From positions 4,521-68,520 of the forward strand of contig JAIVJS010000075.1 in assembly GCA_020199905.1 (NCBI GenBank): a stretch of 64,000 nucleotides of DNA, in the 5' to 3' direction. Under the pieces are notes generated by a model. The model saw only the letters and a program-made list of their open reading frames with translations, made no database searches and was not told the origin of the DNA. Source of the stretch: Acidobacteriota bacterium (GTDB lineage Bacteria > Acidobacteriota > Thermoanaerobaculia > UBA5066 > Gp7-AA6). Shown in pieces: positions 1-64,000 of this stretch. Both the position numbers and the translations under genes were made by a program. Numbering within the stretch: the stretch's first letter is position 1; every line of letters begins with the position of its first letter.

Positions 1-225
1 TACTCCTATGCCGCGCCGGAGCCCAAAGGCTTTCGAGATCTTCCGGTCCGCCCGGCCGCGGCCCGCTTCGACAAGACGCTCGGCGAGTACCTGCTCCCCT
101 ACGAGGCCGTCGCGGCCGCGCCGGAGCCCGAGGCCGACGCCCTGGCTTTTTTTCAATCCACGTACGATGCCGCCGCTCAAACCGGCCGCTGGGACCGCCC
201 GAGCCTCGAACGCGGAAGATCCTGA
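1..225 (+). CDS. C-terminal fragment of a hypothetical protein (5' truncated by window edge)
   Basis: Frame 1 is open from the window start to TGA at 223-225. Translation YSYAAPEPKGFRDLPV...YEAVAAAPEPEADALAFFQSTYDAAAQTGRWDRPSLERGRS has protein-like, non-repetitive composition. No family recognised. Confidence 0.3.
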   Translation, partial: YSYAAPEPKGFRDLPVRPAAARFDKTLGEYLLPYEAVAAAPEPEADALAFFQSTYDAAAQTGRWDRPSLERGRS

Positions 226-247
226 CCGGGAGACTTCTTGGCCTTTT

Positions 248-325
248 CTCGACTCTCGACTCTGAACTCTCAACTTTCTTCTTGAGCGCTCATCGCATAA
301 CGCTCAGCGCTCAACTCTTTTCTTC
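248..325. repeat. Heptamer-periodic intergenic element with GAGCGCTC/AGCGCT palindromes
   Basis: TCGACTCTCGACTCTGAACTCTCAACTTTCTTCTTGAGCGCTCATCGCATAACGCTCAGCGCTCAACTCTTTTCTTC. Lies upstream of the first BNR gene. Confidence 0.5.
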
Positions 326-334
326 GGAGGCCAC

Positions 335-3300
335 GTGATCGGAACGCGCCGCGCCGCCGCGGGACTCATCGCCCTCGCCTGCATCGCCGCCTCGGCTTCG
401 GCGGCGGCTCCGCCGGATCCGCGACTCTTCTCCGAAATGCGTTGGCGGTGCATCGGCCCGTTCCGCGGGGGGCGGACCGTCGGCGCCGCGGGGATTCCCT
501 CGCAGCCGAACGTCTTCTTCATGGGTGTCAACAACGGCGGTGTCTGGAAGACCACCGACGCCGGGCGCACGTGGGCACCGATCTTCGACGATCAGCCGAC
601 CCAGTCGATCGGCGCCATCGCTCTGGCTCCGTCGAACCCCGACATCCTCTACGTCGGGAGCGGCGAGGGGCTCCAGCGGCCGGACCTCTCGACGGGCGAC
701 GGAATCTACAAATCGACCGATGGCGGGAAAAGCTGGATGCATCTCGGCCTCGAGGACGGGCAGCAGATCGGGGCCCTCCTCGTCGATCCCGGGAATCCCA
801 ACCGGGTCTTCGCCGCCGTTCTCGGCCATCCTTACGGGCCCAATCCGGAGCGCGGGGTCTTCCGGTCGACGGACGGCGGGCAGAGCTGGGAAAAGGTGCT
901 CTACAGGGACGAGAACACCGGCGCGATCGCGCTCGCGTTCGACCCGAAGAATCCGCAGGTGGTGTACGCGGACCTTTGGGCGGCCCGGCAGGCGCCCTGG
1001 GAAATCGGCGCCTCGTTCCAGGGGCCGGGAAGCGGGCTCTACAAGTCGACGGACGGCGGAACGACCTGGAAGCCGCTGACGGCCGGTCTCCCGACGCTCG
1101 CGGAGGGCCTCGGCCGCATCGGCATCGCCGTCGCACCGTCGGATCCGTCGCGGCTGTATGCCCAGGTCGACGCCGACGCCGCGCACGGCGGGACGTATCG
1201 GTCCGACGACGCGGGCGCCACGTGGCGGCGCGTCAACGCGGAGAACCGGATCTGGGGGCGTGGAGGAGACTTCGCCGAAATCAAGGTCGACCCGAAGAAT
1301 CCCGACGTCGTCTACGCGGCGAATACGTCCACGTACCGCTCCACCGACGGCGGCCGCACCTTCACGGCGATCAAGGGCGCGCCGGGAGGCGACGACTACC
1401 ACACGATCTGGATCAACCCCGACCACCCCGAGATCATCTTTCTCGCCGCCGACCAGGGCGCGACGATCTCGGTCAACGGGGGAAAGACGTGGAGCTCCTG
1501 GTACAACCAGCCGACGGCCCAGTTCTACCATGTGATCACGGACAACCAGTTTCCGTACCGCGTCTACGGCGGGCAGCAGGAGAGCGGTTCGGCGGGGGTC
1601 TCGAGCCGGAGCGACGACGGGTCGATCCACTTCGGAGACTTCCACCCGGTCGGCGTCGAGGAATACGGCTATGTCGCGCCGGATCCGCTGAACCCCGACA
1701 TCATCTTCGGCGGGAAGATCAGCCGCCACGACATGCGCACGGGCGACACCACCGACATCTCGCCGGCGCCCATCCGGGGCCAGTACCGCTTCGTTCGGAC
1801 CATGCCGGTGCTCTTCTCCCCTCTCGATCCCCACCTTCTCTATCTCGGCGCCAACGTTCTCTTCGCCACGCGCGACGGCGGCAACAGCTGGAGCGTTCTT
1901 TCGCCCGACCTGACGCGCGCCGCCTGGGAAATGCCCGCGAGCGTCGGCGTCTTCGCCCCGATGGATCCGGAGAAGGGGAAGCATCGCGGCGTGATCTACA
2001 CGATCGCGCCGTCCCCCAGGGAAGCCGGCCGGATCTGGGTCGGAACCGACGACGGGCTGATCCATGTGACGACGGACGGCGGTAAGACCTGGAAGGACGT
2101 CACGCCGAAGGCGCTGACGCCGTGGAGCAAGGTCTCCCTGATGGAGGCGTCTCACTCGGATCCCGCCGTGGCGTACGCCGCAATCAACCGCTTCCGACTC
2201 GATGACCTGCGCCCCCACATATACCGGACGCGCGACGGCGGCGCGACCTGGACGGAAATCGTCCGCGGGATCCCCGGCAACGAGGTGGTGAACGCCGTCC
2301 GCGAAGATCCGGAGCGCCGCGGGCTCCTCTTTGCCGGCACGGAGCGGGGCGTGTACGTCTCTTTTGACGACGGGGACGAATGGCGGTCCGTCCGGAACAA
2401 TCTCCCGGCGACCTCGGTCCGCGACCTCGTCGTGCATGGCGACGACCTGGTCGTCGGAACGCACGGGCGCTCCTTCTGGATCCTCGACGACATCACGCCT
2501 CTCCGCCAGATGGCGGCAGAGGCCGTCGCCGCGGAGGTCCATCTCTTCCGTCCGCAGGTGGCGACACGCGTCAAGCGGAGTCAATGGCCCGACACTCCCC
2601 TGCCCCCGGAGGAGCCGGCGGGTCAGAACCCTCCCGACGGGGCCATCGTGAACTACGTCCTGAAGTCGAAGCCGGCGCAGCCGGTCGTGCTCGAGATCCT
2701 CGACCCGGCGGGAAAGCTCGTCCGCCGCTTCACGAGCGCGGACCGTCCCGAGCCCGTGGATCCCGAGTTGAACGTCCCGACCTACTGGATCCGCCGCCCC
2801 GCGGTCCTCTCCGCCGAGCCCGGGATGCACCGGTTCGTGTGGGATCTGCACTATCCGCCTCCCGACGTGCTCGAGCACGAATACCCCATCTCGGCCGTGC
2901 CGGGCGACACGCCGCGGCATCCGGTCGGGCCGGCGGTTCTCCCCGGAACTTACACGGTCCGGCTGACGGCGAACGGGCGCGCCGTCACCGCCCCTCTCAC
3001 CGTGCGCATGGATCCTCGCGTGAAGACGCCGCCGGAGGGTCTCGCGCAGCGGTTCCGGCTGGCGACGGAAATCTCGGCCGCACTGTCACGCGACTCCGGG
3101 GCGCTCACGGAAGTGAAGGCGGCGCGGGCCAGGTTGAAGCCCGCCGCAGAAGCCGGCGCCCGAAAGGGATCTCCTTCGTCGTACGAGGCGGACCTGCTCG
3201 CCCTCGAAGGCTCGGGCGGAGGCCGCCGCGGCGCGAACCGGGACGATCTCTCAGGCCTGAACGGAAAGCTGGCCAGCCTCTACGCGGTCGTCGAAGGCTC

Positions 3301-3415
3301 GGAGACGTCCCCGACGACGCAGGCCGTGGCGGCGTGGAAGGAGCTGTCGGACTCGCTGGAGAAGACGCTGGCGCGCTGGGCCGAGGTGAAGAAGTCGGCA
3401 GGCGGGAGGCGGTAG
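335..3415 (+). CDS. Secreted sortilin/VPS10-like BNR (Asp-box) repeat beta-propeller protein (glycosyl hydrolase BNR / Ycf48-like family)
   Basis: 1026-aa ORF with GTG start preceded by GGAGG. N-terminal signal peptide MIGTRRAAAGLIALACIAASASAAAP. Many S-x-D-x-G-x-T-W Asp-box motifs (STDGGKSW, STDGGQSW, STDGGTTW, SDDAGATW, STDGGRTF, TRDGGNSW, TTDGGKTW, TRDGGATW). Paralog of 17136-20282. Confidence 0.8.
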   Translation: MIGTRRAAAGLIALACIAASASAAAPPDPRLFSEMRWRCIGPFRGGRTVGAAGIPSQPNVFFMGVNNGGVWKTTDAGRTWAPIFDDQPTQSIGAIALAPSNPDILYVGSGEGLQRPDLSTGDGIYKSTDGGKSWMHLGLEDGQQIGALLVDPGNPNRVFAAVLGHPYGPNPERGVFRSTDGGQSWEKVLYRDENTGAIALAFDPKNPQVVYADLWAARQAPWEIGASFQGPGSGLYKSTDGGTTWKPLTAGLPTLAEGLGRIGIAVAPSDPSRLYAQVDADAAHGGTYRSDDAGATWRRVNAENRIWGRGGDFAEIKVDPKNPDVVYAANTSTYRSTDGGRTFTAIKGAPGGDDYHTIWINPDHPEIIFLAADQGATISVNGGKTWSSWYNQPTAQFYHVITDNQFPYRVYGGQQESGSAGVSSRSDDGSIHFGDFHPVGVEEYGYVAPDPLNPDIIFGGKISRHDMRTGDTTDISPAPIRGQYRFVRTMPVLFSPLDPHLLYLGANVLFATRDGGNSWSVLSPDLTRAAWEMPASVGVFAPMDPEKGKHRGVIYTIAPSPREAGRIWVGTDDGLIHVTTDGGKTWKDVTPKALTPWSKVSLMEASHSDPAVAYAAINRFRLDDLRPHIYRTRDGGATWTEIVRGIPGNEVVNAVREDPERRGLLFAGTERGVYVSFDDGDEWRSVRNNLPATSVRDLVVHGDDLVVGTHGRSFWILDDITPLRQMAAEAVAAEVHLFRPQVATRVKRSQWPDTPLPPEEPAGQNPPDGAIVNYVLKSKPAQPVVLEILDPAGKLVRRFTSADRPEPVDPELNVPTYWIRRPAVLSAEPGMHRFVWDLHYPPPDVLEHEYPISAVPGDTPRHPVGPAVLPGTYTVRLTANGRAVTAPLTVRMDPRVKTPPEGLAQRFRLATEISAALSRDSGALTEVKAARARLKPAAEAGARKGSPSSYEADLLALEGSGGGRRGANRDDLSGLNGKLASLYAVVEGSETSPTTQAVAAWKELSDSLEKTLARWAEVKKSAGGRR

Positions 3416-3499
3416 GCGGGAGGCGGACGAAAGCCGGGAATCGGAAATCGGGACTCGAACGACGGAAATTGAAGAGGGGCCCGCCTCCCGCCTACCGCC
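3408..3499. terminator. Long perfect inverted repeat (19-bp GC-rich stem, ~54-nt loop) between convergent genes; candidate bidirectional terminator
   Basis: GGCGGTAGGCGGGAGGCGG at 3408-3426 is the exact reverse complement of CCGCCTCCCGCCTACCGCC at 3481-3499. The left arm overlaps the stop codon of the BNR gene. No U-tract, as is common in high-GC genomes. Confidence 0.35.
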
Positions 3500-3503
3500 C
3501 CGT

Positions 3504-3869
3504 CTAATATGGCATCTCCTCGTCCGACAGCCCCAGGACGTGCCCGATTTCGTGGACGACCGTGTCGCGGATCTCCCGGATCGCTTCTCCCTTCGAGCGG
3601 CAGGTCCGGAGGATCGGGCCCCGGAAGATCGCGATCTGGCCCGGCAAGTGCGAGACCGCGGACTGGCGGTCGAAGACGTCCATGCCGCGGAAGATGCCGA
3701 AGAGCTCGTCGTCGTCCGCGGTGTCGGTCTCCTCGTAGTCTTCGACGGCGGGCTCCTCTTCGACGACGACCACGACGTTCTCGATGTACCGGGCAAATGC
3801 GGGAGGGACCTGAGCCAGCGCTTCCTCGACGCAGGCGTCGAATTCGTCGGGAGAAAGGCGTGGCCTCAC
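3504..3869 (-). CDS. Zincin-like metallopeptidase family protein (DUF1025-like, HExxH)
   Basis: 121-aa ORF with HEIGHVLGLSDEEM motif near the C-terminus and an acidic central stretch, typical of small predicted Zn-metallopeptidases. Start overlaps the tatD stop by 4 nt. Confidence 0.6.
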   Translation of the reverse strand: MRPRLSPDEFDACVEEALAQVPPAFARYIENVVVVVEEEPAVEDYEETDTADDDELFGIFRGMDVFDRQSAVSHLPGQIAIFRGPILRTCRSKGEAIREIRDTVVHEIGHVLGLSDEEMPY

Positions 3870-4657
3870 GGGAGAAAGAGCGCGTCGAAATTCGAGGTGG
3901 TGGCGGAGGCCACCGCGGCGAGGTCCGTGCTCTGAGCCGCGGCCAGCGCCTTCGCGGTCTCGACGACGAACGCGGGCTCCCCGGGTTTCCCGCGATGCGG
4001 CACCGGCGCCAGAAAAGGCGTGTCAGTCTCGATCAGGAGGGCGTCGAGGGGCAGACCCGCCGCCGCGGCCCGGATGTTCTCCGCGGCGCGAAACGTGATC
4101 ATCCCCGAGAACGAAATCCTGTAGCCGAGGTCGATCGCCTTTCGGCCGTATTCCGCCGTCTCCGTGAACGAGTGATGAACCCCGGGCCGCTCGCGCGGTG
4201 GCTGGCGCGAAAGAAGCGCGTACATCTCGCCGCCGCTCTCCCGGTTGTGCAGGATGGCGGGCTTTCCGAGGCGGCGGGCGAGGTCCAGCATCCATTCGAG
4301 GACGGCGATTTGAATTTTTCGAGGGGAGAGGTCGTAGTGGAAGTCGAGGCCGACCTCGCCGATCGCGGCGGCCTTCGGGTCGCGGGCGAGCGCCTCGAGA
4401 AGCGGCCCATCCCGGTCAACGTCGAAGTCCTTCGCTTCGTGCGGATGGACGCCCACCGCCGCGACGACGTCTGAGTGACGACGCGCGATCGCGAGCGCCG
4501 CCTCGGAATCGGCCAGAGTCGTCCCGGGGACCAGAAAGCGCCCGACGCCGGCCGCGCGCGCCCGCGCGAGCAGCACGTCCGTAACGGCGGAGACGCCGTC
4601 CCGTCCCTCGAGCTGCAGGTGGCAATGCGAATCGGCCAGCACGAGACGGTCGCTCAC
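3866..4657 (-). CDS. tatD: TatD family hydrolase (metal-dependent DNase)
   Basis: DSHCHL motif near the N-terminus, plus further His/Asp-containing segments consistent with TatD. The listed ORF extends to 4696, but that N-terminal extension (SSQSRVESRETR) is a translation of the heptamer repeat. The likely true start is GTG at 4655-4657 (VSDRLVLADSHCHL). Confidence 0.75.
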   Translation of the reverse strand: MSDRLVLADSHCHLQLEGRDGVSAVTDVLLARARAAGVGRFLVPGTTLADSEAALAIARRHSDVVAAVGVHPHEAKDFDVDRDGPLLEALARDPKAAAIGEVGLDFHYDLSPRKIQIAVLEWMLDLARRLGKPAILHNRESGGEMYALLSRQPPRERPGVHHSFTETAEYGRKAIDLGYRISFSGMITFRAAENIRAAAAGLPLDALLIETDTPFLAPVPHRGKPGEPAFVVETAKALAAAQSTDLAAVASATTSNFDALFLP

Positions 4658-4666
4658 GCGGGTCTC

Positions 4667-4728
4667 CCTTGACTCAACTCGAGACTGAGAACTCAAGACT
4701 GAAAGCTGAGATCTGACAGCTGACAGCT
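4667..4728. repeat. Heptamer-periodic intergenic repeat element (CTGANAN units)
   Basis: TTGACTCAACTCGAGACTGAGAACTCAAGACTGAAAGCTGAGATCTGACAGCTGACAGCTCTAC. Its 7-nt periodicity and AT-richer composition contrast with the flanking CDS. It lies between the metG stop and the tatD start. Confidence 0.6.
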
Positions 4729-6720
4729 CTACTTCACCCGGCTGCCCGGCGGGACGTCGGACGCCACCTCCAGCAGGGACGGCTCTCCCGCCTCCCCCAC
4801 CGTCGCGGCGAGCACCATCCCGTTCGATTCGACCCCCATGAGCTTCGCGGGCTTCAGGTTCGCGACGATCACGACGTTGCGGCCGACCAGGGCCTCCGGC
4901 TCGTAGCGGGCGGCGATGCCGGCGACGATCTGCCGCTGCTCGGTCCCGAGATCGACCTGAAGCTTCATCAGCTTGTTCGATTTGGGAACCCGCTCGGCCG
5001 TGAGCACCTTTGCGGTGACGAGCCTGACCTTCTGGAACTCCTCGATTCCGATCCGGGCATCGGAGGTCGCGGGCGAGACGGCCTGGGTGGTCTCGACGCG
5101 CGGGGCCTCCGGCGTGGCGGCCGGAGCGGGGACGGAAGCGGCGGGAGGAGGGGTCGGTTTATCTTCCATGGGACTCTGCTCTCCTTTCAGATACGCGGCG
5201 ATGTCGGCGCGGGGGAAGAGGGCCGGCGACTCGGGAAGGGGCGCGCCCAGGACGAGGCCGCCCCAGCGGAGGTCGTGCTCGTCCGGGTCGCGCGGAGGAA
5301 GACCCAGGGTCTCGAAGATCTTCCGGGACGTCGCCGGAAGAAACGGCGAGAGGAGGACGGCCGCGAGCCGCACGCCCTCGGCCGCTCCGTAGAGGATCCT
5401 CTGAAGCCTGTCGGACGCGCCCTCCTCCTTCCGGATCTTCCAGGGCTCCCGGCTGACCACGTAGCCGTTGATCTGCGAGAGGAGCTTCCAGACCGCTTCG
5501 AGCGCGCGGTGGAACGCGAGCTCCTCCATCGCCTCCCGCCACTCCTTGCGGAGCGGCCGGTACGCGGTGTGGATCTCGTTGACGCCGCAGGGCACGGTGG
5601 GCGCAGACCCGAACGACTGCCGGCAGAGAGCGGCGACCCTCGAAACGGTGTTCCCGAGGTCGTTGGCGAGGTCCGCGTTGTACCGCACGAGGAAGGCCTC
5701 GTCGGAAAAGCTCGCGTCCTGTCCGAAGGCCATCTCGCGCAGGAGGAAATAGCGCACCGCGTCGGGGCCGAAGGTCGCGGCGAGCTCATCGGGGCGCACG
5801 ATGCCGCCCACCGACTTCGAGATCTTCTTCCCATCCCGCAGCCACCATCCATGCGCCCACACCGTCGTCGGAAGAGGAAGCCCGGCGGACAGCAGGAACG
5901 CCGGCCAGTAGACGGCGTGAAACCTCAGGATGTCCTTGCCGATCAGGTGGACGCGGCGGGATTCCGGATCGACCCAGAACTCCCGGTAGAGCCGGTCGTC
6001 CTCCGCTCCGAAACCGAGCGCGGTGATGTAGTTCGCCAGCGCGTCCAGCCACACGTAGACGACGTGCCCGGGATGGTTCGGAAACGGGATGCCCCACTGA
6101 AGCTTCGTGCGCGAGACCGAGAGGTCGTTCAATCCTCCGCGGATGAAGGACACGACCTCCGCGCGCCGCGTCTCGGGCCGGATGAACCCGGGGTGCGCTT
6201 CGATGTGGCGCAGGAGAGGCTCCGCGTACTTCGAAAGGCGGAAGAAGACGTTCTCCTCCGACTCCCAGGTGCAGACCGTGCCGTGGATGGGACATCGTTT
6301 CTCGGAGTCGAGCTCCTTCTCCGTGTAGAAGATCTCGCAGCCCGAGCAGTACCACCCTTCATGCCGCGCGGTGTAGAAGTCGCCCGCCGCTTCGATCTTC
6401 GAGATCAGGGCCGTGACGCCCTGCCGGTGCCGGGGCTCGGTCGTGCGAATGAAGTCGTCGTTCGCGATGTCGTACATCTTCCAGAGCTCTCCGTAGCGCG
6501 CCACCACCCGGTCCGCGAGCTCGATCGGGCGAAGGTTCTGCTCCGCGGCCGCCTTTTCGATCTTCTGCCCGTGCTCGTCGGTCCCGGTCAGAAAGCGCGT
6601 CGGGTCGCCGATCAGCCGGTGGAACCGCGTCAGGGCATCGCCGACGACGGTCGAATAGATGTGCCCGATGTGGGGCAGATCGTTGACGTAGTAGATCGGC
6701 GTGGTGGCGTAGAAGCGCAC
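4729..6720 (-). CDS. metG: Methionine--tRNA ligase with C-terminal tRNA-binding (EMAP/Trbp111-like) domain
   Basis: 663 aa. N-terminus MRFYATTPIYYVNDLPHIGHIYSTVVGDAL carries the class I HIGH motif. KISKS-type motif KKISKSVGG. Zinc knuckle CSGCEIF...CPIHG. C-terminal anticodon-binding-like tail (VTAKVLTAERVPKSNKLMKLQVDLGTEQRQIVAGI). Confidence 0.95.
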   Translation of the reverse strand: MRFYATTPIYYVNDLPHIGHIYSTVVGDALTRFHRLIGDPTRFLTGTDEHGQKIEKAAAEQNLRPIELADRVVARYGELWKMYDIANDDFIRTTEPRHRQGVTALISKIEAAGDFYTARHEGWYCSGCEIFYTEKELDSEKRCPIHGTVCTWESEENVFFRLSKYAEPLLRHIEAHPGFIRPETRRAEVVSFIRGGLNDLSVSRTKLQWGIPFPNHPGHVVYVWLDALANYITALGFGAEDDRLYREFWVDPESRRVHLIGKDILRFHAVYWPAFLLSAGLPLPTTVWAHGWWLRDGKKISKSVGGIVRPDELAATFGPDAVRYFLLREMAFGQDASFSDEAFLVRYNADLANDLGNTVSRVAALCRQSFGSAPTVPCGVNEIHTAYRPLRKEWREAMEELAFHRALEAVWKLLSQINGYVVSREPWKIRKEEGASDRLQRILYGAAEGVRLAAVLLSPFLPATSRKIFETLGLPPRDPDEHDLRWGGLVLGAPLPESPALFPRADIAAYLKGEQSPMEDKPTPPPAASVPAPAATPEAPRVETTQAVSPATSDARIGIEEFQKVRLVTAKVLTAERVPKSNKLMKLQVDLGTEQRQIVAGIAARYEPEALVGRNVVIVANLKPAKLMGVESNGMVLAATVGEAGEPSLLEVASDVPPGSRVK

Positions 6721-6735
6721 GGCTGGTTGCTGGGG

Positions 6736-6852
6736 GTTAAGCGTTGAGCGTTAAGCGTTGAGCGTCGAAGAGCCCCGGAACGAGACGCTCAACATACACC
6801 GAGTCGCGTCGACAGATCGACGCTCAACGCTCGTCGCTCGACGCTCAACTCT
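6736..6852. repeat. Heptamer-periodic palindromic intergenic element (GTTRAGC / GACGCTC units)
   Basis: Left arm GTTAAGCGTTGAGCGTTAAGCGTTGAGCGTCGAAG. Right arm GACGCTCAACGCTCGTCGCTCGACGCTCAACTC is its imperfect reverse complement, ~45 nt away. 7-nt phasing throughout. Lies between the metG start and the radC stop. Confidence 0.6.
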
Positions 6853-6853
6853 C

Positions 6854-7564
6854 TTACAGCAATCCTGCCTCGCGGAACGAGATGCAGCCGGAACGGCCGA
6901 CGACGATGTGATCGAGCAGCCGGACGCCGACCGACTCGGCGGCGGTTGCCAGCCGGCGGGTGAACTCGCGGTCTTCCCGCGATGGGGAGGGATCTCCCGA
7001 CGGATGGTTGTGGTACAGGATCACCCCCGCCGCGTTGGCCAGCAGGGCGCGCTTCAAGATCTCGCGCGGTTCGACGACGGCGCGATCGAGCGTGCCCCGG
7101 TAGATGTCCGGATCGTCTTTCAGGAGCCGGTTCCTCGCGTTGACGAACAGCGCGCCGGTCCGCTCCTGCGCGCCGTCTCCGCGGGCCCGGCGGAGATACT
7201 CCTTGACGAGATTCGGCTCGTGAAACAGGTCGCGCGGCGCGATCGCCTCGGTCGAAAGGCGCCGGCCGAGCTCGAGCGAGGCTTCGATGACCGCGGCGCG
7301 CGCGCCCTTGATCCCGCGCTCGCGGCGCAGCTCGGCGCCCGACATTCCGGCGAGCGCCACCAGGCCGCCATGATCGGCGAGGAGACTCCGGGCGCGGTCG
7401 AGAGCGTTCTCGCCGCGGGTGCCGGACCCGAGCAGCAGGGAGAGGAGCTCCTCGTTCGAAAGAGCGGCGGCGCCCACGCGCGCGAGACGCTCTCTGGGAC
7501 GCTCGTCGCAGGGAAGATCGCGGATTCGGAGAACAGGGCGTCGGGGAGACGTGATTTCGGTCAT
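6854..7564 (-). CDS. radC: DNA repair protein RadC (JAB/MPN domain)
   Basis: C-terminal JAMM motif GVILYHNHPSGDPSPSREDREFTRRLATAAESVGVRLLDHIVVG. N-terminal HhH-like segment SNEELLSLLLGSGTRGENAL. The long ORF starts at 7678, but a start at MTEITSP (7564) matches normal RadC length. Confidence 0.8.
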   Translation of the reverse strand: MTEITSPRRPVLRIRDLPCDERPRERLARVGAAALSNEELLSLLLGSGTRGENALDRARSLLADHGGLVALAGMSGAELRRERGIKGARAAVIEASLELGRRLSTEAIAPRDLFHEPNLVKEYLRRARGDGAQERTGALFVNARNRLLKDDPDIYRGTLDRAVVEPREILKRALLANAAGVILYHNHPSGDPSPSREDREFTRRLATAAESVGVRLLDHIVVGRSGCISFREAGLL

Positions 7565-7676
7565 GGCGTGCGGTCGGAGAGCCCGCGCTCGCCCGGTGAG
7601 GAGGAGGCGATCATGGCACGGATCTGGCGAAAGGCGAAGGGAGGACGGAAGGGCGGGACAGCAGGAGGGCGTGACC

Positions 7677-7886
7677 ATGCAGTTTCCGATCCGAGGCTTG
7701 CTGATGGCGGCGGGCGTGCTGCTGGTCGCCGCGGCCGTGCTGTGGCCGGTCCTCTCCCGCTATGTCGGGCGCCTGCCCGGCGACTTGCTGGTGCGCCGGG
7801 GTAGCTGGACGTTCGCCTTCCCTCTCGTCACCTGCCTGCTGCTGTCGCTGCTGTTCTCTCTCGCCCTCTGGCTCTTTCGGAGATGA
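7677..7886 (+). CDS. DUF2905 family small membrane protein
   Basis: MQFPIRGLLMAAGVLLVAAAVLWPVLSRYVGRLPGDLLVRRGSWTFAFPLVTCLLLSLLFSLALWLFRR. Two hydrophobic helices and the conserved LPGD...RRG...F.FP motif. Upstream ORF sequence is low-complexity. Confidence 0.6.
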   Translation: MQFPIRGLLMAAGVLLVAAAVLWPVLSRYVGRLPGDLLVRRGSWTFAFPLVTCLLLSLLFSLALWLFRR

Positions 7887-8997
7887 GGCGCCGGTAGAGG
7901 GCCTCGACCCGGTCGAGTCGCACTTCGGAGGAGAAACCGGCCTCGACCCGCGCGCGGGCACTCCGTCCCAGCGAGGCCGCCAGCGCCGGGTCCGCCAGGA
8001 GGCGCCGGACCGCCGCCGCCATCGCCGGCGGATCTCGCGGGGGGACGAGCAGGCCGGACTCGCCGTCGACGACGAGCTCGGGATTTCCCCCGGCGGCGCT
8101 CCCGAGCACCGGCTTGCCGAGCGCCATGGCCTCGCGCAGCGTCCCCGTCACTCCAAGCCCTTCGTATGAGAGGTCGGCCACCATGTCCGCGGCCGCCAGC
8201 ACGTCGGGCATGTCGGACCGGAAACCGATCGGCCGCACCCGGTCTTCGACGCCCTGCGCGCGGGCAAACGCGAGGACGTCGGCCTTCTTCGCCTCGTCCT
8301 CACACGCCACGATCGCCGTGCGCAACCGGGGAAACTCCGGCGCGAGGAGAGCGGTCGCGGACACCAGGTCTCTCCAGCCTTTCCACTCCCGCGCGCCGAC
8401 CTGGACCAGCAGCGTGTCGCCCGGCGAGACGCCCCACTCGCGGCGGACTCTCGCCCCGTCCGTCTTGCCGGGATCGAACACCGAGAGGTCCACGCCGGCG
8501 TAGATCACGTGGACGATTCCGGGCGCGAGCCGGCCCGACTTCACGATGACACGTTTAATGTCCTCGCAGACCGTGACGACCGCGTCCATCCGAACGTGGA
8601 ACTTGATCCGATTGAAGACGTCGAGAGGGAACGAGACCCCGCGATTCACGACCAGCACGGGCCGGCGGCGCGAGAAGAGAGTCGAGAAGAGCGCGATCGA
8701 GTGGGCGATTCCCTTGTGCACGTGGATGACGTCCACCTCCCGCTCGTCGACCAGAGCCGCGAGCTTCCGCGCGCTCGCGAAGTCGAACTCGTGCTTCAAC
8801 GGAAGGGCGTGAAAGTCCAGCCCCTCCGCTCGCGCCTTTCCCGGAACTTCGCCGGCGTCGCGGGTCACGATCGCGACGCGGTGCCCGCGGCGCGAGAGAC
8901 CCCGCGCCAGCTGGAACATCTGCACGACGCTTCCCGTGGAGAACAGACCCTTCTCGAGGATCTGGAGAATCGAAAGGGGCGGAGCGGCGGGCGGCAT
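7828..8997 (-). CDS. Glycosyltransferase family 4 (GT-B, glycosyl transferase group 1)
   Basis: N-terminal ILQILEKGLFSTGSVVQMFQLARGLSRRGHRVAIVTR (GT4 N-domain). C-terminal EGLGVTGTLREAMALGKPVLGSAAGGNPELV (E-x7-E region). Start could also be 9036. Confidence 0.8.
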   Translation of the reverse strand: MPPAAPPLSILQILEKGLFSTGSVVQMFQLARGLSRRGHRVAIVTRDAGEVPGKARAEGLDFHALPLKHEFDFASARKLAALVDEREVDVIHVHKGIAHSIALFSTLFSRRRPVLVVNRGVSFPLDVFNRIKFHVRMDAVVTVCEDIKRVIVKSGRLAPGIVHVIYAGVDLSVFDPGKTDGARVRREWGVSPGDTLLVQVGAREWKGWRDLVSATALLAPEFPRLRTAIVACEDEAKKADVLAFARAQGVEDRVRPIGFRSDMPDVLAAADMVADLSYEGLGVTGTLREAMALGKPVLGSAAGGNPELVVDGESGLLVPPRDPPAMAAAVRRLLADPALAASLGRSARARVEAGFSSEVRLDRVEALYRRLISERARGRERTAATAAGR

Positions 8998-8998
8998 C

Positions 8999-10033
8999 TC
9001 AGGAGGAGGGATCGGGCACGAGAACGATCTTTCCATGCTGACGACCCTCTTCCAGGCGCTGGTACGCCTCGGCCGCGCGGGAGAACGGAAACACCTGGTC
9101 GAGCCGCGGCGTGAGGCGGCCCGCGGAGACCGCCGAGAGCAGCGCGCGGAACTCGCGGTCGTTCGCCATCGTGGACCCGAGGATGGAGAGCTGCTTCCAG
9201 AAGATCAGGCGGATCTCCTCCTTCGGGTTGGGACCCGACGTCGCTCCGCACGTGACGATCCGCCCGGCCTTCGAAGCCGCCTGAAGCGAGGTCATCCACG
9301 TGGCCTCGCCCACGCAATCGACCACGACGTCGACGCCGCGCTTGCCGGTGCGGGCGCGCACCTCCTTGCCGACGTCGGATTTCTTATAGTCCAGCACGAC
9401 CTCGGCGCCCGAACCCGCGACCTGCCGCATCTTCTCGGCGCCGGACGTCGTCGCCCAGACGCGCCCGCCGCAGAGAAGGGAGATCTCGATGGCGGCGCCG
9501 GCCACGCCCCCGCCCGCCCCGTGGACGAGGACGATCTCGCCGGGGCGGACCGCGGCGCGCGTGACGATCATCCGCCACGCCGTCTGATAGACCAGCGGGA
9601 ACGCCGACGCCTGCTCGAACGAGAGTTTGTCCGGGATCGGGAAGAGGTTGCGCGCGGGAACGACGACTTTTTCGGCGAAAGTGCCGGCGAGATGCTCGCC
9701 CAGGATCCGGTACTTCACGCAGACGCTCTGCTCGCCGGCGCGGCAGAACTCGCAGGCGCCGCAGGAGAGACCCGGCTGGATCAGCACGCGGTCTCCGGGA
9801 TGGAAGCCTTCCACTCCCGGCCCGGCGAGATCGACGGTGCCGGCTCCGTCGGCTCCCGGCACCTGCGGCAGTGGCACATGCGGAATGCCGTTTCGCACGA
9901 AGAGGTCCAGGCGATTCAATGCCGCGGCCCGGATCGCCACCCGAACCTCTCCCGGCCCGGGCTCCGGCTCCTCCCGGTCGCCGTACCGGAGAACCTCGTG
10001 GCCGCCGTGCTGGACGAAATAGACGGCTTTCAT
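8999..10033 (-). CDS. Zn-dependent alcohol dehydrogenase / quinone oxidoreductase (MDR superfamily)
   Basis: 344 aa starting MKAVYFVQHGGHEVL. Catalytic zinc-site-like GLSCGACEFCRAGEQSVC. NAD(P)-binding GxGxxG LVHGAGGGVAGAAIEI. C-terminal GKIVLVP typical of MDR. Confidence 0.85.
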   Translation of the reverse strand: MKAVYFVQHGGHEVLRYGDREEPEPGPGEVRVAIRAAALNRLDLFVRNGIPHVPLPQVPGADGAGTVDLAGPGVEGFHPGDRVLIQPGLSCGACEFCRAGEQSVCVKYRILGEHLAGTFAEKVVVPARNLFPIPDKLSFEQASAFPLVYQTAWRMIVTRAAVRPGEIVLVHGAGGGVAGAAIEISLLCGGRVWATTSGAEKMRQVAGSGAEVVLDYKKSDVGKEVRARTGKRGVDVVVDCVGEATWMTSLQAASKAGRIVTCGATSGPNPKEEIRLIFWKQLSILGSTMANDREFRALLSAVSAGRLTPRLDQVFPFSRAAEAYQRLEEGRQHGKIVLVPDPSS

Positions 10034-10049
10034 GCCGGTATCGTAAGCG

Positions 10050-10162
10050 GGTTGAGCGTTAAGCGTAGGGAAGAAGCGCGGACCTCGGCTCTCCGTATCT
10101 ATTCCTCGTCTTCTTAGAAAACGTTCAACGCTCGACGCTCGACGCTCAATCGACCTCAATTC
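10050..10162. repeat. Heptamer-periodic palindromic intergenic element (GTTGAGC / ACGCTCG units)
   Basis: GGTTGAGCGTTAAGCGTAGGG ... AACGTTCAACGCTCGACGCTCGACGCTCAATCGACCTCAATTCAG. Arms are mutually reverse-complementary with 7-nt phasing. Lies between the ADH start and the phosphatase-family gene stop. Confidence 0.6.
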
Positions 10163-11751
10163 AGATACCCCAGCGCCTTGAGCCTCCTCAGGTACTCCCG
10201 ATCCGTCGTGACGCTCGATCCGGCCGCGGGAGCGATCCTCGCGCCGTAGGTCGCGACGGTCGCTTTCTCGAGCGAGCCCTCCCGGAAGAGGGCCGGAACG
10301 GCGCGGCCCCGCAGATCCTCCGCGGCGGGAATGCCCGCTCGCGCGAGGACGGAGGATGCCACGTCGGCGGCTTCGATGCGCACGAGCGCGGAGGAGCGGC
10401 CGTCGAACACGGTCGCCCGGGCGAGCGACCCCGCCGAAGCGTGGCTGTCTGCCGTCAGCACGACCAGGACGCTCTCTCCCGCGCGGGCGATCCGGATTTC
10501 CGCGGCGAGAAACCGCCCGATGCGCTCGAGCTCGGCGCCGCGGCGCGCCGGGTCGCGCCGCAGGATGTCGGGGCCGGGCAGATAGAGCGCGGCAATCGCC
10601 GCTCCGCGCAGGGCCGGCCAGCGCTCGAGCGCGACCGCGTCCGCCTCCTCGCCGGTCCGGGCGAGAGAAAGAACGTGCCGGTTGTCGACCACGACCGCTC
10701 CGGGCCACGGGCCGGAAGCCCACCAGCCGATCGCTCCCGACGGAAGCCCGGCCGATGCGGCGACTTCCCAGAACGCCAGCGCGCGCCGGTCGGCGGCGGA
10801 CACGGGAGCGCTCGAGACGAGCGACAGCGCGGGGCCGACGACGCGAAGGTACCAGCGGCTCCCGACCGGGGCGCGCAAAGCGGCCGGAGACCCCGCCGGG
10901 CGGACACGCTCGAGAGCGCGCACGCCATGACGAACGGCGTCGACGCCCGTCGCCACGGTCGTCCAGAGCTCCGGAGGAGCGCCCGGCTCCTGACGCCACC
11001 ACCCGGCCGGCGCTCCCTCGAGGAGACCGGCGAGAGCCGGCTCCCCGACCGCCCCGGCGGCCCCTCCCGCCACGCCGTCGATCGCCACGACCACGACGCG
11101 CTCCCGGCGAGGCGCCACGTGGAGACGAGGGGAGACGACGCCTTCCGGGCGCGACGCGAAGACGGCGGCGGCAATGACGAGCCCCGCGGCGGCGATCCCG
11201 AAGAGGGTCCCGTGGCGCCGCGCGCGCGGCAGCACGCCCGAGTGGGCGTAGGCGCGCGCGAGGTAGGCGGCGCGGGCGCTCCGCGCGGCTCCGAGAGCGG
11301 CGACCGCGACCGGAAACCCCCAGAGGAGAGCGGATCCGCGCAGGGCGCGTCCGAGACTCCAGGCGCCTCCGATCCAGAGAAGGAAGACCGCCGCCGCCGC
11401 CAGAAGGCCGCACGCCGCGGCGCCCGGGCCCGCGGCGCGGGACCGGTCCGCGACCGCCGCGCCGGCTGCGGCCGCCAGCGCCGCCGGAAGAAAGAAAGCG
11501 GCCGAGAGGTGCAGCAGCAGCACGAGGGGTCCCGATCCGGACCGGAGAAACTCGGGCTCCGCCGATAGGACGGCCGCCACGCATCCCACCGCGCACGCCG
11601 CCGCCAGGGCGACGGCGACGGGAGCAAGAATCCCTCGCCGCCCCTCGAACACCCGGCTGAAGACGTACCGCTCGACACGGCCGTCCAGGTACCCGAGATC
11701 GCGGAGCTTGTGGCGCGCCTCCTCCAGTTCGAGCGGGTGCCCGCCCGTCAC
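10156..11751 (-). CDS. Alkaline phosphatase/sulfatase-superfamily membrane protein (polytopic N-domain + periplasmic metalloenzyme domain)
   Basis: GTG start overlapping the polyprenyl synthase stop (GTGA). Several N-terminal TM helices (VAVALAAACAVGCVAAVL, LLLHLSAAFFLPAALAAAA, LLAAAAVFLLWIGGAW). Then VVVVAIDGVAGG, typical of the AP-superfamily catalytic start. LGYL motif at both ends (HKLRDLGYLDG, LRRLKALGYLN). Family assignment from general similarity only. The upstream part of the 671-aa ORF is the out-of-frame polyprenyl synthase region. Confidence 0.5.
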   Translation of the reverse strand: MTGGHPLELEEARHKLRDLGYLDGRVERYVFSRVFEGRRGILAPVAVALAAACAVGCVAAVLSAEPEFLRSGSGPLVLLLHLSAAFFLPAALAAAAGAAVADRSRAAGPGAAACGLLAAAAVFLLWIGGAWSLGRALRGSALLWGFPVAVAALGAARSARAAYLARAYAHSGVLPRARRHGTLFGIAAAGLVIAAAVFASRPEGVVSPRLHVAPRRERVVVVAIDGVAGGAAGAVGEPALAGLLEGAPAGWWRQEPGAPPELWTTVATGVDAVRHGVRALERVRPAGSPAALRAPVGSRWYLRVVGPALSLVSSAPVSAADRRALAFWEVAASAGLPSGAIGWWASGPWPGAVVVDNRHVLSLARTGEEADAVALERWPALRGAAIAALYLPGPDILRRDPARRGAELERIGRFLAAEIRIARAGESVLVVLTADSHASAGSLARATVFDGRSSALVRIEAADVASSVLARAGIPAAEDLRGRAVPALFREGSLEKATVATYGARIAPAAGSSVTTDREYLRRLKALGYLN

Positions 11752-12602
11752 GACCGGCGATCCCGCACCACGCGCGCGAGATCCGCGAGCACCGCGGCGC
11801 GGGACCGGAAGGACGACAGCGCGGACACGGCGGCGTCCAGGAGCTCGTCCACCAGGCTGCGGGCGGCGTCCGCTCCGAAGAGAGTGGCGAAGTTGGCCCG
11901 GTGGCCGTCGCGCAGCGTGTCCTTGCCCATGATCTCCGGGCTTCCCTCGAGGTCGAGCAAATCGTCGGTGATCTGAAACGCGAGCCCGAGGTTGCGTGCG
12001 AACACGGTCAGCAGATCGAGGTCCGAGTCGGGAGCCCCGCCGGCGATCGCTCCGCCGCGGACGGCCGCCACGAAGAGGGCGCCGGTCTTGCGCGCGTGGA
12101 TGCTCTCGAGCTCTTCCAGAGTCAGACGGGCCGGATCCGCCGACAGGTCCGCGGCCTGCCCGCCGCAGCACCCGTCGGCTCCGACGGCCTTCGAAAGCTC
12201 GGAGACCAGCCGGGCGCGTCCTCCCGCGGGGACCTCGGGGGCGGACGCGAGGGTTTCGAACGCGCGGCTCAACAGGGCGACCGACGCGAGCTCGGCGGTC
12301 GAGACCCCGTACGTCACGTGGAGGGCGGGCCGGCCGCGGCGCCGCCGGGCGTCGTCCATCGACGGCAGGTCGTCTAAGACGAGAGAGGCCGCGTGAACGA
12401 GCTCGACCGCGACGGCGACCGGCATGACCGCGCGCCGCGGAGCGCGGGCTACCGATCCGGCGGCCAGCGCCACGAGCGGCCGGAGTCTCTTCCCGGGAGA
12501 GAGCGCCGCCTCGAACATCGCGCGCGGGAGCGCCGCACCCGCGGGCGTCCCCTCCGGGACGGCGCGGGCGAGGGCCTCCTCGACAGCCGGCCGCGCCTCC
12601 AC
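11748..12602 (-). CDS. Polyprenyl diphosphate synthase (geranylgeranyl/farnesyl diphosphate synthase family)
   Basis: First and second Asp-rich motifs LVLDDLPSMDD and FQITDDLLD. KxGxLF region HARKTGALF. Length 284 aa. Confidence 0.85.
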   Translation of the reverse strand: MEARPAVEEALARAVPEGTPAGAALPRAMFEAALSPGKRLRPLVALAAGSVARAPRRAVMPVAVAVELVHAASLVLDDLPSMDDARRRRGRPALHVTYGVSTAELASVALLSRAFETLASAPEVPAGGRARLVSELSKAVGADGCCGGQAADLSADPARLTLEELESIHARKTGALFVAAVRGGAIAGGAPDSDLDLLTVFARNLGLAFQITDDLLDLEGSPEIMGKDTLRDGHRANFATLFGADAARSLVDELLDAAVSALSSFRSRAAVLADLARVVRDRRS

Positions 12603-12663
12603 GGCAAAGCGGTCGAAGGCGAATGCGAAGGCGTTCCCGCCTGTCGAGGAGTCGCGCGCCTGC

Positions 12664-13008
12664 TTAACCGGCGAAGCTTCCCACCGCCTCCTCCTCCGAT
12701 TCGTAGACGTCGAACACCGTGATGAGCTGAGTCACCGTGAGAACGTCGTTGATCTTCGGCGGGAGATGCAGGAGCCTCAACTTGCCGCCCTTGTTGGTGA
12801 CGGACGTGTAGCAGCCGACGAGCTCGCCGATCCCGGACGAGTCGATCGTCGTCACATCCTGCATGTTGATGAGGATGTTCTTCTTGCCCTCGTCCACCAG
12901 CTTGTTGATCGTCTCGCGCAGCTGCACGTCGCCCGACCCGATGGTGATCTTGCCTTTGAGGTCGAGGATCTGCACCCCGCCCCGACCCTCTCGCACGCTC
13001 GTTTTCAT
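12664..13008 (-). CDS. STAS-domain anti-sigma-factor antagonist (SpoIIAA/RsbV-like)
   Basis: 114 aa. IDSSGIGELVG with the conserved phosphorylatable Ser region. Overlaps the upstream RsbW-like gene by 4 nt. Confidence 0.8.
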   Translation of the reverse strand: MKTSVREGRGGVQILDLKGKITIGSGDVQLRETINKLVDEGKKNILINMQDVTTIDSSGIGELVGCYTSVTNKGGKLRLLHLPPKINDVLTVTQLITVFDVYESEEEAVGSFAG

Positions 13009-13472
13009 GATCCCTTTTCCTCCTTCTCCTTCCCCCCCGCCAGATTCTTGGTCAGAAACAACTCCATTCCGCCCCCCTCCGCCCTCTGGAAGCGGACTTC
13101 ATCCATGAACGTTTTCATGTAGAAGATGCCGCGTCCAGACGTCTTGAACCGATTTTCGGGCGCCAGCGGGTCCTCGACCTTCTCGGGGTCGAACCCTTCG
13201 CCCTCGTCCCGGACGTGAATCCGCAGGATCCGCGCCGTCACGTCCATCTCGAGGTGGACACGTTTCGCCCGGTCCTGGCCGTTGCCGTGCTTGATCGCGT
13301 TCGCCAGCGCCTCTCGCAGGGCCATCAGAATCCAGTGGCGCGTCTCATCCGAGAGGTTTTCCGGGTCCAGGAGCTTTCCACAGAGGTGCTGAGCCATTTC
13401 GATGTTTTCGAAACGGCTCGACAGAGACATCCGGACCGGGCCGGTCGCGCTGGAGGAGCTTGAAGAACTCAT
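13005..13472 (-). CDS. Anti-sigma regulatory factor, Ser/Thr protein kinase (RsbW/SpoIIAB-like GHKL ATPase)
   Basis: EALANAIKHGN (N-box), DEGEGFD (G1) and GRGIFYMKTFMDEV (G2) motifs. 155 aa. Confidence 0.8.
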   Translation of the reverse strand: MSSSSSSSATGPVRMSLSSRFENIEMAQHLCGKLLDPENLSDETRHWILMALREALANAIKHGNGQDRAKRVHLEMDVTARILRIHVRDEGEGFDPEKVEDPLAPENRFKTSGRGIFYMKTFMDEVRFQRAEGGGMELFLTKNLAGGKEKEEKGS

Positions 13473-13571
13473 TCACTTCGTTCGATAGGGGTTAAAAGCC
13501 CGGCGGATCTTAGCCGAAAGGGTCTGCATAAAGATAGCAGCGGGTCCGAAGGCGCCTGTTACCCTCAGTCC

Positions 13572-14810
13572 ATGAGAATGGAACGGCTGCCGGCGGCCCT
13601 GCTGGCGTGCCTTGCCCTGCTGACGGCCGGCGCGACCGCGCTTCTGCCCGCCCGGGTCGAGGAGGTCGCGCGACAGGTGGAAAGCGTCCGTGGGCGCCGG
13701 TTCGAACGGCAGATCCCCGCGAGCGAGATCGACCCGGTGGAGCTCAAGAAGGTGCTGCGCGCCAAGCTGCTCGAAGGCTTTCCCGCCTCCCCCGAAGACA
13801 CGATGCGCACGATGGTCGCGATCGGATTCTTCGAAGAGACACCGAACCTGGTCGATCGGCTCCTCGATTTCTACGCCAGCCAGGTGATCGCGTTTTACGA
13901 CCCGGAACCGCGGAAGTTTTTTCTCGTGAAGGGGGGCGCGGCGGGCATCCCGGCCCCGGAAGAGCTCTCCTCGGACGCCGGCGAGCGCATGATTTTCGCC
14001 CACGAGCTGACCCACGCGTTGCAGGACGAGTTCATGAAGCTCGACCGCCGCGTGAAGCAGCTGAAGGACAACGGGGACCGCGCTCTCGCTCTCGAGAGCC
14101 TGCTCGAGGGCGAGGCGACGCTCGTCATGGTCCGGGTCGCGCTCTCGCAGCTGCCGGGCGGTCAGAGCTCGGAGGTCGAGGACAGCCTCGCGCCGCTCCT
14201 CTCCGCCGGAACGCTCGAGAGCGCCAACATGCCGAAGGACCTGCCCGACTACTTCGCGCAGCAGCTCTTCTTTCCCTACGTCGAGGGGACCGCCTACGTG
14301 CGCCGTGTCGTGAAGGCCGGGGGCTGGGCGGGGATCGACCGCATGTGGAAGAACCCGCCCGCCACGACGTCCGAGATCCTCCACGAAGGGCCGGCGTTCA
14401 CCCCGGCCGAGGATCTTTTGACCGCGCCCGCGGCCGACCGGCTGGCGCCCGCCGGTTTCCGGACGCTGTACACCGACACGATCGGCGAGTGGGGCGTCCG
14501 CTTCCTCCTCCGGCGGGGACTCGCCGCGGCGCAGGCCGACCCTCTCGCGGCGGGATGGCGGGGAGACCGGATCGCGTTCTACGCCGCCGGCCGGGACATC
14601 GCCTACGTGTGGAAACTGCGGTTCGAATCCCCCGGCGCCGCGGAGCGGTTCGCCAGCGCCTGGACGGCCGCGGCGAAGCTCGGGGGCGCTGTGACCCGCC
14701 GCGGGCCGGATCTGACGATCCTGAAGACGGGGGGCCGGAGCCGGGAAACGGGAAAACGGGAAATGGGAAACGAAGGCCATCAGCGTCAACGGAGCCAGAC
14801 CGGGAACTGA
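13572..14810 (+). CDS. Secreted putative HExxH zinc metallopeptidase (DUF2268-like)
   Basis: Signal peptide MRMERLPAALLACLALLTAGATA. FAHELTHALQDE HExxH motif. The last ~23 aa (RETGKREMGNEGHQRQRSQTGN) are encoded by the heptamer repeat GGGAAAC..AACTGA and may not be native. Confidence 0.55.
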   Translation: MRMERLPAALLACLALLTAGATALLPARVEEVARQVESVRGRRFERQIPASEIDPVELKKVLRAKLLEGFPASPEDTMRTMVAIGFFEETPNLVDRLLDFYASQVIAFYDPEPRKFFLVKGGAAGIPAPEELSSDAGERMIFAHELTHALQDEFMKLDRRVKQLKDNGDRALALESLLEGEATLVMVRVALSQLPGGQSSEVEDSLAPLLSAGTLESANMPKDLPDYFAQQLFFPYVEGTAYVRRVVKAGGWAGIDRMWKNPPATTSEILHEGPAFTPAEDLLTAPAADRLAPAGFRTLYTDTIGEWGVRFLLRRGLAAAQADPLAAGWRGDRIAFYAAGRDIAYVWKLRFESPGAAERFASAWTAAAKLGGAVTRRGPDLTILKTGGRSRETGKREMGNEGHQRQRSQTGN

Positions 14811-14865
14811 AAACTGAGAACTGATGACTGACGACTAACTCCCCATCTGACTCAAACTCATCGGT
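14742..14865. repeat. Heptamer-periodic repeat element (CGGGAAA then AACTGAN units) spanning the ends of two convergent genes
   Basis: CCGGGAAACGGGAAAACGGGAAATGGGAAACG ... GGGAACTGAAAACTGAGAACTGATGACTGACGACTAACTCCCCATCTGACTCAAACTCATC. It supplies the stop codon and C-terminal tail of the HExxH protein and the last codons of the CPBP protease. Confidence 0.55.
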
Positions 14866-15692
14866 ATCAGCACGAACATCTGGATCGCGTCGAACGTGCC
14901 GTGGGCGACGATGCAGGGCAGGACGTTTCCGTAGAGCACGAAGGTCGCGGAGAGCACCGCCGAGATCACCAGGATTCCGACCAGAACCAGAGGCTGCCCG
15001 TACACGCCGTGCGCCGCCGTGAACATGAGCGTCGCCGCGAGCGGCCCGACGCGTGTCTGCAGGAAGGACCGGAAGAAAAGCTCCTCGACCACCATCGCGG
15101 AGCAGACGATGGCGATCCGGATCGCAAGCGGCTGGGAAACGATCCAGCGGATCGTCGGGTTCACGGCGCCCGCGGCCGCGGGTCCGATTCCGCGCTGGCG
15201 CAGCAGGTACCAGACAACCACGACGCTGATCAGCACGACGATCGTGAGAAGCCAGCCCGCCAGGCCGATCCAGAGGCCGGCGCCGAGGTCCGCCGCGGGG
15301 CGCGCGCTCTTCAACCTCAGGAACTCGGAAAGCGAGGTCCGCCGCGAAAGCGAGTAGTACAGGATGAGGAACAGCGTCAGCACGCCGTGCACCGCGAACA
15401 GGGAGACGACGGACAGGTGCTTTGTCTCCGGCCGGCTTCCCGCGAGGCCGCCCGCGAACGGGATGGCGACAGTGAGCAGAAGGACCGAGCCCAGAAGGCC
15501 GACGGCGAGCGCCCGCCGCGAGGGCTCCGTCAGCCCGTCCTGCAGGAGGAGCTCGCGGGAGCGCGCGCGCGCGAACGACACGGCGATGCCCGCGCAGCCG
15601 ATCGCCAGCAGAGCGGCGAAGAGTGAATTGTTCATGTAAGGCCGAGCTCCTCCGCGGGCCGAGGAGGATAGCAGAAAGGAGGGGGCGCTCAA
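14835..15692 (-). CDS. CPBP family intramembrane glutamic endopeptidase (CAAX protease/Abi family)
   Basis: Motif 1 VVEELFFRSFLQ (EExxxR). Motif 2 FTAAHGVYG (FxxxH). Motif 3 IVAHGTFDA (HxxxD). Multiple TM helices. Confidence 0.8.
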   Translation of the reverse strand: MSAPSFLLSSSARGGARPYMNNSLFAALLAIGCAGIAVSFARARSRELLLQDGLTEPSRRALAVGLLGSVLLLTVAIPFAGGLAGSRPETKHLSVVSLFAVHGVLTLFLILYYSLSRRTSLSEFLRLKSARPAADLGAGLWIGLAGWLLTIVVLISVVVVWYLLRQRGIGPAAAGAVNPTIRWIVSQPLAIRIAIVCSAMVVEELFFRSFLQTRVGPLAATLMFTAAHGVYGQPLVLVGILVISAVLSATFVLYGNVLPCIVAHGTFDAIQMFVLIPMSLSQMGS

Positions 15693-15726
15693 CGACCTCG
15701 TCGATCCCCCGGCTTTCGACTAAGTT

Positions 15727-16806
15727 ATGCCGATGAAAACAGCGTTGCTGGCCGCTCTCGCCTCCCTGCTTCCCCTGGCTACGGCATGGGCTCAACCGGA
15801 ACCGGTCCCCGGCGACTTTCACATCCGGAATTTCCGTTTCGCCAGCGGCGAGACGCTGCCGGATCTCGTCCTCCATTACCGGACGATCGGGACGCCCCGG
15901 CGCGACGCTTCCGGGACCGTCCGCAACGCCGTGCTCCTGCTTCACGGGACGACGGGATCCGGGAAGGGGTTCCTGAGCCCCAACTTCGCGGGGACGCTCT
16001 TCGGGCCCGGACAGCTCCTCGATGCTTCGCGGTACTACCTGATCCTTCCGGACGGCATCGGCCACGGTGAGTCGAGCCGCCCGAGCCAGGGTCTCCACGC
16101 CCGCTTCCCGCGCTACACGTACGACGACATGGTGGCCGCCCAGCACGCCCTCGTGACCTCCGGGCTCGGGGTCGATCACCTGAGACTCGTCCTCGGGACT
16201 TCCATGGGGGCGATGCACGCCTGGGTCTGGGCGGAAAGGTATCCAGGGTTTGCGGACGGCCTGGTCCCGCTTGCCGCCGTCCCCGCAGCCATCGCCGGGC
16301 GCAACCGCGTGCTCCGCCGGATGATCTCCGAGGACATCCGCGAAGATCCGGAATGGAAGAACGGGGACTACACCTCCCAGCCGCGGGGACTCCGGGCGGC
16401 GGTGCAGATCCTGCTCGTGATGATCTCCGCCCCGGTGCAGTGGCAGACCCTCGCGCCGACGCGCGACGCCGCCGACCGCCTCCTGTCGGACCAGATGGCC
16501 GCGCGGCTCTCGGGCGCGGACGCGAACGATTTTCTCTACGCCTTCGAGGCCTCCCGCGAATACGACCCCTCGCCGGGACTCGAGAAGATCGACTCCCCCG
16601 TCCTCGCGATCAACTTCGCGGACGACACCATCAATCCTCCCGAGCTCGGGCTCATGGAAAAGTTGATGCCGCGAGTCCCCAGGGGGCGATACGTGCTGAT
16701 CCCGATCGGTCGTGAGACGCGCGGCCACGGGACCCACTCCTGGCCGGCGGTGTGGGGCGAGCACCTGAAGAAGTTCCTGGAGGACCTGCCGGATAGGGGG
16801 CGGTAG
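15727..16806 (+). CDS. Secreted alpha/beta-hydrolase, homoserine O-acetyltransferase (MetX)-like fold
   Basis: Signal peptide MPMKTALLAALASLLPLATAWA. MetX-like N-region NAVLLLHGTTGSG. Nucleophile elbow LGTSMGAM (GxSxG). Length 359 aa. Confidence 0.7.
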   Translation: MPMKTALLAALASLLPLATAWAQPEPVPGDFHIRNFRFASGETLPDLVLHYRTIGTPRRDASGTVRNAVLLLHGTTGSGKGFLSPNFAGTLFGPGQLLDASRYYLILPDGIGHGESSRPSQGLHARFPRYTYDDMVAAQHALVTSGLGVDHLRLVLGTSMGAMHAWVWAERYPGFADGLVPLAAVPAAIAGRNRVLRRMISEDIREDPEWKNGDYTSQPRGLRAAVQILLVMISAPVQWQTLAPTRDAADRLLSDQMAARLSGADANDFLYAFEASREYDPSPGLEKIDSPVLAINFADDTINPPELGLMEKLMPRVPRGRYVLIPIGRETRGHGTHSWPAVWGEHLKKFLEDLPDRGR

Positions 16807-17135
16807 GCGTCAGGAGGCAGACGGGAATGGACCACGCCGCATTTTCATCAGCCGAGCGCAGTGCGCCGAAGTCTTGTAAACGTCGCCGTCGCGCGGGGAC
16901 GGACGAAGGAGGGCGCCCGTGAGCGATTCCTCGGTCGGAAAAGCGATCGATCGCGTGCCGGCGAGGAAAAAGTCTCCGGCGCGCGGCGCGCCGGGGCGGC
17001 ATTTGCCCGTTCCCGCGGCTCAACGCTCATCGGGCCTCCACTTCTGGATTCCACGCGGCGCGAGCCCCGAAGTCTGGCGGTCCTCCAGCTTCCGGCGCGC
17101 TCGGATAACATCCGCGCTTCCAAACAGGAGGCCGC

Positions 17136-20100
17136 GTGCGCAAGACGCTGTGGATTTCGATGCCGCTTTTGGTATGGGCCGCTCTGGCGCCGGCCTTCGC
17201 GAGCGCGGCGGACAGCGCCCCGCTCTCCAGGAACGCCCCGCTCTCCAAGGACGAGGAGCGCCGACGCTTCCATCCGCATCGGGTGGGGACAGACCCCGCC
17301 GTCCGCGCGAAGGCCGCCGCGCAGCGCGAATCGATGGAGAAGGCGTCGCTCTTCGGAGCGCTCAAGTTCCGAAACGTCGGGCCCGAAATCCAGGGAGGAC
17401 GGGTGGTGGATCTGGCCGCGCCCTCCAATCATCCCGACTCGCTGGTCGTCGCCTTCGCCTCGGGAGGGCTCTGGCGCACCGATAACCGCGGGGGCACCTG
17501 GACGGCGCTTTTCGACTCGCAACCCACGCTGACGATCGGCGCGTTCGCCCTTGCGGACGGAGACGCCCGCACGATCTACGTGGGCACGGGCGAAGCGAAC
17601 TCGAGCCGTACGTCCTACGCGGGAACCGGGATGTACAAGACGACGGACGCCGGCCGCTCGTGGCAGAGCCTGGGGCTCGCGGACACGCACCACATCGCGC
17701 GCATCGTGGTCGACCCGCGGAGTCCGGACACGGTGCTCGTGGCGGCGATGGGCCACCTCTACACGGACAACCCGGAGCGCGGGGTGTATCGGAGCGCCGA
17801 CGGCGGACGCACCTGGTCGCGGACGCTCTTCGTCGATGATCGGACGGGCGCGATCGACATCGTAGCGGACCCGCGAAACCCGGACGTGGTGTACGCGGCG
17901 ACGTGGGAGCGCGCGCGGACGGCGGCGAACTTTCTCGAGAGCGGGCCGGGGAGCGGCATCTGGAAGTCGGCCGACGGCGGAAAGACATGGAAGCGCCTTT
18001 CGGGATCGCTTCCGTCCGGCGCGACCCTCGGCCGCATCGGGCTCGCGATCGCCGCGTCGCGGCCCGGCACGGTCTACGCCGTGCTCGATAACCAGGCCTT
18101 GCGCCCCGACACGGAGCCTTTCGACGAGGAAGCGCCTCCGGGCGACCTGACGCCGCGCCGTCTGAAGGCGCTCACTCCGGAAGCCTTCTCGCGGCTGGAC
18201 GACGCGACGGTCTCGCGGTTTCTCCAGCGCAACGATTTCCCGAAGACCGTGAAAGCCGCGAGGCTCAAGAAGGACGTGGCCGCCGGCAAGGTCACCGTCG
18301 CGGACCTGGTGGCGTATCTCAAGGACAGCAACCGCGACCTCTTCGAGAACGAGGTCGTCGGGCTCGAGGTCTATCGCACCGATGATGGCGGCGCGAGCTG
18401 GAAGAAGACGCACGCGGGGCGGATCGAGAAAGTCTTCTACTCCTACGGCTACTACTTCGCGCGCATCGCCGCGGACCCTTCCAATCCCGACCACATCTAC
18501 ATAGGCGGGGTCCCGATGATCGCGTCGACCGACGGCGGAAAGACGTTCAAGGGGATCGACCAGCGCGGGGTCCACGGCGATCACCACGCAATCTTCATCG
18601 ACCCGAAGACCCCGTCGCGTGTCGTGATCGGGAATGACGGTGGCATCAACATGTCCGGCGACGGAGGCGAGACCTGGACGAAGCTGAACAACATCCCCGT
18701 CGGCCAGTTCACAACGCTCGCGGTGGACGACGCGGAGCCGTACAACATCGTGGGAGGTTTGCAGGACAACGGCGTCATGCGCGGGCCGTCGACGTACCGC
18801 CCCGGCAAGACGGATCCGCAGGCGTGGAAATCGATCTGGGGAGGCGACGGAAGCTGCGTCGTCATCGACCCGAAGGACAGCAACATCATCTACGCCGCCG
18901 GACAGTTCGGCGCCTCCGGGCGGATCAACCTGAAGACCGGCGAGCGGCAGCGGCTGCGCCCGCGGCCCGAGCTGTCGGCGGCGAAGAAGGAAAAGCCGCT
19001 CCGCTACAACTGGATCACGCCATTTCTGCTCTCTCCGCACTCCCGCGAAATCCTCTATTACGGAACCAACCGCCTCTATCGCTCCTTCGACCGGGGCGAC
19101 ACGTGGACGGCGATCTCGGAGGAGTTGACCTCGAACCGCGAGCAGGGAGACGTCCCGTTCGGGACCATCACTTCCATCGCGGAATCACCGAAGCGCTTCG
19201 GGGTCCTCTTCGTGGGGACGGACGAAGGCCGGGTCCGGGGCTCGCGCGACGGGGGCAACACGTGGGCGGATCTCTCGAAAGGCCTGGCGCGCGACAAGTG
19301 GGTGACGCGCGTCATCGCTTCCGCGTTCGACGAGGGGACCGTCTACGTCTCGCAGAACGGCTATCGCGACGACGACTTCAGCGCGTACCTCTTCCGCTCG
19401 ACCGATTTCGGGAGGACCTGGCAGTCTCTCTCGGCGGGGCTTCCCGCCGAGCCGATCAACACGGTCCGGGAGGATCCCAAGGCGAGGCACCTCCTCTACG
19501 TCGGGACCGACTCGGGCGTCTTCGCCTCGCTCGACCGCGGCGCGACGTGGACGGCGCTGGCGGGAGGACTGCCGCGGGTGGCCGTGCACGACGTCGCGGT
19601 GCAGCCTCGGGAGGGCGATCTCGTGGTCGCGACCCACGGACGCAGCGTCTATGTCGCCGAGGCCGGGCCGCTGCGCCGCATGAAAGACGGGCCGCCGGCC
19701 GACCCGCTCGTCGCCTTTCCGATCAAGTCGCTCAAGCTGTCCGCCAGGAAGGGCTACGGCGATCACCCGTATTTCACGTGGGGCCGCGAGGACCCGGCCG
19801 TCCGGATCGCGTGGTGGTCGAAGACCGGCCAGCCCGTCTCCCTCTCGATCCAGGACGAGAACGGGAGTCCCTGGAAGGAGCTCACCGGTCCGGCCGCGAC
19901 CGGCTTCAACGTGATCGAGTACGACCTCTCCGCGGACCCGAAGCTCGCCGACGCCGCGGAAGCGAAGGCCCGCGAAAAAGCGCTGGCGGCCGCGAAATCC
20001 GGAGACGCCGCGGCGCCCGCCGCTCCCCATCCGGCGGCGGTCGCCGCCGACGCCGACGACGACGCGGAGCCCGCGAAAGCCGACGACGAAAAGCCCGCTG

Positions 20101-20282
20101 CCGGCCCGAAAAAACCGCTCGATCCGGATCTCTACCGGCTCCTGGAGGACCCGCTCCGGGCGACCCGAAAGCGATACCTGCCGCCCGGAACGTACTCCGT
20201 CCAGATCCGCTCGGGAAGCGCCTCGCAGAAGACGACGCTGCGGATCCTGCCAGAGCCGGAAGGGCGCTTTAGCGAGGACTAG
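17136..20282 (+). CDS. Secreted sortilin/VPS10-like BNR (Asp-box) repeat protein, paralog of 335-3415
   Basis: 1048 aa. GTG start after AGGAGG. Signal peptide MRKTLWISMPLLVWAALAPAFASAA. Asp-boxes TTDAGRSW, SADGGRTW, SADGGKTW, TDDGGASW, STDGGKTF, SGDGGETW, SRDGGNTW, STDFGRTW. Collinear with the first paralog, including the shared motif YDLSADPKLADAAEAKAREKA. Confidence 0.8.
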   Translation: MRKTLWISMPLLVWAALAPAFASAADSAPLSRNAPLSKDEERRRFHPHRVGTDPAVRAKAAAQRESMEKASLFGALKFRNVGPEIQGGRVVDLAAPSNHPDSLVVAFASGGLWRTDNRGGTWTALFDSQPTLTIGAFALADGDARTIYVGTGEANSSRTSYAGTGMYKTTDAGRSWQSLGLADTHHIARIVVDPRSPDTVLVAAMGHLYTDNPERGVYRSADGGRTWSRTLFVDDRTGAIDIVADPRNPDVVYAATWERARTAANFLESGPGSGIWKSADGGKTWKRLSGSLPSGATLGRIGLAIAASRPGTVYAVLDNQALRPDTEPFDEEAPPGDLTPRRLKALTPEAFSRLDDATVSRFLQRNDFPKTVKAARLKKDVAAGKVTVADLVAYLKDSNRDLFENEVVGLEVYRTDDGGASWKKTHAGRIEKVFYSYGYYFARIAADPSNPDHIYIGGVPMIASTDGGKTFKGIDQRGVHGDHHAIFIDPKTPSRVVIGNDGGINMSGDGGETWTKLNNIPVGQFTTLAVDDAEPYNIVGGLQDNGVMRGPSTYRPGKTDPQAWKSIWGGDGSCVVIDPKDSNIIYAAGQFGASGRINLKTGERQRLRPRPELSAAKKEKPLRYNWITPFLLSPHSREILYYGTNRLYRSFDRGDTWTAISEELTSNREQGDVPFGTITSIAESPKRFGVLFVGTDEGRVRGSRDGGNTWADLSKGLARDKWVTRVIASAFDEGTVYVSQNGYRDDDFSAYLFRSTDFGRTWQSLSAGLPAEPINTVREDPKARHLLYVGTDSGVFASLDRGATWTALAGGLPRVAVHDVAVQPREGDLVVATHGRSVYVAEAGPLRRMKDGPPADPLVAFPIKSLKLSARKGYGDHPYFTWGREDPAVRIAWWSKTGQPVSLSIQDENGSPWKELTGPAATGFNVIEYDLSADPKLADAAEAKAREKALAAAKSGDAAAPAAPHPAAVAADADDDAEPAKADDEKPAAGPKKPLDPDLYRLLEDPLRATRKRYLPPGTYSVQIRSGSASQKTTLRILPEPEGRFSED

Positions 20283-20288
20283 GCGACG

Positions 20289-20360
20289 GTTGAGCTTTGA
20301 GCGTCAAACGTTGAGCGTCAAACGGAGGAGAACGAAGTCCCGAGGATAACTGAAAACTCA
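20289..20360. repeat. Heptamer-periodic intergenic element (TTGAGCG/TCAAACG units then AACTGAAAACTCA)
   Basis: GTTGAGCTTTGAGCGTCAAACGTTGAGCGTCAAACGGAGGAG...GATAACTGAAAACTCACG, immediately after the BNR paralog stop. Confidence 0.55.
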
Positions 20361-20672
20361 CGACCCTACGGCGCACTCCAGCGCGCGAGAAATCGCGCGT
20401 GCGACGAGTAGCGGATGACCTCGCGCCGGGGGCTCGGCGGGCCCAGCTGCTCCGCGAAGCCCTTGTTGGATAGCTCCGGAAGCCTTTCGAGGTCGGGAGG
20501 GTCGATCCGGATTCCCCGGGGGCCTCGTACGATCTTGCTCCTTCGTTCCTGCATGGGACCTTTCATTCTAGTCCTAAAACGGGCACGGCGTCCCGCGGCT
20601 TGAGACAGGAGGAAGCAAGAGTCGGGCCGCGGATCCAAGCGGCAAAGTTTTTGCTGTTCGCGGCAAAGGGAA

Positions 20673-22568
20673 ATGAAAGACGCTCGATCGCAACGCCTCG
20701 GAAAGAGTGCGGAACGTCGTCGGCGCCGGCCGCGGTTCTCCGCGCTCCTGTTCCTTTTTCCCGTCACCGCGCTCCTCGCGGCGGCGGCCTGCAAAGGTCC
20801 CGCGCCTCCTGGAGGCGCGGGCGTCCCGGCGGCCGGTCCGGCGTCCGGGTCGGCTGGATCCATCCCCTTCCCGGAGCCCGACGAGTCCTCGTGGATCCGT
20901 CCGGCGAAGGACTTTTCGAGCAGTCGCTACAGCACGCTCGACCAGATCAAGTCCGACAACGTCGCGAATTTGAAGCTCGCGTTCACGTTTTCGACCGGCA
21001 TCAACAAGGGGCACGAAGCGGCGCCCCTCGTGGTCAACGGCACGATGTACATCGTCACGCCCTACCCGAATTACCTCTACGCGCTGGATCTGACCTCGCC
21101 GGGCGCGCCCGCGAAGTGGACCTATAAGCCGAAGACCATCCCGTCGGCCCAGGGGGTGGCATGCTGCGACGTGGTCAACCGCGGCGCCGTCTACGGGAAG
21201 GGGCGCATCTACTACAACACCCTCGACGACCAGACGGTCGCCGTGGACGCCGCGACGGGGCAGGAGGTCTGGCGCACCCGGGTCGGGGACATCAACCACG
21301 GCGAGTCGATCACGATGGCGCCGCTCCTCGTCAAAGGCAAGGTCCTCGTCGGAAACAGCGGCGGCGAGTTCGGCGTGAGAGGCTGGTTGACGGCGCTCGA
21401 CGAAGACACGGGCAAGGTCGCATGGCGCGCCTGGAGCACCGGGCCCGACAAGGACGTCCTGATCGGCTCCCGGTTCAAGCCTTTTTACGCCTCCGACCGC
21501 GGCGCCGACCTCGGAGTCTCGAGCTGGCCCGGCGACATGTGGAAGATCGGCGGAGGGACGGTGTGGGGCTGGATTTCCTATGACCCGCAGCTGAACCTGA
21601 TCTATTACGGAACGTCGAATCCGGGTCCGTGGAACCCGGACCAGCGGCCGGGCGACAACAAGTGGACGGCGGCGATCTTCGCGCGCGACCCCGACGACGG
21701 CCAGGCGGTGTGGGCCTACCAGTGGAGCCCGCACGACCTCTTCGACTACGACGGGGTCAACGAAAACGTGCTGGTCGATCTTCCGATCGGAGGCCGGACC
21801 CGCAAGACTCTCCTGAGGGCCGACCGCGACGGCTTTCTGTACGTGCTCGACCGCGAGACCGGGGAGATCATCTCCGCCACGCCGTTCGCCTACACCACGA
21901 CGCGGACGGGCGTCGATTTGAAGAGCGGCCGCCCGATCGAAGTCGCCGAGAAGACCCCGCACGTCGGCACGACGACGCGCGGGATCTGCCCCGCCGCGCC
22001 CGGGGGGAAGGACTGGCAGCCGTCCGCCTTCTCTCCGCGAACGGGCCTCCTCTACATCCCCCACAACAACCTCTGCCAGGACGAAGAGGGCGTTCAGGCG
22101 AACTACATCGAAGGAACCCCGTACGTCGGAGCGAACGTGAAGATGTACGCGGGGCCGGGCGGGCACCGGGGCGAGTTCACCGCGTGGGACCCGATCGCCG
22201 CGCGGCCCGTCTGGAAGATCAAGGAGAAGTTCCCGGCGTGGAGTGGCGCCCTGGCGACGGCCGGCGACGTCGTCTTCTACGGGACGATGGAGGGCTGGTT
22301 CCAGGCAGTGGACGCGCGGTCGGGCAAGCTCCTGTGGCGATTCAAGTGCGGCTCGGGAATCATCGGCCAGCCGATCACGTATCGCGGGCCGGACGGCAAG
22401 CAGTACGTCGCGATCCTGTCCGGCGTCGGGGGGTGGGCGGGCGCTATCGTCGCGAACAACCTCGACCCGCGCGACGGAACCGCGGCGTTGGGATTCGTCA
22501 ACGCCATGGGCGATCTCCCGACGGCGACGACCGCCGGCGGGATGCTGTACGTCTTCGCCCTGCCATGA
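20673..22568 (+). CDS. xoxF: PQQ-dependent methanol/alcohol dehydrogenase, XoxF-type (lanthanide-dependent signature)
   Basis: 631 aa, 8-bladed PQQ propeller. Vicinal disulfide GVACCDVVNRG. Metal/PQQ-site region PHDLFDYDGVNE has Asp at the position that is Ala in Ca-MxaF (DYAG). This is the known lanthanide-coordinating Asp of XoxF/PedH enzymes. Also carries the W-rich docking motifs. N-terminal export signal with RRRRRPRF. Confidence 0.9.
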   Translation: MKDARSQRLGKSAERRRRRPRFSALLFLFPVTALLAAAACKGPAPPGGAGVPAAGPASGSAGSIPFPEPDESSWIRPAKDFSSSRYSTLDQIKSDNVANLKLAFTFSTGINKGHEAAPLVVNGTMYIVTPYPNYLYALDLTSPGAPAKWTYKPKTIPSAQGVACCDVVNRGAVYGKGRIYYNTLDDQTVAVDAATGQEVWRTRVGDINHGESITMAPLLVKGKVLVGNSGGEFGVRGWLTALDEDTGKVAWRAWSTGPDKDVLIGSRFKPFYASDRGADLGVSSWPGDMWKIGGGTVWGWISYDPQLNLIYYGTSNPGPWNPDQRPGDNKWTAAIFARDPDDGQAVWAYQWSPHDLFDYDGVNENVLVDLPIGGRTRKTLLRADRDGFLYVLDRETGEIISATPFAYTTTRTGVDLKSGRPIEVAEKTPHVGTTTRGICPAAPGGKDWQPSAFSPRTGLLYIPHNNLCQDEEGVQANYIEGTPYVGANVKMYAGPGGHRGEFTAWDPIAARPVWKIKEKFPAWSGALATAGDVVFYGTMEGWFQAVDARSGKLLWRFKCGSGIIGQPITYRGPDGKQYVAILSGVGGWAGAIVANNLDPRDGTAALGFVNAMGDLPTATTAGGMLYVFALP

Positions 22569-23455
22569 CGATCCGTCGCGTCACCCCTCTTCTCTTCGCG
22601 CTCCTCCTCGGAGCCATCGCCACGCCCGCGATCGGATTTGAGCTACGTGTCTGCGCCGACCCGAACAACCTGCCCTTCTCGAACGACCGGCTCCACGGGT
22701 TCGAGAACAGGATTGCGTCCGTGCTCGCCCGCGAGATGGGAACGACCGTCCGATACACGTGGTGGGCGCAGCGACGCGGGTTCGTGCGCAACACGCTGAA
22801 GGCGGGCTTGTGCGACGTCGTCCTCGGGGTCCCGGCGGGGCTCGAGTCGGTGCTGGCCACGCGCCCGTATTACCGGTCGACCTACGTCTGGGTGTCGCGG
22901 CGCTCGCGCGAGGCTCCCGTGACGTCCTTCGACGACCCCCGCCTCGCCCGGAAAAAGATCGGCGTCCAGCTCGTCGGCGACGATTATGCGAACACGCCCC
23001 CGGCGCACGCTCTCATGCGACGGGGCCTCATCGGCAACGTGGTCGGGTTCACGCTGTACGGCGACTACTCGAAGCCCAATCCCCCCGCCCGGATTCTCGA
23101 GGCGGTGGCGGCCGGCGAGGTGGACGTCGCGCTCGTCTGGGGGCCACTCGCGGGCTACTTCGCCAGCCGCAGCGGAGGCGCGCTCCGGATCGTACCGGCT
23201 GCGCCGCCGGCCGATCTCCCGGATTTCCCTTTCGCCTTCGACATCGCGATGGGAGTCCGGCGAGGCGACAAGGACTTCAAGACCCGGCTCGATCTCGCGC
23301 TCCTTCGCCGGCGCGCGGAAATCGACCGGATTCTCGATTCGTACGGGGTTCCGCGCGTCAGGACCGCGCCCGCGCCGCGCGCCGACGTGGCAGGGCGGGC
23401 GGCAGGCGCCGACGTGGCGGCGCGGGGGCTCGCGTCCGCGGAGGCCGGGCGATGA
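22566..23455 (+). CDS. xoxJ: MxaJ/XoxJ-like periplasmic solute-binding protein (quinoprotein dehydrogenase-associated SBP family 3)
   Basis: ATG overlaps the xoxF stop (ATGA). Signal peptide MTIRRVTPLLFALLLGAIATPA. LRVCADPNNLPFSN start is typical of MxaJ/XoxJ. ~296 aa. Confidence 0.75.
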
Positions 23456-23967
23456 GAAGCAAACGGGCAGGCCGGCAGCTTCTCGTTTGCGCTGCCCTGG
23501 CGGTCCTGCCGGTCGGGTGCGACAAGCTCTCGAACTCCCTGCACCAGCCGCCCTCCGCGACCGTGCGCACCGACGCGATCGCCGTGTCCGCGCTCGAGCC
23601 CGGCGCGCGGATGCCCGGGATCGTGCACAAGAACCCGCTCGAGGGAAATCCATTCGCCATCTCCGAGGGGCAGCGGCTCTACGACTGGTACAACTGCTCC
23701 GGCTGCCACTTCCGCGGCGGAGGCGGCATCGGTCCGCCCCTGATGGACGAGTTCTGGATCTACGGCGGCAATCCCGCGAACATCTATACGACGATCGTCG
23801 AGGGGCGCCCGAACGGCATGCCCGCTTTCCGGGGAAAGATCCCCGACTATCAGCTCTGGCAGATCGTCGCCTACGTCCAGAGCATGCGCGCCGACAAGCC
23901 GATCGCGTCTCCGCCGGGTCCGCGGGAGGACCACCTGCAGGCCTCGGAAGGCAAGGAGTCGCGGTGA
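23452..23967 (+). CDS. Mono-heme c-type cytochrome (candidate XoxG-like electron acceptor of XoxF)
   Basis: ATG overlaps the xoxJ stop (ATGA). Signal/lipoprotein-like N-terminus MRSKRAGRQLLVCAALAVLPVGC. Single CxxCH (CSGCH) and downstream Met (NGMPAF) as candidate sixth ligand. 171 aa. Confidence 0.7.
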   Translation: MRSKRAGRQLLVCAALAVLPVGCDKLSNSLHQPPSATVRTDAIAVSALEPGARMPGIVHKNPLEGNPFAISEGQRLYDWYNCSGCHFRGGGGIGPPLMDEFWIYGGNPANIYTTIVEGRPNGMPAFRGKIPDYQLWQIVAYVQSMRADKPIASPPGPREDHLQASEGKESR

Positions 23968-24965
23968 GCCGGCGGAGCGGCCTGCCGGCCGCGGCCGCGG
24001 CCCTCCTCTGCGCGGCTCTCTCCGGGTGCCGGGGAATCCAGTCGTCTCTCGACCCCGCCGGCCGCGAGGCCGCGAAGATTTCCGGGCTCTGGTGGCTCTT
24101 CTTCTACGTCTGCACGGCCGTGTTCGTCCTCGTGCTCGCCTTTCTCTTCTACGGGGTCTTCCGGCGGCGTTCGGAAGACGCGCTTGGGGCGCGGGAGCGC
24201 GGCAAGACCTACGTCGCAATCGGCGCGGGCGCGACCGCGGCGATCCTCCTCCTGTTCCTGGTCGTCAGCGTTTCCGCGGGGCGGGAGATCGCGGAGCCCG
24301 CGGGACCCGACGCGCTCAAGGTGCAGGTGATCGGACACCAATGGTGGTGGGAGGTCCGGTATCCAGCGTCCCCCGCGAACCGGACGGTCGTCACCGCGAA
24401 CGAGATCCACGTGCCGGTTGGACGGCCCGTTTTCCTGGAGCTTCTCTCGGGCGACGTGATCCACAGCTTCTGGGCGCCGAACCTCCACGGGAAAAAGGAC
24501 CTCATCCCCGGGCGGATCAACAGCCACGCGTTCACCGCGAAGAAGGCCGGCGTGTTCCGAGGGCAGTGCGCCGAGTTCTGCGGCCTCCAGCATGCCCACA
24601 TGGCCTTCACGATTTTCGCGGAGACGCCGGAGCGCTACTCGGCGTGGTACGAGAAGCAGCTCGCGCCCGCCGCGGAGCCTTCGACCCCGTCGCAGGAGAG
24701 GGGACGGCAGGTCTTCGTCTCCAATTCCTGCGTCTTCTGCCATGCGATCCAGGGCACGCCCGCGTTCGGGCAGGTCGCGCCTGACCTCACGCACGTCGGC
24801 GGGCGCGGGACGCTCGCCGCCGGCAGCGTCGCGAACAATCCGGGAAACCTGGCCGGCTGGATCGCCGACCCGCAGAGCATCAAGCCCGGCAACCACATGC
24901 CGCCGATGCTGATGGCACCCGAAGACCTGCTCGCGGTGACCGACTACCTGGAGAGCTTGAAGTGA
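23964..24965 (+). CDS. ctaC: Cytochrome c oxidase subunit II with fused C-terminal cytochrome c domain (caa3-type)
   Basis: GTG overlaps the upstream stop (GTGA). Two TM helices. CuA site HSFWAPNLHGKKD...CAEFCGLQHAHM. C-terminal CVFCH heme c motif and MPPM. Confidence 0.9.
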   Translation: MSRRSGLPAAAAALLCAALSGCRGIQSSLDPAGREAAKISGLWWLFFYVCTAVFVLVLAFLFYGVFRRRSEDALGARERGKTYVAIGAGATAAILLLFLVVSVSAGREIAEPAGPDALKVQVIGHQWWWEVRYPASPANRTVVTANEIHVPVGRPVFLELLSGDVIHSFWAPNLHGKKDLIPGRINSHAFTAKKAGVFRGQCAEFCGLQHAHMAFTIFAETPERYSAWYEKQLAPAAEPSTPSQERGRQVFVSNSCVFCHAIQGTPAFGQVAPDLTHVGGRGTLAAGSVANNPGNLAGWIADPQSIKPGNHMPPMLMAPEDLLAVTDYLESLK

Positions 24966-26926
24966 AGACGTCCCGGGAGCCCGTCCGGAAGCCGCCCGCG
25001 GCCCCCGAGCCCGCGCCGCTGCCCGCCGCCCTTCCCGAAGCCGAGCTTCCGGCTCACGAGCGCGAAGAGCTGCGCCGCGCCTTCGAGACCCAGCGCGGTT
25101 TCTTCGGCTCCCTGAAGTCCGTCGACCACAAGGTGATCGGGAAGCGCTACGTGATCACCGCGCTCGTCTTCTTTGTCCTGGGCGGCATCGAAGCGATGAC
25201 GATGCGGCTGCAGCTCGCAAAGCCCGAAAACAGCCTTCTGGGCCCGGACCTGTACAACCAGGTCTTCACGATGCACGGCACGACGATGATGTTTCTGTTT
25301 GCCGTGCCGGTGATGGAAGGGCTCGCCGTCTACTTCGTCCCGCTCATGGTGGGCACCAGGAACGTCGCGTTCCCGAAGCTGAACGCCTTCGGGTACTGGA
25401 TCTATGTCCTCGGCGGCGCGTTCGTCTACGGCGGGTTCTTCTTAAACCGCGGCAACGACACGGGCTGGTTCTCCTACGTCCCGCTCTCCGGCCCGCAGTA
25501 CGCGCCGTCTCATCGCGTCGACATCTGGGCGAACATGATCACCTTCACGGAGGTGTCCGCGCTCGCGGTGGCGATCGAGATCATCGTCACGGCGTTCAAA
25601 CAGCGGGCGCCCGGCATGTCGCTGAATCGCATCCCGCTCTTCGTCTGGTCGGTCATAACGACGAATTTCATGGTCATCTTCGCCATGCCGGCCGTCATGC
25701 TCGCGAGCGGGTACCTCGCTCTCGACCGCCTCGTCGGTACCCACTTCTTCAACCCCGCCGAGGGCGGCGACCCGCTCCTGTATCAGCACCTCTTCTGGTT
25801 CTTCGGCCATCCCGAGGTCTACATCATTTTCATCCCCGCGCTCGGGATGGTCTCGACGATCCTGGCCGCCTCGACGAAGCGCCCGATCTTCGGCTACACC
25901 GCGCTCGTGCTCTCGGTGGTGGCGACGGCGTTCCTGGGCTTCGGCCTGTGGGTTCACCACATGTTCGCGACCGGGCTGCCGCAGCTCGGCGAGAGCTTCT
26001 TCACGGTGGCCAGCATGATGATCGCGATACCGAGCGGGGTGCAGATCTTCTGCTGGATACGATCGCTCTGGGGAAGCCGGCCGCGCATGACGACCCCGTT
26101 CCTGTTCGTGCTCGGCTTCTTCTTCATCTTCATCGCGGGAGGGATGACAGGGGTGATGCTCGCCTCCGTTCCCTTCAACCTCCAGGTGCACGACACGTTT
26201 TTCGTGGTGGCGCACTTCCACTACGTGCTGATCGGCGGCGCGGTCTTCCCGCTCTTTGGCGCGCTCACGTTCTGGTTTCCGAAGCTCACCGGCCGGCTGC
26301 TTTCGGAGACTCTCGGCCGCTGGACGTTTGCGGTGATGTTCGTCGGATTCAACCTAACGTTCGGCCCGATGCACTGGCTTGGCTTCCGCGGGATGCCGCG
26401 ACGCGTCTACACGTACCTGCCCGAGATGGGGTGGGGACCCGCTAATCTCGCGGCGACCATCGGGGCGGGAATGCTCGGAGTCGGCGTGCTCCTCTTCCTG
26501 ATCAACGCGGCCCGGAGCCTCCGGAGCGGCGAGGCGGCCGGCAACAATCCGTGGGGCGCGAGCACGCTCGAATGGGCGACGAGCTCGCCTCCGCCGCCCT
26601 ACAATTTCGAGCGGATCCTGGTTGTCTCGAACCGCGACCCGCTCTGGAAGCCGGAGGAGATGGCCGTTGTCACCGGGATGCGGACGGACCGCCGCGAGGT
26701 TTTGACGACCCGGCCGCTCGATGCGGAGCCGGACCACCGCGCCGTGCTCGTCGGCCCCTCGATCTGGCCGCTCTTCCTCGCGTTCGCCCTGGCGGTCGGC
26801 CTCGTAGGCTCGGTCTTCACCCCCTGGGCAATCCTCCTCAGCGGGTTCCTGTTCTTAGTCGCGATGATCGGGTGGTACTGGCCCAAGGGAGAGCCCTCCG
26901 GCCACAACGCGAGGACGGCGTCATGA
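24962..26926 (+). CDS. ctaD: Cytochrome c oxidase subunit I (heme-copper oxidase catalytic subunit)
   Basis: 654 aa. GTG overlaps the ctaC stop. 12+ TM helices. Canonical WFFGHPEVY with CuB His and Tyr. HHMF. Heme a ligands. Confidence 0.95.
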   Translation: MKTSREPVRKPPAAPEPAPLPAALPEAELPAHEREELRRAFETQRGFFGSLKSVDHKVIGKRYVITALVFFVLGGIEAMTMRLQLAKPENSLLGPDLYNQVFTMHGTTMMFLFAVPVMEGLAVYFVPLMVGTRNVAFPKLNAFGYWIYVLGGAFVYGGFFLNRGNDTGWFSYVPLSGPQYAPSHRVDIWANMITFTEVSALAVAIEIIVTAFKQRAPGMSLNRIPLFVWSVITTNFMVIFAMPAVMLASGYLALDRLVGTHFFNPAEGGDPLLYQHLFWFFGHPEVYIIFIPALGMVSTILAASTKRPIFGYTALVLSVVATAFLGFGLWVHHMFATGLPQLGESFFTVASMMIAIPSGVQIFCWIRSLWGSRPRMTTPFLFVLGFFFIFIAGGMTGVMLASVPFNLQVHDTFFVVAHFHYVLIGGAVFPLFGALTFWFPKLTGRLLSETLGRWTFAVMFVGFNLTFGPMHWLGFRGMPRRVYTYLPEMGWGPANLAATIGAGMLGVGVLLFLINAARSLRSGEAAGNNPWGASTLEWATSSPPPPYNFERILVVSNRDPLWKPEEMAVVTGMRTDRREVLTTRPLDAEPDHRAVLVGPSIWPLFLAFALAVGLVGSVFTPWAILLSGFLFLVAMIGWYWPKGEPSGHNARTAS

Positions 26927-27540
26927 GCTCGCGCCGAACGGTGGACGTCTCGCGCTTGCCCGATATCACGCTCGACTCGGGCGCGCTCTTCTGGTGGGCG
27001 ACGGCCGGACTCATCGCGATCGAGGCGATGAGCTTCGCGATCATCATCGCCACCTTCATCTACCTGCGAATGACGGTGACGGACTGGCCACCCCCGACGC
27101 TCCCGCCGCCGGACCTCAGGTGGGGAATCGCGGGCCTGGTGGTCCTCGTCATCAGCTGCGTGCCCATCCGCATGGCGGAGAAGATCGCCGGACGGGGCCG
27201 GCCGGAAGAGGACAGGCGCCGGATCGCCGCTCTCATCCGAGTGTTCCTCCTCATCGCGGCGGTCGCCGTCGCGATCCGCCTCCTCGAATTTCCGGGCACG
27301 CACTGCAAGTGGAACAACAGCGCGTACGGCTCGGTCATCTGGACCACGCTCGGCATCCACCTGCTCGAAGCTCTCGCGGGATTCGCCGAGTTCGCCGTCG
27401 TGGCAGCGGTCCTCGTCGGCAGCCACGCCGAAGAGAAACACCTCCTAGACGTGCGCGCCTGCGCGCTTTTCTGGTACTTCATCGTCGCCGTCTGGATCCC
27501 GCTCTTCGGAATGATCTACGTCTTTCCGAGGCTCTCGTGA
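26923..27540 (+). CDS. ctaE: Cytochrome c oxidase subunit III
   Basis: ATG overlaps the ctaD stop (ATGA). ~205 aa, 5 TM. ALFWYFIVAVWIPLFGMIYVF resembles the conserved subunit III C-terminal helix. Confidence 0.8.
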   Translation: MSSRRTVDVSRLPDITLDSGALFWWATAGLIAIEAMSFAIIIATFIYLRMTVTDWPPPTLPPPDLRWGIAGLVVLVISCVPIRMAEKIAGRGRPEEDRRRIAALIRVFLLIAAVAVAIRLLEFPGTHCKWNNSAYGSVIWTTLGIHLLEALAGFAEFAVVAAVLVGSHAEEKHLLDVRACALFWYFIVAVWIPLFGMIYVFPRLS

Positions 27541-27920
27541 CCGAGCGCGCGATCGCCGGCGGCGAAGCTCCTCCCGAAGCGTCGGCGGACCGGAGCCTAT
27601 GGTTCGGCATTGTCGCGCCGCCGCTCGCGTGGGCGGCCAACGAGCTCGCCGGGCTCCTCCTTCCCGACTGGGTCTGCAAGAGCGGCCACCGGTGGGTTCT
27701 CCACGCGATCACCGCGGCCGCTCTCGCGATCGCCGTTCTGGCCGGAGCGATGGCGAGCCGGTCGGCCCGGCCTTCCGAGGAGGACGCCGGCGACCCGGAG
27801 GGCCCGATCGCGAAGCGCCGGCGTTTCATGAGCCAGCTGGCCGTCATGAGCGCGCTCTTCTTCTCGCTCGTGATTGTCGCGGGAGCGGTGCCGGGCGCGA
27901 TCCACCGACCCTGCGACTGA
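27537..27920 (+). CDS. Small 3-TM membrane protein in subunit IV position of the caa3 operon (CtaF-like)
   Basis: GTG overlaps the ctaE stop (GTGA). 127 aa, three hydrophobic helices. Positional inference only. Confidence 0.45.
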   Translation: MTERAIAGGEAPPEASADRSLWFGIVAPPLAWAANELAGLLLPDWVCKSGHRWVLHAITAAALAIAVLAGAMASRSARPSEEDAGDPEGPIAKRRRFMSQLAVMSALFFSLVIVAGAVPGAIHRPCD

Positions 27921-27925
27921 CCCCC

Positions 27926-28970
27926 ATGCGCTCATCGGGCCTCGCGGACCTTCTCGCTGCCGGAGGGTGGACGTTCGATCCGGCCGTCGTCGCGCTTCTC
28001 GCGGCCTCGGGGTTCCTTTACGCGCGCGGGCTGCGTCGCCTCTGGGGCCGGGCGGGCGCGGGGGCGGGCATCTCGGTGCGTCAGGCGGCGGCGTTCGTCG
28101 GCGGCTGGGCTGCGCTCGCGGTCGCGCTCGTCTCGCCTCTGCACGCGGCCGGCGAAATCCTGTTCTCCGCCCACATGGTGCAGCACGAGCTGCTTATGCT
28201 GGTCGCCGCGCCCTTGTGCGTGATGGGACGCCCGCTGTCCGTCTTTCTCTGGGCCTTTCCCGCCGGCGCGCGCGAGGCGATCGGGGAAGCGTCGAGGGCC
28301 CGGGGGATCTCCGCCGCCTGGACGGCCGTCACGCGCCCGCTGCCCGCCTTTCTCCTCCAGAGCCTCACTCTCTGGATCTGGCATCTGCCCGCGCTCTACC
28401 AGGCGTCCCTCCGATCGGATTTCGCGCACGCCCTGCAGCACGGCAGCTTCTTCGCCGCGTCCACGGTCTTCTGGTGGGCGCTCCTTCAGGGACGGTTCGG
28501 CCGGCAGGGCTACGGAGCCGCCGCAATCGCCGTTTTCGCGACAACCCTCGAAGGCGGGGTGCTCGGCGCGCTGATCACGTTTGCCCGCTCGCTCTGGTAC
28601 CCGATCTACGAAGCGCGCACCGCGGCATGGGGGCTCTCTCCGCTCGAAGACCAGCAGCTCGCCGGGATCCTGATGTGGGTGCCGGCCGGCCTTCTCCTGG
28701 TGGGGTTCGGCCTCGCACTTTTCGCCGCCTGGCTCGGCGAGGCGGAACGGCGGGAAGGGCGTCCCGGGAGCGGATGCGAACGTCGGACCGCCGCTCGACA
28801 ACATCGCCTCCCGCGTCTACCTCGCCGGAAACCTGACGAACGAGCCCGCGCACATGATCGCGTGGATCCGCGATCCCCAGCATCTGCACGCGCCGACCGC
28901 CATGCCGAATTCCGGAGTGACGGCGCGGGACGCTAGGGACATCGCTGCGTACCTCTACACGCTCAAATGA
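27926..28970 (+). CDS. ctaG: Caa3-type cytochrome oxidase assembly factor CtaG (CopD-like), with a frameshift into a C-terminal cytochrome-c-like tail lacking CxxCH
   Basis: N-terminus MRSSGLADLLAAGGWTFDPAVVALLAASGFLYARG plus 6-7 TM helices, MVQHELLM and WHLPALYQ motifs typical of CtaG. The frame-2 ORF degenerates into low-complexity sequence after ~28760. The frame-0 continuation, with no start codon, encodes GPPLDNIASRVYLAGNLTNEPAHMIAWIRDPQHLHAPTAMPNSGVTARDARDIAAYLYTLK. This is clearly homologous to the C-terminus of ctaC (GNLAGWIADPQSIKPGNHMPP...AVTDYLESLK). Its stop at 28968-70 overlaps the next ATG. Confidence 0.55.
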
Positions 28971-29371
28971 CGGGGGCTCCCCGGCGTCCCGCGCGAGCGG
29001 CGGCCGCCCTCCTGGCTCTTGCCGCCGCCTGCCGGGCTCCGGCGGACCGGGTCCGCGATATCCGGATCTTCGCCGCTTCCTGGGCGGAGACCGTCCGCAC
29101 CACCGCCGCCGCCCGCGCCGCGGGACAGGTCCCCCGGGTGTTCGCCCGCGACACCTTCCGCGCAGCGGTGGAAGAGCTCGAAGACGCGAGGAAGAAGCTG
29201 GCGAAGCTCGCGAAAAAAAGCCCGGAAGCGGCGGAGGCCTCCCGCGCGGCGGGAAGGGCGGCCGCCGCCGTCCGATCGATCGCGGCCGGGTCCGACTCCT
29301 CGGACGTCTCGGCCGCCTCTGCCGCGCTCGCCGCTGACGCCGCTCTCCTGCGCGGAGGAGCGCGCCCGTGA
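28967..29371 (+). CDS. Hypothetical exported alpha-helical protein (possible lipoprotein)
   Basis: ATG overlaps the upstream stop. Signal MTGAPRRPARAAAALLALAAAC. Ala-rich helical 134 aa. Stop overlaps the Nramp GTG start (GTGA). Confidence 0.4.
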   Translation: MTGAPRRPARAAAALLALAAACRAPADRVRDIRIFAASWAETVRTTAAARAAGQVPRVFARDTFRAAVEELEDARKKLAKLAKKSPEAAEASRAAGRAAAAVRSIAAGSDSSDVSAASAALAADAALLRGGARP

Positions 29372-30591
29372 AAGGAGCGTTGAAGTGGCTCCTCGGCATC
29401 GTCACGAGCATCTGCGGCTTCATCGAGGTCGGCTCGATCTCGACGTCGGCGCAGGCGGGATCCGAGTTCGGCTTCCGGCTTCTCTGGGCGGTCGCGATCG
29501 CGACCGTCTGCCTCGTCTTCCTGGTCGAAATGTCCGGAAGGCTGGCGCTCGTCAGCGGCCACACGCTCGTGTCGGCGGTCCGCGAGCGCTTTGGGTTCCG
29601 GTTCCACGCGGTGCCGCTCTCGGCGGAGATCCTCCTCGACGTTCTCGTTCTCTCTGCGGAGATCGGCGGCGCGTGCGTGGCGCTCCAGCTCCTGACGGGT
29701 GTCTCCTTCCGGTGGTTTGCCCTGCCGGTCGGCCTCGCCGTCTGGGCGCTGCTCTGGTACGGCACGTTTTCGGTCATCGAGAACGGGGTCTCCGCGCTCG
29801 GGCTCGTGACGCTCGCGTTCGTGGTCGCGGCGTGGAAGGGGCATCCGGATCCGGCGGCGCTCCTGGCCGGCCTCGTGCCCTCCGCGCCGCCGGACTCCGG
29901 AAGCCTCCCCCGTTACGGGTTTCTCGCCGTCGGCATCCTCGGCGCCACGATCAGCCCGTACCTGCTCAATTTCTACTCGTCGGGAGCCGTCGAGGAGAAG
30001 TGGAGCGAGAAGGACGTGATGCCGAATCGGCTCGTCGCGGCGTTCGGTATGTCTTTCGGCAGCGTGGTGTCCGCGGGCGTCCTCGTGGTGGCCGCCCTCG
30101 TCCTCGCCCCGCGGGGCATCCACGTCGACCGGTTCGAGCAGGCGGCGCTGATGCTCCTTCCGGCGTTCCGATCGTGGGGCGTTCCTCTCTTCGCCGCGTG
30201 CCTCTTCATCGGCTGCTTCGGCGCGGCGCTCGAGATCGCGTTGAACCTCGCCTACGCGATGGCGCAGGCGTTCGGATGGAACTGGGGCGAGGACCAGCGC
30301 CCCGCGGAAGACGCGCGGTTCTGCGTCGTCTACACCGCTGCGGTTCTCGCCGGCTCCGTCATCATGACGGCGGGCCTTTCTCCCTTGAAGCTCACGCTCT
30401 TTTCGATGGCGCTGACGGTCGTCGTGCTCCCGCTGATCGTCATGCCGTTTCTCGTGCTCTTGAACGACCCGCATTACGTAAAGACTCATCGCAACGGCTG
30501 GATCGGCAATTTCGTCGTGACGTTCGTCCTCCTCCTCGGCTGCCTTCTGGCGGTCGTCGTGATTCCGCTGGAGGTGATCGGTGGCGGATGA
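29368..30591 (+). CDS. NRAMP-family divalent metal cation transporter (MntH-like)
   Basis: 407 aa, 11 TM helices. N-terminal LKWLLGIVTSICGFIEVGSISTSAQAGSEFGFRLLWAV and mid-protein GATISPYLLNFYSSG architecture typical of Nramp/MntH. Family call by overall similarity, no strict DPGN motif. Confidence 0.65.
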   Translation: MKGALKWLLGIVTSICGFIEVGSISTSAQAGSEFGFRLLWAVAIATVCLVFLVEMSGRLALVSGHTLVSAVRERFGFRFHAVPLSAEILLDVLVLSAEIGGACVALQLLTGVSFRWFALPVGLAVWALLWYGTFSVIENGVSALGLVTLAFVVAAWKGHPDPAALLAGLVPSAPPDSGSLPRYGFLAVGILGATISPYLLNFYSSGAVEEKWSEKDVMPNRLVAAFGMSFGSVVSAGVLVVAALVLAPRGIHVDRFEQAALMLLPAFRSWGVPLFAACLFIGCFGAALEIALNLAYAMAQAFGWNWGEDQRPAEDARFCVVYTAAVLAGSVIMTAGLSPLKLTLFSMALTVVVLPLIVMPFLVLLNDPHYVKTHRNGWIGNFVVTFVLLLGCLLAVVVIPLEVIGGG

Positions 30592-30955
30592 GGTGCATCT
30601 CGTCCGCGACATTCTCGACAAGCAGCTCGTCGACCGCGATCGCCGGCTCATGGGCAAAGCGGACGGCATCGTCCTGCGGATGCGCGGCAGTGGTCCTCCG
30701 GAGGTGGTCGCCATCGAAGCCGGGCCGGGCGTCCTGGCGGACCGTCTGCATCCGGGGCTCGGGCGGCGGCTCTGCGCGGCGCTCGAACGTCTCGGGAAAG
30801 ACATCGGGCAGCCTCTGCGAATCCCCTTCGCGAAGATCCTTCATCGGGGCCTGGATCTCCAGATCGACACGGACGCGCGGCGGACGAGCGCTTACGCCGC
30901 GGAACGGTGGCTCAAAGAGCGCCTGGTCCGCCGGTTCCCCGGCTCGGGAGAATGA
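30581..30955 (+). CDS. PRC-barrel domain protein
   Basis: GTG start overlapping the Nramp end by 11 nt. 124 aa, LVRDILDKQLVDRDRRLMGKADGIVLRM matches the PRC-barrel core. Confidence 0.45.
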   Translation: MADEVHLVRDILDKQLVDRDRRLMGKADGIVLRMRGSGPPEVVAIEAGPGVLADRLHPGLGRRLCAALERLGKDIGQPLRIPFAKILHRGLDLQIDTDARRTSAYAAERWLKERLVRRFPGSGE

Positions 30956-30959
30956 GACG

Positions 30960-31277
30960 ATGACCGCCGCCCGCGAAATCCGCCTGGAGCGGCTCGTCGG
31001 CCGCGAAGTGAGAGACCAGACGGGACGGGCGGTCGGGCGGCTCGAGGAAGTGCGGGCGCGCAAGAAGGGGAACGAATGGGTGGTGACCGACTGCCACATC
31101 GGCACGGCGGCGCTCGTGGAACGGCTGGCCGCGCACATCCTGAGATTCGGGACCCACGGATACCGCGCCTCGTGGGACCAGATCGACTGGTCGGACCCGG
31201 AAAAGCTGCGCCTGGCCTGTCCCCTCGAGGACCTGCGGCGGCTGACGAGCCGGGCCGCGCGCTCGCGCCGGAAATGA
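30960..31277 (+). CDS. PRC-barrel domain protein
   Basis: 105 aa. LVGREVRDQTGRAVGRLEEVRARKKGNEWVVTDCHIG PRC-barrel core. Stop overlaps the next gene ATG (ATGA). Confidence 0.5.
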   Translation: MTAAREIRLERLVGREVRDQTGRAVGRLEEVRARKKGNEWVVTDCHIGTAALVERLAAHILRFGTHGYRASWDQIDWSDPEKLRLACPLEDLRRLTSRAARSRRK

Positions 31278-32281
31278 CGCGCCGGAGCTTCTTCCATCGG
31301 CGAAGCCTCATGGTGGGCGCCGTTCTGACGGGTGTCTGCGTCGTCTCCCTCGCGGCAGCGCCGTCCGGCGCGCCGGCCGGTTTCTTTCGCGTGTACGTGA
31401 CGAACGAGCGCTCCGGCGACGTGACCGTGATCGACCCGCGAACGCGCGCGGCGATCCGCAACATCGCAGTCGGGGGCCGCCCGCGCGGGATCGCCGCCTC
31501 ACCCGACGGACGGCGCCTCTACGTGGCGATCGCCGCCAGGAATGGGGCTCCCGCCGGCATCGCGGTCATCGATGCCGCTTCCGGCCGGGTCTCGGGGAGG
31601 CTTCCATCGGGCCCCGATCCCGAGAACGTCGCCGTCACTCCGGACGGGCGGACACTGTGGATCTCCAACGAGGACGCGTCACACGCGTCGGCGGTGGATG
31701 TCAGGATCCGCCGCATTCTCGCGACCGTTCCGACGGGAGAGGAGCCGGAAGGGGTGGCCGTCTCCGCGGATGGGCGATGGGTCGCCGTCACCTCCGAGAG
31801 CGCGAGCGCCATCACGGTGATCGACGCGCGCTCGCGCCGGGCGATTCGGAAGATCCGGACGGACGCGCGGCCTCGGGCCGTGCGCTTCTCTCCCGACGGG
31901 AAGAGGGTCTACGCAACCGCGGAGATCGGGGGAAGCGTCTCCTGGATCGACACGGCCACCTGGACCGTCGGCGCGCGGCTCGTGCTTCCCGGACCGGTCA
32001 AGGCGGTCGGCGTGGCGGTCCCCCCCGACGGCCGGCGCCTCTACGTGACCACCAGCCACGCCAACGGAGTCGCCGTCGTCGATACCGAGTCCTTCTCCGT
32101 GGCGGCCACCATCCCGGTGGGCGGGCGGCCGTGGGGCATCGCGCTCTCGCCCGACGGCCGCACTCTGTTCACCGCGAACGGGACCTCGGGAGACGTCTCG
32201 GTGGTCGATCTCGCCTCCGGCCGCGCGGTGGCGGCCGTTCCCGCGGGCGACGGGCCCTGGGGCGTCGCGGTCGCGCGTTGA
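31274..32281 (+). CDS. Exported YVTN-family beta-propeller repeat protein (Tat signal)
   Basis: Twin-arginine signal MTRRSFFHRRSLMVGAV. Seven ~40-aa repeats of the type SPDGRRLYVA...VIDAASGRV (ASPDGRRLY, VTPDGRTLW, VSADGRWVAV, FSPDGKRVYA, VPPDGRRLYV, LSPDGRTLF). Confidence 0.75.
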   Translation: MTRRSFFHRRSLMVGAVLTGVCVVSLAAAPSGAPAGFFRVYVTNERSGDVTVIDPRTRAAIRNIAVGGRPRGIAASPDGRRLYVAIAARNGAPAGIAVIDAASGRVSGRLPSGPDPENVAVTPDGRTLWISNEDASHASAVDVRIRRILATVPTGEEPEGVAVSADGRWVAVTSESASAITVIDARSRRAIRKIRTDARPRAVRFSPDGKRVYATAEIGGSVSWIDTATWTVGARLVLPGPVKAVGVAVPPDGRRLYVTTSHANGVAVVDTESFSVAATIPVGGRPWGIALSPDGRTLFTANGTSGDVSVVDLASGRAVAAVPAGDGPWGVAVAR

Positions 32282-34527
32282 AAACCGCGGCGCTTCTCGC
32301 CGCGCTTCTCTTCGCGGGTCCGCGCTTCGCGCCCGGGGAGGCGGACGACGTCGCCGTCGCGGGCACCGTCCGCTCCTCGGAGGGGGCGCCGATCGAAGGC
32401 GCGCGCGTCGCTTCGCAGCCGGGCGGGCCGTCCAGCAAGACGACGACGGACGCCTCAGGCAGGTTTCTCCTTCGCGACGCCGGCGGCGCCTCCCTGCGCG
32501 TGGAGGCCGATGGATTCGAGCCCGCCCTCGTGCCGGTGCGCCCGAGCGAAGAGATTTCCGTCTGGCTGCGGCCGATTGGCGTGGCCGCAGCCGTGACCGT
32601 CACCGCTTCCCGCACTCCCCGCGAAGTGCGCGACACGCCCGCGAGCGTCGTTGTGCTGTCGTCCGACGACCTCGCCGTCTCCGCGGCCCCCGCTTCCGAC
32701 GATGCCCTGCGGAGCGTCGCGGGATTCAGCCTCTTTCGCCGGTCGGGCAGCCGCACCTCCAATCCGACCACGCAGGGCGTGTCTCTCCGCGGGACGGGAG
32801 CGAGCGGCGCCTCGCGCGCGGCGGTGCTCGAAGACGGCGTCCCGTTGAACGACCCTTTCGGAGGGTGGGTGTACTGGGGCCGCGTGCCCCTCGCGTCGCT
32901 CGACCGCGCGGAGGTCGTCCGGGGCGGCGCGTCGGAGCTCTATGGAAGTCCGGCGCTCGGAGGGGCGATCCAGCTCGTCCGCCGGGCGCCCGCCGATGCC
33001 CCGGCCCTCAGCGCCGACGTCTTCGCCGGATCGGAGAGGGCGCGGGACGCGGGCCTCTTCGCATCGTACCGGCGGGGCCTTTACGGAGCCGCCCTCGCGG
33101 GCGAGGTGTTTTCGACCGAGGGCTACGTTCCGACGGCGCCGCGGGAGAGAGGACCGGTCGACTCGGGCGCCTCTTCACGCCACGGGACGGCGGACCTGAC
33201 AGTCGAGCGGCGCGAGGCCGGGTCGCGGATCTTTCTTCGCGGGTCTCTCTTTGACGAATCGAGAGTGAACGGAACCGATCTGCAGACCAACGACGTCCGG
33301 CTCTCCGAAGGGACCGCGGGAGCGGAAGGCGTGGCGGGCGCGACCGGCGCCGCGACGTGGACGGTGCGCGCTTACGGCAGCACGCAGCGATTTCACCAGA
33401 CGTTCACCTCGATCGCCGCCGACCGGTCCTCCGAGCGCATCCTGCGGTTCCAGACGGTGCCGGCGGACGCCGTCGGGACGAGCGCCCAGCTGGCGCGCAC
33501 GCTCGGCGATCACCTCCTGGTCGCCGGCGCCGAGGCGCGCCGGGTAAAGGGCGAGAGCCGCGAGGAGGTCCCGGGAACCCCGGCCTCGTTCCTCACGGCG
33601 GGCGGCCGCGAATCGTCCGGCGCCCTGTTCGTCGAGGACGTCTTTCGCGCCGGCTCCGAATGGACGCTCACCGCCGGCGTTCGCTGGGACGCCTGGTCGG
33701 ACGACGACGCGCGGCGCGCCACCTCGGGCGGGACGACGGCCGGGACGGTGACTCGCTTTGGGCGGCGGTCGGAAACCGCGTGGAGCCCCCGGATCTCGGC
33801 TCTGTACCGCGCGAGCGGCGTCTTCTCCGTCGCGGCTTCCAGCTACCGCTCCTTCCGGGCGCCGACCTTGAACGAGCTGTACCGCTCGTTTCGCGTCGGC
33901 AACGTCTCGACCGCGGCCAACGAGGACCTGTCGCCGGAGCGTTCAACCGGCGGCGAGCTCGCGATCGCGGCGGACCTTCCCGGATCGCGCTTCCATGGGC
34001 GCGCCGCGGTTTTCTGGATGGAGATCGATGACGCGATCGGCAATCGCACGCTCACCGTGACTCCGACCGTGATCAACCGGCGCCGGGAGAACCTCGGAAC
34101 GGTCCGGGCCCGCGGAGCCGAGGCCGATGTCCAGGCGCGGTTCTATCCATGGAGCATCCGCGCCGGCTACCTCTATGCGGACTCGAGCGTGCTGTCGGCT
34201 CCCTCGGCCCCGGACCTCGCCGGGCTGCGCATTCCGCAGGTTCCGCGGCACCAGGCCACGCTGCGGGTCGAATACCGGCAGGGCGGCGGGGTCGCCGCGC
34301 TCCAGGCACGCGCCGCGGGCCGCCAATTCGAGGATGACGAGAATCGCCTGCCGTTGCGATCCTTCTGGACGGCCGATCTCTTTTTCTCCCTCGCGTTGTC
34401 CCGGGTGATCGAGCCCTACGTTGCCGTGGAAAACGTATTCGATCGCGACGTCGAGACCGGACGGACGCCCGTGACGACGCTCGGCGCGCCGCGGCAGCTG
34501 CGCATCGGAGTGAGGGTGAGAAGGTAG
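32278..34527 (+). CDS. TonB-dependent outer-membrane receptor with N-terminal carboxypeptidase-regulatory-like domain
   Basis: TTG start overlapping the YVTN stop. Signal LKTAALLAALLFAGPRFAPGEA. CarbD-like VAGTVRSSEGAPIEGARV...ASGRFLL. Plug-domain motifs (AAVLEDGVPLNDPFGGWVYW, AEVVRGGASELYGSPALGGAIQLV). Long beta-barrel with alternating hydrophobic strands to the C-terminus. Confidence 0.8.
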   Translation: MKTAALLAALLFAGPRFAPGEADDVAVAGTVRSSEGAPIEGARVASQPGGPSSKTTTDASGRFLLRDAGGASLRVEADGFEPALVPVRPSEEISVWLRPIGVAAAVTVTASRTPREVRDTPASVVVLSSDDLAVSAAPASDDALRSVAGFSLFRRSGSRTSNPTTQGVSLRGTGASGASRAAVLEDGVPLNDPFGGWVYWGRVPLASLDRAEVVRGGASELYGSPALGGAIQLVRRAPADAPALSADVFAGSERARDAGLFASYRRGLYGAALAGEVFSTEGYVPTAPRERGPVDSGASSRHGTADLTVERREAGSRIFLRGSLFDESRVNGTDLQTNDVRLSEGTAGAEGVAGATGAATWTVRAYGSTQRFHQTFTSIAADRSSERILRFQTVPADAVGTSAQLARTLGDHLLVAGAEARRVKGESREEVPGTPASFLTAGGRESSGALFVEDVFRAGSEWTLTAGVRWDAWSDDDARRATSGGTTAGTVTRFGRRSETAWSPRISALYRASGVFSVAASSYRSFRAPTLNELYRSFRVGNVSTAANEDLSPERSTGGELAIAADLPGSRFHGRAAVFWMEIDDAIGNRTLTVTPTVINRRRENLGTVRARGAEADVQARFYPWSIRAGYLYADSSVLSAPSAPDLAGLRIPQVPRHQATLRVEYRQGGGVAALQARAAGRQFEDDENRLPLRSFWTADLFFSLALSRVIEPYVAVENVFDRDVETGRTPVTTLGAPRQLRIGVRVRR

Positions 34528-34628
34528 CTGTCGGTTCGAAGCGGAAGGGCAGGCGGAACAGTGACGCCCTTCGCCATTCGCCGTTCGCTTCCAGCGCCCG
34601 GCGCCTGCACCTCGACACCGCCTGATCG

Positions 34629-35294
34629 GTGGTTTATCGTCGCCCCGTGAGCGCAACCGTGGTGGAAGGCGTCGAACGGGTCTCGAGCGCCCGCTCCTTC
34701 TGGGCTAGACGGATCTTTTCGTTCTGCGGCATCGTTCCCCTCGCCATCTACGTCGTCTGGCACCTCTTCAACAACATCTACGCGATCAACGGCCGCGCTG
34801 CCTTCGACGCGCGGTTGAAGGAGGCGACCGGCTCGCCGCTCTATGCGCCGGCCATCTGGCTGTTCGTCTATCTCCCGTTCGTCATCCACGCGATCGTGGG
34901 GCTCGTGATCACGTTCAAGTCCCGCCCGAACGCGCTGGCTATGCCCCGGTTCCGCAACTGGAAGTACGTGCTTCAGAGAATTTCGGCCATCGGCGTCCTC
35001 CTGTTCGTCCCCGCGCACGTGTACAAGACGAAGATCGAGCCCTGGCGCGCGGGGTTTGACGTCGACTTCGCCCACATGCAGGAGGGGATGCGCGAGCCGA
35101 TCACATTCGCGGTTTATGCGCTCGGGATGCTGGGAGTCGTCTTCCACCTCGCGAACGGGCTCTGGCTCGCCGGAATCACCTGGGGGATCTTCACCGGCCC
35201 GCGGGGACAGCGCCTCGGCGAGTGGCTGTCGGTCGCATTCGGCATCGCCCTCATGGCGCTCGCATTCGCCGCGATTTTCGCCCTCCGGTGGTAG
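34629..35294 (+). CDS. sdhC: Succinate dehydrogenase/fumarate reductase cytochrome b558 subunit (Bacillus-type SdhC)
   Basis: 221 aa, 5 TM. Colinear similarity to B. subtilis SdhC (SFCGIVPLAIYVVWHLFNN, HAIVGL, RNWKYVLQRISAIGVL, VFHLANGLWLAGITWGIFTGPRGQR). No sdhA/sdhB adjacent. Confidence 0.7.
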   Translation: MVYRRPVSATVVEGVERVSSARSFWARRIFSFCGIVPLAIYVVWHLFNNIYAINGRAAFDARLKEATGSPLYAPAIWLFVYLPFVIHAIVGLVITFKSRPNALAMPRFRNWKYVLQRISAIGVLLFVPAHVYKTKIEPWRAGFDVDFAHMQEGMREPITFAVYALGMLGVVFHLANGLWLAGITWGIFTGPRGQRLGEWLSVAFGIALMALAFAAIFALRW

Positions 35295-35420
35295 CTCCGT
35301 GCCGGCTCTGCCGCTTCCGCCGCCCCGGCATGGATCCTGCTCCTTTCGGACGCCAGTGATCCCGACTTTCCCTCTCTCCGGAAACGGAACGGCCGCGTCG
35401 CACGAGCGGACGGCCCTCTG

Positions 35421-36926
35421 ATGGGCTGGCTCGCCAACATCGCGGGGAGAAAGAGCGACTCGCACACCGGCGAGCGGAACTCGGGCACGCTCGACCCCTT
35501 CCCCGGTCCGGCAACGGGGGCCGAGAGCGCCATCGGGCGCAAGATCGGCAAGTACGACATCGTCTCCAAGATCGGCGCGGGGGGGTTCGGGACGGTCTAC
35601 GAGGCCTTCGACCCGCTCATCCAGCGCAAGGTCGCCATCAAGACGTGCGAGGTCGGCTCGCCCGAAATCCGGGCGAGGACCTTTCAGGAGGCGCAGCTCG
35701 CCGGCCGCCTCCAGCATCCCAACATCACGACCGTCTACGAGTTCGGCGTCGAAGACGACGTGCCGTACATCGTCCAGGAATTTCTTCCGGGCGAAGACCT
35801 CGACCGGCTGATCGCGCGGGGCGAGCCCCTCCTCCTGTCGGACAAGTTGAAGATCCTGGTCGGGGTCGCGATCGGGCTCGAGTACGCGCACAAAGCCGGG
35901 GTGATTCATCGCGACATCAAGCCGGCCAACATCCGCGTGCTCGACGGGCACGCGATCAAGATCATGGACTTCGGGATCGCGAAGGCGCAGAACCAGGAGA
36001 CCGAGATCACCAAGGCGGGGGTCGCGGTCGGTTCGGCGGGCTACATGTCCCCCGAACAGATCTGCGGCGATCCGGTCGACCACCGGACCGACATCTTTTC
36101 CTTCGGGCTCCTCGCCTACGAGCTCCTGACGCGGCAGAAGGCATTTCGCAACGAAAACCTCTTCAAGCTCCTGGAAACGATCGTCAAGGAAGAGCCGCCG
36201 CCGCTCGAAGAACAGGCTCCCGACACGCCGCAGCCGCTGGTGGACATCGTCCGCCGATGCATGCGAAAGGAGCCGGCGGACCGGTTTCAGACCGCGCGGG
36301 AGCTCCGCGATGCCCTCCTCGAAGTGCACGAGCAGATTCCGTCGACACCCCTCTCCGGGGTGCATCCCCTCATGCCGCCCGACGAAACGACGCGGCTCGC
36401 CGCGCTCGGCCGCTTCGAGATCCTCGATTCGGAGCCCGAGCCCGAGTTCGACGACCTCGCCCATCTTGCCGCGCAGATATGCGGCACGCCCATCGCTCTC
36501 GTCACCTTCGTCGACCGCGACCGGCAGTGGTTCAAGGCCCGCGTCGGCGTCGAGGCGACCGAAACGCCCCGCGACCACGCGCTCTGCGCGCATGCGATCC
36601 TGGGCCGGAACCCCCTCGTCCTGCGCGATCTCTCGGCCGACGAACGGTTCGCCCGCAACCCGATGGTCACCGGACCGATGAAGCTGCGGTTCTATGCCGG
36701 GGCGCCCCTCGTCACGACCGACGGTCACGCAATCGGCACGGTCTGCGTGCTCGACCGGGTTCCCCGCGAGCTCTCGGAGGCTCAGCTGGAAGGGCTGCGC
36801 GCGCTCGCGCGGCAGGCGCTTTCGCTTCTGGAGCTCCGCCGCCGGGTTCGCTTCGACCGCGGCCGTTCCGGAGAGGCGCTCGTCCGGGAGGCTTCCGGAA
36901 TCACGGGATCGGAGCGGCGGACGTGA
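35421..36926 (+). CDS. Serine/threonine protein kinase with C-terminal GAF domain
   Basis: Hanks kinase motifs GAGGFGTVYEA, VAIK, HRDIKPANI, DFGIAKA, SPE. C-terminal ~160 aa GAF-like (LAALGRFEILDSEPEPEFDDLAHLAAQICGTPIALVTFVDRDRQWFKAR...GTVCVLDRVPRELSEAQL). Confidence 0.85.
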   Translation: MGWLANIAGRKSDSHTGERNSGTLDPFPGPATGAESAIGRKIGKYDIVSKIGAGGFGTVYEAFDPLIQRKVAIKTCEVGSPEIRARTFQEAQLAGRLQHPNITTVYEFGVEDDVPYIVQEFLPGEDLDRLIARGEPLLLSDKLKILVGVAIGLEYAHKAGVIHRDIKPANIRVLDGHAIKIMDFGIAKAQNQETEITKAGVAVGSAGYMSPEQICGDPVDHRTDIFSFGLLAYELLTRQKAFRNENLFKLLETIVKEEPPPLEEQAPDTPQPLVDIVRRCMRKEPADRFQTARELRDALLEVHEQIPSTPLSGVHPLMPPDETTRLAALGRFEILDSEPEPEFDDLAHLAAQICGTPIALVTFVDRDRQWFKARVGVEATETPRDHALCAHAILGRNPLVLRDLSADERFARNPMVTGPMKLRFYAGAPLVTTDGHAIGTVCVLDRVPRELSEAQLEGLRALARQALSLLELRRRVRFDRGRSGEALVREASGITGSERRT

Positions 36927-37279
36927 GCGGCGAGCCCCGCATCCTGGTGGTGGACGACGACGCCAGCGTCCGGGAAGCGCTCCGCGATCTCCTCTCGGGA
37001 GAAGGGTACGCGGTCGTCACCGCCGACGACGGGCAGGACGCCCTGGATCGCCTCGGCTCGATGGATCCTCCCTGCCTGATCCTCCTCGACCTTCGGATGC
37101 CGCGCATCGACGGATGGGAGTTTCTCGCCCGTCGCGACGGGCCCGGCAAGAAGACGCCCGTCGTCCTGCTGTCGGGAATGGCCTTCATCCGCGACGCTCC
37201 CGGCGTCGCCGACTTCCTGGCCAAGCCGATTCGGCCGGATAAGCTCCTCGACTGCGTCCGGCGATTCTGCAAGCGCTGA
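36923..37279 (+). CDS. Single-domain response regulator (CheY-like receiver)
   Basis: GTG overlaps the kinase stop (GTGA). ILVVDDD, conserved Asp in LILLDLRMP, terminal K in FLAKP. Confidence 0.8.
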   Translation: MSGEPRILVVDDDASVREALRDLLSGEGYAVVTADDGQDALDRLGSMDPPCLILLDLRMPRIDGWEFLARRDGPGKKTPVVLLSGMAFIRDAPGVADFLAKPIRPDKLLDCVRRFCKR

Positions 37280-37593
37280 GCCCGGGTCTGGGAACCGAAA
37301 CGGCCAGCTTCGCGTCGGCGGATGATCGAGCCGTTCCTCTCTCCAACTTTCGGGCCATGCCTCAGAGTTTCCGTCTTCTCCGCGCGGACGCCGCGCGGAC
37401 CGATCCCCAGAAAGCCGGCGCGGGCGACACGCGCGGACGCTCCAACCGGGAGACTCCGTCCTGCACACGGAGCGGTGGTCGCTCCACCACTCCGTGATCG
37501 CGGAGGAGCCCCGAGTCTCGGGGCCCGACGAGATCGAGGCCGCTGTCGAGCGCGCGGTCCCGGGAATCTTCGAAGCCGACCTGTGAGGAAAGG

Positions 37594-38025
37594 TCAGCGG
37601 TTCAGCCGGCGCGCGAGCCGGCTCACCCAGCCGAGAAATTCCTCCACGCGGATCGGCTTCTGAAGCGCCACTTCGACGTCTTTCGGACCGGTGTGCGTCT
37701 CGTCGTGGACGTAGGCGCTCAGCAGCAGGACCGGAACGTGAGCGAGCCGCGGATTCGCCTTCAACCTCGCGTGGAAGTCCCACCCGTTCATGACCGGCAT
37801 CATGAGATCCAGGATGATGAGGTCTGGCCTCGCGAGAGTTTCGAGCTGCGCCAGCGCGTGAAGTCCGTTGATGGCCTCCATCGCCTGGAAGCCCTCGTCC
37901 TCCAAAATCCGGCAGATCTCGCGCCGCAGGTCATCGTCATCTTCCACGACGAGAATCAGCGGGCGGTCGACAGGGCTGGCCGGCCCGTCCGCCGGAGAGC
38001 GCCGGCCGTCGCGGTTGAAAGACAA
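37594..38025 (-). CDS. Single-domain response regulator (CheY-like receiver)
   Basis: LILVVEDDDDLRREI, LIILDLMMPVMNGWDF, LLLSAY, LQKPI receiver signature. 143 aa. Confidence 0.8.
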   Translation of the reverse strand: MSFNRDGRRSPADGPASPVDRPLILVVEDDDDLRREICRILEDEGFQAMEAINGLHALAQLETLARPDLIILDLMMPVMNGWDFHARLKANPRLAHVPVLLLSAYVHDETHTGPKDVEVALQKPIRVEEFLGWVSRLARRLNR

Positions 38026-38029
38026 CGGA

Positions 38030-38491
38030 CTAGCTGGCGCGCTGTTGCGGGTCGATTCGGATCTGTCGCCAGCCGCAGAGATTGCAGTAGCGCACGCCGC
38101 TCGGAGAGCTGCGGGCGGTCTTCAACTCGATTCCGCACCCGGCGCAGTCGCGGATCGCGGTCCGGACTCTCCGGTTCTTCGCGGGCGGATTCGGCTGGGC
38201 AATAGCCCGGCGCCGCCCCGGGATCACGTCCGCGTGGACCACGGCGCGCGCGATGGCGAGGGCCCGCGTCTCCGCGCTGGCCGACGAGACTCTTCCCGAC
38301 CGGATGGAGAGCTCGCATTCCCACGTCCCGCCCGCGAGCCGGATTCGCGCCGTCACCGAGCGTCTCTTCAGAAAGCGCACGAGGTAATCCGCCGCCGAAT
38401 CCCGGGTGGAAAACTCCGGAATGTCGTCCGTCCAGGCGTCGAAGAGCGTCTGCACGACCCGTCGGTCGAGAGCGGCTCCGGCTTCTTCCAT
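38030..38491 (-). CDS. Hypothetical protein with C-terminal C4 zinc-ribbon
   Basis: 153 aa from MEEAGAALDRRVVQTLFDAW. CAGCG...YCNLCGW Cys pairs. 4 nt upstream of the response regulator on the same strand. The long antisense ORF upstream of it was rejected. Confidence 0.45.
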   Translation of the reverse strand: MEEAGAALDRRVVQTLFDAWTDDIPEFSTRDSAADYLVRFLKRRSVTARIRLAGGTWECELSIRSGRVSSASAETRALAIARAVVHADVIPGRRRAIAQPNPPAKNRRVRTAIRDCAGCGIELKTARSSPSGVRYCNLCGWRQIRIDPQQRAS

Positions 38492-38641
38492 AAAACAGCG
38501 ATCACAGGCAATCCACGTGCCAGTGTACCGCCCGTTTCCCGCCGGCAGGCCCGTTCGGCCCGCTTCTTGCGCTCGTTTTTCCTTTGCGCAGGCCTCGACG
38601 GCCGGAGAGACGGGACACGACCATAAGCACGAGGAGGACAC

Positions 38642-39292
38642 GTGGAACAGGAAGACTCCGTCAGGGACAGGAATCGGAGCCCGGAAGACATCGCCCGGAG
38701 AAAGCCCCGCGGGGCAAAGGCGCCCGCGAAATCGAACCGGTCGGAGCCTCCGGCCCAGGGCGAGGGGCTCCTCTCGCGGATCGTCGACGTCGTGACGGGC
38801 CGCGCCTCGGAGACCGAGGACAAGGCCCCCGAGGACGACCCGGTCAAGATGCTCGAGCGGGACCATCGCAAGGTGGAGGCGCTGTTCGAGGCGTACGAAA
38901 ACGCGGGCGAAGGCGCTAGGGCCAGGCGAAAGGAAATCGTCGAACAGATCGCGAACGAGCTCGAGATCCACGCGCAGCTCGAGGAGCGGATCTTCTACCA
39001 GGCGTTCAAGAGTGTTCGCCCGGAGGAGCCGAAGAAGCTCGTCCGCGAGTCCTTCGAGGAGCACAAGATCGTCAAGACGCTCCTGGCTGAGCTCTCCGCC
39101 CTCGAGCCGACCGACGAGCAGTTCGACGCCAAAGTCACGGTCTTGAAGGAGTCTGTCGAGCACCACGTCGAGGAAGAGGAAGACGATCTCTTTCCGGAAG
39201 CGAAAAAGCTTCTCGGCGACGAGGGGCTACGGGAGATCGCCGGACGCATGCGTGAACTCAAGGTGAAACTCCAGGCGAAAAAACGGGATTGA
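38642..39292 (+). CDS. Hemerythrin HHE cation-binding domain protein
   Basis: Repeated H/E metal-ligand helices MLERDHRKVEALFE, HAQLEERIFYQAF, EEHKIVKTLL, EHHVEEEEDDLFPEA. 216 aa. Confidence 0.75.
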   Translation: MEQEDSVRDRNRSPEDIARRKPRGAKAPAKSNRSEPPAQGEGLLSRIVDVVTGRASETEDKAPEDDPVKMLERDHRKVEALFEAYENAGEGARARRKEIVEQIANELEIHAQLEERIFYQAFKSVRPEEPKKLVRESFEEHKIVKTLLAELSALEPTDEQFDAKVTVLKESVEHHVEEEEDDLFPEAKKLLGDEGLREIAGRMRELKVKLQAKKRD

Positions 39293-39322
39293 CCCGCGAC
39301 GATCCTTCGCTCGGGGGAGCCC

Positions 39323-41077
39323 TCACCGGGAGCCCCCTCCGAGCCCTCGCCGCCGTCCCGGGCGAAGCCCGTGAAACGACGAACCGGGGAGCGCTCCGCG
39401 AATAACGCCTCTCGCTCCTCCCGCATCAAAAGTCATGAGGGACAGCGACCTCGCCGTGACCGTGTCCGGGCGCAGGAGGATGCGCGCCCAGTTCTCGTCC
39501 AGGACCGGCTGCCGATCGACCACTCGGACGGAGCCGAGGCGTCCGAGGGCGGTCTCGTCCGAGGAGTCGGCGATCACCCATCCTCGCGAGAGCACGCGCG
39601 GGACGTCCTGAATGGTCTTCGAGTCGTGCCATTCGAAGCGCGAGTAGAAGTCGAGGCTCGTGTACGTCACGGCGATCCGGAATCCTGCGCAGCCGGCGCC
39701 GCATCTCCCCCTGACGAAGTGCCCCCAGCGCGGCATCGGGTCCCAGCGCCCGAGGCGGGACTCCAGAAGGAGAAAGGCCCCGAAGACGACGGCGAGTCCG
39801 AGAGACGCGACGCCCGCCGACCGGGCCCTGTCGGAGCTCGCCCCCGCGATCAGAAAGGCGGCCGCGACGGCCGCGAATGCGGCTTCAAAGACGAGAGCCG
39901 GCGTCTCCCCCGCGAGCCTCGCAAGCGCGGGACCCGCCCGGAGCGACAGAAGAAAGAGGCAACCCGCCACGATCGCCGCTCCCTTCCAGATCCAGCGCGT
40001 GCTCGAGCGCGAAGCCCCCTGGCTCCCGAGATGTTCTCCGACGATCGCCGCCAGCGCCGGTAGCACCGGCATCAGGTAAACCTCGCGCTTCAACGCGAGA
40101 CAGGACAGAAAGAGAAACCCGAAGAGGAGCCAGCCATACGCGGCGGCTCTCTTCCGGCTCTTCCAGGCTTCCGGAAGAAAAGAGAACCAGGGGAACGTCG
40201 CGGCGCCGAGGATTCCAATGTAGTAGGTCGGAGGCCGGATGCGGGCGCAGAACGCGCGGGTCGATCCGCGCAGGACCTGGTGCTTCCAGTAGAACGACTC
40301 CCAGAAAGCGGCCCCGAATCGCACTGTCATGGCCCAGTGCCACGGCGCCAGCAGGAAGACGAAAATGAGCAAGGCCGGCGTTCCGCGCGCGAGTGGCCGC
40401 ATGGGCCGCGTCCTATCGATCGCCAGACCGGTCAGAACCGCCCCGACGGGAAGAATCACACCGATCGGTCCCTTGACCCCGAAGGAAAGCGCGAGAGCGA
40501 ATCCGGCGGCGAGACCGCTTCCGACGTCATTTGCGGTATCGCTTCGAGCGCATCGGTCGAGCAGGATGACGCTCGACGTCACGAAGAGCGTCAGAAGCGT
40601 ATCCGCGGGCGACGTCCGGGCGAATGTGGCGAACTTGAAGCTGAAGAGGAGGACGAGCGCCGTGATCGCTCCGGCCGCGTCTCCCGACCTCCGACGCACC
40701 CACAGACCGAGGATCGCCGCCGTGAGAAGAGCGGCCAGCGCGCCCGGGATCCTCTCGGCCCATAGCGATTCCCCGAACAGCCGATAGCTCGCCGCGAGAA
40801 CCCACCAGGTGATCGGCGGCTTCTCGAGAAAGGCACCGTGTTCGTATTGCGGAACCAGGAAGTCGCCAGTCCGGAGCATCTCGAGGGCAGGGTACGCATA
40901 CATCGCTTCGTTGCCGGGTTGCATCGGGGTCGCCGAGAGCCCGGCCAGATAGAGGCCCGCCGCGAGGAGCAGCCCGCTCCAGATCAGCCCTTTCGAGGAT
41001 CCCGCAGGAAGAGCGACGGCGCCCAGATTGACTCCCCCCCGACTCCGGTGGTGCCTTCGGGCGCGGCAGGAGAACAT
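39323..41077 (-). CDS. Glycosyltransferase family 39/83 (ArnT / PMT-like dolichyl-phosphate-mannose-protein mannosyltransferase fold)
   Basis: 584 aa polytopic membrane protein. N-terminal loop motif EAMYAYPALEMLRTGDFLVPQYEHGAFLEKPPITWW with the DE-like catalytic region typical of GT-C ArnT/PMT enzymes. Confidence 0.75.
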   Translation of the reverse strand: MFSCRARRHHRSRGGVNLGAVALPAGSSKGLIWSGLLLAAGLYLAGLSATPMQPGNEAMYAYPALEMLRTGDFLVPQYEHGAFLEKPPITWWVLAASYRLFGESLWAERIPGALAALLTAAILGLWVRRRSGDAAGAITALVLLFSFKFATFARTSPADTLLTLFVTSSVILLDRCARSDTANDVGSGLAAGFALALSFGVKGPIGVILPVGAVLTGLAIDRTRPMRPLARGTPALLIFVFLLAPWHWAMTVRFGAAFWESFYWKHQVLRGSTRAFCARIRPPTYYIGILGAATFPWFSFLPEAWKSRKRAAAYGWLLFGFLFLSCLALKREVYLMPVLPALAAIVGEHLGSQGASRSSTRWIWKGAAIVAGCLFLLSLRAGPALARLAGETPALVFEAAFAAVAAAFLIAGASSDRARSAGVASLGLAVVFGAFLLLESRLGRWDPMPRWGHFVRGRCGAGCAGFRIAVTYTSLDFYSRFEWHDSKTIQDVPRVLSRGWVIADSSDETALGRLGSVRVVDRQPVLDENWARILLRPDTVTARSLSLMTFDAGGARGVIRGALPGSSFHGLRPGRRRGLGGGSR

Positions 41078-41162
41078 GGACCTCTCCCATGCAGTGCCGC
41101 ACCGAAGTGCACCGCGTTGGCGACGCGCGGCGACCGGCCGTCGAGACCGGTACGAACCGGGC

Positions 41163-41549
41163 CTACGCGAGCGCGGGAGGAGCGCGGGACGGGCGGTCCC
41201 GGGGAGGTCCGCATTCGGCGGACCGGGAGGGAAGCTCGGGAGACGCGACCACCGGCGTCAGCGCGACCTGGAAAGCAGCCGCCGGGGCGGGAGCCGAAAC
41301 GAAATCCGCGTTGAAGCAGGCGAGACAGGGATGGTCCTGGACGATGTCGAAAGCCGTCAGGCCGGCCGGCTCACCGGCATCCCAGGGCCCGTCGTTTTCG
41401 AAAAGAGTGCCGGAATCACTCGGTTCGTCGAGCAGCAGATCTTCCAGGCCGTTCACATGCTGGTGGGGCGCACCCGCAACGGCCAGGAGAAAGGAGACGA
41501 GATAGGTACCGACGAGCCGCCGAAACCGGGTTGGGGACATCAGATCCAC
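41163..41549 (-). CDS. Hypothetical secreted protein
   Basis: Signal-like RFRRLVGTYLVSFLLAVAGAPHQH followed by an acidic region and CLACFN. 128 aa. Between the efflux MFP gene and the GT39 gene on the same strand. Composition is only moderately protein-like. Confidence 0.35.
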   Translation of the reverse strand: MDLMSPTRFRRLVGTYLVSFLLAVAGAPHQHVNGLEDLLLDEPSDSGTLFENDGPWDAGEPAGLTAFDIVQDHPCLACFNADFVSAPAPAAAFQVALTPVVASPELPSRSAECGPPRDRPSRAPPALA

Positions 41550-41635
41550 TATACGGCGATATCCATCGGGAGATGGTTGGGAAAAGGCGGCGGCCGGACC
41601 CCTGCGATCAGGAAGCCTCCGAAACTGGCGAACGC

Positions 41636-42616
41636 CTACTTCTCGACCGCCACCGATTTCCCCTCGGGCAGTCCGACCATGCCCGAGACGGCCACCGTGA
41701 GACCGGGCGCGATTCCTTCTCCGGCGATCTCCGTCGAGCCGTTCGACGTGAGGCCCGTCCGCACGTCGATCCAGTGGACGTGGCCGTTCTCGACCGCCGC
41801 GACCCGGGCGGTGCCGCTGACGTCGTCGCGCAGGATCGCCGCGGCGGGCAGGATCGCCGCGGCGCGCCTCTCGCCCACGGTGATCCGGGCGGTTCCGAAG
41901 AGGTTCAGCGTGAGGCGCTCCGCCGAGCCCGGCAGGTCGATGCGCACCGAGCCCGAAAAATCGGCCGCATTCGCGCCGGGAAGAATCGAGTGGACGCGCC
42001 CCGGAATCGCCGCCGGACGGCCGGTGATCTCGATAGCCGCCGGCTGACCGGGACGGATGCGCGGGAGATCGTTCTGCGGCACGTCGGCGAGAAAGACGAC
42101 GGACCCTGTATCCGCGATGGTCAGGATCTCCTGGTCTTCCGCCAGCTTGTCGCCGCTCGCCGCGGCGTGGGAGAGGACCGGCCCGTCGGCGGTCGCCGAG
42201 ATCGACTTCCGAACCAGGTTTCGCTCGGCGAGAGCCACCGCCCGCCGGGCGTCCGCCCGCTGGGACTCGGACTGAGCCTCGCGCGTCATTTCGCGCGCCC
42301 CCGAGAGCGCCGCTTCGCTCTCACGGGCGACGATGGTCGCAATCGGCTGGCCCCGCCGGACGAAGTCGCCGTCCGAGACGCGCAGATCGAGCAGAGTTCC
42401 CGCGAAGGGAGCGCGGACCTTCTGCTGAGAGAGGGCCGCGGTATGGCCCGGACCGGACACCGTCTCCGCGAGCGTCATCGACACGACGGACGCCACACGC
42501 ACCGGGGTCGGCGCGTCGGCGGCCGGCGCCGCCGGCTTCGCCGCCTCGGCGTCTTTGCGCTCCCCGCATGCCGGAACGAGAGTCAACGTCAGCGCGAGTG
42601 CGGCGATCCGCCTCAC
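41636..42616 (-). CDS. Efflux RND transporter periplasmic adaptor subunit (membrane fusion protein, HlyD family)
   Basis: GTG start overlapping the OMP stop (GTGA). Lipoprotein signal VRRIAALALTLTLVPACG. Biotinyl/lipoyl-like motif VRAPFAGTLLDLRVSDGDFVRRGQPIATI and beta-barrel domains. The upstream part of the listed 440-aa ORF is out of frame with the OMP gene. Confidence 0.8.
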   Translation of the reverse strand: MRRIAALALTLTLVPACGERKDAEAAKPAAPAADAPTPVRVASVVSMTLAETVSGPGHTAALSQQKVRAPFAGTLLDLRVSDGDFVRRGQPIATIVARESEAALSGAREMTREAQSESQRADARRAVALAERNLVRKSISATADGPVLSHAAASGDKLAEDQEILTIADTGSVVFLADVPQNDLPRIRPGQPAAIEITGRPAAIPGRVHSILPGANAADFSGSVRIDLPGSAERLTLNLFGTARITVGERRAAAILPAAAILRDDVSGTARVAAVENGHVHWIDVRTGLTSNGSTEIAGEGIAPGLTVAVSGMVGLPEGKSVAVEK

Positions 42617-43929
42617 GGCTCGCTCCAGCGCGCCGCCACGGCTTCCGCGATCCGATAGCGCGAGATGGCGTCCGACAGGCGAACCGCGGCGTCGACCGAT
42701 GCGGTATACGCGTCCAGGACCTCGAACGCTGTCGCCGCGCCCCCGCGATATCGGCTCTCCGCCTCGAGGTACGAATCGCGCGCGGAGGGCGCCGCCTCCG
42801 AGAGAATCCGGATCTGCTCGTACGTGCTCTGGAGGGTGGCCTGCGCCTGCGCGCGCTGGCGCGCCACTTCGCGTTGTTGCCGCTGGATGTTCCGCCGCGC
42901 GCTTTCGAGCCGCAGCTCGGCCTGGCGGATTCGCGAGCGGATCGCGCCGAAGTCCCACACCGGCCAGGCGAGAGAAAGGGAGAGCGAGTAGCCCGCGTCG
43001 CGGCGCACCCGGTCGCCAAAGGTCGCGTTGCGATTGACGACGAGCAGATCCGCCGGAACCAGGCGCGACGTGTCGGAGCCCAGAAAACCCACGTCCCCGC
43101 TCAGGTTCAGGTGCGGCCGGCGCTCGGCTCGCGCGGTGTCGACGTCCGCGCCGGCCGACCGCGCCTCCGAGACGGCGGCTATGACTTCCGGCGCGCGGTC
43201 GTACGGCGCGCGGAGGTCGAGGCCCGCGGGCGGAGGGGGCGCCGGCAGCGGCGCCAGAGCGAGCGGGGCGGCAGGCTCGCGCCCCAGGAGGTCATTCAGG
43301 ATCAGCCGGGCGGCATTGCGGCGAGCCTCCGCGTCCACGAAGCTGGATCGCTCGGTCGCGAGCCTCACGTCGATCTTCAGGAGGTCCGCGGCGACGCCCT
43401 GTCCGGAGGCGCGCCGGCTCTCGAGCGAGGTCCGGTACCGCGAGAGGCGATCGAGCCCGTCGCGCCTCGCCGCGGCTTCCCGCTCCGCCTGCAGGAACTC
43501 GCTGAACCGGCTGCGGACCTCGAGATCCAGATCCTTCTCGGCGATCCGGTACCGCGCGGTGGCCGCCGCGACGTCGGCTTCGCTCTTCTCGATCGCGGCG
43601 CGGCGCGCTCCTCCGTCGAAGAGGATCTGGCGGCCCACGGCCTGGAGGCGGAATTCCCCCGCGTTCGTGATCGCGGGATCGTAGCCGTTCGGCGGCGCGT
43701 AGATGAAGTCGCCCTCGACGGCGACCTTGAGCCACCGCTCCGCCCGGGCCTCGCTCACCCGTTCGCGGGCGGCCGCGACATCCAGGGCCGGAATCGGAAG
43801 GCGGACGTTGGCGGCTCGGCTCAGGGCGAGCGCCTCGTCCAGGGTGAGCGCCTCCTGCGCGGGCGCGGTCCGCGTGAGCAGCACCGCGGCCACCGCTGCC
43901 GCCAGCCGGGAGGCGGCCATCGCCCTCAC
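42613..43929 (-). CDS. TolC-family outer membrane efflux protein
   Basis: 438 aa. Signal MRAMAASRLAAAVAAVLLTRTAPAQ. Tandem OEP repeats with coiled-coil helices (LTLDEALALSRAANVRLP, ARYRIAEKDLDLEVR, two Arg/Gln-rich helical hairpins). Confidence 0.8.
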   Translation of the reverse strand: MRAMAASRLAAAVAAVLLTRTAPAQEALTLDEALALSRAANVRLPIPALDVAAARERVSEARAERWLKVAVEGDFIYAPPNGYDPAITNAGEFRLQAVGRQILFDGGARRAAIEKSEADVAAATARYRIAEKDLDLEVRSRFSEFLQAEREAAARRDGLDRLSRYRTSLESRRASGQGVAADLLKIDVRLATERSSFVDAEARRNAARLILNDLLGREPAAPLALAPLPAPPPPAGLDLRAPYDRAPEVIAAVSEARSAGADVDTARAERRPHLNLSGDVGFLGSDTSRLVPADLLVVNRNATFGDRVRRDAGYSLSLSLAWPVWDFGAIRSRIRQAELRLESARRNIQRQQREVARQRAQAQATLQSTYEQIRILSEAAPSARDSYLEAESRYRGGAATAFEVLDAYTASVDAAVRLSDAISRYRIAEAVAARWSEP

Positions 43930-46793
43930 GGCCGCGCTTCAGGAAGGGCGGCGGAACGGCGGGTGTGATCGCCCCCTGCGAGCCGGCCGTGAGGGTCGAG
44001 CCAGCAGTAGAGGGAGGGAAGGATCAGGAGAATGAGCGGGCTCGAGAGAAACACGGCCTTTTCCCCCACGATGCCGACCATCATGATCGCGCCCACGAAG
44101 CTCGAGATATTGAGAGTCATTCCCGTCACGATGAGTGAGCCGAGAACGCTCGTCAGCACGGTGAGCGCCATGATGACTGTCAGGAGAGGCGCGCGCCAGT
44201 CGCCGAACTCGAACAGCAGGACCACGGCGACGAGGAGCAGGCCGCCGAAGAGAACGCCGAGCAGGCCCTTGAAGGAGCTTTGCTGCTGTTCGTACAGGCC
44301 TCCGAACCCGAGCGACATGCCCGCCGGAAGGTTCAGGCTCCGCGACAGCTTCCCCTGGATCTCGCTCATCGCGCTTCCGAGGCTGCGGCCGGACAGCCGC
44401 GCGGTGACGCCCAGATACGTGCGGAGATTCTCGCGCTGAATCTCGACTTCCGGAGATCCCGTCGAGATCGTGGCGAGCTGCGAGAGCGGCACGAGAGCGC
44501 CGGACCCGGTCTGGATCGGCAGGAGCGAAAGCCCCGACACATCGGAGGTCCGGCGGGAAAACACGCGGATGCCGTAGAGACGCTCCCGGATCCGCAGGCT
44601 CCCCGCCAGCGTACCTCCCAGCGCGGGTTCGACCTCGTTGTGCAGGCTCTCGGCGGTGACGCCGAACCGCGGGAGAGCCTCGGGAATGACGCGCACCGTC
44701 ACCTTCGGTCCCGCGACGGTCACGCCGTCGAAGACGTCCTCGACCCCGGTGACCGTCTGCAGGATCGCCGCGGCGGCCCTGGCCCGATCCTGCAGAGCCG
44801 TCTGGTCCTCTCCGTAGAGCTTGATGTCGATCGGCTGGGGAACGCCGCCGGCGAGGTCGCCGATGTTGTCCTCGAGCAGCTGCCCGAAATCGATGTGCAC
44901 GGCCGGCTGCGCGGCGGAGATTTTCCCGCGCAGGTCGTCGATCACCTCCTCGACCCCGCGCCTTCCCCCCTTCGGCTTCAAACGGATCACGTAGTCGCCC
45001 CGGTTCGGTTCCGTGATGAAGAAGCCGAGTTGCTCACCGGTCCGGCGGGAATAGCCGGCGACGTCGGGAAGCGAAACGATGATCTTCTCGACCTGGTTGA
45101 GCATCTGGTCGGTTTCCGTGAGCGACGTACCCGCCGGGGTCCAGTAGTCGAGGATGATCGAGCCCTCGTCCATGCCGGGCAGGAAATCCGAGCCGATCAC
45201 GGCGTAGAGAAGCCAGCCGCCTCCGAGCAGGACCACGGTCACCGCGATCGCGATCGAAGGATGGCGGATGAAAAAGCGGGCGATCCGCGGAGGCTTTTTT
45301 TCCTTCTTCGCCCGGACCCCGGACGCGACGCGCAGTTTCTCCGCCGCCGCCGGCACGGCGAGCCCGGAGAGGAAATAGGACACGGCGAGCGCCACCGCCA
45401 TCGTGAAGGCGAGCGGCTTGAAGAAGGCGCCGGCCACGCCGGAGAGCAGCGCGAAGGGGAAGAAGATGATGACCGTCGAGAGGCTCGAGCCCGTCAGCGG
45501 CGGAAGCACCTCCGCGAGCCCCGACCGGACGGGATTCGCAGAGACGCGCTCCTCCGCGTGCCGTGCGATGTTCTCGACCACGACGATCGCGTCGTCCACG
45601 ACGAGCCCGATCGCCGCCGCGATCCCGCCGAGCGTCATGAGGTTGATGGTCTGGCCGGAGACTCCGAGCGCGAGGAGAACGATCGCCACGGTTACCGGAA
45701 TGGTCGCGACCGCGATGGCGGTGATCCGGAAGTTCCGAAGGTAGAGAAAGAGAACGATCGCGGCAAGAGCCACACCGATCAGGATCGCGTCCCGGACGCC
45801 GCGGACCGAATGCCGGATGAACTCCGCCTGATCGTAGAACGTGGACCAGCGCGCCCCTTTTGGAAGGAGGTCCGGGTGCTGCTTCAAAAGAGATTCCACC
45901 CCCGTCGCGATGGCGAGAGTGCTCGCGTCGGGCTGGCGGACGATGTTCACGAGGACGGCCGGCCGGCGCTCGGCTGTCGTGCGGACGTAAGACACGGCGT
46001 CGGCGGCAACGACTTCGCCGAGCTGGGAGAGAGGCGCCGCGACGCCGCCCCTGGGGGAGGCCACCGCGATGCGGCCGAGCTCGGCGATTCCGGCGGGCTT
46101 TCCCGTGACGAGCGAGAGATAGAGCTCGTGGTTGGATTCGACGAGCCCCGCCGAGACCAGCACGTTGTTCTTCCGGATCGCGTCGACCACATCGCTCGCC
46201 GACAGCCGCCGCGCGCCGAGGCGTTCCGGATTCAGGCGAACCTGAAACTCCCGGACGGCACCGCCCTGCACCTGGACCTGCGAAACGCCCGGGATCTGGA
46301 TGAGCGCGGGACGCAGCTGGAAATCCGCCAGCTCCCGCAGGGCCGCCGGAGACAGCGTGTCGGAGGTCAGGGCATACCCCAGAATCGGGAAGACGGCGGT
46401 GTTCATCCACTCGGCATCGATCCGCGTGTCGGAAGGGAGATCCGGCCGCACGCGCGCGATCTCGGCCTGCACCCGCTGGAGCGCGAGCTGCATGTCGGTG
46501 CCCCACGCAAACTCGCCGCTGATCTCGACCGAGCCCCGGGTCGACGTGGACACCACACGCACGATGCCCGGCACCCTCAGGATTCCCTCCTCGAGCGGTC
46601 GCGTCACGGCGGGAATCATCTGGGCGGCGGGCTCTTCCGCCCCTTCCGCGATCACCTTGACGCGGGGAAAGGTCACCGTCGGAAAGATTGCGGAAGGAAG
46701 GCGGCTCGCGTACCAGACGCCCGCCGCACAGAGCACGAGCAGAAGAAGAAAGAGCGCCTGGGGACGGTTCGAGAGGCGTTCCGAAATGCTCAT
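43926..46793 (-). CDS. RND superfamily efflux pump (AcrB/CzcA-like, possibly heavy-metal or HAE type)
   Basis: 955 aa. N-terminus MSISERLSNRPQALFLLLLVLCAAGVWYASRLPSAIFPTVTFP typical of RND. 12 TM in two bundles with large periplasmic loops. Stop overlaps the OMP GTG start (GTGA). Confidence 0.85.
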   Translation of the reverse strand: MSISERLSNRPQALFLLLLVLCAAGVWYASRLPSAIFPTVTFPRVKVIAEGAEEPAAQMIPAVTRPLEEGILRVPGIVRVVSTSTRGSVEISGEFAWGTDMQLALQRVQAEIARVRPDLPSDTRIDAEWMNTAVFPILGYALTSDTLSPAALRELADFQLRPALIQIPGVSQVQVQGGAVREFQVRLNPERLGARRLSASDVVDAIRKNNVLVSAGLVESNHELYLSLVTGKPAGIAELGRIAVASPRGGVAAPLSQLGEVVAADAVSYVRTTAERRPAVLVNIVRQPDASTLAIATGVESLLKQHPDLLPKGARWSTFYDQAEFIRHSVRGVRDAILIGVALAAIVLFLYLRNFRITAIAVATIPVTVAIVLLALGVSGQTINLMTLGGIAAAIGLVVDDAIVVVENIARHAEERVSANPVRSGLAEVLPPLTGSSLSTVIIFFPFALLSGVAGAFFKPLAFTMAVALAVSYFLSGLAVPAAAEKLRVASGVRAKKEKKPPRIARFFIRHPSIAIAVTVVLLGGGWLLYAVIGSDFLPGMDEGSIILDYWTPAGTSLTETDQMLNQVEKIIVSLPDVAGYSRRTGEQLGFFITEPNRGDYVIRLKPKGGRRGVEEVIDDLRGKISAAQPAVHIDFGQLLEDNIGDLAGGVPQPIDIKLYGEDQTALQDRARAAAAILQTVTGVEDVFDGVTVAGPKVTVRVIPEALPRFGVTAESLHNEVEPALGGTLAGSLRIRERLYGIRVFSRRTSDVSGLSLLPIQTGSGALVPLSQLATISTGSPEVEIQRENLRTYLGVTARLSGRSLGSAMSEIQGKLSRSLNLPAGMSLGFGGLYEQQQSSFKGLLGVLFGGLLLVAVVLLFEFGDWRAPLLTVIMALTVLTSVLGSLIVTGMTLNISSFVGAIMMVGIVGEKAVFLSSPLILLILPSLYCWLDPHGRLAGGDHTRRSAALPEARP

Positions 46794-46887
46794 GCGTGCC
46801 GGGACGGCCGCGCAAGGGTATCAGGGGCTCGAGAGGCGCCGGGCGCCGGACGCGAGCGGAAGGGAGAAGCGGATCAGGTCTCTTCGA

Positions 46888-47502
46888 TTACCGATCGAGC
46901 CGACCGCGGAGTACCGCGGCCGTCTCGCTCCCGTTGGCCGGTCGGCTCCCGATCTCCGATTCCCGGCTCTGGCTCTGTCCCCCCGGCTCCTGCCTGGCGG
47001 CCGCGCGCCGCCGCGCGAGGCCGCGCGTCTCCGCGTGGTGGCAGGGAATGCACAGCGTGCGCAGGTTGTCCAGACCGCATCCCCCGCCGCCCTCGACGAC
47101 AGGCACGACGTGATCCGCTTCCCACAGAGCACGGCGGATGGCGATCCAGGGACGCCGCGCGCGGAGGAGCACCGCCCGCTCGAACCCCGACGACAGGCGC
47201 CGCGCCTCCTCGAGGGCGTCGGGTACCGGGTTCCTGCGGCGCATCGCGGCGAGCCTCCCCTTGAGGTCCTCCGTGTCGAGCCCGCATCGCGCGCAGACCC
47301 CGCGGTCCCTCTCGAAGACGCGCTCCCGGGCGGCGGAGGGGGACGTGCGCACGAGAAGCGCGTCGACGCAGGCCTCGGAGCAGAAGGTGCGCCGCGGCCG
47401 GCGGACCGGACCTCCGCATTCGCGGCAGAGGGCATTACCGCTCCCGTCCCGCCGTACGGGACGGTCACGGCCTCTCAACGCGCGCGCGAAGTGCGGCTTC
47501 AC
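46888..47502 (-). CDS. HNH endonuclease family protein with N-terminal zinc ribbon
   Basis: CRECGG...CSEAC zinc ribbon, ARCG, then HNH core HVVPVVEGGGGCGLDNLRTLCIPCHHAET. 204 aa. Confidence 0.7.
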   Translation of the reverse strand: MKPHFARALRGRDRPVRRDGSGNALCRECGGPVRRPRRTFCSEACVDALLVRTSPSAARERVFERDRGVCARCGLDTEDLKGRLAAMRRRNPVPDALEEARRLSSGFERAVLLRARRPWIAIRRALWEADHVVPVVEGGGGCGLDNLRTLCIPCHHAETRGLARRRAAARQEPGGQSQSRESEIGSRPANGSETAAVLRGRLDR

Positions 47503-47603
47503 TCGGTGTGCCGCCAGAATACCCTTGTACGGCTCCGCACATCATCGCGAGGGCCTCGCGTGACAATCTCGCTCCCGGGTATCGCGGTCAGACGGAGGTG
47601 GGT

Positions 47604-47804
47604 ATGACATCGCTCGGATGCTGTCACTCGGGATGCGCCAGCCACGTCATTCTGTCGGCGAAGCTCTCGGCCAGGAAGCAGGCAGCCTATTGCGGGCACG
47701 GCCACGCCGTGTGGGCCTGGAAGAACAAAGAGGGCCGCTGGGCGGCCGAGCCGCGCGCCGTCGAGCCGTCCGAGTCCGGCGTGCGTGCGAACGGGCACCC
47801 GTAA
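47604..47804 (+). CDS. Small Cys/His-rich hypothetical protein (66 aa)
   Basis: ATG at 47604 preceded by GGAGGTGGGT. MTSLGCCHSGCASHVILSAKLSARKQAAYCGHGHAVWAWKNKEGRW. Divergent from the HNH gene and upstream of the M16 peptidase. Could be non-coding. Confidence 0.3.
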   Translation: MTSLGCCHSGCASHVILSAKLSARKQAAYCGHGHAVWAWKNKEGRWAAEPRAVEPSESGVRANGHP

Positions 47805-47870
47805 GGGCGCCGTCGCGCCGTAGAGGCGTCGCGCCGTAGAGGCGTCGCCGTCGTCCCGTCCCTCGCGGCC

Positions 47871-49286
47871 GTGCGGAAGAATCTCGCCGCGGGTCGTCGC
47901 GAATGTTTCCTCGTGCGATGCTCCGTCGGAATGACGCCTCGCGCGGCAGGATGGACCCTGGTCTTTCTTTCCCTGCACTGCCTCGCCTCGGGCGTGGCGG
48001 CCGACGCCAGGACCGTCGTCCACGAGGACCGGCTCGGCAACGGACTGCGCATCGCGCTCGCGCCGGATCCGGCCGCTTCGGTGGTCGCGGTCAGCGCGTC
48101 ATTCGACGCCGGATCGCGCAACGAGGCGGCGGCCGCGCTCGGATCGGCCGGCAGAACGGCGAGAGCCGTCGCCGCGCGGGTCCCGGGGCTCGAAGCGTCC
48201 GCCAACCAGGAGAGAGCCGTCCTGTCCGGAAGCTTCGCGCCGCGGGATCTGCCCCGCGCTCTCGAGAGCCTGGCCGCGGTCATGCGCCTGGCATGCCGCC
48301 CGGAGGCGGCCGAGCTCGCCGCCCCGCCGGCGGGATCAGGACCCCTGGCATCGGAGGCCGACGTCGCGCTCCTGCGTCTGTCGTACGCCTCTTTTTCCTA
48401 CGCGCACCCGGCGGGCGGCGCGGGGCCCGACCGCGGCGCAATCGCACCGTTCTTCTGCCGTCACTACGCGCCGAACACGCTCGTGCTCGCGATTGCCGGA
48501 CGGTTCGAGACGAAGACGGCCCTGCGGCTCGCGAGGACCGTTTTTACGAGCCTTCGCCGGCGCCGTTCGCCTCCTCCTGTCGCCACTGGCGCGCGTCCGC
48601 CATCCGCCGAGCGCCGCTTGACCCTGAACGACCCGGGTCTGCAGGCGCCGCGGATCTATGTCAGCTACGTGACCGTTCGGGCGGACCAACCGGACTGGTA
48701 TGCCCTCAATATCCTCGCCGACGCGCTCGGAAACGGCGAGGGCTCCCGGATGCAGCGCGCCCTCGTTGCCGCGGGGCTCGCGAGCAGGTTCCTCGAGGGC
48801 ATGACGGAGAACCGGGCGCCGTCCCTCCTCCGGATGCGGGTTGACCTTTCCGGACCGACGGCCGATCCCGCCCCCGTCGAAGAGGCGATGGACCGGGAGC
48901 TCGCCCGCCTTCGGGAGGAACCGATCACGCCGGCGGAGCTCGAATCGGCCCGGGAGTCCGAGCGCAGCGCCGCGGCCGAGAGCCGAAAGACGTCTCTCGA
49001 CGTTGCGAACACGCTGTCCCGGTTCGTCACGTACTTCGACGACGCGAAGCGCCTCGACGGAGAGCTTCCGCGCCTTCTCGCGGTCACGGCGGAAGACGTG
49101 CGGAGGGTCGCTCGACGGTACCTGGTGAAAGAGAACCGGGCGGTCGTCGTCGCCAGGCCCTGGCCCGGCTCGGGCCCGGCCGCACGCGGCCTGTGTTGTG
49201 AAGATCCCGGCCGTTGCCGGGAAAGTGTCGTGAAAGCACCGCCCGGCCGATCGCGGCGAGGCGCTAGACTGCGGGTATGGCCATAG
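47871..49286 (+). CDS. M16 (pitrilysin/insulinase) family peptidase-like protein, probably non-catalytic subunit type
   Basis: N-terminal signal then VVHEDRLGNGLRIALAPDPAASVVAVSASFDAGSRNE M16 N-domain pattern without a clear HxxEH. C-terminal M16_C-like ITPAELESARE. 471 aa. Confidence 0.6.
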   Translation: MRKNLAAGRRECFLVRCSVGMTPRAAGWTLVFLSLHCLASGVAADARTVVHEDRLGNGLRIALAPDPAASVVAVSASFDAGSRNEAAAALGSAGRTARAVAARVPGLEASANQERAVLSGSFAPRDLPRALESLAAVMRLACRPEAAELAAPPAGSGPLASEADVALLRLSYASFSYAHPAGGAGPDRGAIAPFFCRHYAPNTLVLAIAGRFETKTALRLARTVFTSLRRRRSPPPVATGARPPSAERRLTLNDPGLQAPRIYVSYVTVRADQPDWYALNILADALGNGEGSRMQRALVAAGLASRFLEGMTENRAPSLLRMRVDLSGPTADPAPVEEAMDRELARLREEPITPAELESARESERSAAAESRKTSLDVANTLSRFVTYFDDAKRLDGELPRLLAVTAEDVRRVARRYLVKENRAVVVARPWPGSGPAARGLCCEDPGRCRESVVKAPPGRSRRGARLRVWP

Positions 49287-50380
49287 ACGGCAAAACCACC
49301 GAACTGGAGCGCGAAAAGACCGACCAGAGCCTCCGGACCGAGCGCGCGAAGGCGGACCAGGCCCTGGCGCAACGGCGGACGGCCATCGAACGGGACGCCG
49401 ATGCGGTGATTCAGCGCGCGCGAGAGAATGCGGACGCCGTCCTGACCGCGGCGCGCGACAAGGCGGACGAGCGGCTCGAGGAAGCGCCTCCCCGGGCCGC
49501 TGCCGTCTCGGCCGTCACCGAAGGTCGCGTGATCGAGGACGAGAGTCTGCGAGATGAGCGGGCGTCCGCGGATGCGAGGCTCCGGCGCGAACGCGCCGAA
49601 AGCGTTCGCGCCCTGTCGATGATGGCGCTGTTTGAAAGAGACAAGACCGACAGATCCCTCTTGACCGAGCGGATTCGTTCTGACGAAGCGGTCTCGCACC
49701 GGGACGACTTCCTGGGGATCGTCAGCCACGACCTGCGGAATCTCCTCAATGGAATCGTGATAAGCGCGGAGCAACTGTCGCGCACCGAGACCGGGAACGA
49801 TCGTGAGCAGACTCTCGCTCAGACCACGCGCATTCAACGGTATGCGGCGCGCATGGACCGCCTTATCGGAGACCTGATGGATGTGGCGACTCTCGATGCC
49901 GGAAAGCTCGCCATTGCTCCGGTTTCCGGCGATTGGGAGGCGCTGATCGCCGAGGCCCTGGATGCTTTTCACGCCTCCGCGACCGCGAAGGGCCTGTCCC
50001 TGCGGACGGAGATCGGCGAGGGCCCGCTCATAACGGAGTTCGATCACGATCGGATGCTCCAGGTGCTCGCCAACCTCGTCGCGAACGCGATGAAGTTCAC
50101 CTCTTCGGGCGGCATAATCCGCGTCGGGGCCGAACGCTCCGAGGACGGGATCCGCGTCTGGGTCAGTGACACCGGCTCCGGGATACCAGCCGGCATGCTG
50201 GAGGCGGTTTTCGAGCGGTTCTGGCAGGTCGGAAAGAATGATCGCCGAGGCATGGGTCTCGGCCTCTACATTTCCAGGTCCATCGTGGAAGCGCACGGCG
50301 GAGCGATCCGGGCGGAGAGCCGGGAGGGCGAGGGAAGCACATTCAGCTTCACGGTTCCCCGCAAGTTGCCGGCCGCGTGA
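49277..50380 (+). CDS. Cytoplasmic sensor histidine kinase (HisKA + HATPase_c) with coiled-coil N-terminal repeats
   Basis: H-box FLGIVSHDLRNLLNGI. N-box LANLVANAMKFT. G1 DTGSGIP. G2 GMGLGLYISRSIVEAHGG. The N-terminus has two copies of an ER(E/D)KTDxSL(R/L)TER(A/I)(K/R)xD(Q/E)A ~20-aa repeat. Confidence 0.85.
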   Translation: MAIDGKTTELEREKTDQSLRTERAKADQALAQRRTAIERDADAVIQRARENADAVLTAARDKADERLEEAPPRAAAVSAVTEGRVIEDESLRDERASADARLRRERAESVRALSMMALFERDKTDRSLLTERIRSDEAVSHRDDFLGIVSHDLRNLLNGIVISAEQLSRTETGNDREQTLAQTTRIQRYAARMDRLIGDLMDVATLDAGKLAIAPVSGDWEALIAEALDAFHASATAKGLSLRTEIGEGPLITEFDHDRMLQVLANLVANAMKFTSSGGIIRVGAERSEDGIRVWVSDTGSGIPAGMLEAVFERFWQVGKNDRRGMGLGLYISRSIVEAHGGAIRAESREGEGSTFSFTVPRKLPAA

Positions 50381-50466
50381 TGCGCAAAAGCTTCGACGTG
50401 AGGGAGGGGCGCACTCCGGCTCCTGTTCCGCTTTCGCATGGGGTTTCCAAAACACGGGGGTAACCT

Positions 50467-51350
50467 TGATCCTCAAAGACGTGTACCGCACGGTCGGCGA
50501 CCAGACCTCGCTCGACACGCTTTCCGACGCGCTCCAGCCCGCAGTCCGCGGATTTTTCGACGGCCTCGGGCCCGCGCGGCGGCTCGTGAAAAACGCCCTG
50601 CACGGCACGTGGCTCGGCCATCCCCTGCATCCGGTGCTGACCGACATCCCGATCGGCGCCTGGACCGCGACCGTGCTGCTCGACGCCCTTGACGACGGAC
50701 GGGATCGGCGCGGGCTTCACCGCGCGGCGGACGCCACCGCCGCCCTGGGACTCGCCGGCGCGATCGGGTCCGCCGTCACGGGACTGACGGACTGGTCGGA
50801 GACGGATGGACGGCCGCGCCGGATCGGCGCCGCCCACGCGCTGCTGACCTCCACGGGAACGCTTCTCTTTGCCGCGTCTCTCTTCTCGCGTTCCCGCGGG
50901 TCCCGGGGCGTCGGCAGCGGACTCGCGCTAGCCGGTTTGTTCCTCGTGGCCGCCGCGGGATTCCTCGGGGGCGAGCTCGTCTCGCACGAGCAGATCGGCG
51001 TCGACCACACCGCCGGCCGCGAGATGCCCGAGGACTTCGTCGAGGCCCTGGACGACGGCGAGCTTCCGGAAGGCACGCTGAAACGCATCCTCTACAAAGG
51101 CACCCCCCTCCTCCTGGTCCGCCGCGGCGGCCGCCTCCACGCGCTCGCCGAAACCTGCGCGCATCTGGGCGGCCCGCTTTCCGAGGGCAGGCTGGACGGC
51201 GACTGCGTCGTCTGCCCCTGGCACGGATCGACCTTCGAGCTCGCGACCGGCGACGTCGTGGCCGGACCGTCCGCGTTCCCGCAGCCCCTTTTCGAGACCC
51301 GCGTGCGCGACGGCAGGATCGAGTTGCGGCTGGCCCGCTCCGCCTCGTAG
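50467..51350 (+). CDS. DUF2231-like membrane domain fused to a Rieske [2Fe-2S] domain
   Basis: TTG start inferred (no in-frame ATG). N-terminal 4 TM helices (HPLHPVLTDIPIGAWTATVLL...). C-terminal Rieske motifs CAHLGGPL and CPWHGSTF. The upstream portion of the listed ORF overlaps the kinase gene and was rejected. Confidence 0.55.
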
Positions 51351-51743
51351 CGCGCCTTCTCGCGGCCGCGAAGGACGAGCGGAAAAATTCTTCCGCCGTC
51401 CGCGCCATCGTTCATCGCCATACGGGTGCCGCCTCGTGGGATCTCGTGCCGTGCATTCCGAACGAGGAGGCCTGTTGCGAGCGGAAGTTGGCAGCACGAG
51501 CGCCGCTTCGGATGTGACGAAGAGCGCGGCGGCCGGCGAGACCGCGGCAGCAAGGCGGCGGCGGTGGAGTTTTCCCTCGGAGGCGCCCGGCGTTGACACT
51601 CCTCGCCGTTCGGCTCATGGCGGTTTTCGCGGCCACCCTGTTGCCCGGCGCAGGGACTCCCTCGCGGACGAAGCGCCTCGCGAGCCTTCCCGACGCGAGC
51701 GCCCTCGGGTCGCCGTCCGCTTCCGCCGTCCCGACCGGAATCG

Positions 51744-53132
51744 TTACCGTTGATCCGGCACCGCACTGGATACGGAAGAGGGGTCGTGGACCGAGCGGCG
51801 GGGCAGGTCGATGGTGAAGACGCAACCCCGGCCAGGTCTGTTGCGGACGGTCAGAGTCCCCTCGTTGGCCATGACGCTGTTTCGAGAGATGGACAGGCCG
51901 AGGCCGAGGCCGGTGTTGTCCGCGCTCCCCCGCTTGAATGGGAGAAAGAGATCTTGCGGATCGCCCGGGGGAAGTCCGCCGCAGTTGTCCTCGACGTCGA
52001 TATGGATGCGGTCGTCGGCGCCGTAGGCGTTCAGTCTGACTTCGGTCTGTGGACGAGTGAACTTGAACGCGTTCTGCAACAGGTTCCCCACGGCCGCGAA
52101 CAGCAGGTCGCGGTCGGCATCGACGGCAAGTTCCGGCGCAACATCCGAGACCTTCAGCACGCAGTCCTTGACCTGCGCTTCCAGCGACGCGGAAAGCCTC
52201 ACTTCCGCGATGAAGCCGGCAAGGGAGAATAGCCGCTGCTGCGCGGGCTCGCCGGCCGCCAGTCGAACCTCGGTAAAGGTGCGGTCGATGAGATTGGACA
52301 GTGCCACGAGGCTCCGGTCCAACACGGCTCCCGTCGCGCCGGCCAGCCCAACCTTGCCGGCTTTGATGGCGGCGAGCGCGAGGTTAGCCGTTGAGAGGCG
52401 GTTACGCAGCTCGTGGGCAAAAAATCCCAACCGTTCATTCAAAGCGCTGGTCTCTGTGTCTGCCACCGCAGAATCGCGCCGGTAATTGAACTCGGTGACG
52501 GCAACGGCGATCCCATTGTCGAGACAGCGGTTCAAGGTTCGGAACTCGTCGATCGTGATCGGCGCGTTGTGTTCGAAGGCCAGATCCGTGATCGCTTGAC
52601 AGAGATCGCCGTAGTCGTGAACGACCTGCTCGACCGTGAAGCCGTGCCGTTGTAACTCGCGGCCATGAAGCACCGCCGTCTCGCCAATTTCGGACCGGGT
52701 GGACTCCGCCTTTTGACCGCTGGAGGGACCGGAGACCTCGCGACTCTGCATCGGGTCCGTCGTCTGCTCCATCTGGAGCGTCTTGATGAGTTGATCGAGG
52801 AAGAGGGGAATTCCATGCCGCAGTTCGCCTTCGGTCACTCCGGGGTCGGGCCGTTGCGCGACCTTCAGCCTGCAGCGCTCGATCAGCTCGGCCCGGTTGG
52901 CGATGAGGAACTCGTTCAGCACTCCACCAGCATACGCTCGACCGGTACCGGAGGCGTAAGCAAAGTGCGCCCTCCGCCGCTCGAGCTCGGCCCTCGCCGA
53001 GCCGAGAAGAAGCGTTAACCGGTCATGTTCTGAGCCGCTAACGCGGGAGAGTGCCGGGGGAATGACTCGGACGAAAAGCGCCAGTACCCGGTCAGGGATT
53101 CCCCGGATGGGTGGCTGCTCGCGCTCAGTCAT
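51744..53132 (-). CDS. Sensor histidine kinase with N-terminal cytoplasmic sensing domain
   Basis: H-box FAHELRNRLSTANLAL. N-box NLLQNAFKFT. G1/G2 DNCGGLPPGD, GLGLGLSISRNSV. Start at MTEREQPP chosen because the upstream 66 aa are Arg-rich low-complexity sequence. Confidence 0.8.
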   Translation of the reverse strand: MTEREQPPIRGIPDRVLALFVRVIPPALSRVSGSEHDRLTLLLGSARAELERRRAHFAYASGTGRAYAGGVLNEFLIANRAELIERCRLKVAQRPDPGVTEGELRHGIPLFLDQLIKTLQMEQTTDPMQSREVSGPSSGQKAESTRSEIGETAVLHGRELQRHGFTVEQVVHDYGDLCQAITDLAFEHNAPITIDEFRTLNRCLDNGIAVAVTEFNYRRDSAVADTETSALNERLGFFAHELRNRLSTANLALAAIKAGKVGLAGATGAVLDRSLVALSNLIDRTFTEVRLAAGEPAQQRLFSLAGFIAEVRLSASLEAQVKDCVLKVSDVAPELAVDADRDLLFAAVGNLLQNAFKFTRPQTEVRLNAYGADDRIHIDVEDNCGGLPPGDPQDLFLPFKRGSADNTGLGLGLSISRNSVMANEGTLTVRNRPGRGCVFTIDLPRRSVHDPSSVSSAVPDQR

Positions 53133-53409
53133 GGAAGACACAGTGCAAGAAAGTCGCCACACGGAAAAGATCCGGGAGGGACGCACGCATTCGACGAGGA
53201 TCCGTCGAGGCGTCCGAATCCGACGAACAGTTCCGAGGTTGCGTCGGACACCGAACCATTTTCTTTTTCTACGTCGTCCTTGAAGAGGCCCGAGGTCATC
53301 CGGTCTGGATCGTGACCGCGAGCTCGCCATCGAAGGAAGGGGTTGATCATGGCGCGGCCGACGGCGCGTCGCTAATCGTTTGTTGTAATCCTTGTGATTC
53401 TCCGAAGTT

Positions 53410-53430
53410 ATCGACGGATCACCGGTCGAT
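53410..53430. promoter_or_regulatory. Candidate LysR-type operator (ATCGAC-N9-GTCGAT, fits T-N11-A) in the divergent promoter region
   Basis: TTATCGACGGATCACCGGTCGATGC lies 64 bp upstream of the LysR start and within the intergenic region shared with the divergent histidine kinase. Confidence 0.25.
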
Positions 53431-53493
53431 GCCTGGCGAGGTTTCGGTCTGCTGTGCTGTCAGACGTAGGATTGGCAGAAAGGGGTAGACCGA

Positions 53494-54459
53494 TTGGAGC
53501 TTCGTCATCTGCGCTATTTCGTAGCTGTCGCCGAAGAAACACACTTCGGTCGTGCCGCTGTTCGGCTAAACACGTCGCAGCCGTCTGTCAGCCAGCAGAT
53601 CAAGATTCTGGAAAGAGAGCTCAACGTCTCGCTCCTGGTCCGCACGCGGCCGCGCGTGCAGCTGACCCCCGCCGGTCGGCGCTTCCTGGAAGTAGCGCAG
53701 GGCATTCTGGCGTCGGCGGAGCAAGCGGGGGCCGTCGCGCGAGAGACTGCCCGGGGCGACTCGCGGAAGATCGTGCTGGGGATCTCGGTGACGTCGGATT
53801 GGGATCTGATTGGCAAGACGCGCCGGCGCTTCGTCGAACGTGCTCCGGACGTGAAAATTCTGTTTCAAAACTTGAGTGAAGAATCTCAGGTCGCCGCGCT
53901 CCACGCCGGAGAGATCGACATCGGGTTCTGCTGTTTTCCGACACTCTCTCAAGGCTTGACGACGGAAATCACCGGTCGCGAGAGAATGATGGTCGCCCTC
54001 CCGGCGGGCCACCGTTTTGCCCGGCGGCGCACTGTGCGGCTCGAGGACCTGGTCGACGAACCGTACAGTCTCTGGCCGAGGCACTTCTCCCCCGGATGCT
54101 ACGATCACCTGCTCAATGTCTTTCGCAACGCTGGTTTCGGGCCGCCCCTCGACGTCGCAGGTGACCTTCCGCCCGCCCGAACCATCCTCGGGATGGTCGC
54201 GGCGGGCCTCATCATCGCGCTTGTGATTCCTGAGGGCGACCGGGCACGTACGCGCGGATTCGTTCTCAAGCAGACCACGGAACCCGGCATCTTTCATGAA
54301 ACCGCGGTCATCTACCGGCGCGGCGTGGAGTCGGAGACGTTGATTCCCTTTTTGCAACAGCTGCGCCTGGTCCTGGCAGAGCGTGATCCAAACCGAACGG
54401 GCCGCGTTCCCTCGCGTCCAGGGATCTCGCGGCCTCGGACGGCGAACCGCGCACGCTAG
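53494..54459 (+). CDS. LysR family transcriptional regulator
   Basis: N-terminal wHTH MELRHLRYFVAVAEETHFGRAAVRLNTSQPSVSQQIKILERELNVSLLVRTRPRVQLTPAGRRF. C-terminal substrate-binding domain. 321 aa. Confidence 0.9.
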   Translation: MELRHLRYFVAVAEETHFGRAAVRLNTSQPSVSQQIKILERELNVSLLVRTRPRVQLTPAGRRFLEVAQGILASAEQAGAVARETARGDSRKIVLGISVTSDWDLIGKTRRRFVERAPDVKILFQNLSEESQVAALHAGEIDIGFCCFPTLSQGLTTEITGRERMMVALPAGHRFARRRTVRLEDLVDEPYSLWPRHFSPGCYDHLLNVFRNAGFGPPLDVAGDLPPARTILGMVAAGLIIALVIPEGDRARTRGFVLKQTTEPGIFHETAVIYRRGVESETLIPFLQQLRLVLAERDPNRTGRVPSRPGISRPRTANRAR

Positions 54460-54760
54460 GGCGGGAAGAGAGTCTCGATCGCGGAGATCGTGACCAGGAA
54501 GAGGGCCCCGGTCGGCGCAGCCGACGCGGCAGCCGGAGGGTGAACGGGGACGAATGGTGGCGACTCCCGAGAAGGCGGGCTGCCTCGCTGCAAAGGAAAT
54601 GAACGAACCCACGGCGAAGCTCGGGTGGTGGCGGACCACTCTGTCCGAAGATTGTCCGGGAGTTGTCCGCGAACTGACGCGGAACGTCGCGGAAGCGGAG
54701 AGTGAGAAAACCGAAAAACTTCCGAAAGCCTCGTGGTTTTCCTCTCGTAAGCATCGTGAG

Positions 54761-54839
<79 letters not shown>

Positions 54840-54973
54840 AGTCGAAGAGCGCGAATCATACACAGGTCCGGCGGTCCCTGCTACACTCGCGGGCTTCGGA
54901 AAACCCGGCCGCATTCGCCGCCCGCCCGGCCAGAGGGCGGAGCCGATGACGCCGACATCGGGGGCCTCGACGC

Positions 54974-55774
54974 ATGAATCCAGGGCGCGCGCGGACATCG
55001 GCCGGAGGACGCCTCCTCGTGTCGTGCTCCGGGCTCGTGATGCTCCTCGTTCTCTGGAGCGCGGCGATCGCGCTCGCCGGAAATACGCTTCTTCCGAGCC
55101 CGTGGAGCGTCGCGGCCGCGATCGCGGAGCTCGCGCAGAAAGGGTTTCTCGTCAAACACGTCGTCGCCTCGCTCTTCCGCGTCACGTGGGGATACCTGAT
55201 GGCCGTCGTCGTCGGAGTGCCCCTGGGGATCTTCCTCGGCTGGCGCCGCCGCGCGGAGATGGCGCTCGCGCCGCTGCTCGAGCTGCTGCGGCCGATCTCT
55301 CCCCTCGCCTGGATCCCCATCGCGATACTCTGGTTCGGTGTGGGAGATCTCGCCGCGATCTTCATCATCTTCCTCGCCTCGATTCTTCCTCTGATTCTCA
55401 CGGCCATGAACGCCGTCGGAAGCGTCACGGCGACGCACTGGAACGCCGGGCGCAACTTCGGGCTCTCTCCGGTCGATCTGGCGCGAAAGGTCCTCGCTCC
55501 CGCGATCCTCCCGCAACTCATCGTCGGCCTCCGGTTGACGCTCGGAATCGCGTGGCTCGTGGTCGTCGCCGCGGAGATGATCGCCGTCAACTCGGGGCTG
55601 GGGTTTTTGATCATCGACGCGCGCAACGCCGGCAACCGATATGACCTGGTCGTGGCCGGCATGGTCCTGATCGGGTTGATCGGCGTCGGCCTCGACTCCG
55701 CGATGCGCCGTCTCGAGCGCCTGCCCGCGGCGAGCTGGGGCTACCAGACTCCCGTCGAAGCGGAGGCGGCGTGA
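54974..55774 (+). CDS. ABC transporter permease (NitT/TauT family, SsuC/TauC-like)
   Basis: 6 TM. EAA-like loop and characteristic LELLRPISPLAWIPIAILWFG and AVNSGLGFLIIDARNAGNRYDLV motifs. Confidence 0.85.
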   Translation: MNPGRARTSAGGRLLVSCSGLVMLLVLWSAAIALAGNTLLPSPWSVAAAIAELAQKGFLVKHVVASLFRVTWGYLMAVVVGVPLGIFLGWRRRAEMALAPLLELLRPISPLAWIPIAILWFGVGDLAAIFIIFLASILPLILTAMNAVGSVTATHWNAGRNFGLSPVDLARKVLAPAILPQLIVGLRLTLGIAWLVVVAAEMIAVNSGLGFLIIDARNAGNRYDLVVAGMVLIGLIGVGLDSAMRRLERLPAASWGYQTPVEAEAA

Positions 55775-56550
55775 AGCCGGCGGCGGAGCTCGTGCCCGAC
55801 CGCGCGAAGCTCTCGATCCGAGGGCTCGAGATGACATTCCGCGCCGAGGGTAAGGAAACGCGTGTTCTTCACGACATCGACCTGGACGTCCGCGAGGGAG
55901 AGCTCGTCTGCATCCTCGGGCCGTCCGGCTGCGGCAAGTCGACGCTCTTGAACATCGTCGGGGGTTTCCTGACGCCGACGGCGGGATCCGTCACGATCGA
56001 CGGGGAGCCGGTGTCCGGCCCCGATCCGCGGCGGATCTTCGTGTTCCAGGAGCGCGGGGTCTTCCCCTGGTTGACGGTCGAGGGAAACATCGGCTTCGGG
56101 CTTGGGCGGCTCCCCGAGGCGGAGCGGGCGAAGCGCATCGCCCATTACGTCGGCCTCGTCGGGCTCACCGGGTTCGAGAAGGCTTATCCCCAGGAGCTCT
56201 CGGGCGGAATGAAGCAGCGTGTCGAAGTCGCGCGCGCCCTCGCGGTCAACCCCGACATGCTCTATCTCGACGAGCCGTTCGGCGCGCTCGACTCGATCAC
56301 GCGGCTCGTCATGCGGTCCGAGCTCCTGCGGATCTGGGGCGCCGAGAGGAAGACGATTCTCTTCGTGACCCACGACATCGACGAATCCGTTCAGCTCGCC
56401 GATCGCGTGATCGTGATGTCCGCGAGGCCCGCAACGATCCGCCGGGTCGTCACGATCGATCTGCCTCATCCCCGCGACCTCTCGTCCCGGCGATATCTCG
56501 AGCTGCGCGACGGCATCTTCGAAGAGATCGGCCTGGCGCACCGCATCTGA
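55771..56550 (+). CDS. ABC transporter ATP-binding protein (NitT/TauT family)
   Basis: GTG overlaps the permease stop (GTGA). Walker A GPSGCGKST. Signature LSGGMKQR. Walker B LYLDEPFGALD. H-loop FVTHD. Confidence 0.9.
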   Translation: MKPAAELVPDRAKLSIRGLEMTFRAEGKETRVLHDIDLDVREGELVCILGPSGCGKSTLLNIVGGFLTPTAGSVTIDGEPVSGPDPRRIFVFQERGVFPWLTVEGNIGFGLGRLPEAERAKRIAHYVGLVGLTGFEKAYPQELSGGMKQRVEVARALAVNPDMLYLDEPFGALDSITRLVMRSELLRIWGAERKTILFVTHDIDESVQLADRVIVMSARPATIRRVVTIDLPHPRDLSSRRYLELRDGIFEEIGLAHRI

Positions 56551-56565
56551 CGGACCTCACGAACC

Positions 56566-57333
56566 GTGGTGTCGCGCTCGTTCGAAAGGATCCTCTGGCC
56601 CGCGCTCACGGCGGTCCTCGCTCTCGTGGTCTGGCACTTCGCGGTCCGGTGGACGAAAACGTCGGTCTTTCCCCCTCCTCTGGCCGTCGCGGCGGGCTTC
56701 GCCGAGCTCGCGCGCCGCGGCGTGCTCTTCCGCTATGCGGCCGACTCCCTCTTCCGCGTGGTCTCGGGCTACGGGCTGGCGCTGGCGCTCGGGATTCCGA
56801 CCGGACTGCTTCTCGGCTGGTCTCCCACCGGCGCCCGGGCCGCCAATCCGGTGATCCAGCTGCTGCGGCCCATCAGCCCGCTCGCGTGGATCCCGGTCTC
56901 GATCGTCCTCTTCGGCATCTCGAACTTCGCGACGATCTTCCTGATCTTTCTGGCGTCGTTCTTCCCGATCGTCGTGGCCACCATGAACGGCGTTCGGGCG
57001 ATCCCGGTGATGTATCTGCTCGCGGGTCAGAACTTCGACCTCTCGCCGGCCGAGCGTCTCTGGCGCGTGATGCTTCCGGCGGCCCTCCCGCAGGTGCTGA
57101 CCGGACTCCGGATCGCGCTCGGGATCGCCTGGCTCGTGGTCGTCGCCGCCGAAATGATCGCCGTGGACTCCGGCCTCGGCTACCTGGTGATCGACTCGCG
57201 CAATGCCGGAAAGCGCTATGACCTCGTCGTCGCGGCGATGATCCTGATCGGCGTGATCGGGGTCGGCCTGAACGTCCTCATGCGCCGGGTCGAGCGGCTG
57301 CGCTCGGTCCGGTGGGGCTTCCGCGCGGCATGA
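56566..57333 (+). CDS. ABC transporter permease (NitT/TauT family), second copy
   Basis: Paralogous to 54974-55774 (IQLLRPISPLAWIPVSIVLFG, AVDSGLGYLVIDSRNAGKRYDLV). Confidence 0.85.
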   Translation: MVSRSFERILWPALTAVLALVVWHFAVRWTKTSVFPPPLAVAAGFAELARRGVLFRYAADSLFRVVSGYGLALALGIPTGLLLGWSPTGARAANPVIQLLRPISPLAWIPVSIVLFGISNFATIFLIFLASFFPIVVATMNGVRAIPVMYLLAGQNFDLSPAERLWRVMLPAALPQVLTGLRIALGIAWLVVVAAEMIAVDSGLGYLVIDSRNAGKRYDLVVAAMILIGVIGVGLNVLMRRVERLRSVRWGFRAA

Positions 57334-58436
57334 GCGCGGCCCCGCGCCCCCCGGAAGTTCCCCGCGAGCGGCGGCCGGTCCGCATCGGACGGCGTCTGGC
57401 CGTCGGAGCCCTCCTCTGGACGGCCGCGCTGACCGGAGCGCACATGGCGCTGAACGTCGACTGGTCTTCCATCGTGAACCAGCGGCTGCCCCCTTCTCAG
57501 CGGAAGTTGAACGTGGCGTACATCCCGGTGACCTGCCACCTCGCGTGCCCCGTGACGGATTTCATCTCGCGATATTCCCTCGCGGGGAATCTCTTCATCC
57601 CCCGCATGTTCCAGGGATTTCCGGAGATCAAGGAGGCGCTGATCTCCAACCGCATGCAGGTGGGATTCATGGTCGCTCCGATGGCGATCGCGCTCCGCGC
57701 GCAGGGCGTGCCGATCAGGATCGTCTATCTCGGTCACCGGTACGGCAGCGCCGTCGTCGTGCAGAAGGACGGACCCATCCAATCCGTGAAGGACCTGCGG
57801 GGACGCATCATCGCGATTCCCAGCCGGTTCTCCGACGAACGGCTCATCGTCTTCAAGGCCCTGAAGGCCAACGGCATCCCGCCCGGGAACGTGCGGCTGA
57901 TCGAGATGGCGCCGCCCGACGTCGCGGGAGCGCTCGCGGCGAAGGCCATCGACGCCTTCTCCATGGGCGAGCCGTATCCCGCGCAGGCGGAGATCGGCGG
58001 CTTCGGCCGCATCCTCTTTCCGGCCCGCGAGTACTGGCCCGACTACATGTCCTGTGTCGTCGTCGTGCGGCAGGACGTCATCGACACGCGCCCGGACGCC
58101 GTGCAGGTGCTCGTCGACGGGATCGCGCGCTCGGGCCTCTGGCTGGACGAAGGCAAGCCCCACCGCGAGCACGCCGCGGACTTCGTCGGCCGCTACTATT
58201 ACCGTCAGCCCCCCGCCCTGCTTCGCCACGCGCTGACGATGCCGCTCGACCGCGTCACATACACTAGCCTCTCGCCGCGGAAGCCGGACTTCGACATGGT
58301 CCGGGACCTGATGATCGAGACGGGCGTCCTCGACTGGAAGATCCCGTTCTCGGAGTACGTCGACACCCGCTTCGCCGACGCGGCCGGGCGCCAGACGGCG
58401 TGGAAGTACGAGCCCGGCAGCGGAAAGGCGGAATAG
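57330..58436 (+). CDS. ABC transporter periplasmic substrate-binding protein (NMT1/SsuA/TauA-like)
   Basis: ATG overlaps the permease stop (ATGA). Signal then KLNVAYIPVTCHLA, VGFMVAPMAIALRAQGVPIRIV and GRIIAIPSRFSDERL motifs typical of NitT/TauT SBPs. Confidence 0.75.
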   Translation: MSAAPRPPEVPRERRPVRIGRRLAVGALLWTAALTGAHMALNVDWSSIVNQRLPPSQRKLNVAYIPVTCHLACPVTDFISRYSLAGNLFIPRMFQGFPEIKEALISNRMQVGFMVAPMAIALRAQGVPIRIVYLGHRYGSAVVVQKDGPIQSVKDLRGRIIAIPSRFSDERLIVFKALKANGIPPGNVRLIEMAPPDVAGALAAKAIDAFSMGEPYPAQAEIGGFGRILFPAREYWPDYMSCVVVVRQDVIDTRPDAVQVLVDGIARSGLWLDEGKPHREHAADFVGRYYYRQPPALLRHALTMPLDRVTYTSLSPRKPDFDMVRDLMIETGVLDWKIPFSEYVDTRFADAAGRQTAWKYEPGSGKAE

Positions 58437-58503
58437 TTCTCAGTTGTCAGTTCTCAGTCCTCAGTTCGGTCCCACATGAACTGAAAACTGATGACTGACA
58501 GCT
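58436..58503. repeat. Heptamer-built palindromic intergenic element (TCAGTTN arm, loop, AACTGAN arm)
   Basis: GTTGTCAGTTCTCAGTCCTCAGTTC - GGTCCCACAT - GAACTGAAAACTGATGACTGACAGC. The arms are near-exact reverse complements (~25 bp). Confidence 0.6.
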
Positions 58504-58509
58504 TTCACC

Positions 58510-59898
58510 ATGCGCGACACGACGTTCGGAGAGGAGCCCCGCCTCGAGCGGGCGCTTTCGACGACGGACTCCGTTCTCGTCACGGTCGGTGCGACCCTCG
58601 GGACCGGCATCTTCCTCACGACTTCGGAGATCGCGAAGGCCGTTCCGGACCCGCGCGGCATTCTCCTTCTGTGGCTCGGGGGCGGCATCCTCGCGCTGGC
58701 GGGCGCGCTGACGTATGCGGAGCTCGGCGCGATGTTTCCCCGCGCGGGCGGGCAGTATCACTACGTCAAAGAGGCCTACGGCCCGCTCTTCGGGTTTCTG
58801 TACGGCTGGGGCGCCTTCTTCGTGATGATGACGGGCGGGATCGCCGTGCTCGCCGTCGGGTTCGGCGAGTACCTCGGCGCGTTCCTCCCGTTTTTTTCGA
58901 GCGCGCACCGGCTCTGGAGCGTTCCCCTCGGATCCTTCGTCTGGACCGCGACCGGCGCCCAGCTCGCGGGGGCGATCGCGATCGCCGGTCTGACCGCGAT
59001 CAACTACGCCGGCGTTCGTGCGGGAACGCGGTTTCAGAACGCCATCACCGCCGCGAAGATTCTGTCCCTCCTCCTCCTCGGCGTCCTGGGACTCTTCCTT
59101 CCGGCGCGGCCGGGCGCGTTCGCGACCACGGGTTCGCTCTTTCCGACGGGCTTCGCCGCGGCAGGCGTCGGCATGATCGCCGTGCTGTGGACATACGACG
59201 GCTGGTACGGCGCCACGTTTCTCGCCGGTGAGATGAGAAACCCGGAGAAGTCGCTCCCGATCGGTCTGATCGTCGGGACCGCGGCCGTCACTGGCATCTA
59301 CCTTCTCGTCAACGTCGTGTACCTCCGCGCGCTGCCTGTTCCCGTGCTGGCGAAGACGCCGCGGGTCGCCGAGGCGAGCGCGCTCGCCCTCTTCGGCCCC
59401 GGAGGCGGTCGGCTCATCACGACCCTCGTGCTCATCTCGATCTTCGGGTGCCTGGCAACGACGGTCCTCTACTGCGCCCGGATCTACCTGCCGATGTCGC
59501 GCGACGGCCTGTTCTTCGAAGCGCTCGGGCGCGTCCATCCGCAGCATCACACCCCGGGCGCGAGCCTGATCGCTCAGGGCGCGTGGGGCATCGCCCTGAC
59601 GTTCTCGGGGACATACGAGCAGCTCTACACGTACGTGATCTTCGCTATCTTCCTCTTCCACGCCGTGACGGGCGTCGCGGTCATCGTGCTCCGCCGCAGC
59701 CGGCCGGGCGAGCCGCGGCCCTTCCGGGTCCCTGGATATCCCTGGATCCCGCTCGTCTTCGTGGCCGTGTGCCTCGTCTTCGTGGGAAACACGCTGCTCG
59801 AGAAACCGGTCGAGTCCGTCATCGGCCTCGCCATCCTCGTCGCCGGCCTTCCAGCGTACGTCTGGTGGCGCCGGAGCGGCGCCGCGCGGGCGGCCTGA
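58510..59898 (+). CDS. APC superfamily amino acid permease
   Basis: 462 aa, 12 TM. N-terminal LSTTDSVLVTVGATLGTGIFLT and GGILALAGALTYAELGAMFP consensus of amino acid/polyamine transporters. Confidence 0.85.
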   Translation: MRDTTFGEEPRLERALSTTDSVLVTVGATLGTGIFLTTSEIAKAVPDPRGILLLWLGGGILALAGALTYAELGAMFPRAGGQYHYVKEAYGPLFGFLYGWGAFFVMMTGGIAVLAVGFGEYLGAFLPFFSSAHRLWSVPLGSFVWTATGAQLAGAIAIAGLTAINYAGVRAGTRFQNAITAAKILSLLLLGVLGLFLPARPGAFATTGSLFPTGFAAAGVGMIAVLWTYDGWYGATFLAGEMRNPEKSLPIGLIVGTAAVTGIYLLVNVVYLRALPVPVLAKTPRVAEASALALFGPGGGRLITTLVLISIFGCLATTVLYCARIYLPMSRDGLFFEALGRVHPQHHTPGASLIAQGAWGIALTFSGTYEQLYTYVIFAIFLFHAVTGVAVIVLRRSRPGEPRPFRVPGYPWIPLVFVAVCLVFVGNTLLEKPVESVIGLAILVAGLPAYVWWRRSGAARAA

Positions 59899-59900
59899 GC

Positions 59901-60968
59901 GTGGACGGCACTGCGCTCGTCCTCTGCGGCACCCAATTTCGGACCGACAACGGGAAGACGGCGCACGGGCTGGTCCGCGGGACGGAGCGCTATCGCATCG
60001 TCGGGATCGTCGACTCCTCCTGCCCCGGCGAGGACGCCGGCCGCCTGCTCGATGGCGTCCCGCGCGGCATTCCCGTATTCGCCTCGATCCCCGACGCTCT
60101 GGACGCTTTACCCGACCGTCCCGATTTCGCGGTCGTCGGGATCGCCACGTCCGGCGGGCGCATCCCGCCGGAGATCAAAGCCGCCATCGCCGAGGCGATC
60201 GACTCCGGCCTCTCGATCGTCAACGGCCTGCACGATCCGGTCTCCGACGACCCCGCCCTGGCGGAAGCCGCGCGCCGCCGCGGGGTCTCGATCACCGACG
60301 TTCGCCGGCCGCGCCCGATCTCGGAGCTGCACTTCTGGACGGGCGAGATCCGCAAACTGGCAACTCCGCGGATCGCGGTTCTCGGAACCGACTGCGCCGT
60401 CGGAAAGCGCACGACCGCTCGCCTGCTGACCGAGGCGTGCCGGCGATCGGGCCTGCGCGCCGAGATGGTCTTCACGGGACAGACCGGGTGGCTCCAGGGC
60501 GGCCGGTGGGGATTCCTGCTCGACGCCACGCCGAACGACTTCGTGTCGGGCGAGCTCGAGCGAGCCGTCCTCGCCTGCGCCCGCGAGGCGCGGCCCGACG
60601 TCATCTTCCTCGAAGGCCAGTCTTCGCTGCGCAACCCCTCCGGCCCCTGCGGCTCCGAGCTTCTGCTCTCCGGGGGGGCGCGCGCCGCCGTTCTGCAGCA
60701 TGCGCCGGCCCGAGTCGAGTTCGAAGGCTTCGAGGGCATGGGATTTCCCATTCCTGCCGTCGAGGACGAGATCGCGCTGATCGAGTCGTACGGCGCCCGC
60801 ACCGTCGGCGTGGCGCTCAACACGCACGGCCTCGAGGGCGACCGGCGCGAGGAGGTCCGGGACGCCCTCGCCGCCCGGCTCGGCATTCCCGTCGTCTGCC
60901 CGCTCGAGGACGGCGTCGAGCCGCTCGTCGCCGCGGTCCGCAAGTTCGTCGTGGAAGAGAACGCGTGA
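59901..60968 (+). CDS. DUF1611 domain protein (commonly encoded next to dipeptide epimerases)
   Basis: GTG start 3 nt after the permease stop. Rossmann-like N-domain and P-loop-like AVLGTDCAVGKRTTA. 355 aa. Confidence 0.65.
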   Translation: MDGTALVLCGTQFRTDNGKTAHGLVRGTERYRIVGIVDSSCPGEDAGRLLDGVPRGIPVFASIPDALDALPDRPDFAVVGIATSGGRIPPEIKAAIAEAIDSGLSIVNGLHDPVSDDPALAEAARRRGVSITDVRRPRPISELHFWTGEIRKLATPRIAVLGTDCAVGKRTTARLLTEACRRSGLRAEMVFTGQTGWLQGGRWGFLLDATPNDFVSGELERAVLACAREARPDVIFLEGQSSLRNPSGPCGSELLLSGGARAAVLQHAPARVEFEGFEGMGFPIPAVEDEIALIESYGARTVGVALNTHGLEGDRREEVRDALAARLGIPVVCPLEDGVEPLVAAVRKFVVEENA

Positions 60969-62026
60969 AGATCCTGGGCACGCGGGCTCGCCGGGAACGC
61001 GTGCCTCTGCGGCTGCCGTACCGCGTCGCGGGAAGGACCACCGAGGCGGTCGAGATGTTTCTCCTCGAGGTCGAGACCGACGACCGCGGCGCCGGCCTCG
61101 GCGCCGCGACTCCGGAAGCCGCGATCACGGGCGAGACGGTGGAGGCGTGCTCGGAGGCCCTCTCCGAGAGCTCCCTCGACTGGCTGAGCGGACAGGACGT
61201 CCTCCGCCTCGGCGCTCTCTGCCAGGAGGCGGGACGGCGCATGCGCTCGACCCCAGGTGCGCTGGCGGCCGTCGACATGGCGCTTCACGACCTTTACGCG
61301 CGCCGGCTCGGGGTTCCGCTGGCCGACGCGCTCGGGCGCGTGCACGCCAGCCTGCCCACCTCCGTCACGATCGGCATCCAGGCCCGTGACGAGGCGGTCG
61401 CGCTTGCCGAGGAGCTCGTCGGGCGCGGCTTCCGTATCCTGAAGGTGAAGGTCGGGGAAGCGCTCGAAGAGGACACCGCGCTGATCCGCCGCCTGCACGA
61501 GCGCTTCGGCTCGTCGGTGCGGCTGCGCGCCGACGCGAACGTCGGGTACACACCCGCCGAAGCCGTCCGGTTCCTGGAAGCCGCTGGCGACGCCGTCGAA
61601 TTTCTGGAACAGCCCGTGCCCCGCGAGAACGACGGACTGAGGCGGATGCCGGAGCGCTGGCGCTCCCGCATCGCGGCCGACGAGAGCCTCCTGGACGAGC
61701 GGGACGCGCTGACGCTGGCCGCCGGTGTCCCCGCGTGCGGCATTTTCAACATCAAGCTGATGAAGAGCGGCGGGATCCGCCCCGCTCTCAGGATCGCGGC
61801 GATCGCCGACGCGGCCGGGATCGAGCTGATGTGGGGGTGCATGGACGAGAGCGTGATCGGAATCGCGGCGGCGCTTCACGCGGCCCTCGCCTGCCCCGCG
61901 ACCCGGTATCTCGATCTCGACGGCAGCTTCGATCTGGCGGAAGACCCGGCTCGCGGCGGGTTCACGGTCTCGGACGGCGAGATGACGGTGACGTCCGCGC
62001 CCGGCCTCGGAGTCGACCTGGTATGA
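60965..62026 (+). CDS. Dipeptide epimerase (L-Ala-D/L-Glu epimerase-like, enolase superfamily MR/MLE)
   Basis: GTG overlaps the upstream stop (GTGA). Metal/catalytic residues in KVKVG, RADANVGYT, EQPV, IKLMKSGG, CMDES context typical of MLE-subgroup enolases. Confidence 0.8.
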   Translation: MKILGTRARRERVPLRLPYRVAGRTTEAVEMFLLEVETDDRGAGLGAATPEAAITGETVEACSEALSESSLDWLSGQDVLRLGALCQEAGRRMRSTPGALAAVDMALHDLYARRLGVPLADALGRVHASLPTSVTIGIQARDEAVALAEELVGRGFRILKVKVGEALEEDTALIRRLHERFGSSVRLRADANVGYTPAEAVRFLEAAGDAVEFLEQPVPRENDGLRRMPERWRSRIAADESLLDERDALTLAAGVPACGIFNIKLMKSGGIRPALRIAAIADAAGIELMWGCMDESVIGIAAALHAALACPATRYLDLDGSFDLAEDPARGGFTVSDGEMTVTSAPGLGVDLV

Positions 62027-62086
62027 CAAAACGTTTCTCGAGAGTCCGCACCGAGTCGTCTCCGGTTCCATCGTCCGGGAGGTCTC

Positions 62087-62811
62087 ATGAAAAGGCCCCG
62101 CCTCGTATCCCTGCTCGCGGCCGCCGCTCTCGCCGCCGCGTCCTCCGCCGGAGCCTCGGAGTGTCTGGTCATCACCGGGGCCTTTGTCTCGGACGGCTCC
62201 GGCAGACCGCTGCGGCGCGGGAGCATCCGCGTCTGCGGCGAGGAGATCCAGGCGGTCGGAACGTTCCGCCCGGGGCGCGAAGACCGCGTCGTCTCCGGGC
62301 GCGGCCTCGTCGCCGCGCCAGGATTCATCGACATCCACAATCACTCGACGGATGGCCTCGCCGAGGACCCTCTCGCCGAGAGCCAGATCTCGCAGCGCAT
62401 CACGACACTGGTCGTCGGCGCGGACGGAGAGTCGCCGTGGCCGCTCTCCGAGTACCTCGACGCGCGCCGCCAGCTTTCTCCTCCGTCAACGTGATGGCGG
62501 TCGTGGGTCACGCGGCGGTGCGCAGCCGCGTGATGGGAGAGAACTACAAGCGGGCCATGCCCGCGCTGCGGCTGAAGCTGGCCGACCGCGGGGTCCTGCG
62601 GCCCGGCGCGAAGGCGGACCTCGTCCTGTTCGACCCCGCGCGGATCGTCGACCGCTCCACCTTCGCGGCTCCGAAGGCCCTGTCCGAGGGGATCCGGCTC
62701 GTTCTCGTCAACGGCGAAGCCGTCTGGGAGGACGGAAAGGCGACCGGCCGCCGGCCCGGCCGCGTCCTCGTCTCAGCGGGAACGGCGGACGCGGCCCCTT
62801 CCCCCCGTTGA
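62087..62811 (+). pseudogene. Degraded N-acyl-D-amino-acid deacylase (D-aminoacylase, amidohydrolase family): frameshift plus ~250-codon internal deletion
   Basis: N-terminal signal and beta-sandwich with metal-site start GLVAAPGFIDIHNHSTDG...ITTLVVGADGES. ORF terminates at 62494. The +2 frame continues SVNVMAVVGHAAVRSRVMGENY, then jumps directly to the C-terminal motif KRAMPALRLKLADRGVLRPGAKADLVLFDP...GIRLVLVNGEAVWEDGKATGRRPGRVL. The TIM-barrel middle is missing. Confidence 0.55.
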
Positions 62812-62958
62812 AAAAGCTCTCAAAACGGCCCTCTGCGGGCGGTTTCCGCGGGCCTCTTGCCTCGCGGGTCGCGTGATATTCTGTGTTTCTACGATCCGTA
62901 CCGGGGAGCGGGCCGCTTCTGGTCATCTCCGCCGGTCTTCGGCGAGAAAGCGGGGCAC

Positions 62959-63154
62959 CATGGTCGAATACTTTATGAGGACCTGGTTCTGCAGGCACTG
63001 CGGTCGGTCGAACACGACCCCCGTGGCTCTCGACGGACGAGTCACGTGCGAGTTCTGCAAAGACGTCATCCGCATCCAGCCCAGCCGCGACCGCGGCGGC
63101 GAGACCGCGAGCCAGCTGTCGCGGGTCGGACCGACGAACCCGACCGGCGCCTGA
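62959..63154 (+). CDS. Small zinc-ribbon protein (64 aa)
   Basis: MVEYFMRTWFCRHCGRSNTTPVALDGRVTCEFCKDVIRIQPS with CxxC...CxxC. The listed ORF starts further upstream at 62873. Confidence 0.35.
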
Positions 63155-63196
63155 GGCGACTCGGCGCCCGATCCGCGGGATCGGGCGCCTGGTCGT

Positions 63197-63243
63197 AGCT
63201 GTCGGCTCTCGGCTCTCAGTTATCAGTTCTCAAGCGACGCTCG
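63197..63243. repeat. Heptamer-periodic intergenic element (TCGGCTC/TCAGTTN/CGACGCTC units)
   Basis: GTAGCTGTCGGCTCTCGGCTCTCAGTTATCAGTTCTCAAGCGACGCTCG. Same unit family as the other loci. Confidence 0.5.
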
Positions 63244-63439
63244 TGCGCCGTGGTCCTTCCTGATCCCTTTCTTTCGATTTCCTCCTCAGGCCTGCAGCAG
63301 CCTCCGCGACTTGATCTCCTCTAAGAGCGCCTCGATCCGGCGCTCCTAGGCGCCGGGCGACAGGTCGAAGTTGCGGGAAAGGGCACGACCTGGGATCATC
63401 GGTCGAGCGTCCCAGCCGGCGGCCCCTTAAGATGTGCCG

Positions 63440-64000
63440 ATGATACGAGCCCTCTTAGCCGTTTGTCTCCTGATCCAAAGCATCGACCCGCCGTCTTCCG
63501 AGAGGTCGAGCTGGCAGGACGTGGATCGGGTGATGGGGCAGGCCGGAAAAGATCAGCCGGGAGGCGTGCACCGTTTCGCCTGGCCCCGGACGGATCTCGC
63601 CGTTCAGATCGACGGCGTTGCGATCGAGCCGGAGCTCGCGCTCGGATCCTGGGGAGCGTTTCAGCGAATGGGCGCAGAGGCCGAGGTCATGGGCGACCTC
63701 GTGCTGACCGGTACCGAGGCCGGCCCCGTCATGGCGGCGCTCGCGGACGGAGGGTTTGAGATCCTCGCCATCCACAATCATCTGATCAACGAGACGCCGC
63801 GCCTGATCTACGTTCACTACGACGGTCGCGGCGACGCGGCGAAGCTCGCGCGCGCTCTCAAGGCGGCGCTCGGCCGGTCCGCCACGCCGCTCGCGCCCCC
63901 GGCCGGAAGCCTCCCCCGCAAGCCGTCAGCCGAGCAGGAGAAGACTCTTTCCATCCTCAGTGAGGCCGTCGGCCGCAAGGGAACGATGGCCGGGCGCGTC
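63440..64000 (+). CDS. DUF1259 (LpqO-like) domain protein, 3' truncated by window edge
   Basis: ATG at 63440, open to the window end (not in the ORF list because there is no stop). Signal MIRALLAVCLLIQS. Motifs DLVLTGTEAGPVMAALADGGFEILAIHNHLINETPRLIYVHY match the duplicated HNHM-type module of DUF1259. Confidence 0.55.
   Translation, partial: MIRALLAVCLLIQSIDPPSSERSSWQDVDRVMGQAGKDQPGGVHRFAWPRTDLAVQIDGVAIEPELALGSWGAFQRMGAEAEVMGDLVLTGTEAGPVMAALADGGFEILAIHNHLINETPRLIYVHYDGRGDAAKLARALKAALGRSATPLAPPAGSLPRKPSAEQEKTLSILSEAVGRKGTMAGRV

What the first reader, a model, noticed from the sequence alone, without database searches (positions are those of the whole stretch)
28740..28970. ctaG runs out of frame into a cytochrome-c-like tail that duplicates the ctaC C-terminus but lacks CxxCH
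The CtaG reading frame decays into Arg-rich low complexity after ~28760. Meanwhile the +1 frame, which has no start codon of its own, encodes a segment (GPPLDNIASRVYLAGNLTNEPAHMIAWIRDPQHLHAPTAMPNSGVTARDARDIAAYLYTLK). This aligns residue-by-residue with the distal half of the ctaC cytochrome c domain (APDLTHVGGRGTLAAGSVANNPGNLAGWIADPQSIKPGNHMPPMLMAPEDLLAVTDYLESLK). Its stop is precisely overlapped by the next gene's ATG. There are three possibilities: a 1-nt indel in the G-run near 28755-28770 (sequencing error or real pseudogenisation), a CtaG with a heme-less cyt-c-fold extension, or a partial duplication of ctaC 3' sequence. A cyt-c-fold docking tail on an oxidase assembly factor would be novel.
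Basis: seen in the sequence. Interest (0 to 1): 0.6.

Follow-up and report, generated by a model that had tools for sequence, protein, structure and literature searches.

The report
Truncated cytochrome c gene after ctaG
The cytochrome-c-like tail after ctaG is the back half of an ordinary neighbouring cytochrome c gene whose front half (about 240 bases) is missing from this metagenome-assembled contig, most likely through an assembly fault, so it is not a new kind of protein.

Summary
The sequence facts hold. ctaG (27926..) leaves its homologous frame at 28753/28755, and the +1 frame then encodes 71 residues of a class I cytochrome c without CxxCH, ending in an ATGA overlap with the next gene.

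The tail is not a CtaG extension, a 1-nt frameshift, or a copy of ctaC (33% aa identity, no nucleotide similarity). It is codons 67-137 of a separate 137-aa lipoprotein-type cytochrome c gene. That gene normally follows ctaG: 56 of 77 related loci have it as a separate gene, 21 have it fused in frame, and all 77 have CxxCH.

Two sister MAGs, 99.8-99.9% identical, carry this gene intact with start codon, signal peptide, LLSAAGC and CGSCH. From 28755 onward they match the window base for base. The 240 nt before that point are absent from the whole window.

The junction is private to this contig. This MAG and a sister MAG that is probably from the same submission show five more one-sided gaps of 98-350 nt inside conserved genes. 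One gap shares its right breakpoint between the two MAGs. The third MAG lacks nothing of 2 nt or more.

Best reading: an assembly gap closed without Ns (about 0.7). Rival: a real, very recent deletion (about 0.27). Either way the finding is ordinary and of low interest.

The parts
27926..28753 (+). ctaG core, codons 1-276 (Caa3_CtaG family), ending ...FAAWLGEAERR
   Evidence: Pfam PF09678 at 193.6 bits. tblastn of P0001 aa 1-276 gives 72% identity. 99.86% identical to L165 up to 28752.
28753..28755 (+). Junction. The window leaves the sequence shared with L165 after 28752 and joins L163/L168 nt 243 at 28755. There is no microhomology.
28754..28936 (+). Out-of-frame read-through of the annotated ctaG ORF (MCA1582260.1): 60 codons, 27% Arg, no family match, stop TAG 28934-28936.
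28755..28970 (+). 3' remnant (codons 67-137 plus stop) of a separate 137-aa lipoprotein-type cytochrome c gene. It keeps the distal Met-ligand region (PTAMPN) but lacks the start codon, signal peptide, lipobox-like Cys and CGSCH.
   Evidence: Pfam PF00034 positions 20-90/90. 100% nucleotide identity to L163 243-458, whose full gene is intact.
28967..29371 (+). Downstream 134-aa gene whose ATG overlaps the cytochrome c stop (ATGA). The same arrangement is seen in sister MAGs and in the P0001/P0002 contigs.
24651..24965 (+). It is only a family-level relative of the remnant.
44047..44048 (-). Second gapless 'deletion' in this contig. About 201 nt of an RND transporter gene are missing relative to L169. 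The right breakpoint is shared with a 162-nt gap in sister MAG L170.

Best explanation
**What it is.** The region holds two ordinary neighbouring genes. One is ctaG (Caa3_CtaG-type oxidase assembly factor). The other is a small lipoprotein-type c-type cytochrome, which in this lineage is a separate gene in the +1 frame. Its ATG overlaps the end of ctaG, and its stop overlaps the next gene's ATG.

**What is missing.** The contig lacks about 240 nt. These comprise the last ~17 codons of ctaG and the first 66 codons of the cytochrome c gene: start, signal peptide, LLSAAGC and the CGSCH heme site. As a result the annotated ctaG ORF runs into the cytochrome c gene out of frame, and the cytochrome c remnant has no start and no heme motif.

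**Why.** The missing block is most likely an assembly fault: two contig ends joined without Ns across an unassembled stretch of 75% GC. It is probably not a change in the organism's genome.

**Shown.** The identity of the remnant, the size and content of the missing block, and its presence in sister assemblies.

**Inferred.** That the join is artefactual.
For: **Identity of the remnant**
- L163/L167 (GCA_020200255.1) and L168 (GCA_046262695.1) match window 28755 onward at 99.8-99.9%.
- Immediately upstream they carry 242 nt absent from the window. These encode MRCERRRILRAARGVLAAAFAAGALLSAAGCGENAAEKAAARMTGGRPDAGREAIRRYGCGSCHHI-, plus a ctaG 3' end ...AEGEPALSRHGEDRHAV* in the other frame.
- The full protein covers Pfam Cytochrom_C positions 4-90.
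- The ctaG + cytochrome c pair is common: 56 loci with separate genes and 21 fused, all 77 with CxxCH.

**Artefact**
- The junction-bearing ORF is on record from one contig only, and the junction 41-mer is absent from the metagenome contigs.
- The remnant shows zero decay: 0 differences from L163 over 28755-28970.
- The same place is troublesome in other assemblies. Contigs of two other MAGs start at the identical nucleotide 242 nt left of the junction. A JGI contig starts 71 nt upstream of the gene. L165 diverges at 28753.
The window has ~201 nt missing at 44047/8. The sister lacks 174, 350, 98 and 162 nt.
- All of these gaps are one-sided, with 0-4 nt of microhomology. The RND-gene gaps in the two MAGs share the same right breakpoint. 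GCA_046262695.1 lacks nothing of 2 nt or more.
- Composition is the same on both sides of the junction (GC 0.679 vs 0.690). The missing block is 75% GC, and 79% in the signal-peptide part.
Against: - No reads are available, so the join cannot be tested directly.
- A de Bruijn assembler cannot invent junction k-mers, and the two sides share no sequence. The artefact therefore needs a scaffolding, merging or gap-stripping step that I cannot document for this MAG.
- Four of the six gaps are multiples of 3 (240, 201, 162, 174). That would fit selection-filtered real deletions, although the chance probability is about 0.10.
- The true sequence between window 28752 and L163 nt 1 is not recovered in any assembly. 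The exact size of 240 nt assumes that the two abut.
Confidence: 0.7

Rival explanations
1. A real, very recent deletion of about 240 nt in this strain. It spans the ctaG stop and the cytochrome c start. It leaves CtaG with its full core plus a 60-residue Arg-rich junk tail, and inactivates the partner cytochrome c. The result would be a fresh pseudogene and a natural knock-out.
For: - The junction has no shared k-mer on which an assembler could mis-join.
- A 240-nt length keeps both native frames.
- CtaG-only homologues ending 15-25 residues after AERRV exist in related Thermoanaerobaculia. Loss of the cytochrome c could therefore be tolerated.
- The sister MAGs also show lesions in this operon: a frameshift in L165 ctaG at 28296 and a 98-nt loss of the upstream cytochrome c start in L164.
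Against: - The junction is seen in one contig only.
- The remnant shows no decay at all.
- The left breakpoint falls within 2 nt of the point where other assemblies break or diverge, which is unlikely for an independent deletion.
- Six one-sided gaps of 98-350 nt in conserved genes, against only ~0.1% SNPs, are implausible as biology. The shared right breakpoint at the RND gene in two MAGs points to assembly.
Confidence: 0.27
2. A 1-nt sequencing error or indel in the G-run at 28755-28770, inside a fused ctaG-cytochrome c gene.
For: Fused in-frame CtaG-cytochrome c proteins exist. They include the closest relatives, P0001 (72% identity) and P0002 (69%).
Against: - Restoring the frame would still leave 58-76 residues missing: linker, TM or signal segment and CxxCH.
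- P0001 residues 277-355 have no counterpart anywhere in the window.
- The near-identical strains have separate genes in different frames, not a fusion.
Confidence: 0.01
3. A functional heme-less cytochrome-c-fold tail on CtaG, reached by +1 ribosomal frameshifting, which acts as a docking module.
For: The +1 frame is open and well conserved, and its stop is coupled to the next gene.
Against: - That conservation is inherited from an intact heme-binding gene that is 100% identical in sister MAGs.
- The hydrophobic signal or TM segment that places the domain outside the membrane is in the missing block. A fused tail would therefore sit in the cytoplasm after the Arg-rich end of the last CtaG helix.
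- Only profile positions 20-90 of the domain remain.
- No related locus lacks CxxCH.
Confidence: 0.01
4. A partial duplication of the 3' end of ctaC, inserted after ctaG.
For: The two align collinearly at 33% identity.
Against: - There is no nucleotide similarity.
- The remnant is 70% identical to the cytochrome c of P0001 and 100% identical to that of L163.
- The gene pair is conserved across phyla.
Confidence: 0.01

Closest known systems
Caa3_CtaG (PF09678), the cytochrome c oxidase assembly factor of Bacillus subtilis type, tentatively a CuB insertion factor (PMC9145763, PMC8239418)
   Same: - Full-length domain match.
- The His/Glu/Asp-containing columns that are invariant or nearly invariant among the 17 aligned homologues are also present in the window protein.
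- It is the last gene of a ctaC-ctaD-ctaE cluster.
   Different: - It scores far below the TIGR02737 equivalog cutoff (64 vs 279 bits).
- As annotated, it carries a 60-residue junk C-terminus created by the junction.
CtaG-associated small lipoprotein cytochrome c, separate or fused (PF09678+PF00034; JGI product name 'CtaG/cytochrome c2')
   Same: The remnant is the C-terminal 71 residues of such a protein. It is 100% identical to the sister-MAG protein MCA1610702.1 and 70% identical to P0001.
   Different: In the window it lacks the start codon, signal peptide, lipobox-like Cys and CxxCH. Every other locus examined has CxxCH (77/77), and 69/77 have the lipobox-like Cys.
Cytochrome c domain of caa3-type subunit II (ctaC, window 24651-24965)
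   Same: Same Pfam family and the same distal motif order.
   Different: Only 33% identity, no DNA similarity, and a different gene lineage.

Membership tests
Caa3_CtaG (PF09678) | Domain match above the Pfam gathering score over the full profile | tested here: met
   193.6 bits vs 27.7, profile positions 2-235/237.
Caa3_CtaG (PF09678) | Conserved His/Asp candidate metal ligands and a position at the end of a cta operon | tested here: met
   Columns H83, H87, E88, H153, H168 and H172 are invariant, and D242 is nearly invariant, across the 17-sequence alignment that includes the window protein. These columns were not mapped onto B. subtilis numbering. The operon order ctaC-D-E-small-ctaG is shown.
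caa3_CtaG equivalog TIGR02737 | Score above the NCBIfam equivalog cutoff | tested here: not met
   64.3 bits vs 279.35.
Class I c-type cytochrome (PF00034) | CxxCH heme-attachment motif | tested here: not met
   None in any frame of 28600-28980. It is present as CGSCH in L163/L168.
Class I c-type cytochrome (PF00034) | Complete domain with its own start codon and export signal | tested here: not met
   Only profile positions 20-90/90 are present. There is no start codon before HMIAW. The signal peptide lies in the missing 242 nt.
Class I c-type cytochrome (PF00034) | Distal Met-ligand region | tested here: met
   PTAMPN is retained and aligned with TAMP in all homologues.
Fused CtaG-cytochrome c architecture (PF09678+PF00034) | A single ORF with a hydrophobic linker segment and the cytochrome c domain in frame | tested here: not met
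   The frames differ, and the linker and TM segment are absent. Sister strains have two separate genes.
Programmed +1 frameshift gene | A frameshift conserved in orthologues at a defined shift site | tested here: not met
   Orthologues are either fused in frame or separate genes with their own start. The junction is private to one contig.
Segmental duplication of ctaC 3' end | Nucleotide-level similarity to ctaC | tested here: not met
   blastn with word size 7 finds only chance matches of 13 nt or less.

The most novel reading that the evidence does not exclude
The junction is real. This strain has just lost the CtaG-associated cytochrome c and the native CtaG C-terminus in one ~240-nt deletion, while keeping an otherwise intact caa3-type oxidase operon. 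It would then be a natural knock-out showing that the conserved CtaG partner cytochrome is dispensable. The more exotic reading, a frameshift-expressed heme-less tail, is at most 0.01.
Probability: 0.27. Interest if true: 0.15.

Novelty: not a real feature. Interest (0 to 1): 0.06.

Why it matters
It matters mainly as a caution. GenBank carries this ORF as an ordinary 336-aa 'cytochrome c oxidase assembly protein' (MCA1582260.1), with a 60-residue junk tail and no neighbouring cytochrome c. This MAG and its sister hold several similar silent gaps in conserved genes.

The only point of wider biological interest is a by-product. Caa3_CtaG is very often paired with, or fused to, a small lipoprotein-type cytochrome c. 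The two CtaG reviews I read do not mention this pairing. It could bear on how copper or electrons reach the assembling oxidase.

Tried and rejected
- **Junction in other assemblies.** I searched for the junction 41-mer in the metagenome contigs and found none.
- **Closer relatives.** Protein-pattern scans of genome and metagenome collections gave a best identity of 60%. The window's own species was not retrieved, probably because ctaG is unassembled in the representative genome.
- **True ctaG 3' end.** I tried to recover the 3' end that precedes L163 nt 1 by searching with a predicted C-terminus. Only the L165-type protein came back, so the exact deletion size rests on an assumption.
- **Repeat-mediated origin.** The junction 14-mer recurs at 29247, but this is within chance (10 of 100 shuffles).
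- **Inter-species graph node at the AWLGEAERR motif.** I tested whether this conserved motif could be such a node. The longest cross-species exact matches lie instead at 28160-28194, so the idea has no support.
- **Two-locus model (operon natively linked to the L165-type downstream).** Rejected as the less likely option, for three reasons:
  - The L165 right part occurs in only one contig.
  - Its GC3 is lower, 0.77-0.80 against 0.86-0.90 for the operon.
  - The closest relatives, L001 and L002, show the window's gene order.
- **Structure prediction of the 'fused product'.** Not run. The product is not encoded in one frame, and it lacks the heme site and the membrane-crossing segment.

Full report
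**Observation**

The ORF starting at ATG 27926 is a Caa3_CtaG protein (PF09678, 193.6 bits, residues 31-270). It lies at the end of a cluster made up of a PQQ dehydrogenase, an SBP_bac_3 protein, a cytochrome c, ctaC (COX2 plus a cytochrome c domain), ctaD, ctaE and a 127-aa gene.

After codon 276 (...FAAWLGEAERR, 28753) the frame runs 60 more codons of 27%-Arg sequence to TAG 28934-28936. That stretch has no family match.

The +1 frame is open from 28674 but has no start codon. It encodes ...KGVPGADANVGPPLDNIASRVYLAGNLTNEPAHMIAWIRDPQHLHAPTAMPNSGVTARDARDIAAYLYTLK*. This hits Pfam Cytochrom_C only at profile positions 20-90 of 90 (23.2 bits). No CxxCH exists in any frame of 28600-28980. The stop at 28968-28970 overlaps ATG 28967 of the next ORF.

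The codon-position GC signature jumps from the ctaG frame to the +1 frame exactly at 28754/28755.

**What the tail is**

A database search with the conceptually joined product showed that CtaG plus cytochrome c proteins (PF09678+PF00034, 390-430 aa) are abundant. They occur in Acidobacteriota, Gemmatimonadota, Burkholderiales and other groups, and JGI names some of them 'CtaG/cytochrome c2'.

The closest hits, P0001 (72% identity) and P0002 (69%), read ...AWLGEA(Q/E)RR, then a linker, a hydrophobic segment ending in ...AGCEE, then ...RRYGCGSCH.I.GVPGA..VGPPL...YLY..K. Protein and DNA alignments show one clean block missing from the window between AERR and KGVPGA.

tblastn places P0001 residues 1-276 on 27926-28753 and residues 356-426 on 28755-28967. 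Residues 277-355 have no counterpart anywhere in the 64 kb.

The tail is 70% identical to P0001 (E=1e-34). It is only 33% identical to the ctaC cytochrome c domain, with no nucleotide similarity. It is therefore not a ctaC duplicate.

**Separate gene or fusion**

Among 162 fetched loci, 77 have a cytochrome c within 700 nt downstream of the ctaG core. In 56 of these it is a separate gene, usually in another frame, with its own start and a signal peptide ending in a lipobox-like Cys. In 21 it is fused in frame. All 77 have CxxCH, and 69 have the lipobox-like Cys. A frame change between ctaG and the cytochrome c is therefore the normal state in most genomes.

**Near-identical relatives**

The window belongs to an NCBI MAG named 'Acidobacteria bacterium', with locus tags LC796_. 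Its ctaG as deposited is MCA1582260.1, on a 70,238-nt contig.

Exact-protein look-ups found two sister MAGs.

- **GCA_020200255.1, contig 78 (L163/L167), and GCA_046262695.1, contig 155 (L168).**
  - They match the window from 28755 onward at 99.86% and 99.8%.
  - Directly upstream they carry 242 nt that the window lacks.
  - These 242 nt hold a ctaG 3' end (...AEGEPALSRHGEDRHAV*, TGA at 52-54).
  - Ten bases overlapping that, they hold the ATG of an intact 137-aa cytochrome c: MRCERRRILRAARGVLAAAFAAGALLSAAGCGENAAEKAAARMTGGRPDAGREAIRRYGCGSCHHIKGVPGADANV...YTLK.
  - That protein covers Pfam profile positions 4-90.
  - The window's remnant is its codons 67-137, with no nucleotide difference.
- **GCA_046262695.1, contig 90 (L165).**
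  - It matches the window from 22537 to 28752 at 99.855% and then diverges. Its ctaG ends normally (...AERRVALGSSDALRKERS*).
  - A different cytochrome c and a beta-propeller gene follow.
  - That right-hand part is on record only from this contig. Its GC3 is 0.77-0.80, against 0.86-0.90 for the operon and 0.82-0.89 for the window's downstream genes.
  - The window's gene order is the one seen in the closest relatives, L001 and L002.
  - I therefore take the window's order as native and the L165 right part as foreign or chimeric.

If L163 nt 1 abuts window 28752, the reading frame fits and ctaG would end ...GEAERRAEGEPALSRHGEDRHAV*. The missing block is then L163 nt 3-242, which is 240 nt. This abutment is an assumption, because the bridging sequence was not recovered.

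**Real deletion or artefact**

Several observations point to an assembly fault.

- The junction-bearing ORF is on record from one contig only. The junction 41-mer is absent from the metagenome contigs.
- The remnant shows no decay at all.
- The left breakpoint lies within 2 nt of the point where L165 diverges. Contigs of two other MAGs start at the very same nucleotide 242 nt to the left of the right breakpoint. A JGI contig with a 96%-identical gene starts 71 nt upstream of it.
- Longer comparisons show more gapless gaps in this MAG and in GCA_020200255.1, at otherwise 99.9-100% identity:

| MAG | Position | Size | Gene affected |
|---|---|---|---|
| Window | 44047/8 | ~201 nt | RND transporter |
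| GCA_020200255.1 | same RND site, same right breakpoint | 162 nt | RND transporter |
| GCA_020200255.1 | window 3475-3648 | 174 nt | not identified |
| GCA_020200255.1 | window 20678-21027 | 350 nt | start and N-terminus of the PQQ dehydrogenase |
| GCA_020200255.1 | window 23432-23529 | 98 nt | start and signal peptide of the upstream 171-aa cytochrome c |

- All six gaps are one-sided and have 0-4 nt of microhomology. GCA_046262695.1 lacks nothing of 2 nt or more relative to the others.
- Six gene-breaking deletions against about 0.1% SNPs, with a breakpoint shared between MAGs, fit contig ends joined without Ns much better than they fit biology.

Two points count against the artefact reading. 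I cannot name the pipeline step responsible. Four of the six gap lengths are multiples of three, although the chance probability of that is about 0.1.

I put the artefact at about 0.7 and a real recent deletion at about 0.27.

**Mechanism and consequence**

In the organism, as represented by the sister MAGs, ctaG and a lipoprotein-type cytochrome c are two translationally coupled genes. The hydrophobic N-terminal segment (residues 8-26) and the Cys of LLSAAGC indicate export and membrane anchoring. This is an inference, because no signal-peptide predictor was available.

If the deletion were real, three things would follow.

- CtaG would keep its whole core. CtaG-only homologues end 15-25 residues after AERRV.
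- CtaG would gain a cytoplasmic junk tail.
- The cytochrome c would be dead, with no start codon, no export signal and no heme site.

A fused, frame-restored product would place the fragment on the cytoplasmic side, because the membrane-crossing segment lies in the missing block.

**Comparison with what is known**

Caa3_CtaG has seven predicted TM segments and is tentatively a CuB insertion factor (PMC9145763, PMC8239418). Term searches of these two reviews turned up no mention of a cytochrome c partner or fusion, but sequence databases already annotate the architecture.

**Verdict**

The sequence observation is confirmed. The feature is a truncated ordinary gene, most probably created by assembly. 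Interest is very low.

Noticed in passing
window 44047-44048 (minus-strand RND/ACR_tran gene, 43926-46793): The window lacks about 201 nt of an RND transporter gene that is present in L169 (GCA_046262695.1). Sister MAG L170 lacks 162 nt at the same site, with the identical right breakpoint (...|CTCTCGAGCCCGC). Nested gapless gaps of this kind look like assembly joins.
   Followed up: partly
window 3475-3648, 20678-21027 and 23432-23529, compared with L171/L164 (GCA_020200255.1 contig JAIVJB010000120.1): The sister MAG lacks 174, 350 and 98 nt at these places. The second removes the start and N-terminal ~117 codons of the PQQ dehydrogenase. The third removes the start and signal peptide of the 171-aa cytochrome c upstream of ctaC. 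Flanks are 99.9-100% identical.
   Followed up: partly
L165 5724-5803 (window 28296-28302): ctaG in GCA_046262695.1 carries a 1-nt deletion plus a substitution in a G3C3G5 run. The gene is therefore called as a 193-aa fragment (MFN2633216.1). This is either a homopolymer error or a real frameshift.
   Followed up: no
L165 6216-7060 vs window 28753 onward: One sister contig continues after ...AERR with a different ctaG end, a different 122-aa cytochrome c and a beta-propeller gene. These have lower GC3 (0.77-0.80) and are on record only from that contig. This could be strain-level replacement, HGT or a chimeric contig.
   Followed up: partly
L167 and L168 nt 1 (242 nt left of window 28755); contig of P0121: Contigs from two different MAG projects begin at exactly the same nucleotide just after the ctaG ...AERR region. 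A JGI contig begins 27 nt further left. Something at the ctaG 3' end repeatedly breaks assemblies, and I could not identify it.
   Followed up: partly
77 of 162 related loci (e.g. L006 4660-5205, L010, L001 606-1886, L005, L007): Caa3_CtaG is frequently followed by, or fused to, a small cytochrome c: 56 loci with separate genes and 21 fused. The fused forms keep the hydrophobic segment and the lipobox-like Cys internally. The CtaG reviews read here do not mention this pairing. It hints at a redox partner for oxidase metal-centre assembly.
   Followed up: partly
window 28748-28761 and 29247-29260: The 14-mer that spans the junction (CGGCGGGAAGGGCG) recurs exactly 499 nt downstream, in the 134-aa gene. 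This is within chance for this GC-rich sequence (10 of 100 shuffles).
   Followed up: yes
window 20673-32281: Gene context, in order: a PQQ-dependent dehydrogenase, an SBP_bac_3 (MxaJ-like) protein, a cytochrome c, the caa3-type oxidase genes, ctaG and its cytochrome c. These are followed by a 134-aa Ala-rich protein with no family match, an Nramp transporter, two small unknown genes, a beta-propeller protein and a TonB-dependent receptor.
   Followed up: no

Follow-up and report, generated by a model that had tools for sequence, protein, structure and literature searches.

The closest described relatives of the locus analysed here are the xoxF3-Cox-CtaG-NRAMP-YncE-TonB clusters of Acidobacteria and Gemmatimonadetes, which were published together with a proposal that they serve lanthanide transport (Voutsinos et al. 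2024, BMC Biol 22:41, PMC10875860, Fig. 5). In the account of the clusters given there, the gene order matches that of our locus and runs xoxF, xoxJ, xoxG, Cox I/II/III, CtaG, CytC, NRAMP, then a propeller labelled 'YncE' and PQQ-associated, then a TonB receptor, and three small hypothetical proteins flank NRAMP, as they do here. In that account, NRAMP is treated as a divalent-metal transporter, the small proteins are left hypothetical, and the XoxF3 enzymes have had no biochemical characterisation to date (PMC10875860). Two lanthanide uptake systems serve as a further comparison, namely lut of Methylorubrum extorquens (LutH as receptor, LutA/E/F as ABC importer, and LutB) and pedA1A2BC of P. 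putida. Both share with our locus a TonB-dependent receptor and a PedA2-family propeller beside a lanthanide-type PQQ dehydrogenase, but here an SLC11-type cassette stands at the position expected for the inner-membrane importer. Among the genes scanned in the window (the whole stretch of 64,000 nt that was analysed), neither a Ped/Lut-type ABC importer nor a PedA1-type binding protein or lanmodulin was found.

The window comes from a Thermoanaerobaculia-like MAG of a soil acidobacterium and is a further example of the Voutsinos-type cluster. The six genes that end the operon may be a lanthanide supply route; the arrangement and the idea have been in print since 2024, and the idea is still a proposal, one that Voutsinos et al. 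(2024, PMC10875860) reached independently. Apparently new here are the autonomy of the cassette, the ES/DA split of its permease and the PRC-barrel pair; the published cluster description makes no mention of cassette autonomy, abundance in cyanobacteria, an NRMT-like ES/DA split or a lipoprotein with a PRC-barrel pair.

Two separately portable modules behind the xox-cox-ctaG array

The upstream part of the operon (20673..28936, + strand; Pfam and NCBIfam matches) encodes a lanthanide-type PQQ alcohol dehydrogenase (20673-22568; TIGR03075 match, DYD motif in the sequence), a XoxJ-like binding protein (22565-23455; TIGR03871), a XoxG-like cytochrome c (23452-23967), caa3 oxidase subunits II, I and III (23964-27540), a 127-aa membrane protein upstream of CtaG (27537-27920) and the copper-insertion factor CtaG itself (27926-28936), all on the + strand. 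The order from dehydrogenase to CtaG is repeated in loci L004, L005, L006, L065, L121, L122, L124 and L125. The original prediction placed five genes behind this array, at 29368-34527 on the + strand, and all five are present there, as judged by Pfam/NCBIfam matches, by codon-position GC (GC3 of 0.80-0.89), which backs the reading frames, and by the NCBI proteins MCA1582261-64 and MCA1582266, which match exactly the lipoprotein, the Nramp-like permease, both small proteins and the receptor. The block does not start at 29368, however, since a conserved lipoprotein gene (28967-29371) comes first. Between the lipoprotein gene and the receptor gene, every junction is a start/stop overlap (three of 4 nt and one of 11 nt) or a 4-nt gap, which indicates that translational coupling is real. 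The co-translation that had been predicted thus stands, with the block coupled to the operon of the DYD-type PQQ dehydrogenase. No convincing terminator was found inside the block, and a promoter-like site was seen only 3' of the receptor gene.

The six genes at 28967-34527 are two separately portable modules, not a single unit, and the best explanation is that the xoxF3-xoxJ-xoxG-caa3 oxidase-ctaG operon acquired both at its 3' end. Each module is found independently in other loci, and the cassette can outlast the array, as in L001 and L002, where xox-cox has been deleted and cassette and propeller are intact. Such mobility would also be expected if the adjacency were functionally meaningless and two mobile modules had just become attached to the tail of a long operon; we consider this very improbable, because the order recurs where the permeases are only 58-80% identical to that of the window, junctions overlap by 4 nt and the site-signature subtype of the permease tracks the linkage.

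The four-gene cassette and its PRC-barrel pair

The first module, comprising a lipoprotein, an Nramp-related permease and two cytoplasmic PRC-barrel proteins, is complete throughout related loci, which are mostly cyanobacterial. Among the 84 related loci having enough sequence, the permease and both PRC genes occur in all 84 and the lipoprotein, scored as an ORF that ends at or overlaps the Nramp start, in 83, and no neighbour beyond these four genes is conserved across the loci. The lipoprotein (28967..29371, + strand, 134 aa; exact match to MCA1582261.1) carries a lipobox Cys in its signal peptide, the family alignment shows a conserved Cys and an SWxxT...VPxxF/YA motif, and its stop overlaps the GTG start of the permease. 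The hosts are mostly cyanobacteria, Pyrinomonadaceae and one Chloroflexia genome, in which no PQQ dehydrogenase lies within 10 kb of the cassette, and its ancestral job is therefore not lanthanide-specific. The best explanation for the cassette is a four-part inner-membrane cation transporter whose lipoprotein would face the periplasm.

The two small proteins (A, 30581..30955, 124 aa, exact match to MCA1582263.1; B, 30960..31277, 105 aa; both + strand) had been called PRC-barrel proteins with no obvious role. The fold does not reach the Pfam threshold (B matches PF05239 with E=0.012 and 16 bits against a cut-off of 21.2, and A has no match), but it is supported by structure prediction. The AlphaFold2 model of A (pLDDT 77.5) has a helical insertion and a C-terminal helix, and A-B fusions occur in nature (P0122-P0124, 174 aa; P0125/P0126, 262/269 aa), one of which was modelled with confidence as a packed pair (pLDDT 84.9, pTM 0.78). 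The top Foldseek matches in the PDB are essentially all PRC-barrel proteins, including MTH1859, the CdpB1/CdpB2 heterodimer, reaction-centre H subunits and RimM, and hhalign relates the A and B families as remote paralogues (94% probability, E=1.4e-7). No signal peptide or transmembrane segment was recognised in the sequence of A. The two proteins are not bystanders but obligate companions of the permease, with A located 3' of it in 84/84 loci and immediately so in nearly all. From the paralogy, the natural fusions and the fusion model, A and B are likely heterodimer partners, and the permease is the probable docking site of their heterodimer. In structure, the modelled fusion comes closest to CdpB1/CdpB2 (8QZO, 8ONW; from the archaeon Archaeoglobus fulgidus according to the depositors' names), which is likewise a heterodimer of paralogous PRC-barrel proteins. 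Identity to it is about 5-15%, and the pair here, unlike CdpB1/CdpB2, is genetically locked to a permease. The archaeal proteins function in cell division, a role that is not known to involve a transporter.

The permease and the cation it may carry

The permease (29368..30591, + strand, 407 aa) belongs to the Nramp family (PF01566, E=1e-59), as predicted, but stands apart from the canonical Mn/Fe Nramps as an NRMT-like outlier. It scores 93.5 bits against an MntH cut-off of 430, and its closest solved relative is EleNRMT of Eggerthella lenta (7QIA; 117 bits over the full length), whereas MntH-type Nramps reach at most 67 bits. EleNRMT transports Mg2+ and Mn2+, and the NRMT signature is DxxG-TxxA/T, while the transition-metal site of canonical Nramps is DxxN-AxxM. 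In the permease, the corresponding residues are E20..S23 in TM1, A193..S196 in TM6 and M347 in TM10, and this ExxS-AxxS signature with a TM10 Met has no match among the characterised classes. Like EleNRMT and CabNRMT of Clostridium, the permease keeps the TM3 Glu and lacks the two TM6b proton-pathway histidines and the TM6 Met. Unlike them, its family carries ExxS-AxxS (ES) or DxxA-AxxS (DA) at the site, the invariant M347 takes the place of the coordinating Gln379 of EleNRMT, and its gene always comes with three conserved partners, none of which is mentioned in the SLC11 literature searched.

The predicted link between the Nramp gene and the xox array is supported, and is tight, for the ES subtype, to which this permease belongs. 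All xox-linked permeases are ExxS-AxxS/T. Of the 13 ES-type loci whose context is available, 10 have xoxF-cox-ctaG directly upstream and one more retains a remnant of its deletion, compared with 0/77 loci for DA-type cassettes, a correlation that rests on few independent lineages in the permease tree. ES-type loci without xox linkage also exist (L083 and L126). Because xox-linked cassettes always sit right after ctaG, linkage to the oxidase is inseparable from linkage to XoxF.

Of the readings considered, the most likely, though below an even chance, is that the six genes act jointly in acquiring the lanthanide cofactor of the XoxF-type dehydrogenase. A lanthanide chelate would cross the outer membrane through the receptor, the periplasmic step would fall to the propeller, and the ES permease, with Glu/Ser in TM1 and Ser in TM6, would carry the cation across the inner membrane in place of the LutAEF/PedA1BC ABC importer; we infer the metal, the direction of transport and a physical complex of the products. 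This part of the original prediction is favoured by the operon coupling, the DYD enzyme with its XoxJ-like and XoxG-like followers, the conserved cassette and its PRC pair, the PedA2-family propeller, the ES-xox linkage, the position of receptor orthologues near the propeller or xox locus, and the lack of a Ped/Lut-type ABC importer among the scanned genes of the window. In addition, the TM6 Met that bars hard cations in canonical Nramps is Ser in the permease, and the NRAT branch, which binds Al3+, is characterised by a change of Met to Thr, which suggests that the scaffold is able to handle trivalent ions. Against it, the cassette mostly occurs away from xoxF, a periplasmic enzyme does not strictly need metal import across the inner membrane, and the closest characterised relative is a Mg2+/Mn2+ transporter. 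The L083/L126 and L001/L002 loci, the invariable place after ctaG and the few lineages behind the ES/DA correlation also count against it, as does M347, through which a soft ligand may remain at the TM10 position that would suit Mn2+ or Fe2+ over a hard trivalent ion.

Several of these points would fit a cassette that is a general divalent-cation importer for Mg2+ or Mn2+, with the propeller and receptor alone, if anything, serving the XoxF cofactor. Aa3-type oxidases bind Mg/Mn at a non-redox site, and the place after ctaG might then reflect supply of that site, or housekeeping. EleNRMT as best solved relative, the invariant Met347, the constant position immediately 3' of ctaG, the wide occurrence without xoxF or any other conserved neighbour, and persistence after the xox-cox deletion all agree with such an importer. 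We nevertheless regard it as rather unlikely, since the permease fails the NRMT signature, the distinct ES site is specific to xox-cox-linked copies, and no M-box or Mn riboswitch was found upstream of any cassette tested. Moreover, Mg2+ is plentiful, and an importer dedicated to one operon would rarely be needed.

The propeller and the TonB-dependent receptor

The second module, whose members also travel together in other loci, bears on the lanthanide reading through its propeller (31274..32281, + strand), a periplasmic seven-bladed YVTN beta-propeller whose ATG overlaps the stop of protein B. It meets the curated cut-off of TIGR03866 (288.7 bits against 287.3, profile positions 7-309 of 310), which places it in the PedA2 family, and its TIGR02276 repeats score 201 bits. 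P. putida needs the pedA1A2BC operon, which encodes PedA2, for growth that depends on lanthanides, and LutB presumably belongs to the TIGR03866 family too. In L089, a relative of the propeller adjoins a PedA1-like binding protein and a PQQ dehydrogenase. As to the Tat export that had been predicted, the T-R-R-S-F-F motif is present, and a near-identical sister MAG has the identical start (MTRRSFF, 335 aa), but Tat is not conserved, as orthologues have Sec or lipoprotein signals.

The receptor (32278..34527, + strand, 749 aa; PF13620, PF07715, PF00593) has an N-terminal CarboxypepD_reg domain and scores far below the cut-offs of all substrate-specific NCBIfam models. Since it misses every curated cut-off for siderophore, heme, B12 and PqqU receptors, orthology to siderophore or B12 receptors, which would have spoken against the original prediction, was not found. 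Its best generic scores are for heme (140 against 317) and siderophore (132 against 223.5) models, TonB-dependent receptors often import iron chelates, and the block lies directly 3' of the copper-insertion factor CtaG, all of which could suit the Cu or Fe supply for the heme-copper oxidase that had been offered as an alternative. This is highly unlikely in our view, because both scores are far under the curated cut-offs, the permease lacks the canonical DxxN-AxxM site, no copper chaperone or iron-uptake gene occurs within the block, and the propeller family is linked to PQQ dehydrogenases, not oxidases; nothing else in the analysis points to Cu or Fe.

In E. coli, pqqU (yncD) and yncE likewise pair a TonB-dependent receptor with an adjoining seven-bladed YVTN-type periplasmic propeller, and their divergent arrangement recurs in the receptor-propeller pairs of L085 and L001. 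The pair could be a PqqU/YncE-like system that scavenges PQQ instead of a metal, in a host that possibly lacks PQQ synthesis. YncD/PqqU is the best PDB match to the receptor (63 bits), the propeller family is named PQQ-catabolism-associated, and the scan of genes in the window turned up none for PQQ biosynthesis; in the published genome set, only 16/38 XoxF genomes are described as able to synthesize PQQ (PMC10875860). We nevertheless hold PQQ scavenging to be doubtful, since each protein is just 25% identical to its E. coli counterpart and both equivalog cut-offs are missed (PqqU, 66 bits against 1200; YncE, 94 against 400). The identity of the receptor to PqqU is limited to the plug and the C-terminal barrel, and the region of the ligand-binding residues K274, R304 and R365 is therefore unaligned. 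Furthermore, E. coli does not need yncE to take up PQQ, YncE has no demonstrated part in this uptake, and a published survey reports PqqU within Acidobacteria in Vicinamibacteria only. Orthologues of the receptor (46-61% identity) lie near the propeller or the xox locus in L001, L005, L006, L085 and L087, and this linkage survives rearrangements.

Gene block at the end of the xox-cox operon

The block of six genes closes a long co-directional array on the plus strand, which is picked out by codon-position GC in a window of about 68% G+C. The array starts with a BNR/sortilin-like protein, followed by a dehydrogenase of the PQQ methanol/ethanol family (20673-22568; TIGR03075, 652.9 bits against a cut-off of 480), a XoxJ-like binding protein (TIGR03871), a XoxG-like cytochrome c, the caa3 oxidase subunits in the order II, I and III (subunit II has a cytochrome c domain), a 127-aa membrane protein, CtaG, and then the block. 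The D-Y-D motif of the dehydrogenase (...DLFDYDGVNE...) has the extra aspartate beside the catalytic aspartate that marks lanthanide-type enzymes. The lanthanide dependence of the XoxF3 clade is a prediction (Voutsinos et al. 2024, PMC10875860).

The original prediction had listed an Nramp protein, two small ORFs, a propeller and a TonB-dependent receptor, and all of them were found in place: an Nramp family permease (29368-30591; PF01566, E=1e-59), ORFs of 124 aa (30581-30955) and 105 aa (30960-31277), a seven-bladed YVTN propeller (31274-32281; TIGR02276 repeats, 201 bits), and a receptor with CarboxypepD_reg, Plug and barrel domains (32278-34527). A lipoprotein gene (28967-29371) lies just outside that stretch and completes the block. 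Five of the six block proteins are matched exactly by NCBI-annotated proteins. The start of the propeller gene (N-terminus MTRRSFF) is called identically in the sister MAG, a near-identical assembly labelled Thermoanaerobaculia, and no alternative propeller start was matched in the protein collection. The junctions are, in order, GTGA, an 11-nt overlap, a 4-nt gap, ATGA and TTGA; no convincing terminator was found within the block, and the first promoter-like site lies past the receptor gene. The block is translationally coupled and forms the last part of an operon for a lanthanide-type alcohol-oxidation system and an oxidase.

Several other features of this region were observed. At 28600-28970, the CtaG gene is about 240 nt shorter than in the 99.8%-identical sister MAG and in the comparison locus L004; the missing part comprises the membrane linker and the CxxCH heme motif of the C-terminal cytochrome c domain, and the remainder of that domain is found at 28674-28970 in another frame. 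The comparison used L127:1-458 and L004:7639-8919, and the sister contig ends exactly at the gap, which is a genuine deletion or an assembly artefact. The 127-aa membrane protein (27537-27920), conserved between oxidase subunit III and CtaG, has no family match and is probably the equivalent of subunit IV; in the accessible text of Voutsinos et al., its AlphaFold model was likened to vesicle-transport proteins (PMC10875860). Two BNR/sortilin-Vps10-like proteins of roughly 1000 aa are encoded in the window (335-3415 and 17136-20282) and match the F510_1955 family in part; the one scored reached 161 bits, with the cut-off at 175. One of them is directly upstream of xoxF, and a similar protein precedes a propeller/xoxF region in an unrelated locus (L089:4369-7440), which hints at a recurring association. 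Past the receptor and the promoter-like site, the window carries a lone b558-type SdhC-like cytochrome b and a GAF-domain Ser/Thr kinase (34662-36926), with SdhA/B genes absent beside the former and an identical arrangement in the sister MAG.

An autonomous cassette around an atypical permease

Four of the block genes, those of the lipoprotein, the permease and the two small proteins, form a cassette with a life of its own. A scan of one genome per species gave at least 293 permease relatives, and the best 80 of these came mostly from Nostocales and other terrestrial cyanobacteria, as well as from Pyrinomonadaceae, other Acidobacteriota and one Chloroflexia genome; the window and Nostoc permeases are about 60% identical. 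Among the comparison loci, mostly MAG or metagenome contigs, homologues of both small proteins were found downstream of the permease in 84/84 cases (within a few kb, and immediately next in nearly all), and in 83/84 the ORF ending at or overlapping the permease start encodes a lipoprotein with a lipobox Cys and the motifs SWxAT and VPxxYA, which presumably faces the periplasm. When flanking ORFs of 35 diverse loci were clustered, only the four genes and their frame shadows recurred, and no further conserved neighbours were found. The four genes make up a unit that is widely distributed and stands on its own. An Rfam search for riboswitches and leaders returned no match in 16 cassette loci or in window positions 17000-37000, and therefore gave no clue from an M-box, Mn or other metal riboswitch.

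The small proteins had been described in the original prediction as PRC-barrels, a label that fails at the Pfam threshold and holds at the level of the fold. No Pfam or NCBIfam model reached threshold on the lipoprotein, the 124-aa or the 105-aa protein; PF05239 scored 16 bits against 21.2 on the 105-aa protein (E=0.012) and did not match the 124-aa protein, and precomputed PF05239 matches are present in some homologues and fusions. Sequence-profile searches of the PDB gave chance-level matches for the 124-aa family and sub-threshold PRC-barrel matches for the 105-aa family (E about 0.06-0.25). AF2 modelled the 124-aa protein (60 homologues) at pLDDT 77.5 and a natural 124-aa/105-aa fusion at pLDDT 84.9 and pTM 0.78 (82-85 across five models), although the 105-aa half of the latter stands on a shallow alignment because the profile search recovered mainly the 124-aa family. 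The top Foldseek matches in the PDB were almost all PRC barrels (MTH1859, CdpB1/CdpB2, reaction-centre H and RimM), the best with probability 1.00 and a TM-score normalised to the target of up to 0.81, and the CdpB1/CdpB2 heterodimer was the best structural match to the fusion model. The two proteins are remote paralogues (hhalign 94%, E=1.4e-7) and occur as natural fusions in some metagenomic proteins, of which a search with the concatenated query returned four. Both are without signal peptide and membrane segment, and we infer that the pair is a cytoplasmic heterodimer in physical complex with the permease. In a full-text literature search, no paper was found that connects PRC-barrel proteins with an Nramp transporter.

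The "Nramp" label likewise stands for the fold family and falls for the canonical MntH type. The permease matches PF01566 above the Pfam threshold (E=1.3e-59, 202.6 bits, profile positions 1-356 of 357), whereas the MntH model gave 93.5 bits against a cut-off of 430 and TIGR01197 gave 54.7 against 272.5. Its nearest solved structure is EleNRMT, a Mg2+/Mn2+ transporter (117 bits, full length); canonical MntH-type structures score 67 bits or less and the NRAT structure 8ONT 21.6 bits. The published site signatures are DxxN-A/CxxM for canonical transporters, DxxN-AxxT for NRAT (Al3+) and DxxG-TxxA/T for NRMT, and two TM6b histidines serve proton coupling in canonical Nramp proteins (PMC8806188). 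In the permease, TM1 reads E20-V-G-S23 and TM6 reads A193-T-I-S196-P-Y; the TM6b histidines are absent, the TM3 glutamate is kept, and an invariant Met347 aligns to EleNRMT Gln379, a coordinating residue on helix 10. By its site residues the permease differs from a canonical MntH-type Mn2+/Fe2+:H+ symporter, with which it agrees in fold but not in signature or TM6b histidines; from the NRMT class, whose DxxG-TxxA/T is replaced by ExxS-AxxS in the window clade and by DxxA-AxxS in cyanobacterial relatives; and from NRAT, a plant clade with a different signature. The permease thus falls outside all three characterised classes, since its site residues match no published signature. Its likeness to NRMT lies in overall sequence, and its Ser in place of the TM6 Met recalls the Thr found there in NRAT, the branch that binds trivalent ions. 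The TM10 methionine is possibly a soft ligand left in the site, and by these residues alone the substrate would be undecided. Supply of Cu or Fe by the block, another option of the original prediction, found no specific support.

The permease family splits cleanly into two site groups. The DA subtype (D..A / A..S) comprises all cyanobacteria, Chloroflexia, Pyrinomonadaceae and several other Acidobacteriota, and the ES subtype (E..S / A..S or T) comprises the window and its relatives. Upstream of the DA permeases, 0/77 loci had a PQQ dehydrogenase, oxidase or CtaG gene; in contrast, the xoxF-xoxJ-xoxG-cox-ctaG array, or at least ctaG at a contig edge, lies directly upstream in 10/13 ES loci with usable context (window, L004, L005, L006, L065, L121, L122, L123, L124 and L125), these counts being raw, without phylogenetic correction. 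The linkage of the ES subtype to the array is strong and specific. In a midpoint-rooted tree, the array-linked copies fall essentially into two groups, so that the linkage represents few independent lineages, and linkage to XoxF is inseparable from linkage to the oxidase because the cassette always follows ctaG. Two ES loci, L083 and L126, have no xox link, and another, L001, holds a deletion remnant: what is left of the dehydrogenase (residues 137-261) adjoins the end of the CtaG cytochrome domain, a junction confirmed by the second assembly L002.

These observations bear on the main rival to a lanthanide function, in which the cassette would import Mg2+/Mn2+, as its nearest relative does, and be linked to the oxidase or to general homeostasis. 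The wide distribution of the cassette without xoxF, the TM10 methionine and the survival of the cassette after deletion of the array all speak for it; set beside the operon-specific ES site, we consider it somewhat unlikely.

Propeller and receptor as a second module

The propeller scored 288.7 bits with TIGR03866 (PedA2-type family), barely above the cut-off of 287.3 (profile positions 7-309 of 310). Its gene lies in the operon of the PQQ dehydrogenase (TIGR03075) and the XoxJ-like protein (TIGR03871). In P. putida, PedA2, a YVTN propeller without an assigned function, is encoded within pedA1A2BC, an ABC operon needed for lanthanide-dependent growth at low lanthanide, and all four genes have homologues in M. 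extorquens. There, LutB is the neighbour of LutA in the lut cluster, and without it growth on methanol with La3+ is impaired; judging from gene order, LutB would be the PedA2 homologue. The PedA1 binding protein, PedB ATPase and PedC permease were absent from the block and the window genes scanned. In the metagenomic locus L089, a 42%-identical propeller relative is preceded by a PedA1-like binding protein (TIGR03863), with a PQQ dehydrogenase and a XoxJ-like gene 7 kb downstream. Within the ES clade, a propeller gene follows the cassette at no more than 1.5 kb in the window, L001, L004, L005, L006, L124 and L125, and is absent from this position in L065, L121 and L123.

The original prediction had also described the propeller as Tat-exported. 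A twin-arginine motif (S/T-R-R-x-F-L-K before a hydrophobic region) is indeed present, with MTRRSFFHRRSLMVGAVLTGVCVVSLAAA at the propeller start overlapping the upstream stop codon, but the orthologues have Sec-type (L005) or lipoprotein-type (L001, L085 and L087) signals. Tat export is thus not a conserved property, and we rejected it as a sign of cofactor-loaded export.

The receptor has both the plug and the 22-strand barrel domain (PF07715, 71 bits; PF00593, 157 bits) behind an N-terminal PF13620 domain. Among its NCBIfam matches there was no model for the lanthanide receptors LutH or LanA. Orthology to siderophore or B12 receptors, which would have spoken against the original prediction, was not seen: the siderophore, heme and B12 models all scored below their curated cut-offs (TIGR01783, 132/223.5; TIGR01785, 140.5/316.85; TIGR01779, 113.8/599.7). 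The best solved match is YncD/PqqU (63 bits), and E. coli pqqU and yncE are divergent neighbours, a notable parallel to the receptor-propeller pair. It is therefore conceivable that receptor and propeller scavenge PQQ, which could coexist with either metal reading, but we regard this as improbable. The PqqU model gave 66 bits against 1200, and by BLASTP only the plug and C-terminal barrel align to E. coli PqqU (25-28% identity), whose PQQ-contacting residues are Q84, Y99, K274, R304, R365 and R536. The receptor was rejected as PqqU, since the cut-off is unmet and the ligand-contacting region is without alignment. The YncE model NF052280 gave 94 bits against 400 on the propeller, which is 25% identical to E. 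coli YncE, and yncE is dispensable for PQQ uptake in E. coli.

Receptor orthologues, 46-61% identical, vary in position: they follow the propeller in L005 and L087, diverge from it in L085, lie ahead of the cassette on the other strand in L001, and diverge from xoxF in L006. No cassette genes were found on the short contigs of L085 and L087. Because the linkage survives rearrangement, it is suggested that receptor and propeller work together, and also with the xox locus.

A candidate route for lanthanide acquisition

Among predicted lanthanide enzymes, XoxF3 proteins are the most abundant in soils and weathered rock. The two lanthanide uptake systems characterised so far are from Proteobacteria and depend on ABC importers. 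We tentatively favour, at less than even confidence, a lanthanide acquisition route in which the receptor would act at the outer membrane, the propeller in the periplasm, and the ES-type cassette at the inner membrane in place of an ABC system. This reading fits best with the coupled block, the two portable modules, the operon-specific permease subtype, the propeller family, the co-travelling receptor and the lack of an ABC importer; no Lut/Ped-type importer was found among the window genes scanned, and the ES subtype, with its extra oxygen ligands, is specific to the xox-cox operon type. A more particular proposal, that the ES permease, lipoprotein and PRC heterodimer are a dedicated secondary transporter of trivalent lanthanides, the inner-membrane importer of soil XoxF3 bacteria, appears unlikely at present; the ES cassette would then have evolved from the DA-type cassette common in terrestrial cyanobacteria.

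Both the order of the genes and the idea of lanthanide transport have been published, and the initial finding is thus a rediscovery. In the accessible text of Voutsinos et al. 2024, xoxF3 clusters of Acidobacteria and Gemmatimonadetes contain Cox, CtaG, CytC and NRAMP, the last "surrounded by three small hypothetical proteins", plus a YncE-type propeller and a TonB receptor, and NRAMP is proposed as a possible lanthanide transporter (PMC10875860). Relative to that text, the autonomy and wide distribution of the cassette, the NRMT-like permease with a signature not among the characterised classes, the tracking of xox-cox linkage by the ES/DA split, and the identity of the partners as a lipoprotein and a PRC-barrel heterodimer appear to be new. 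The system resembles known kinds, namely SLC11-superfamily transporters and lut/ped-like uptake sets. If the ES cassette carries lanthanides, it would bring new transport chemistry to the Nramp superfamily, be its first (SLC11) member with obligatory accessory subunits, serve as importer for the abundant soil XoxF3 Acidobacteria and Gemmatimonadetes, whose cluster has no Lut/Ped-type ABC system, and offer a compact target for rare-earth bio-recovery. Irrespective of the metal carried, an SLC11 relative with fixed partners, a periplasmic lipoprotein and a cytoplasmic PRC-barrel pair, should interest transporter biologists, as should its conservation at about 60% identity between Acidobacteria and Nostoc and its binding-site signature, which lacks a characterised counterpart, and the ES/DA contrast is a direct handle on specificity.

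Some variants of the cassette were also observed. At L001:9204-9642 and L002:1-246, two independent assemblies from a related metagenomic lineage, the whole xoxF-cox-ctaG array is lost; the dehydrogenase fragment runs into the final 17 residues of the cytochrome c tail, and an intact cassette and propeller follow immediately. The nearby receptor gene of L001 seems frameshifted, and L001 may be a long-read assembly with indel errors. In the ES cassette at L126:8736-12856, the lipoprotein and a formate/nitrite-transporter-family protein upstream of it are annotated as a single ORF, and a 2-hydroxyacid-dehydrogenase-family gene comes after the PRC genes, a different one-carbon-flavoured context. 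In Nostoc sp. UHCC 0302 (L003:9543-9980), a stand-alone response-regulator receiver gene separates the permease gene from the PRC-barrel genes, and the protein P0230 (Nostoc sp., 182 aa) joins the first ~130 permease residues to the C-terminal ~55 residues of the 124-aa protein, which looks like an internal cassette deletion in one strain. Finally, a motif resembling AAATCTCTCTAAGG, with the partly palindromic Nostocales variant AAATCTTTCGTTAGAGAGATGTACAC, lies ~83 nt upstream of the lipoprotein gene, at a near-fixed distance from the start, in cyanobacterial loci (for example L070, L051, L056, L060 and L046); at up to 3 mismatches it was found in 13/60 loci against about 1/60 in shuffles, and it may be an operator for a cassette regulator.
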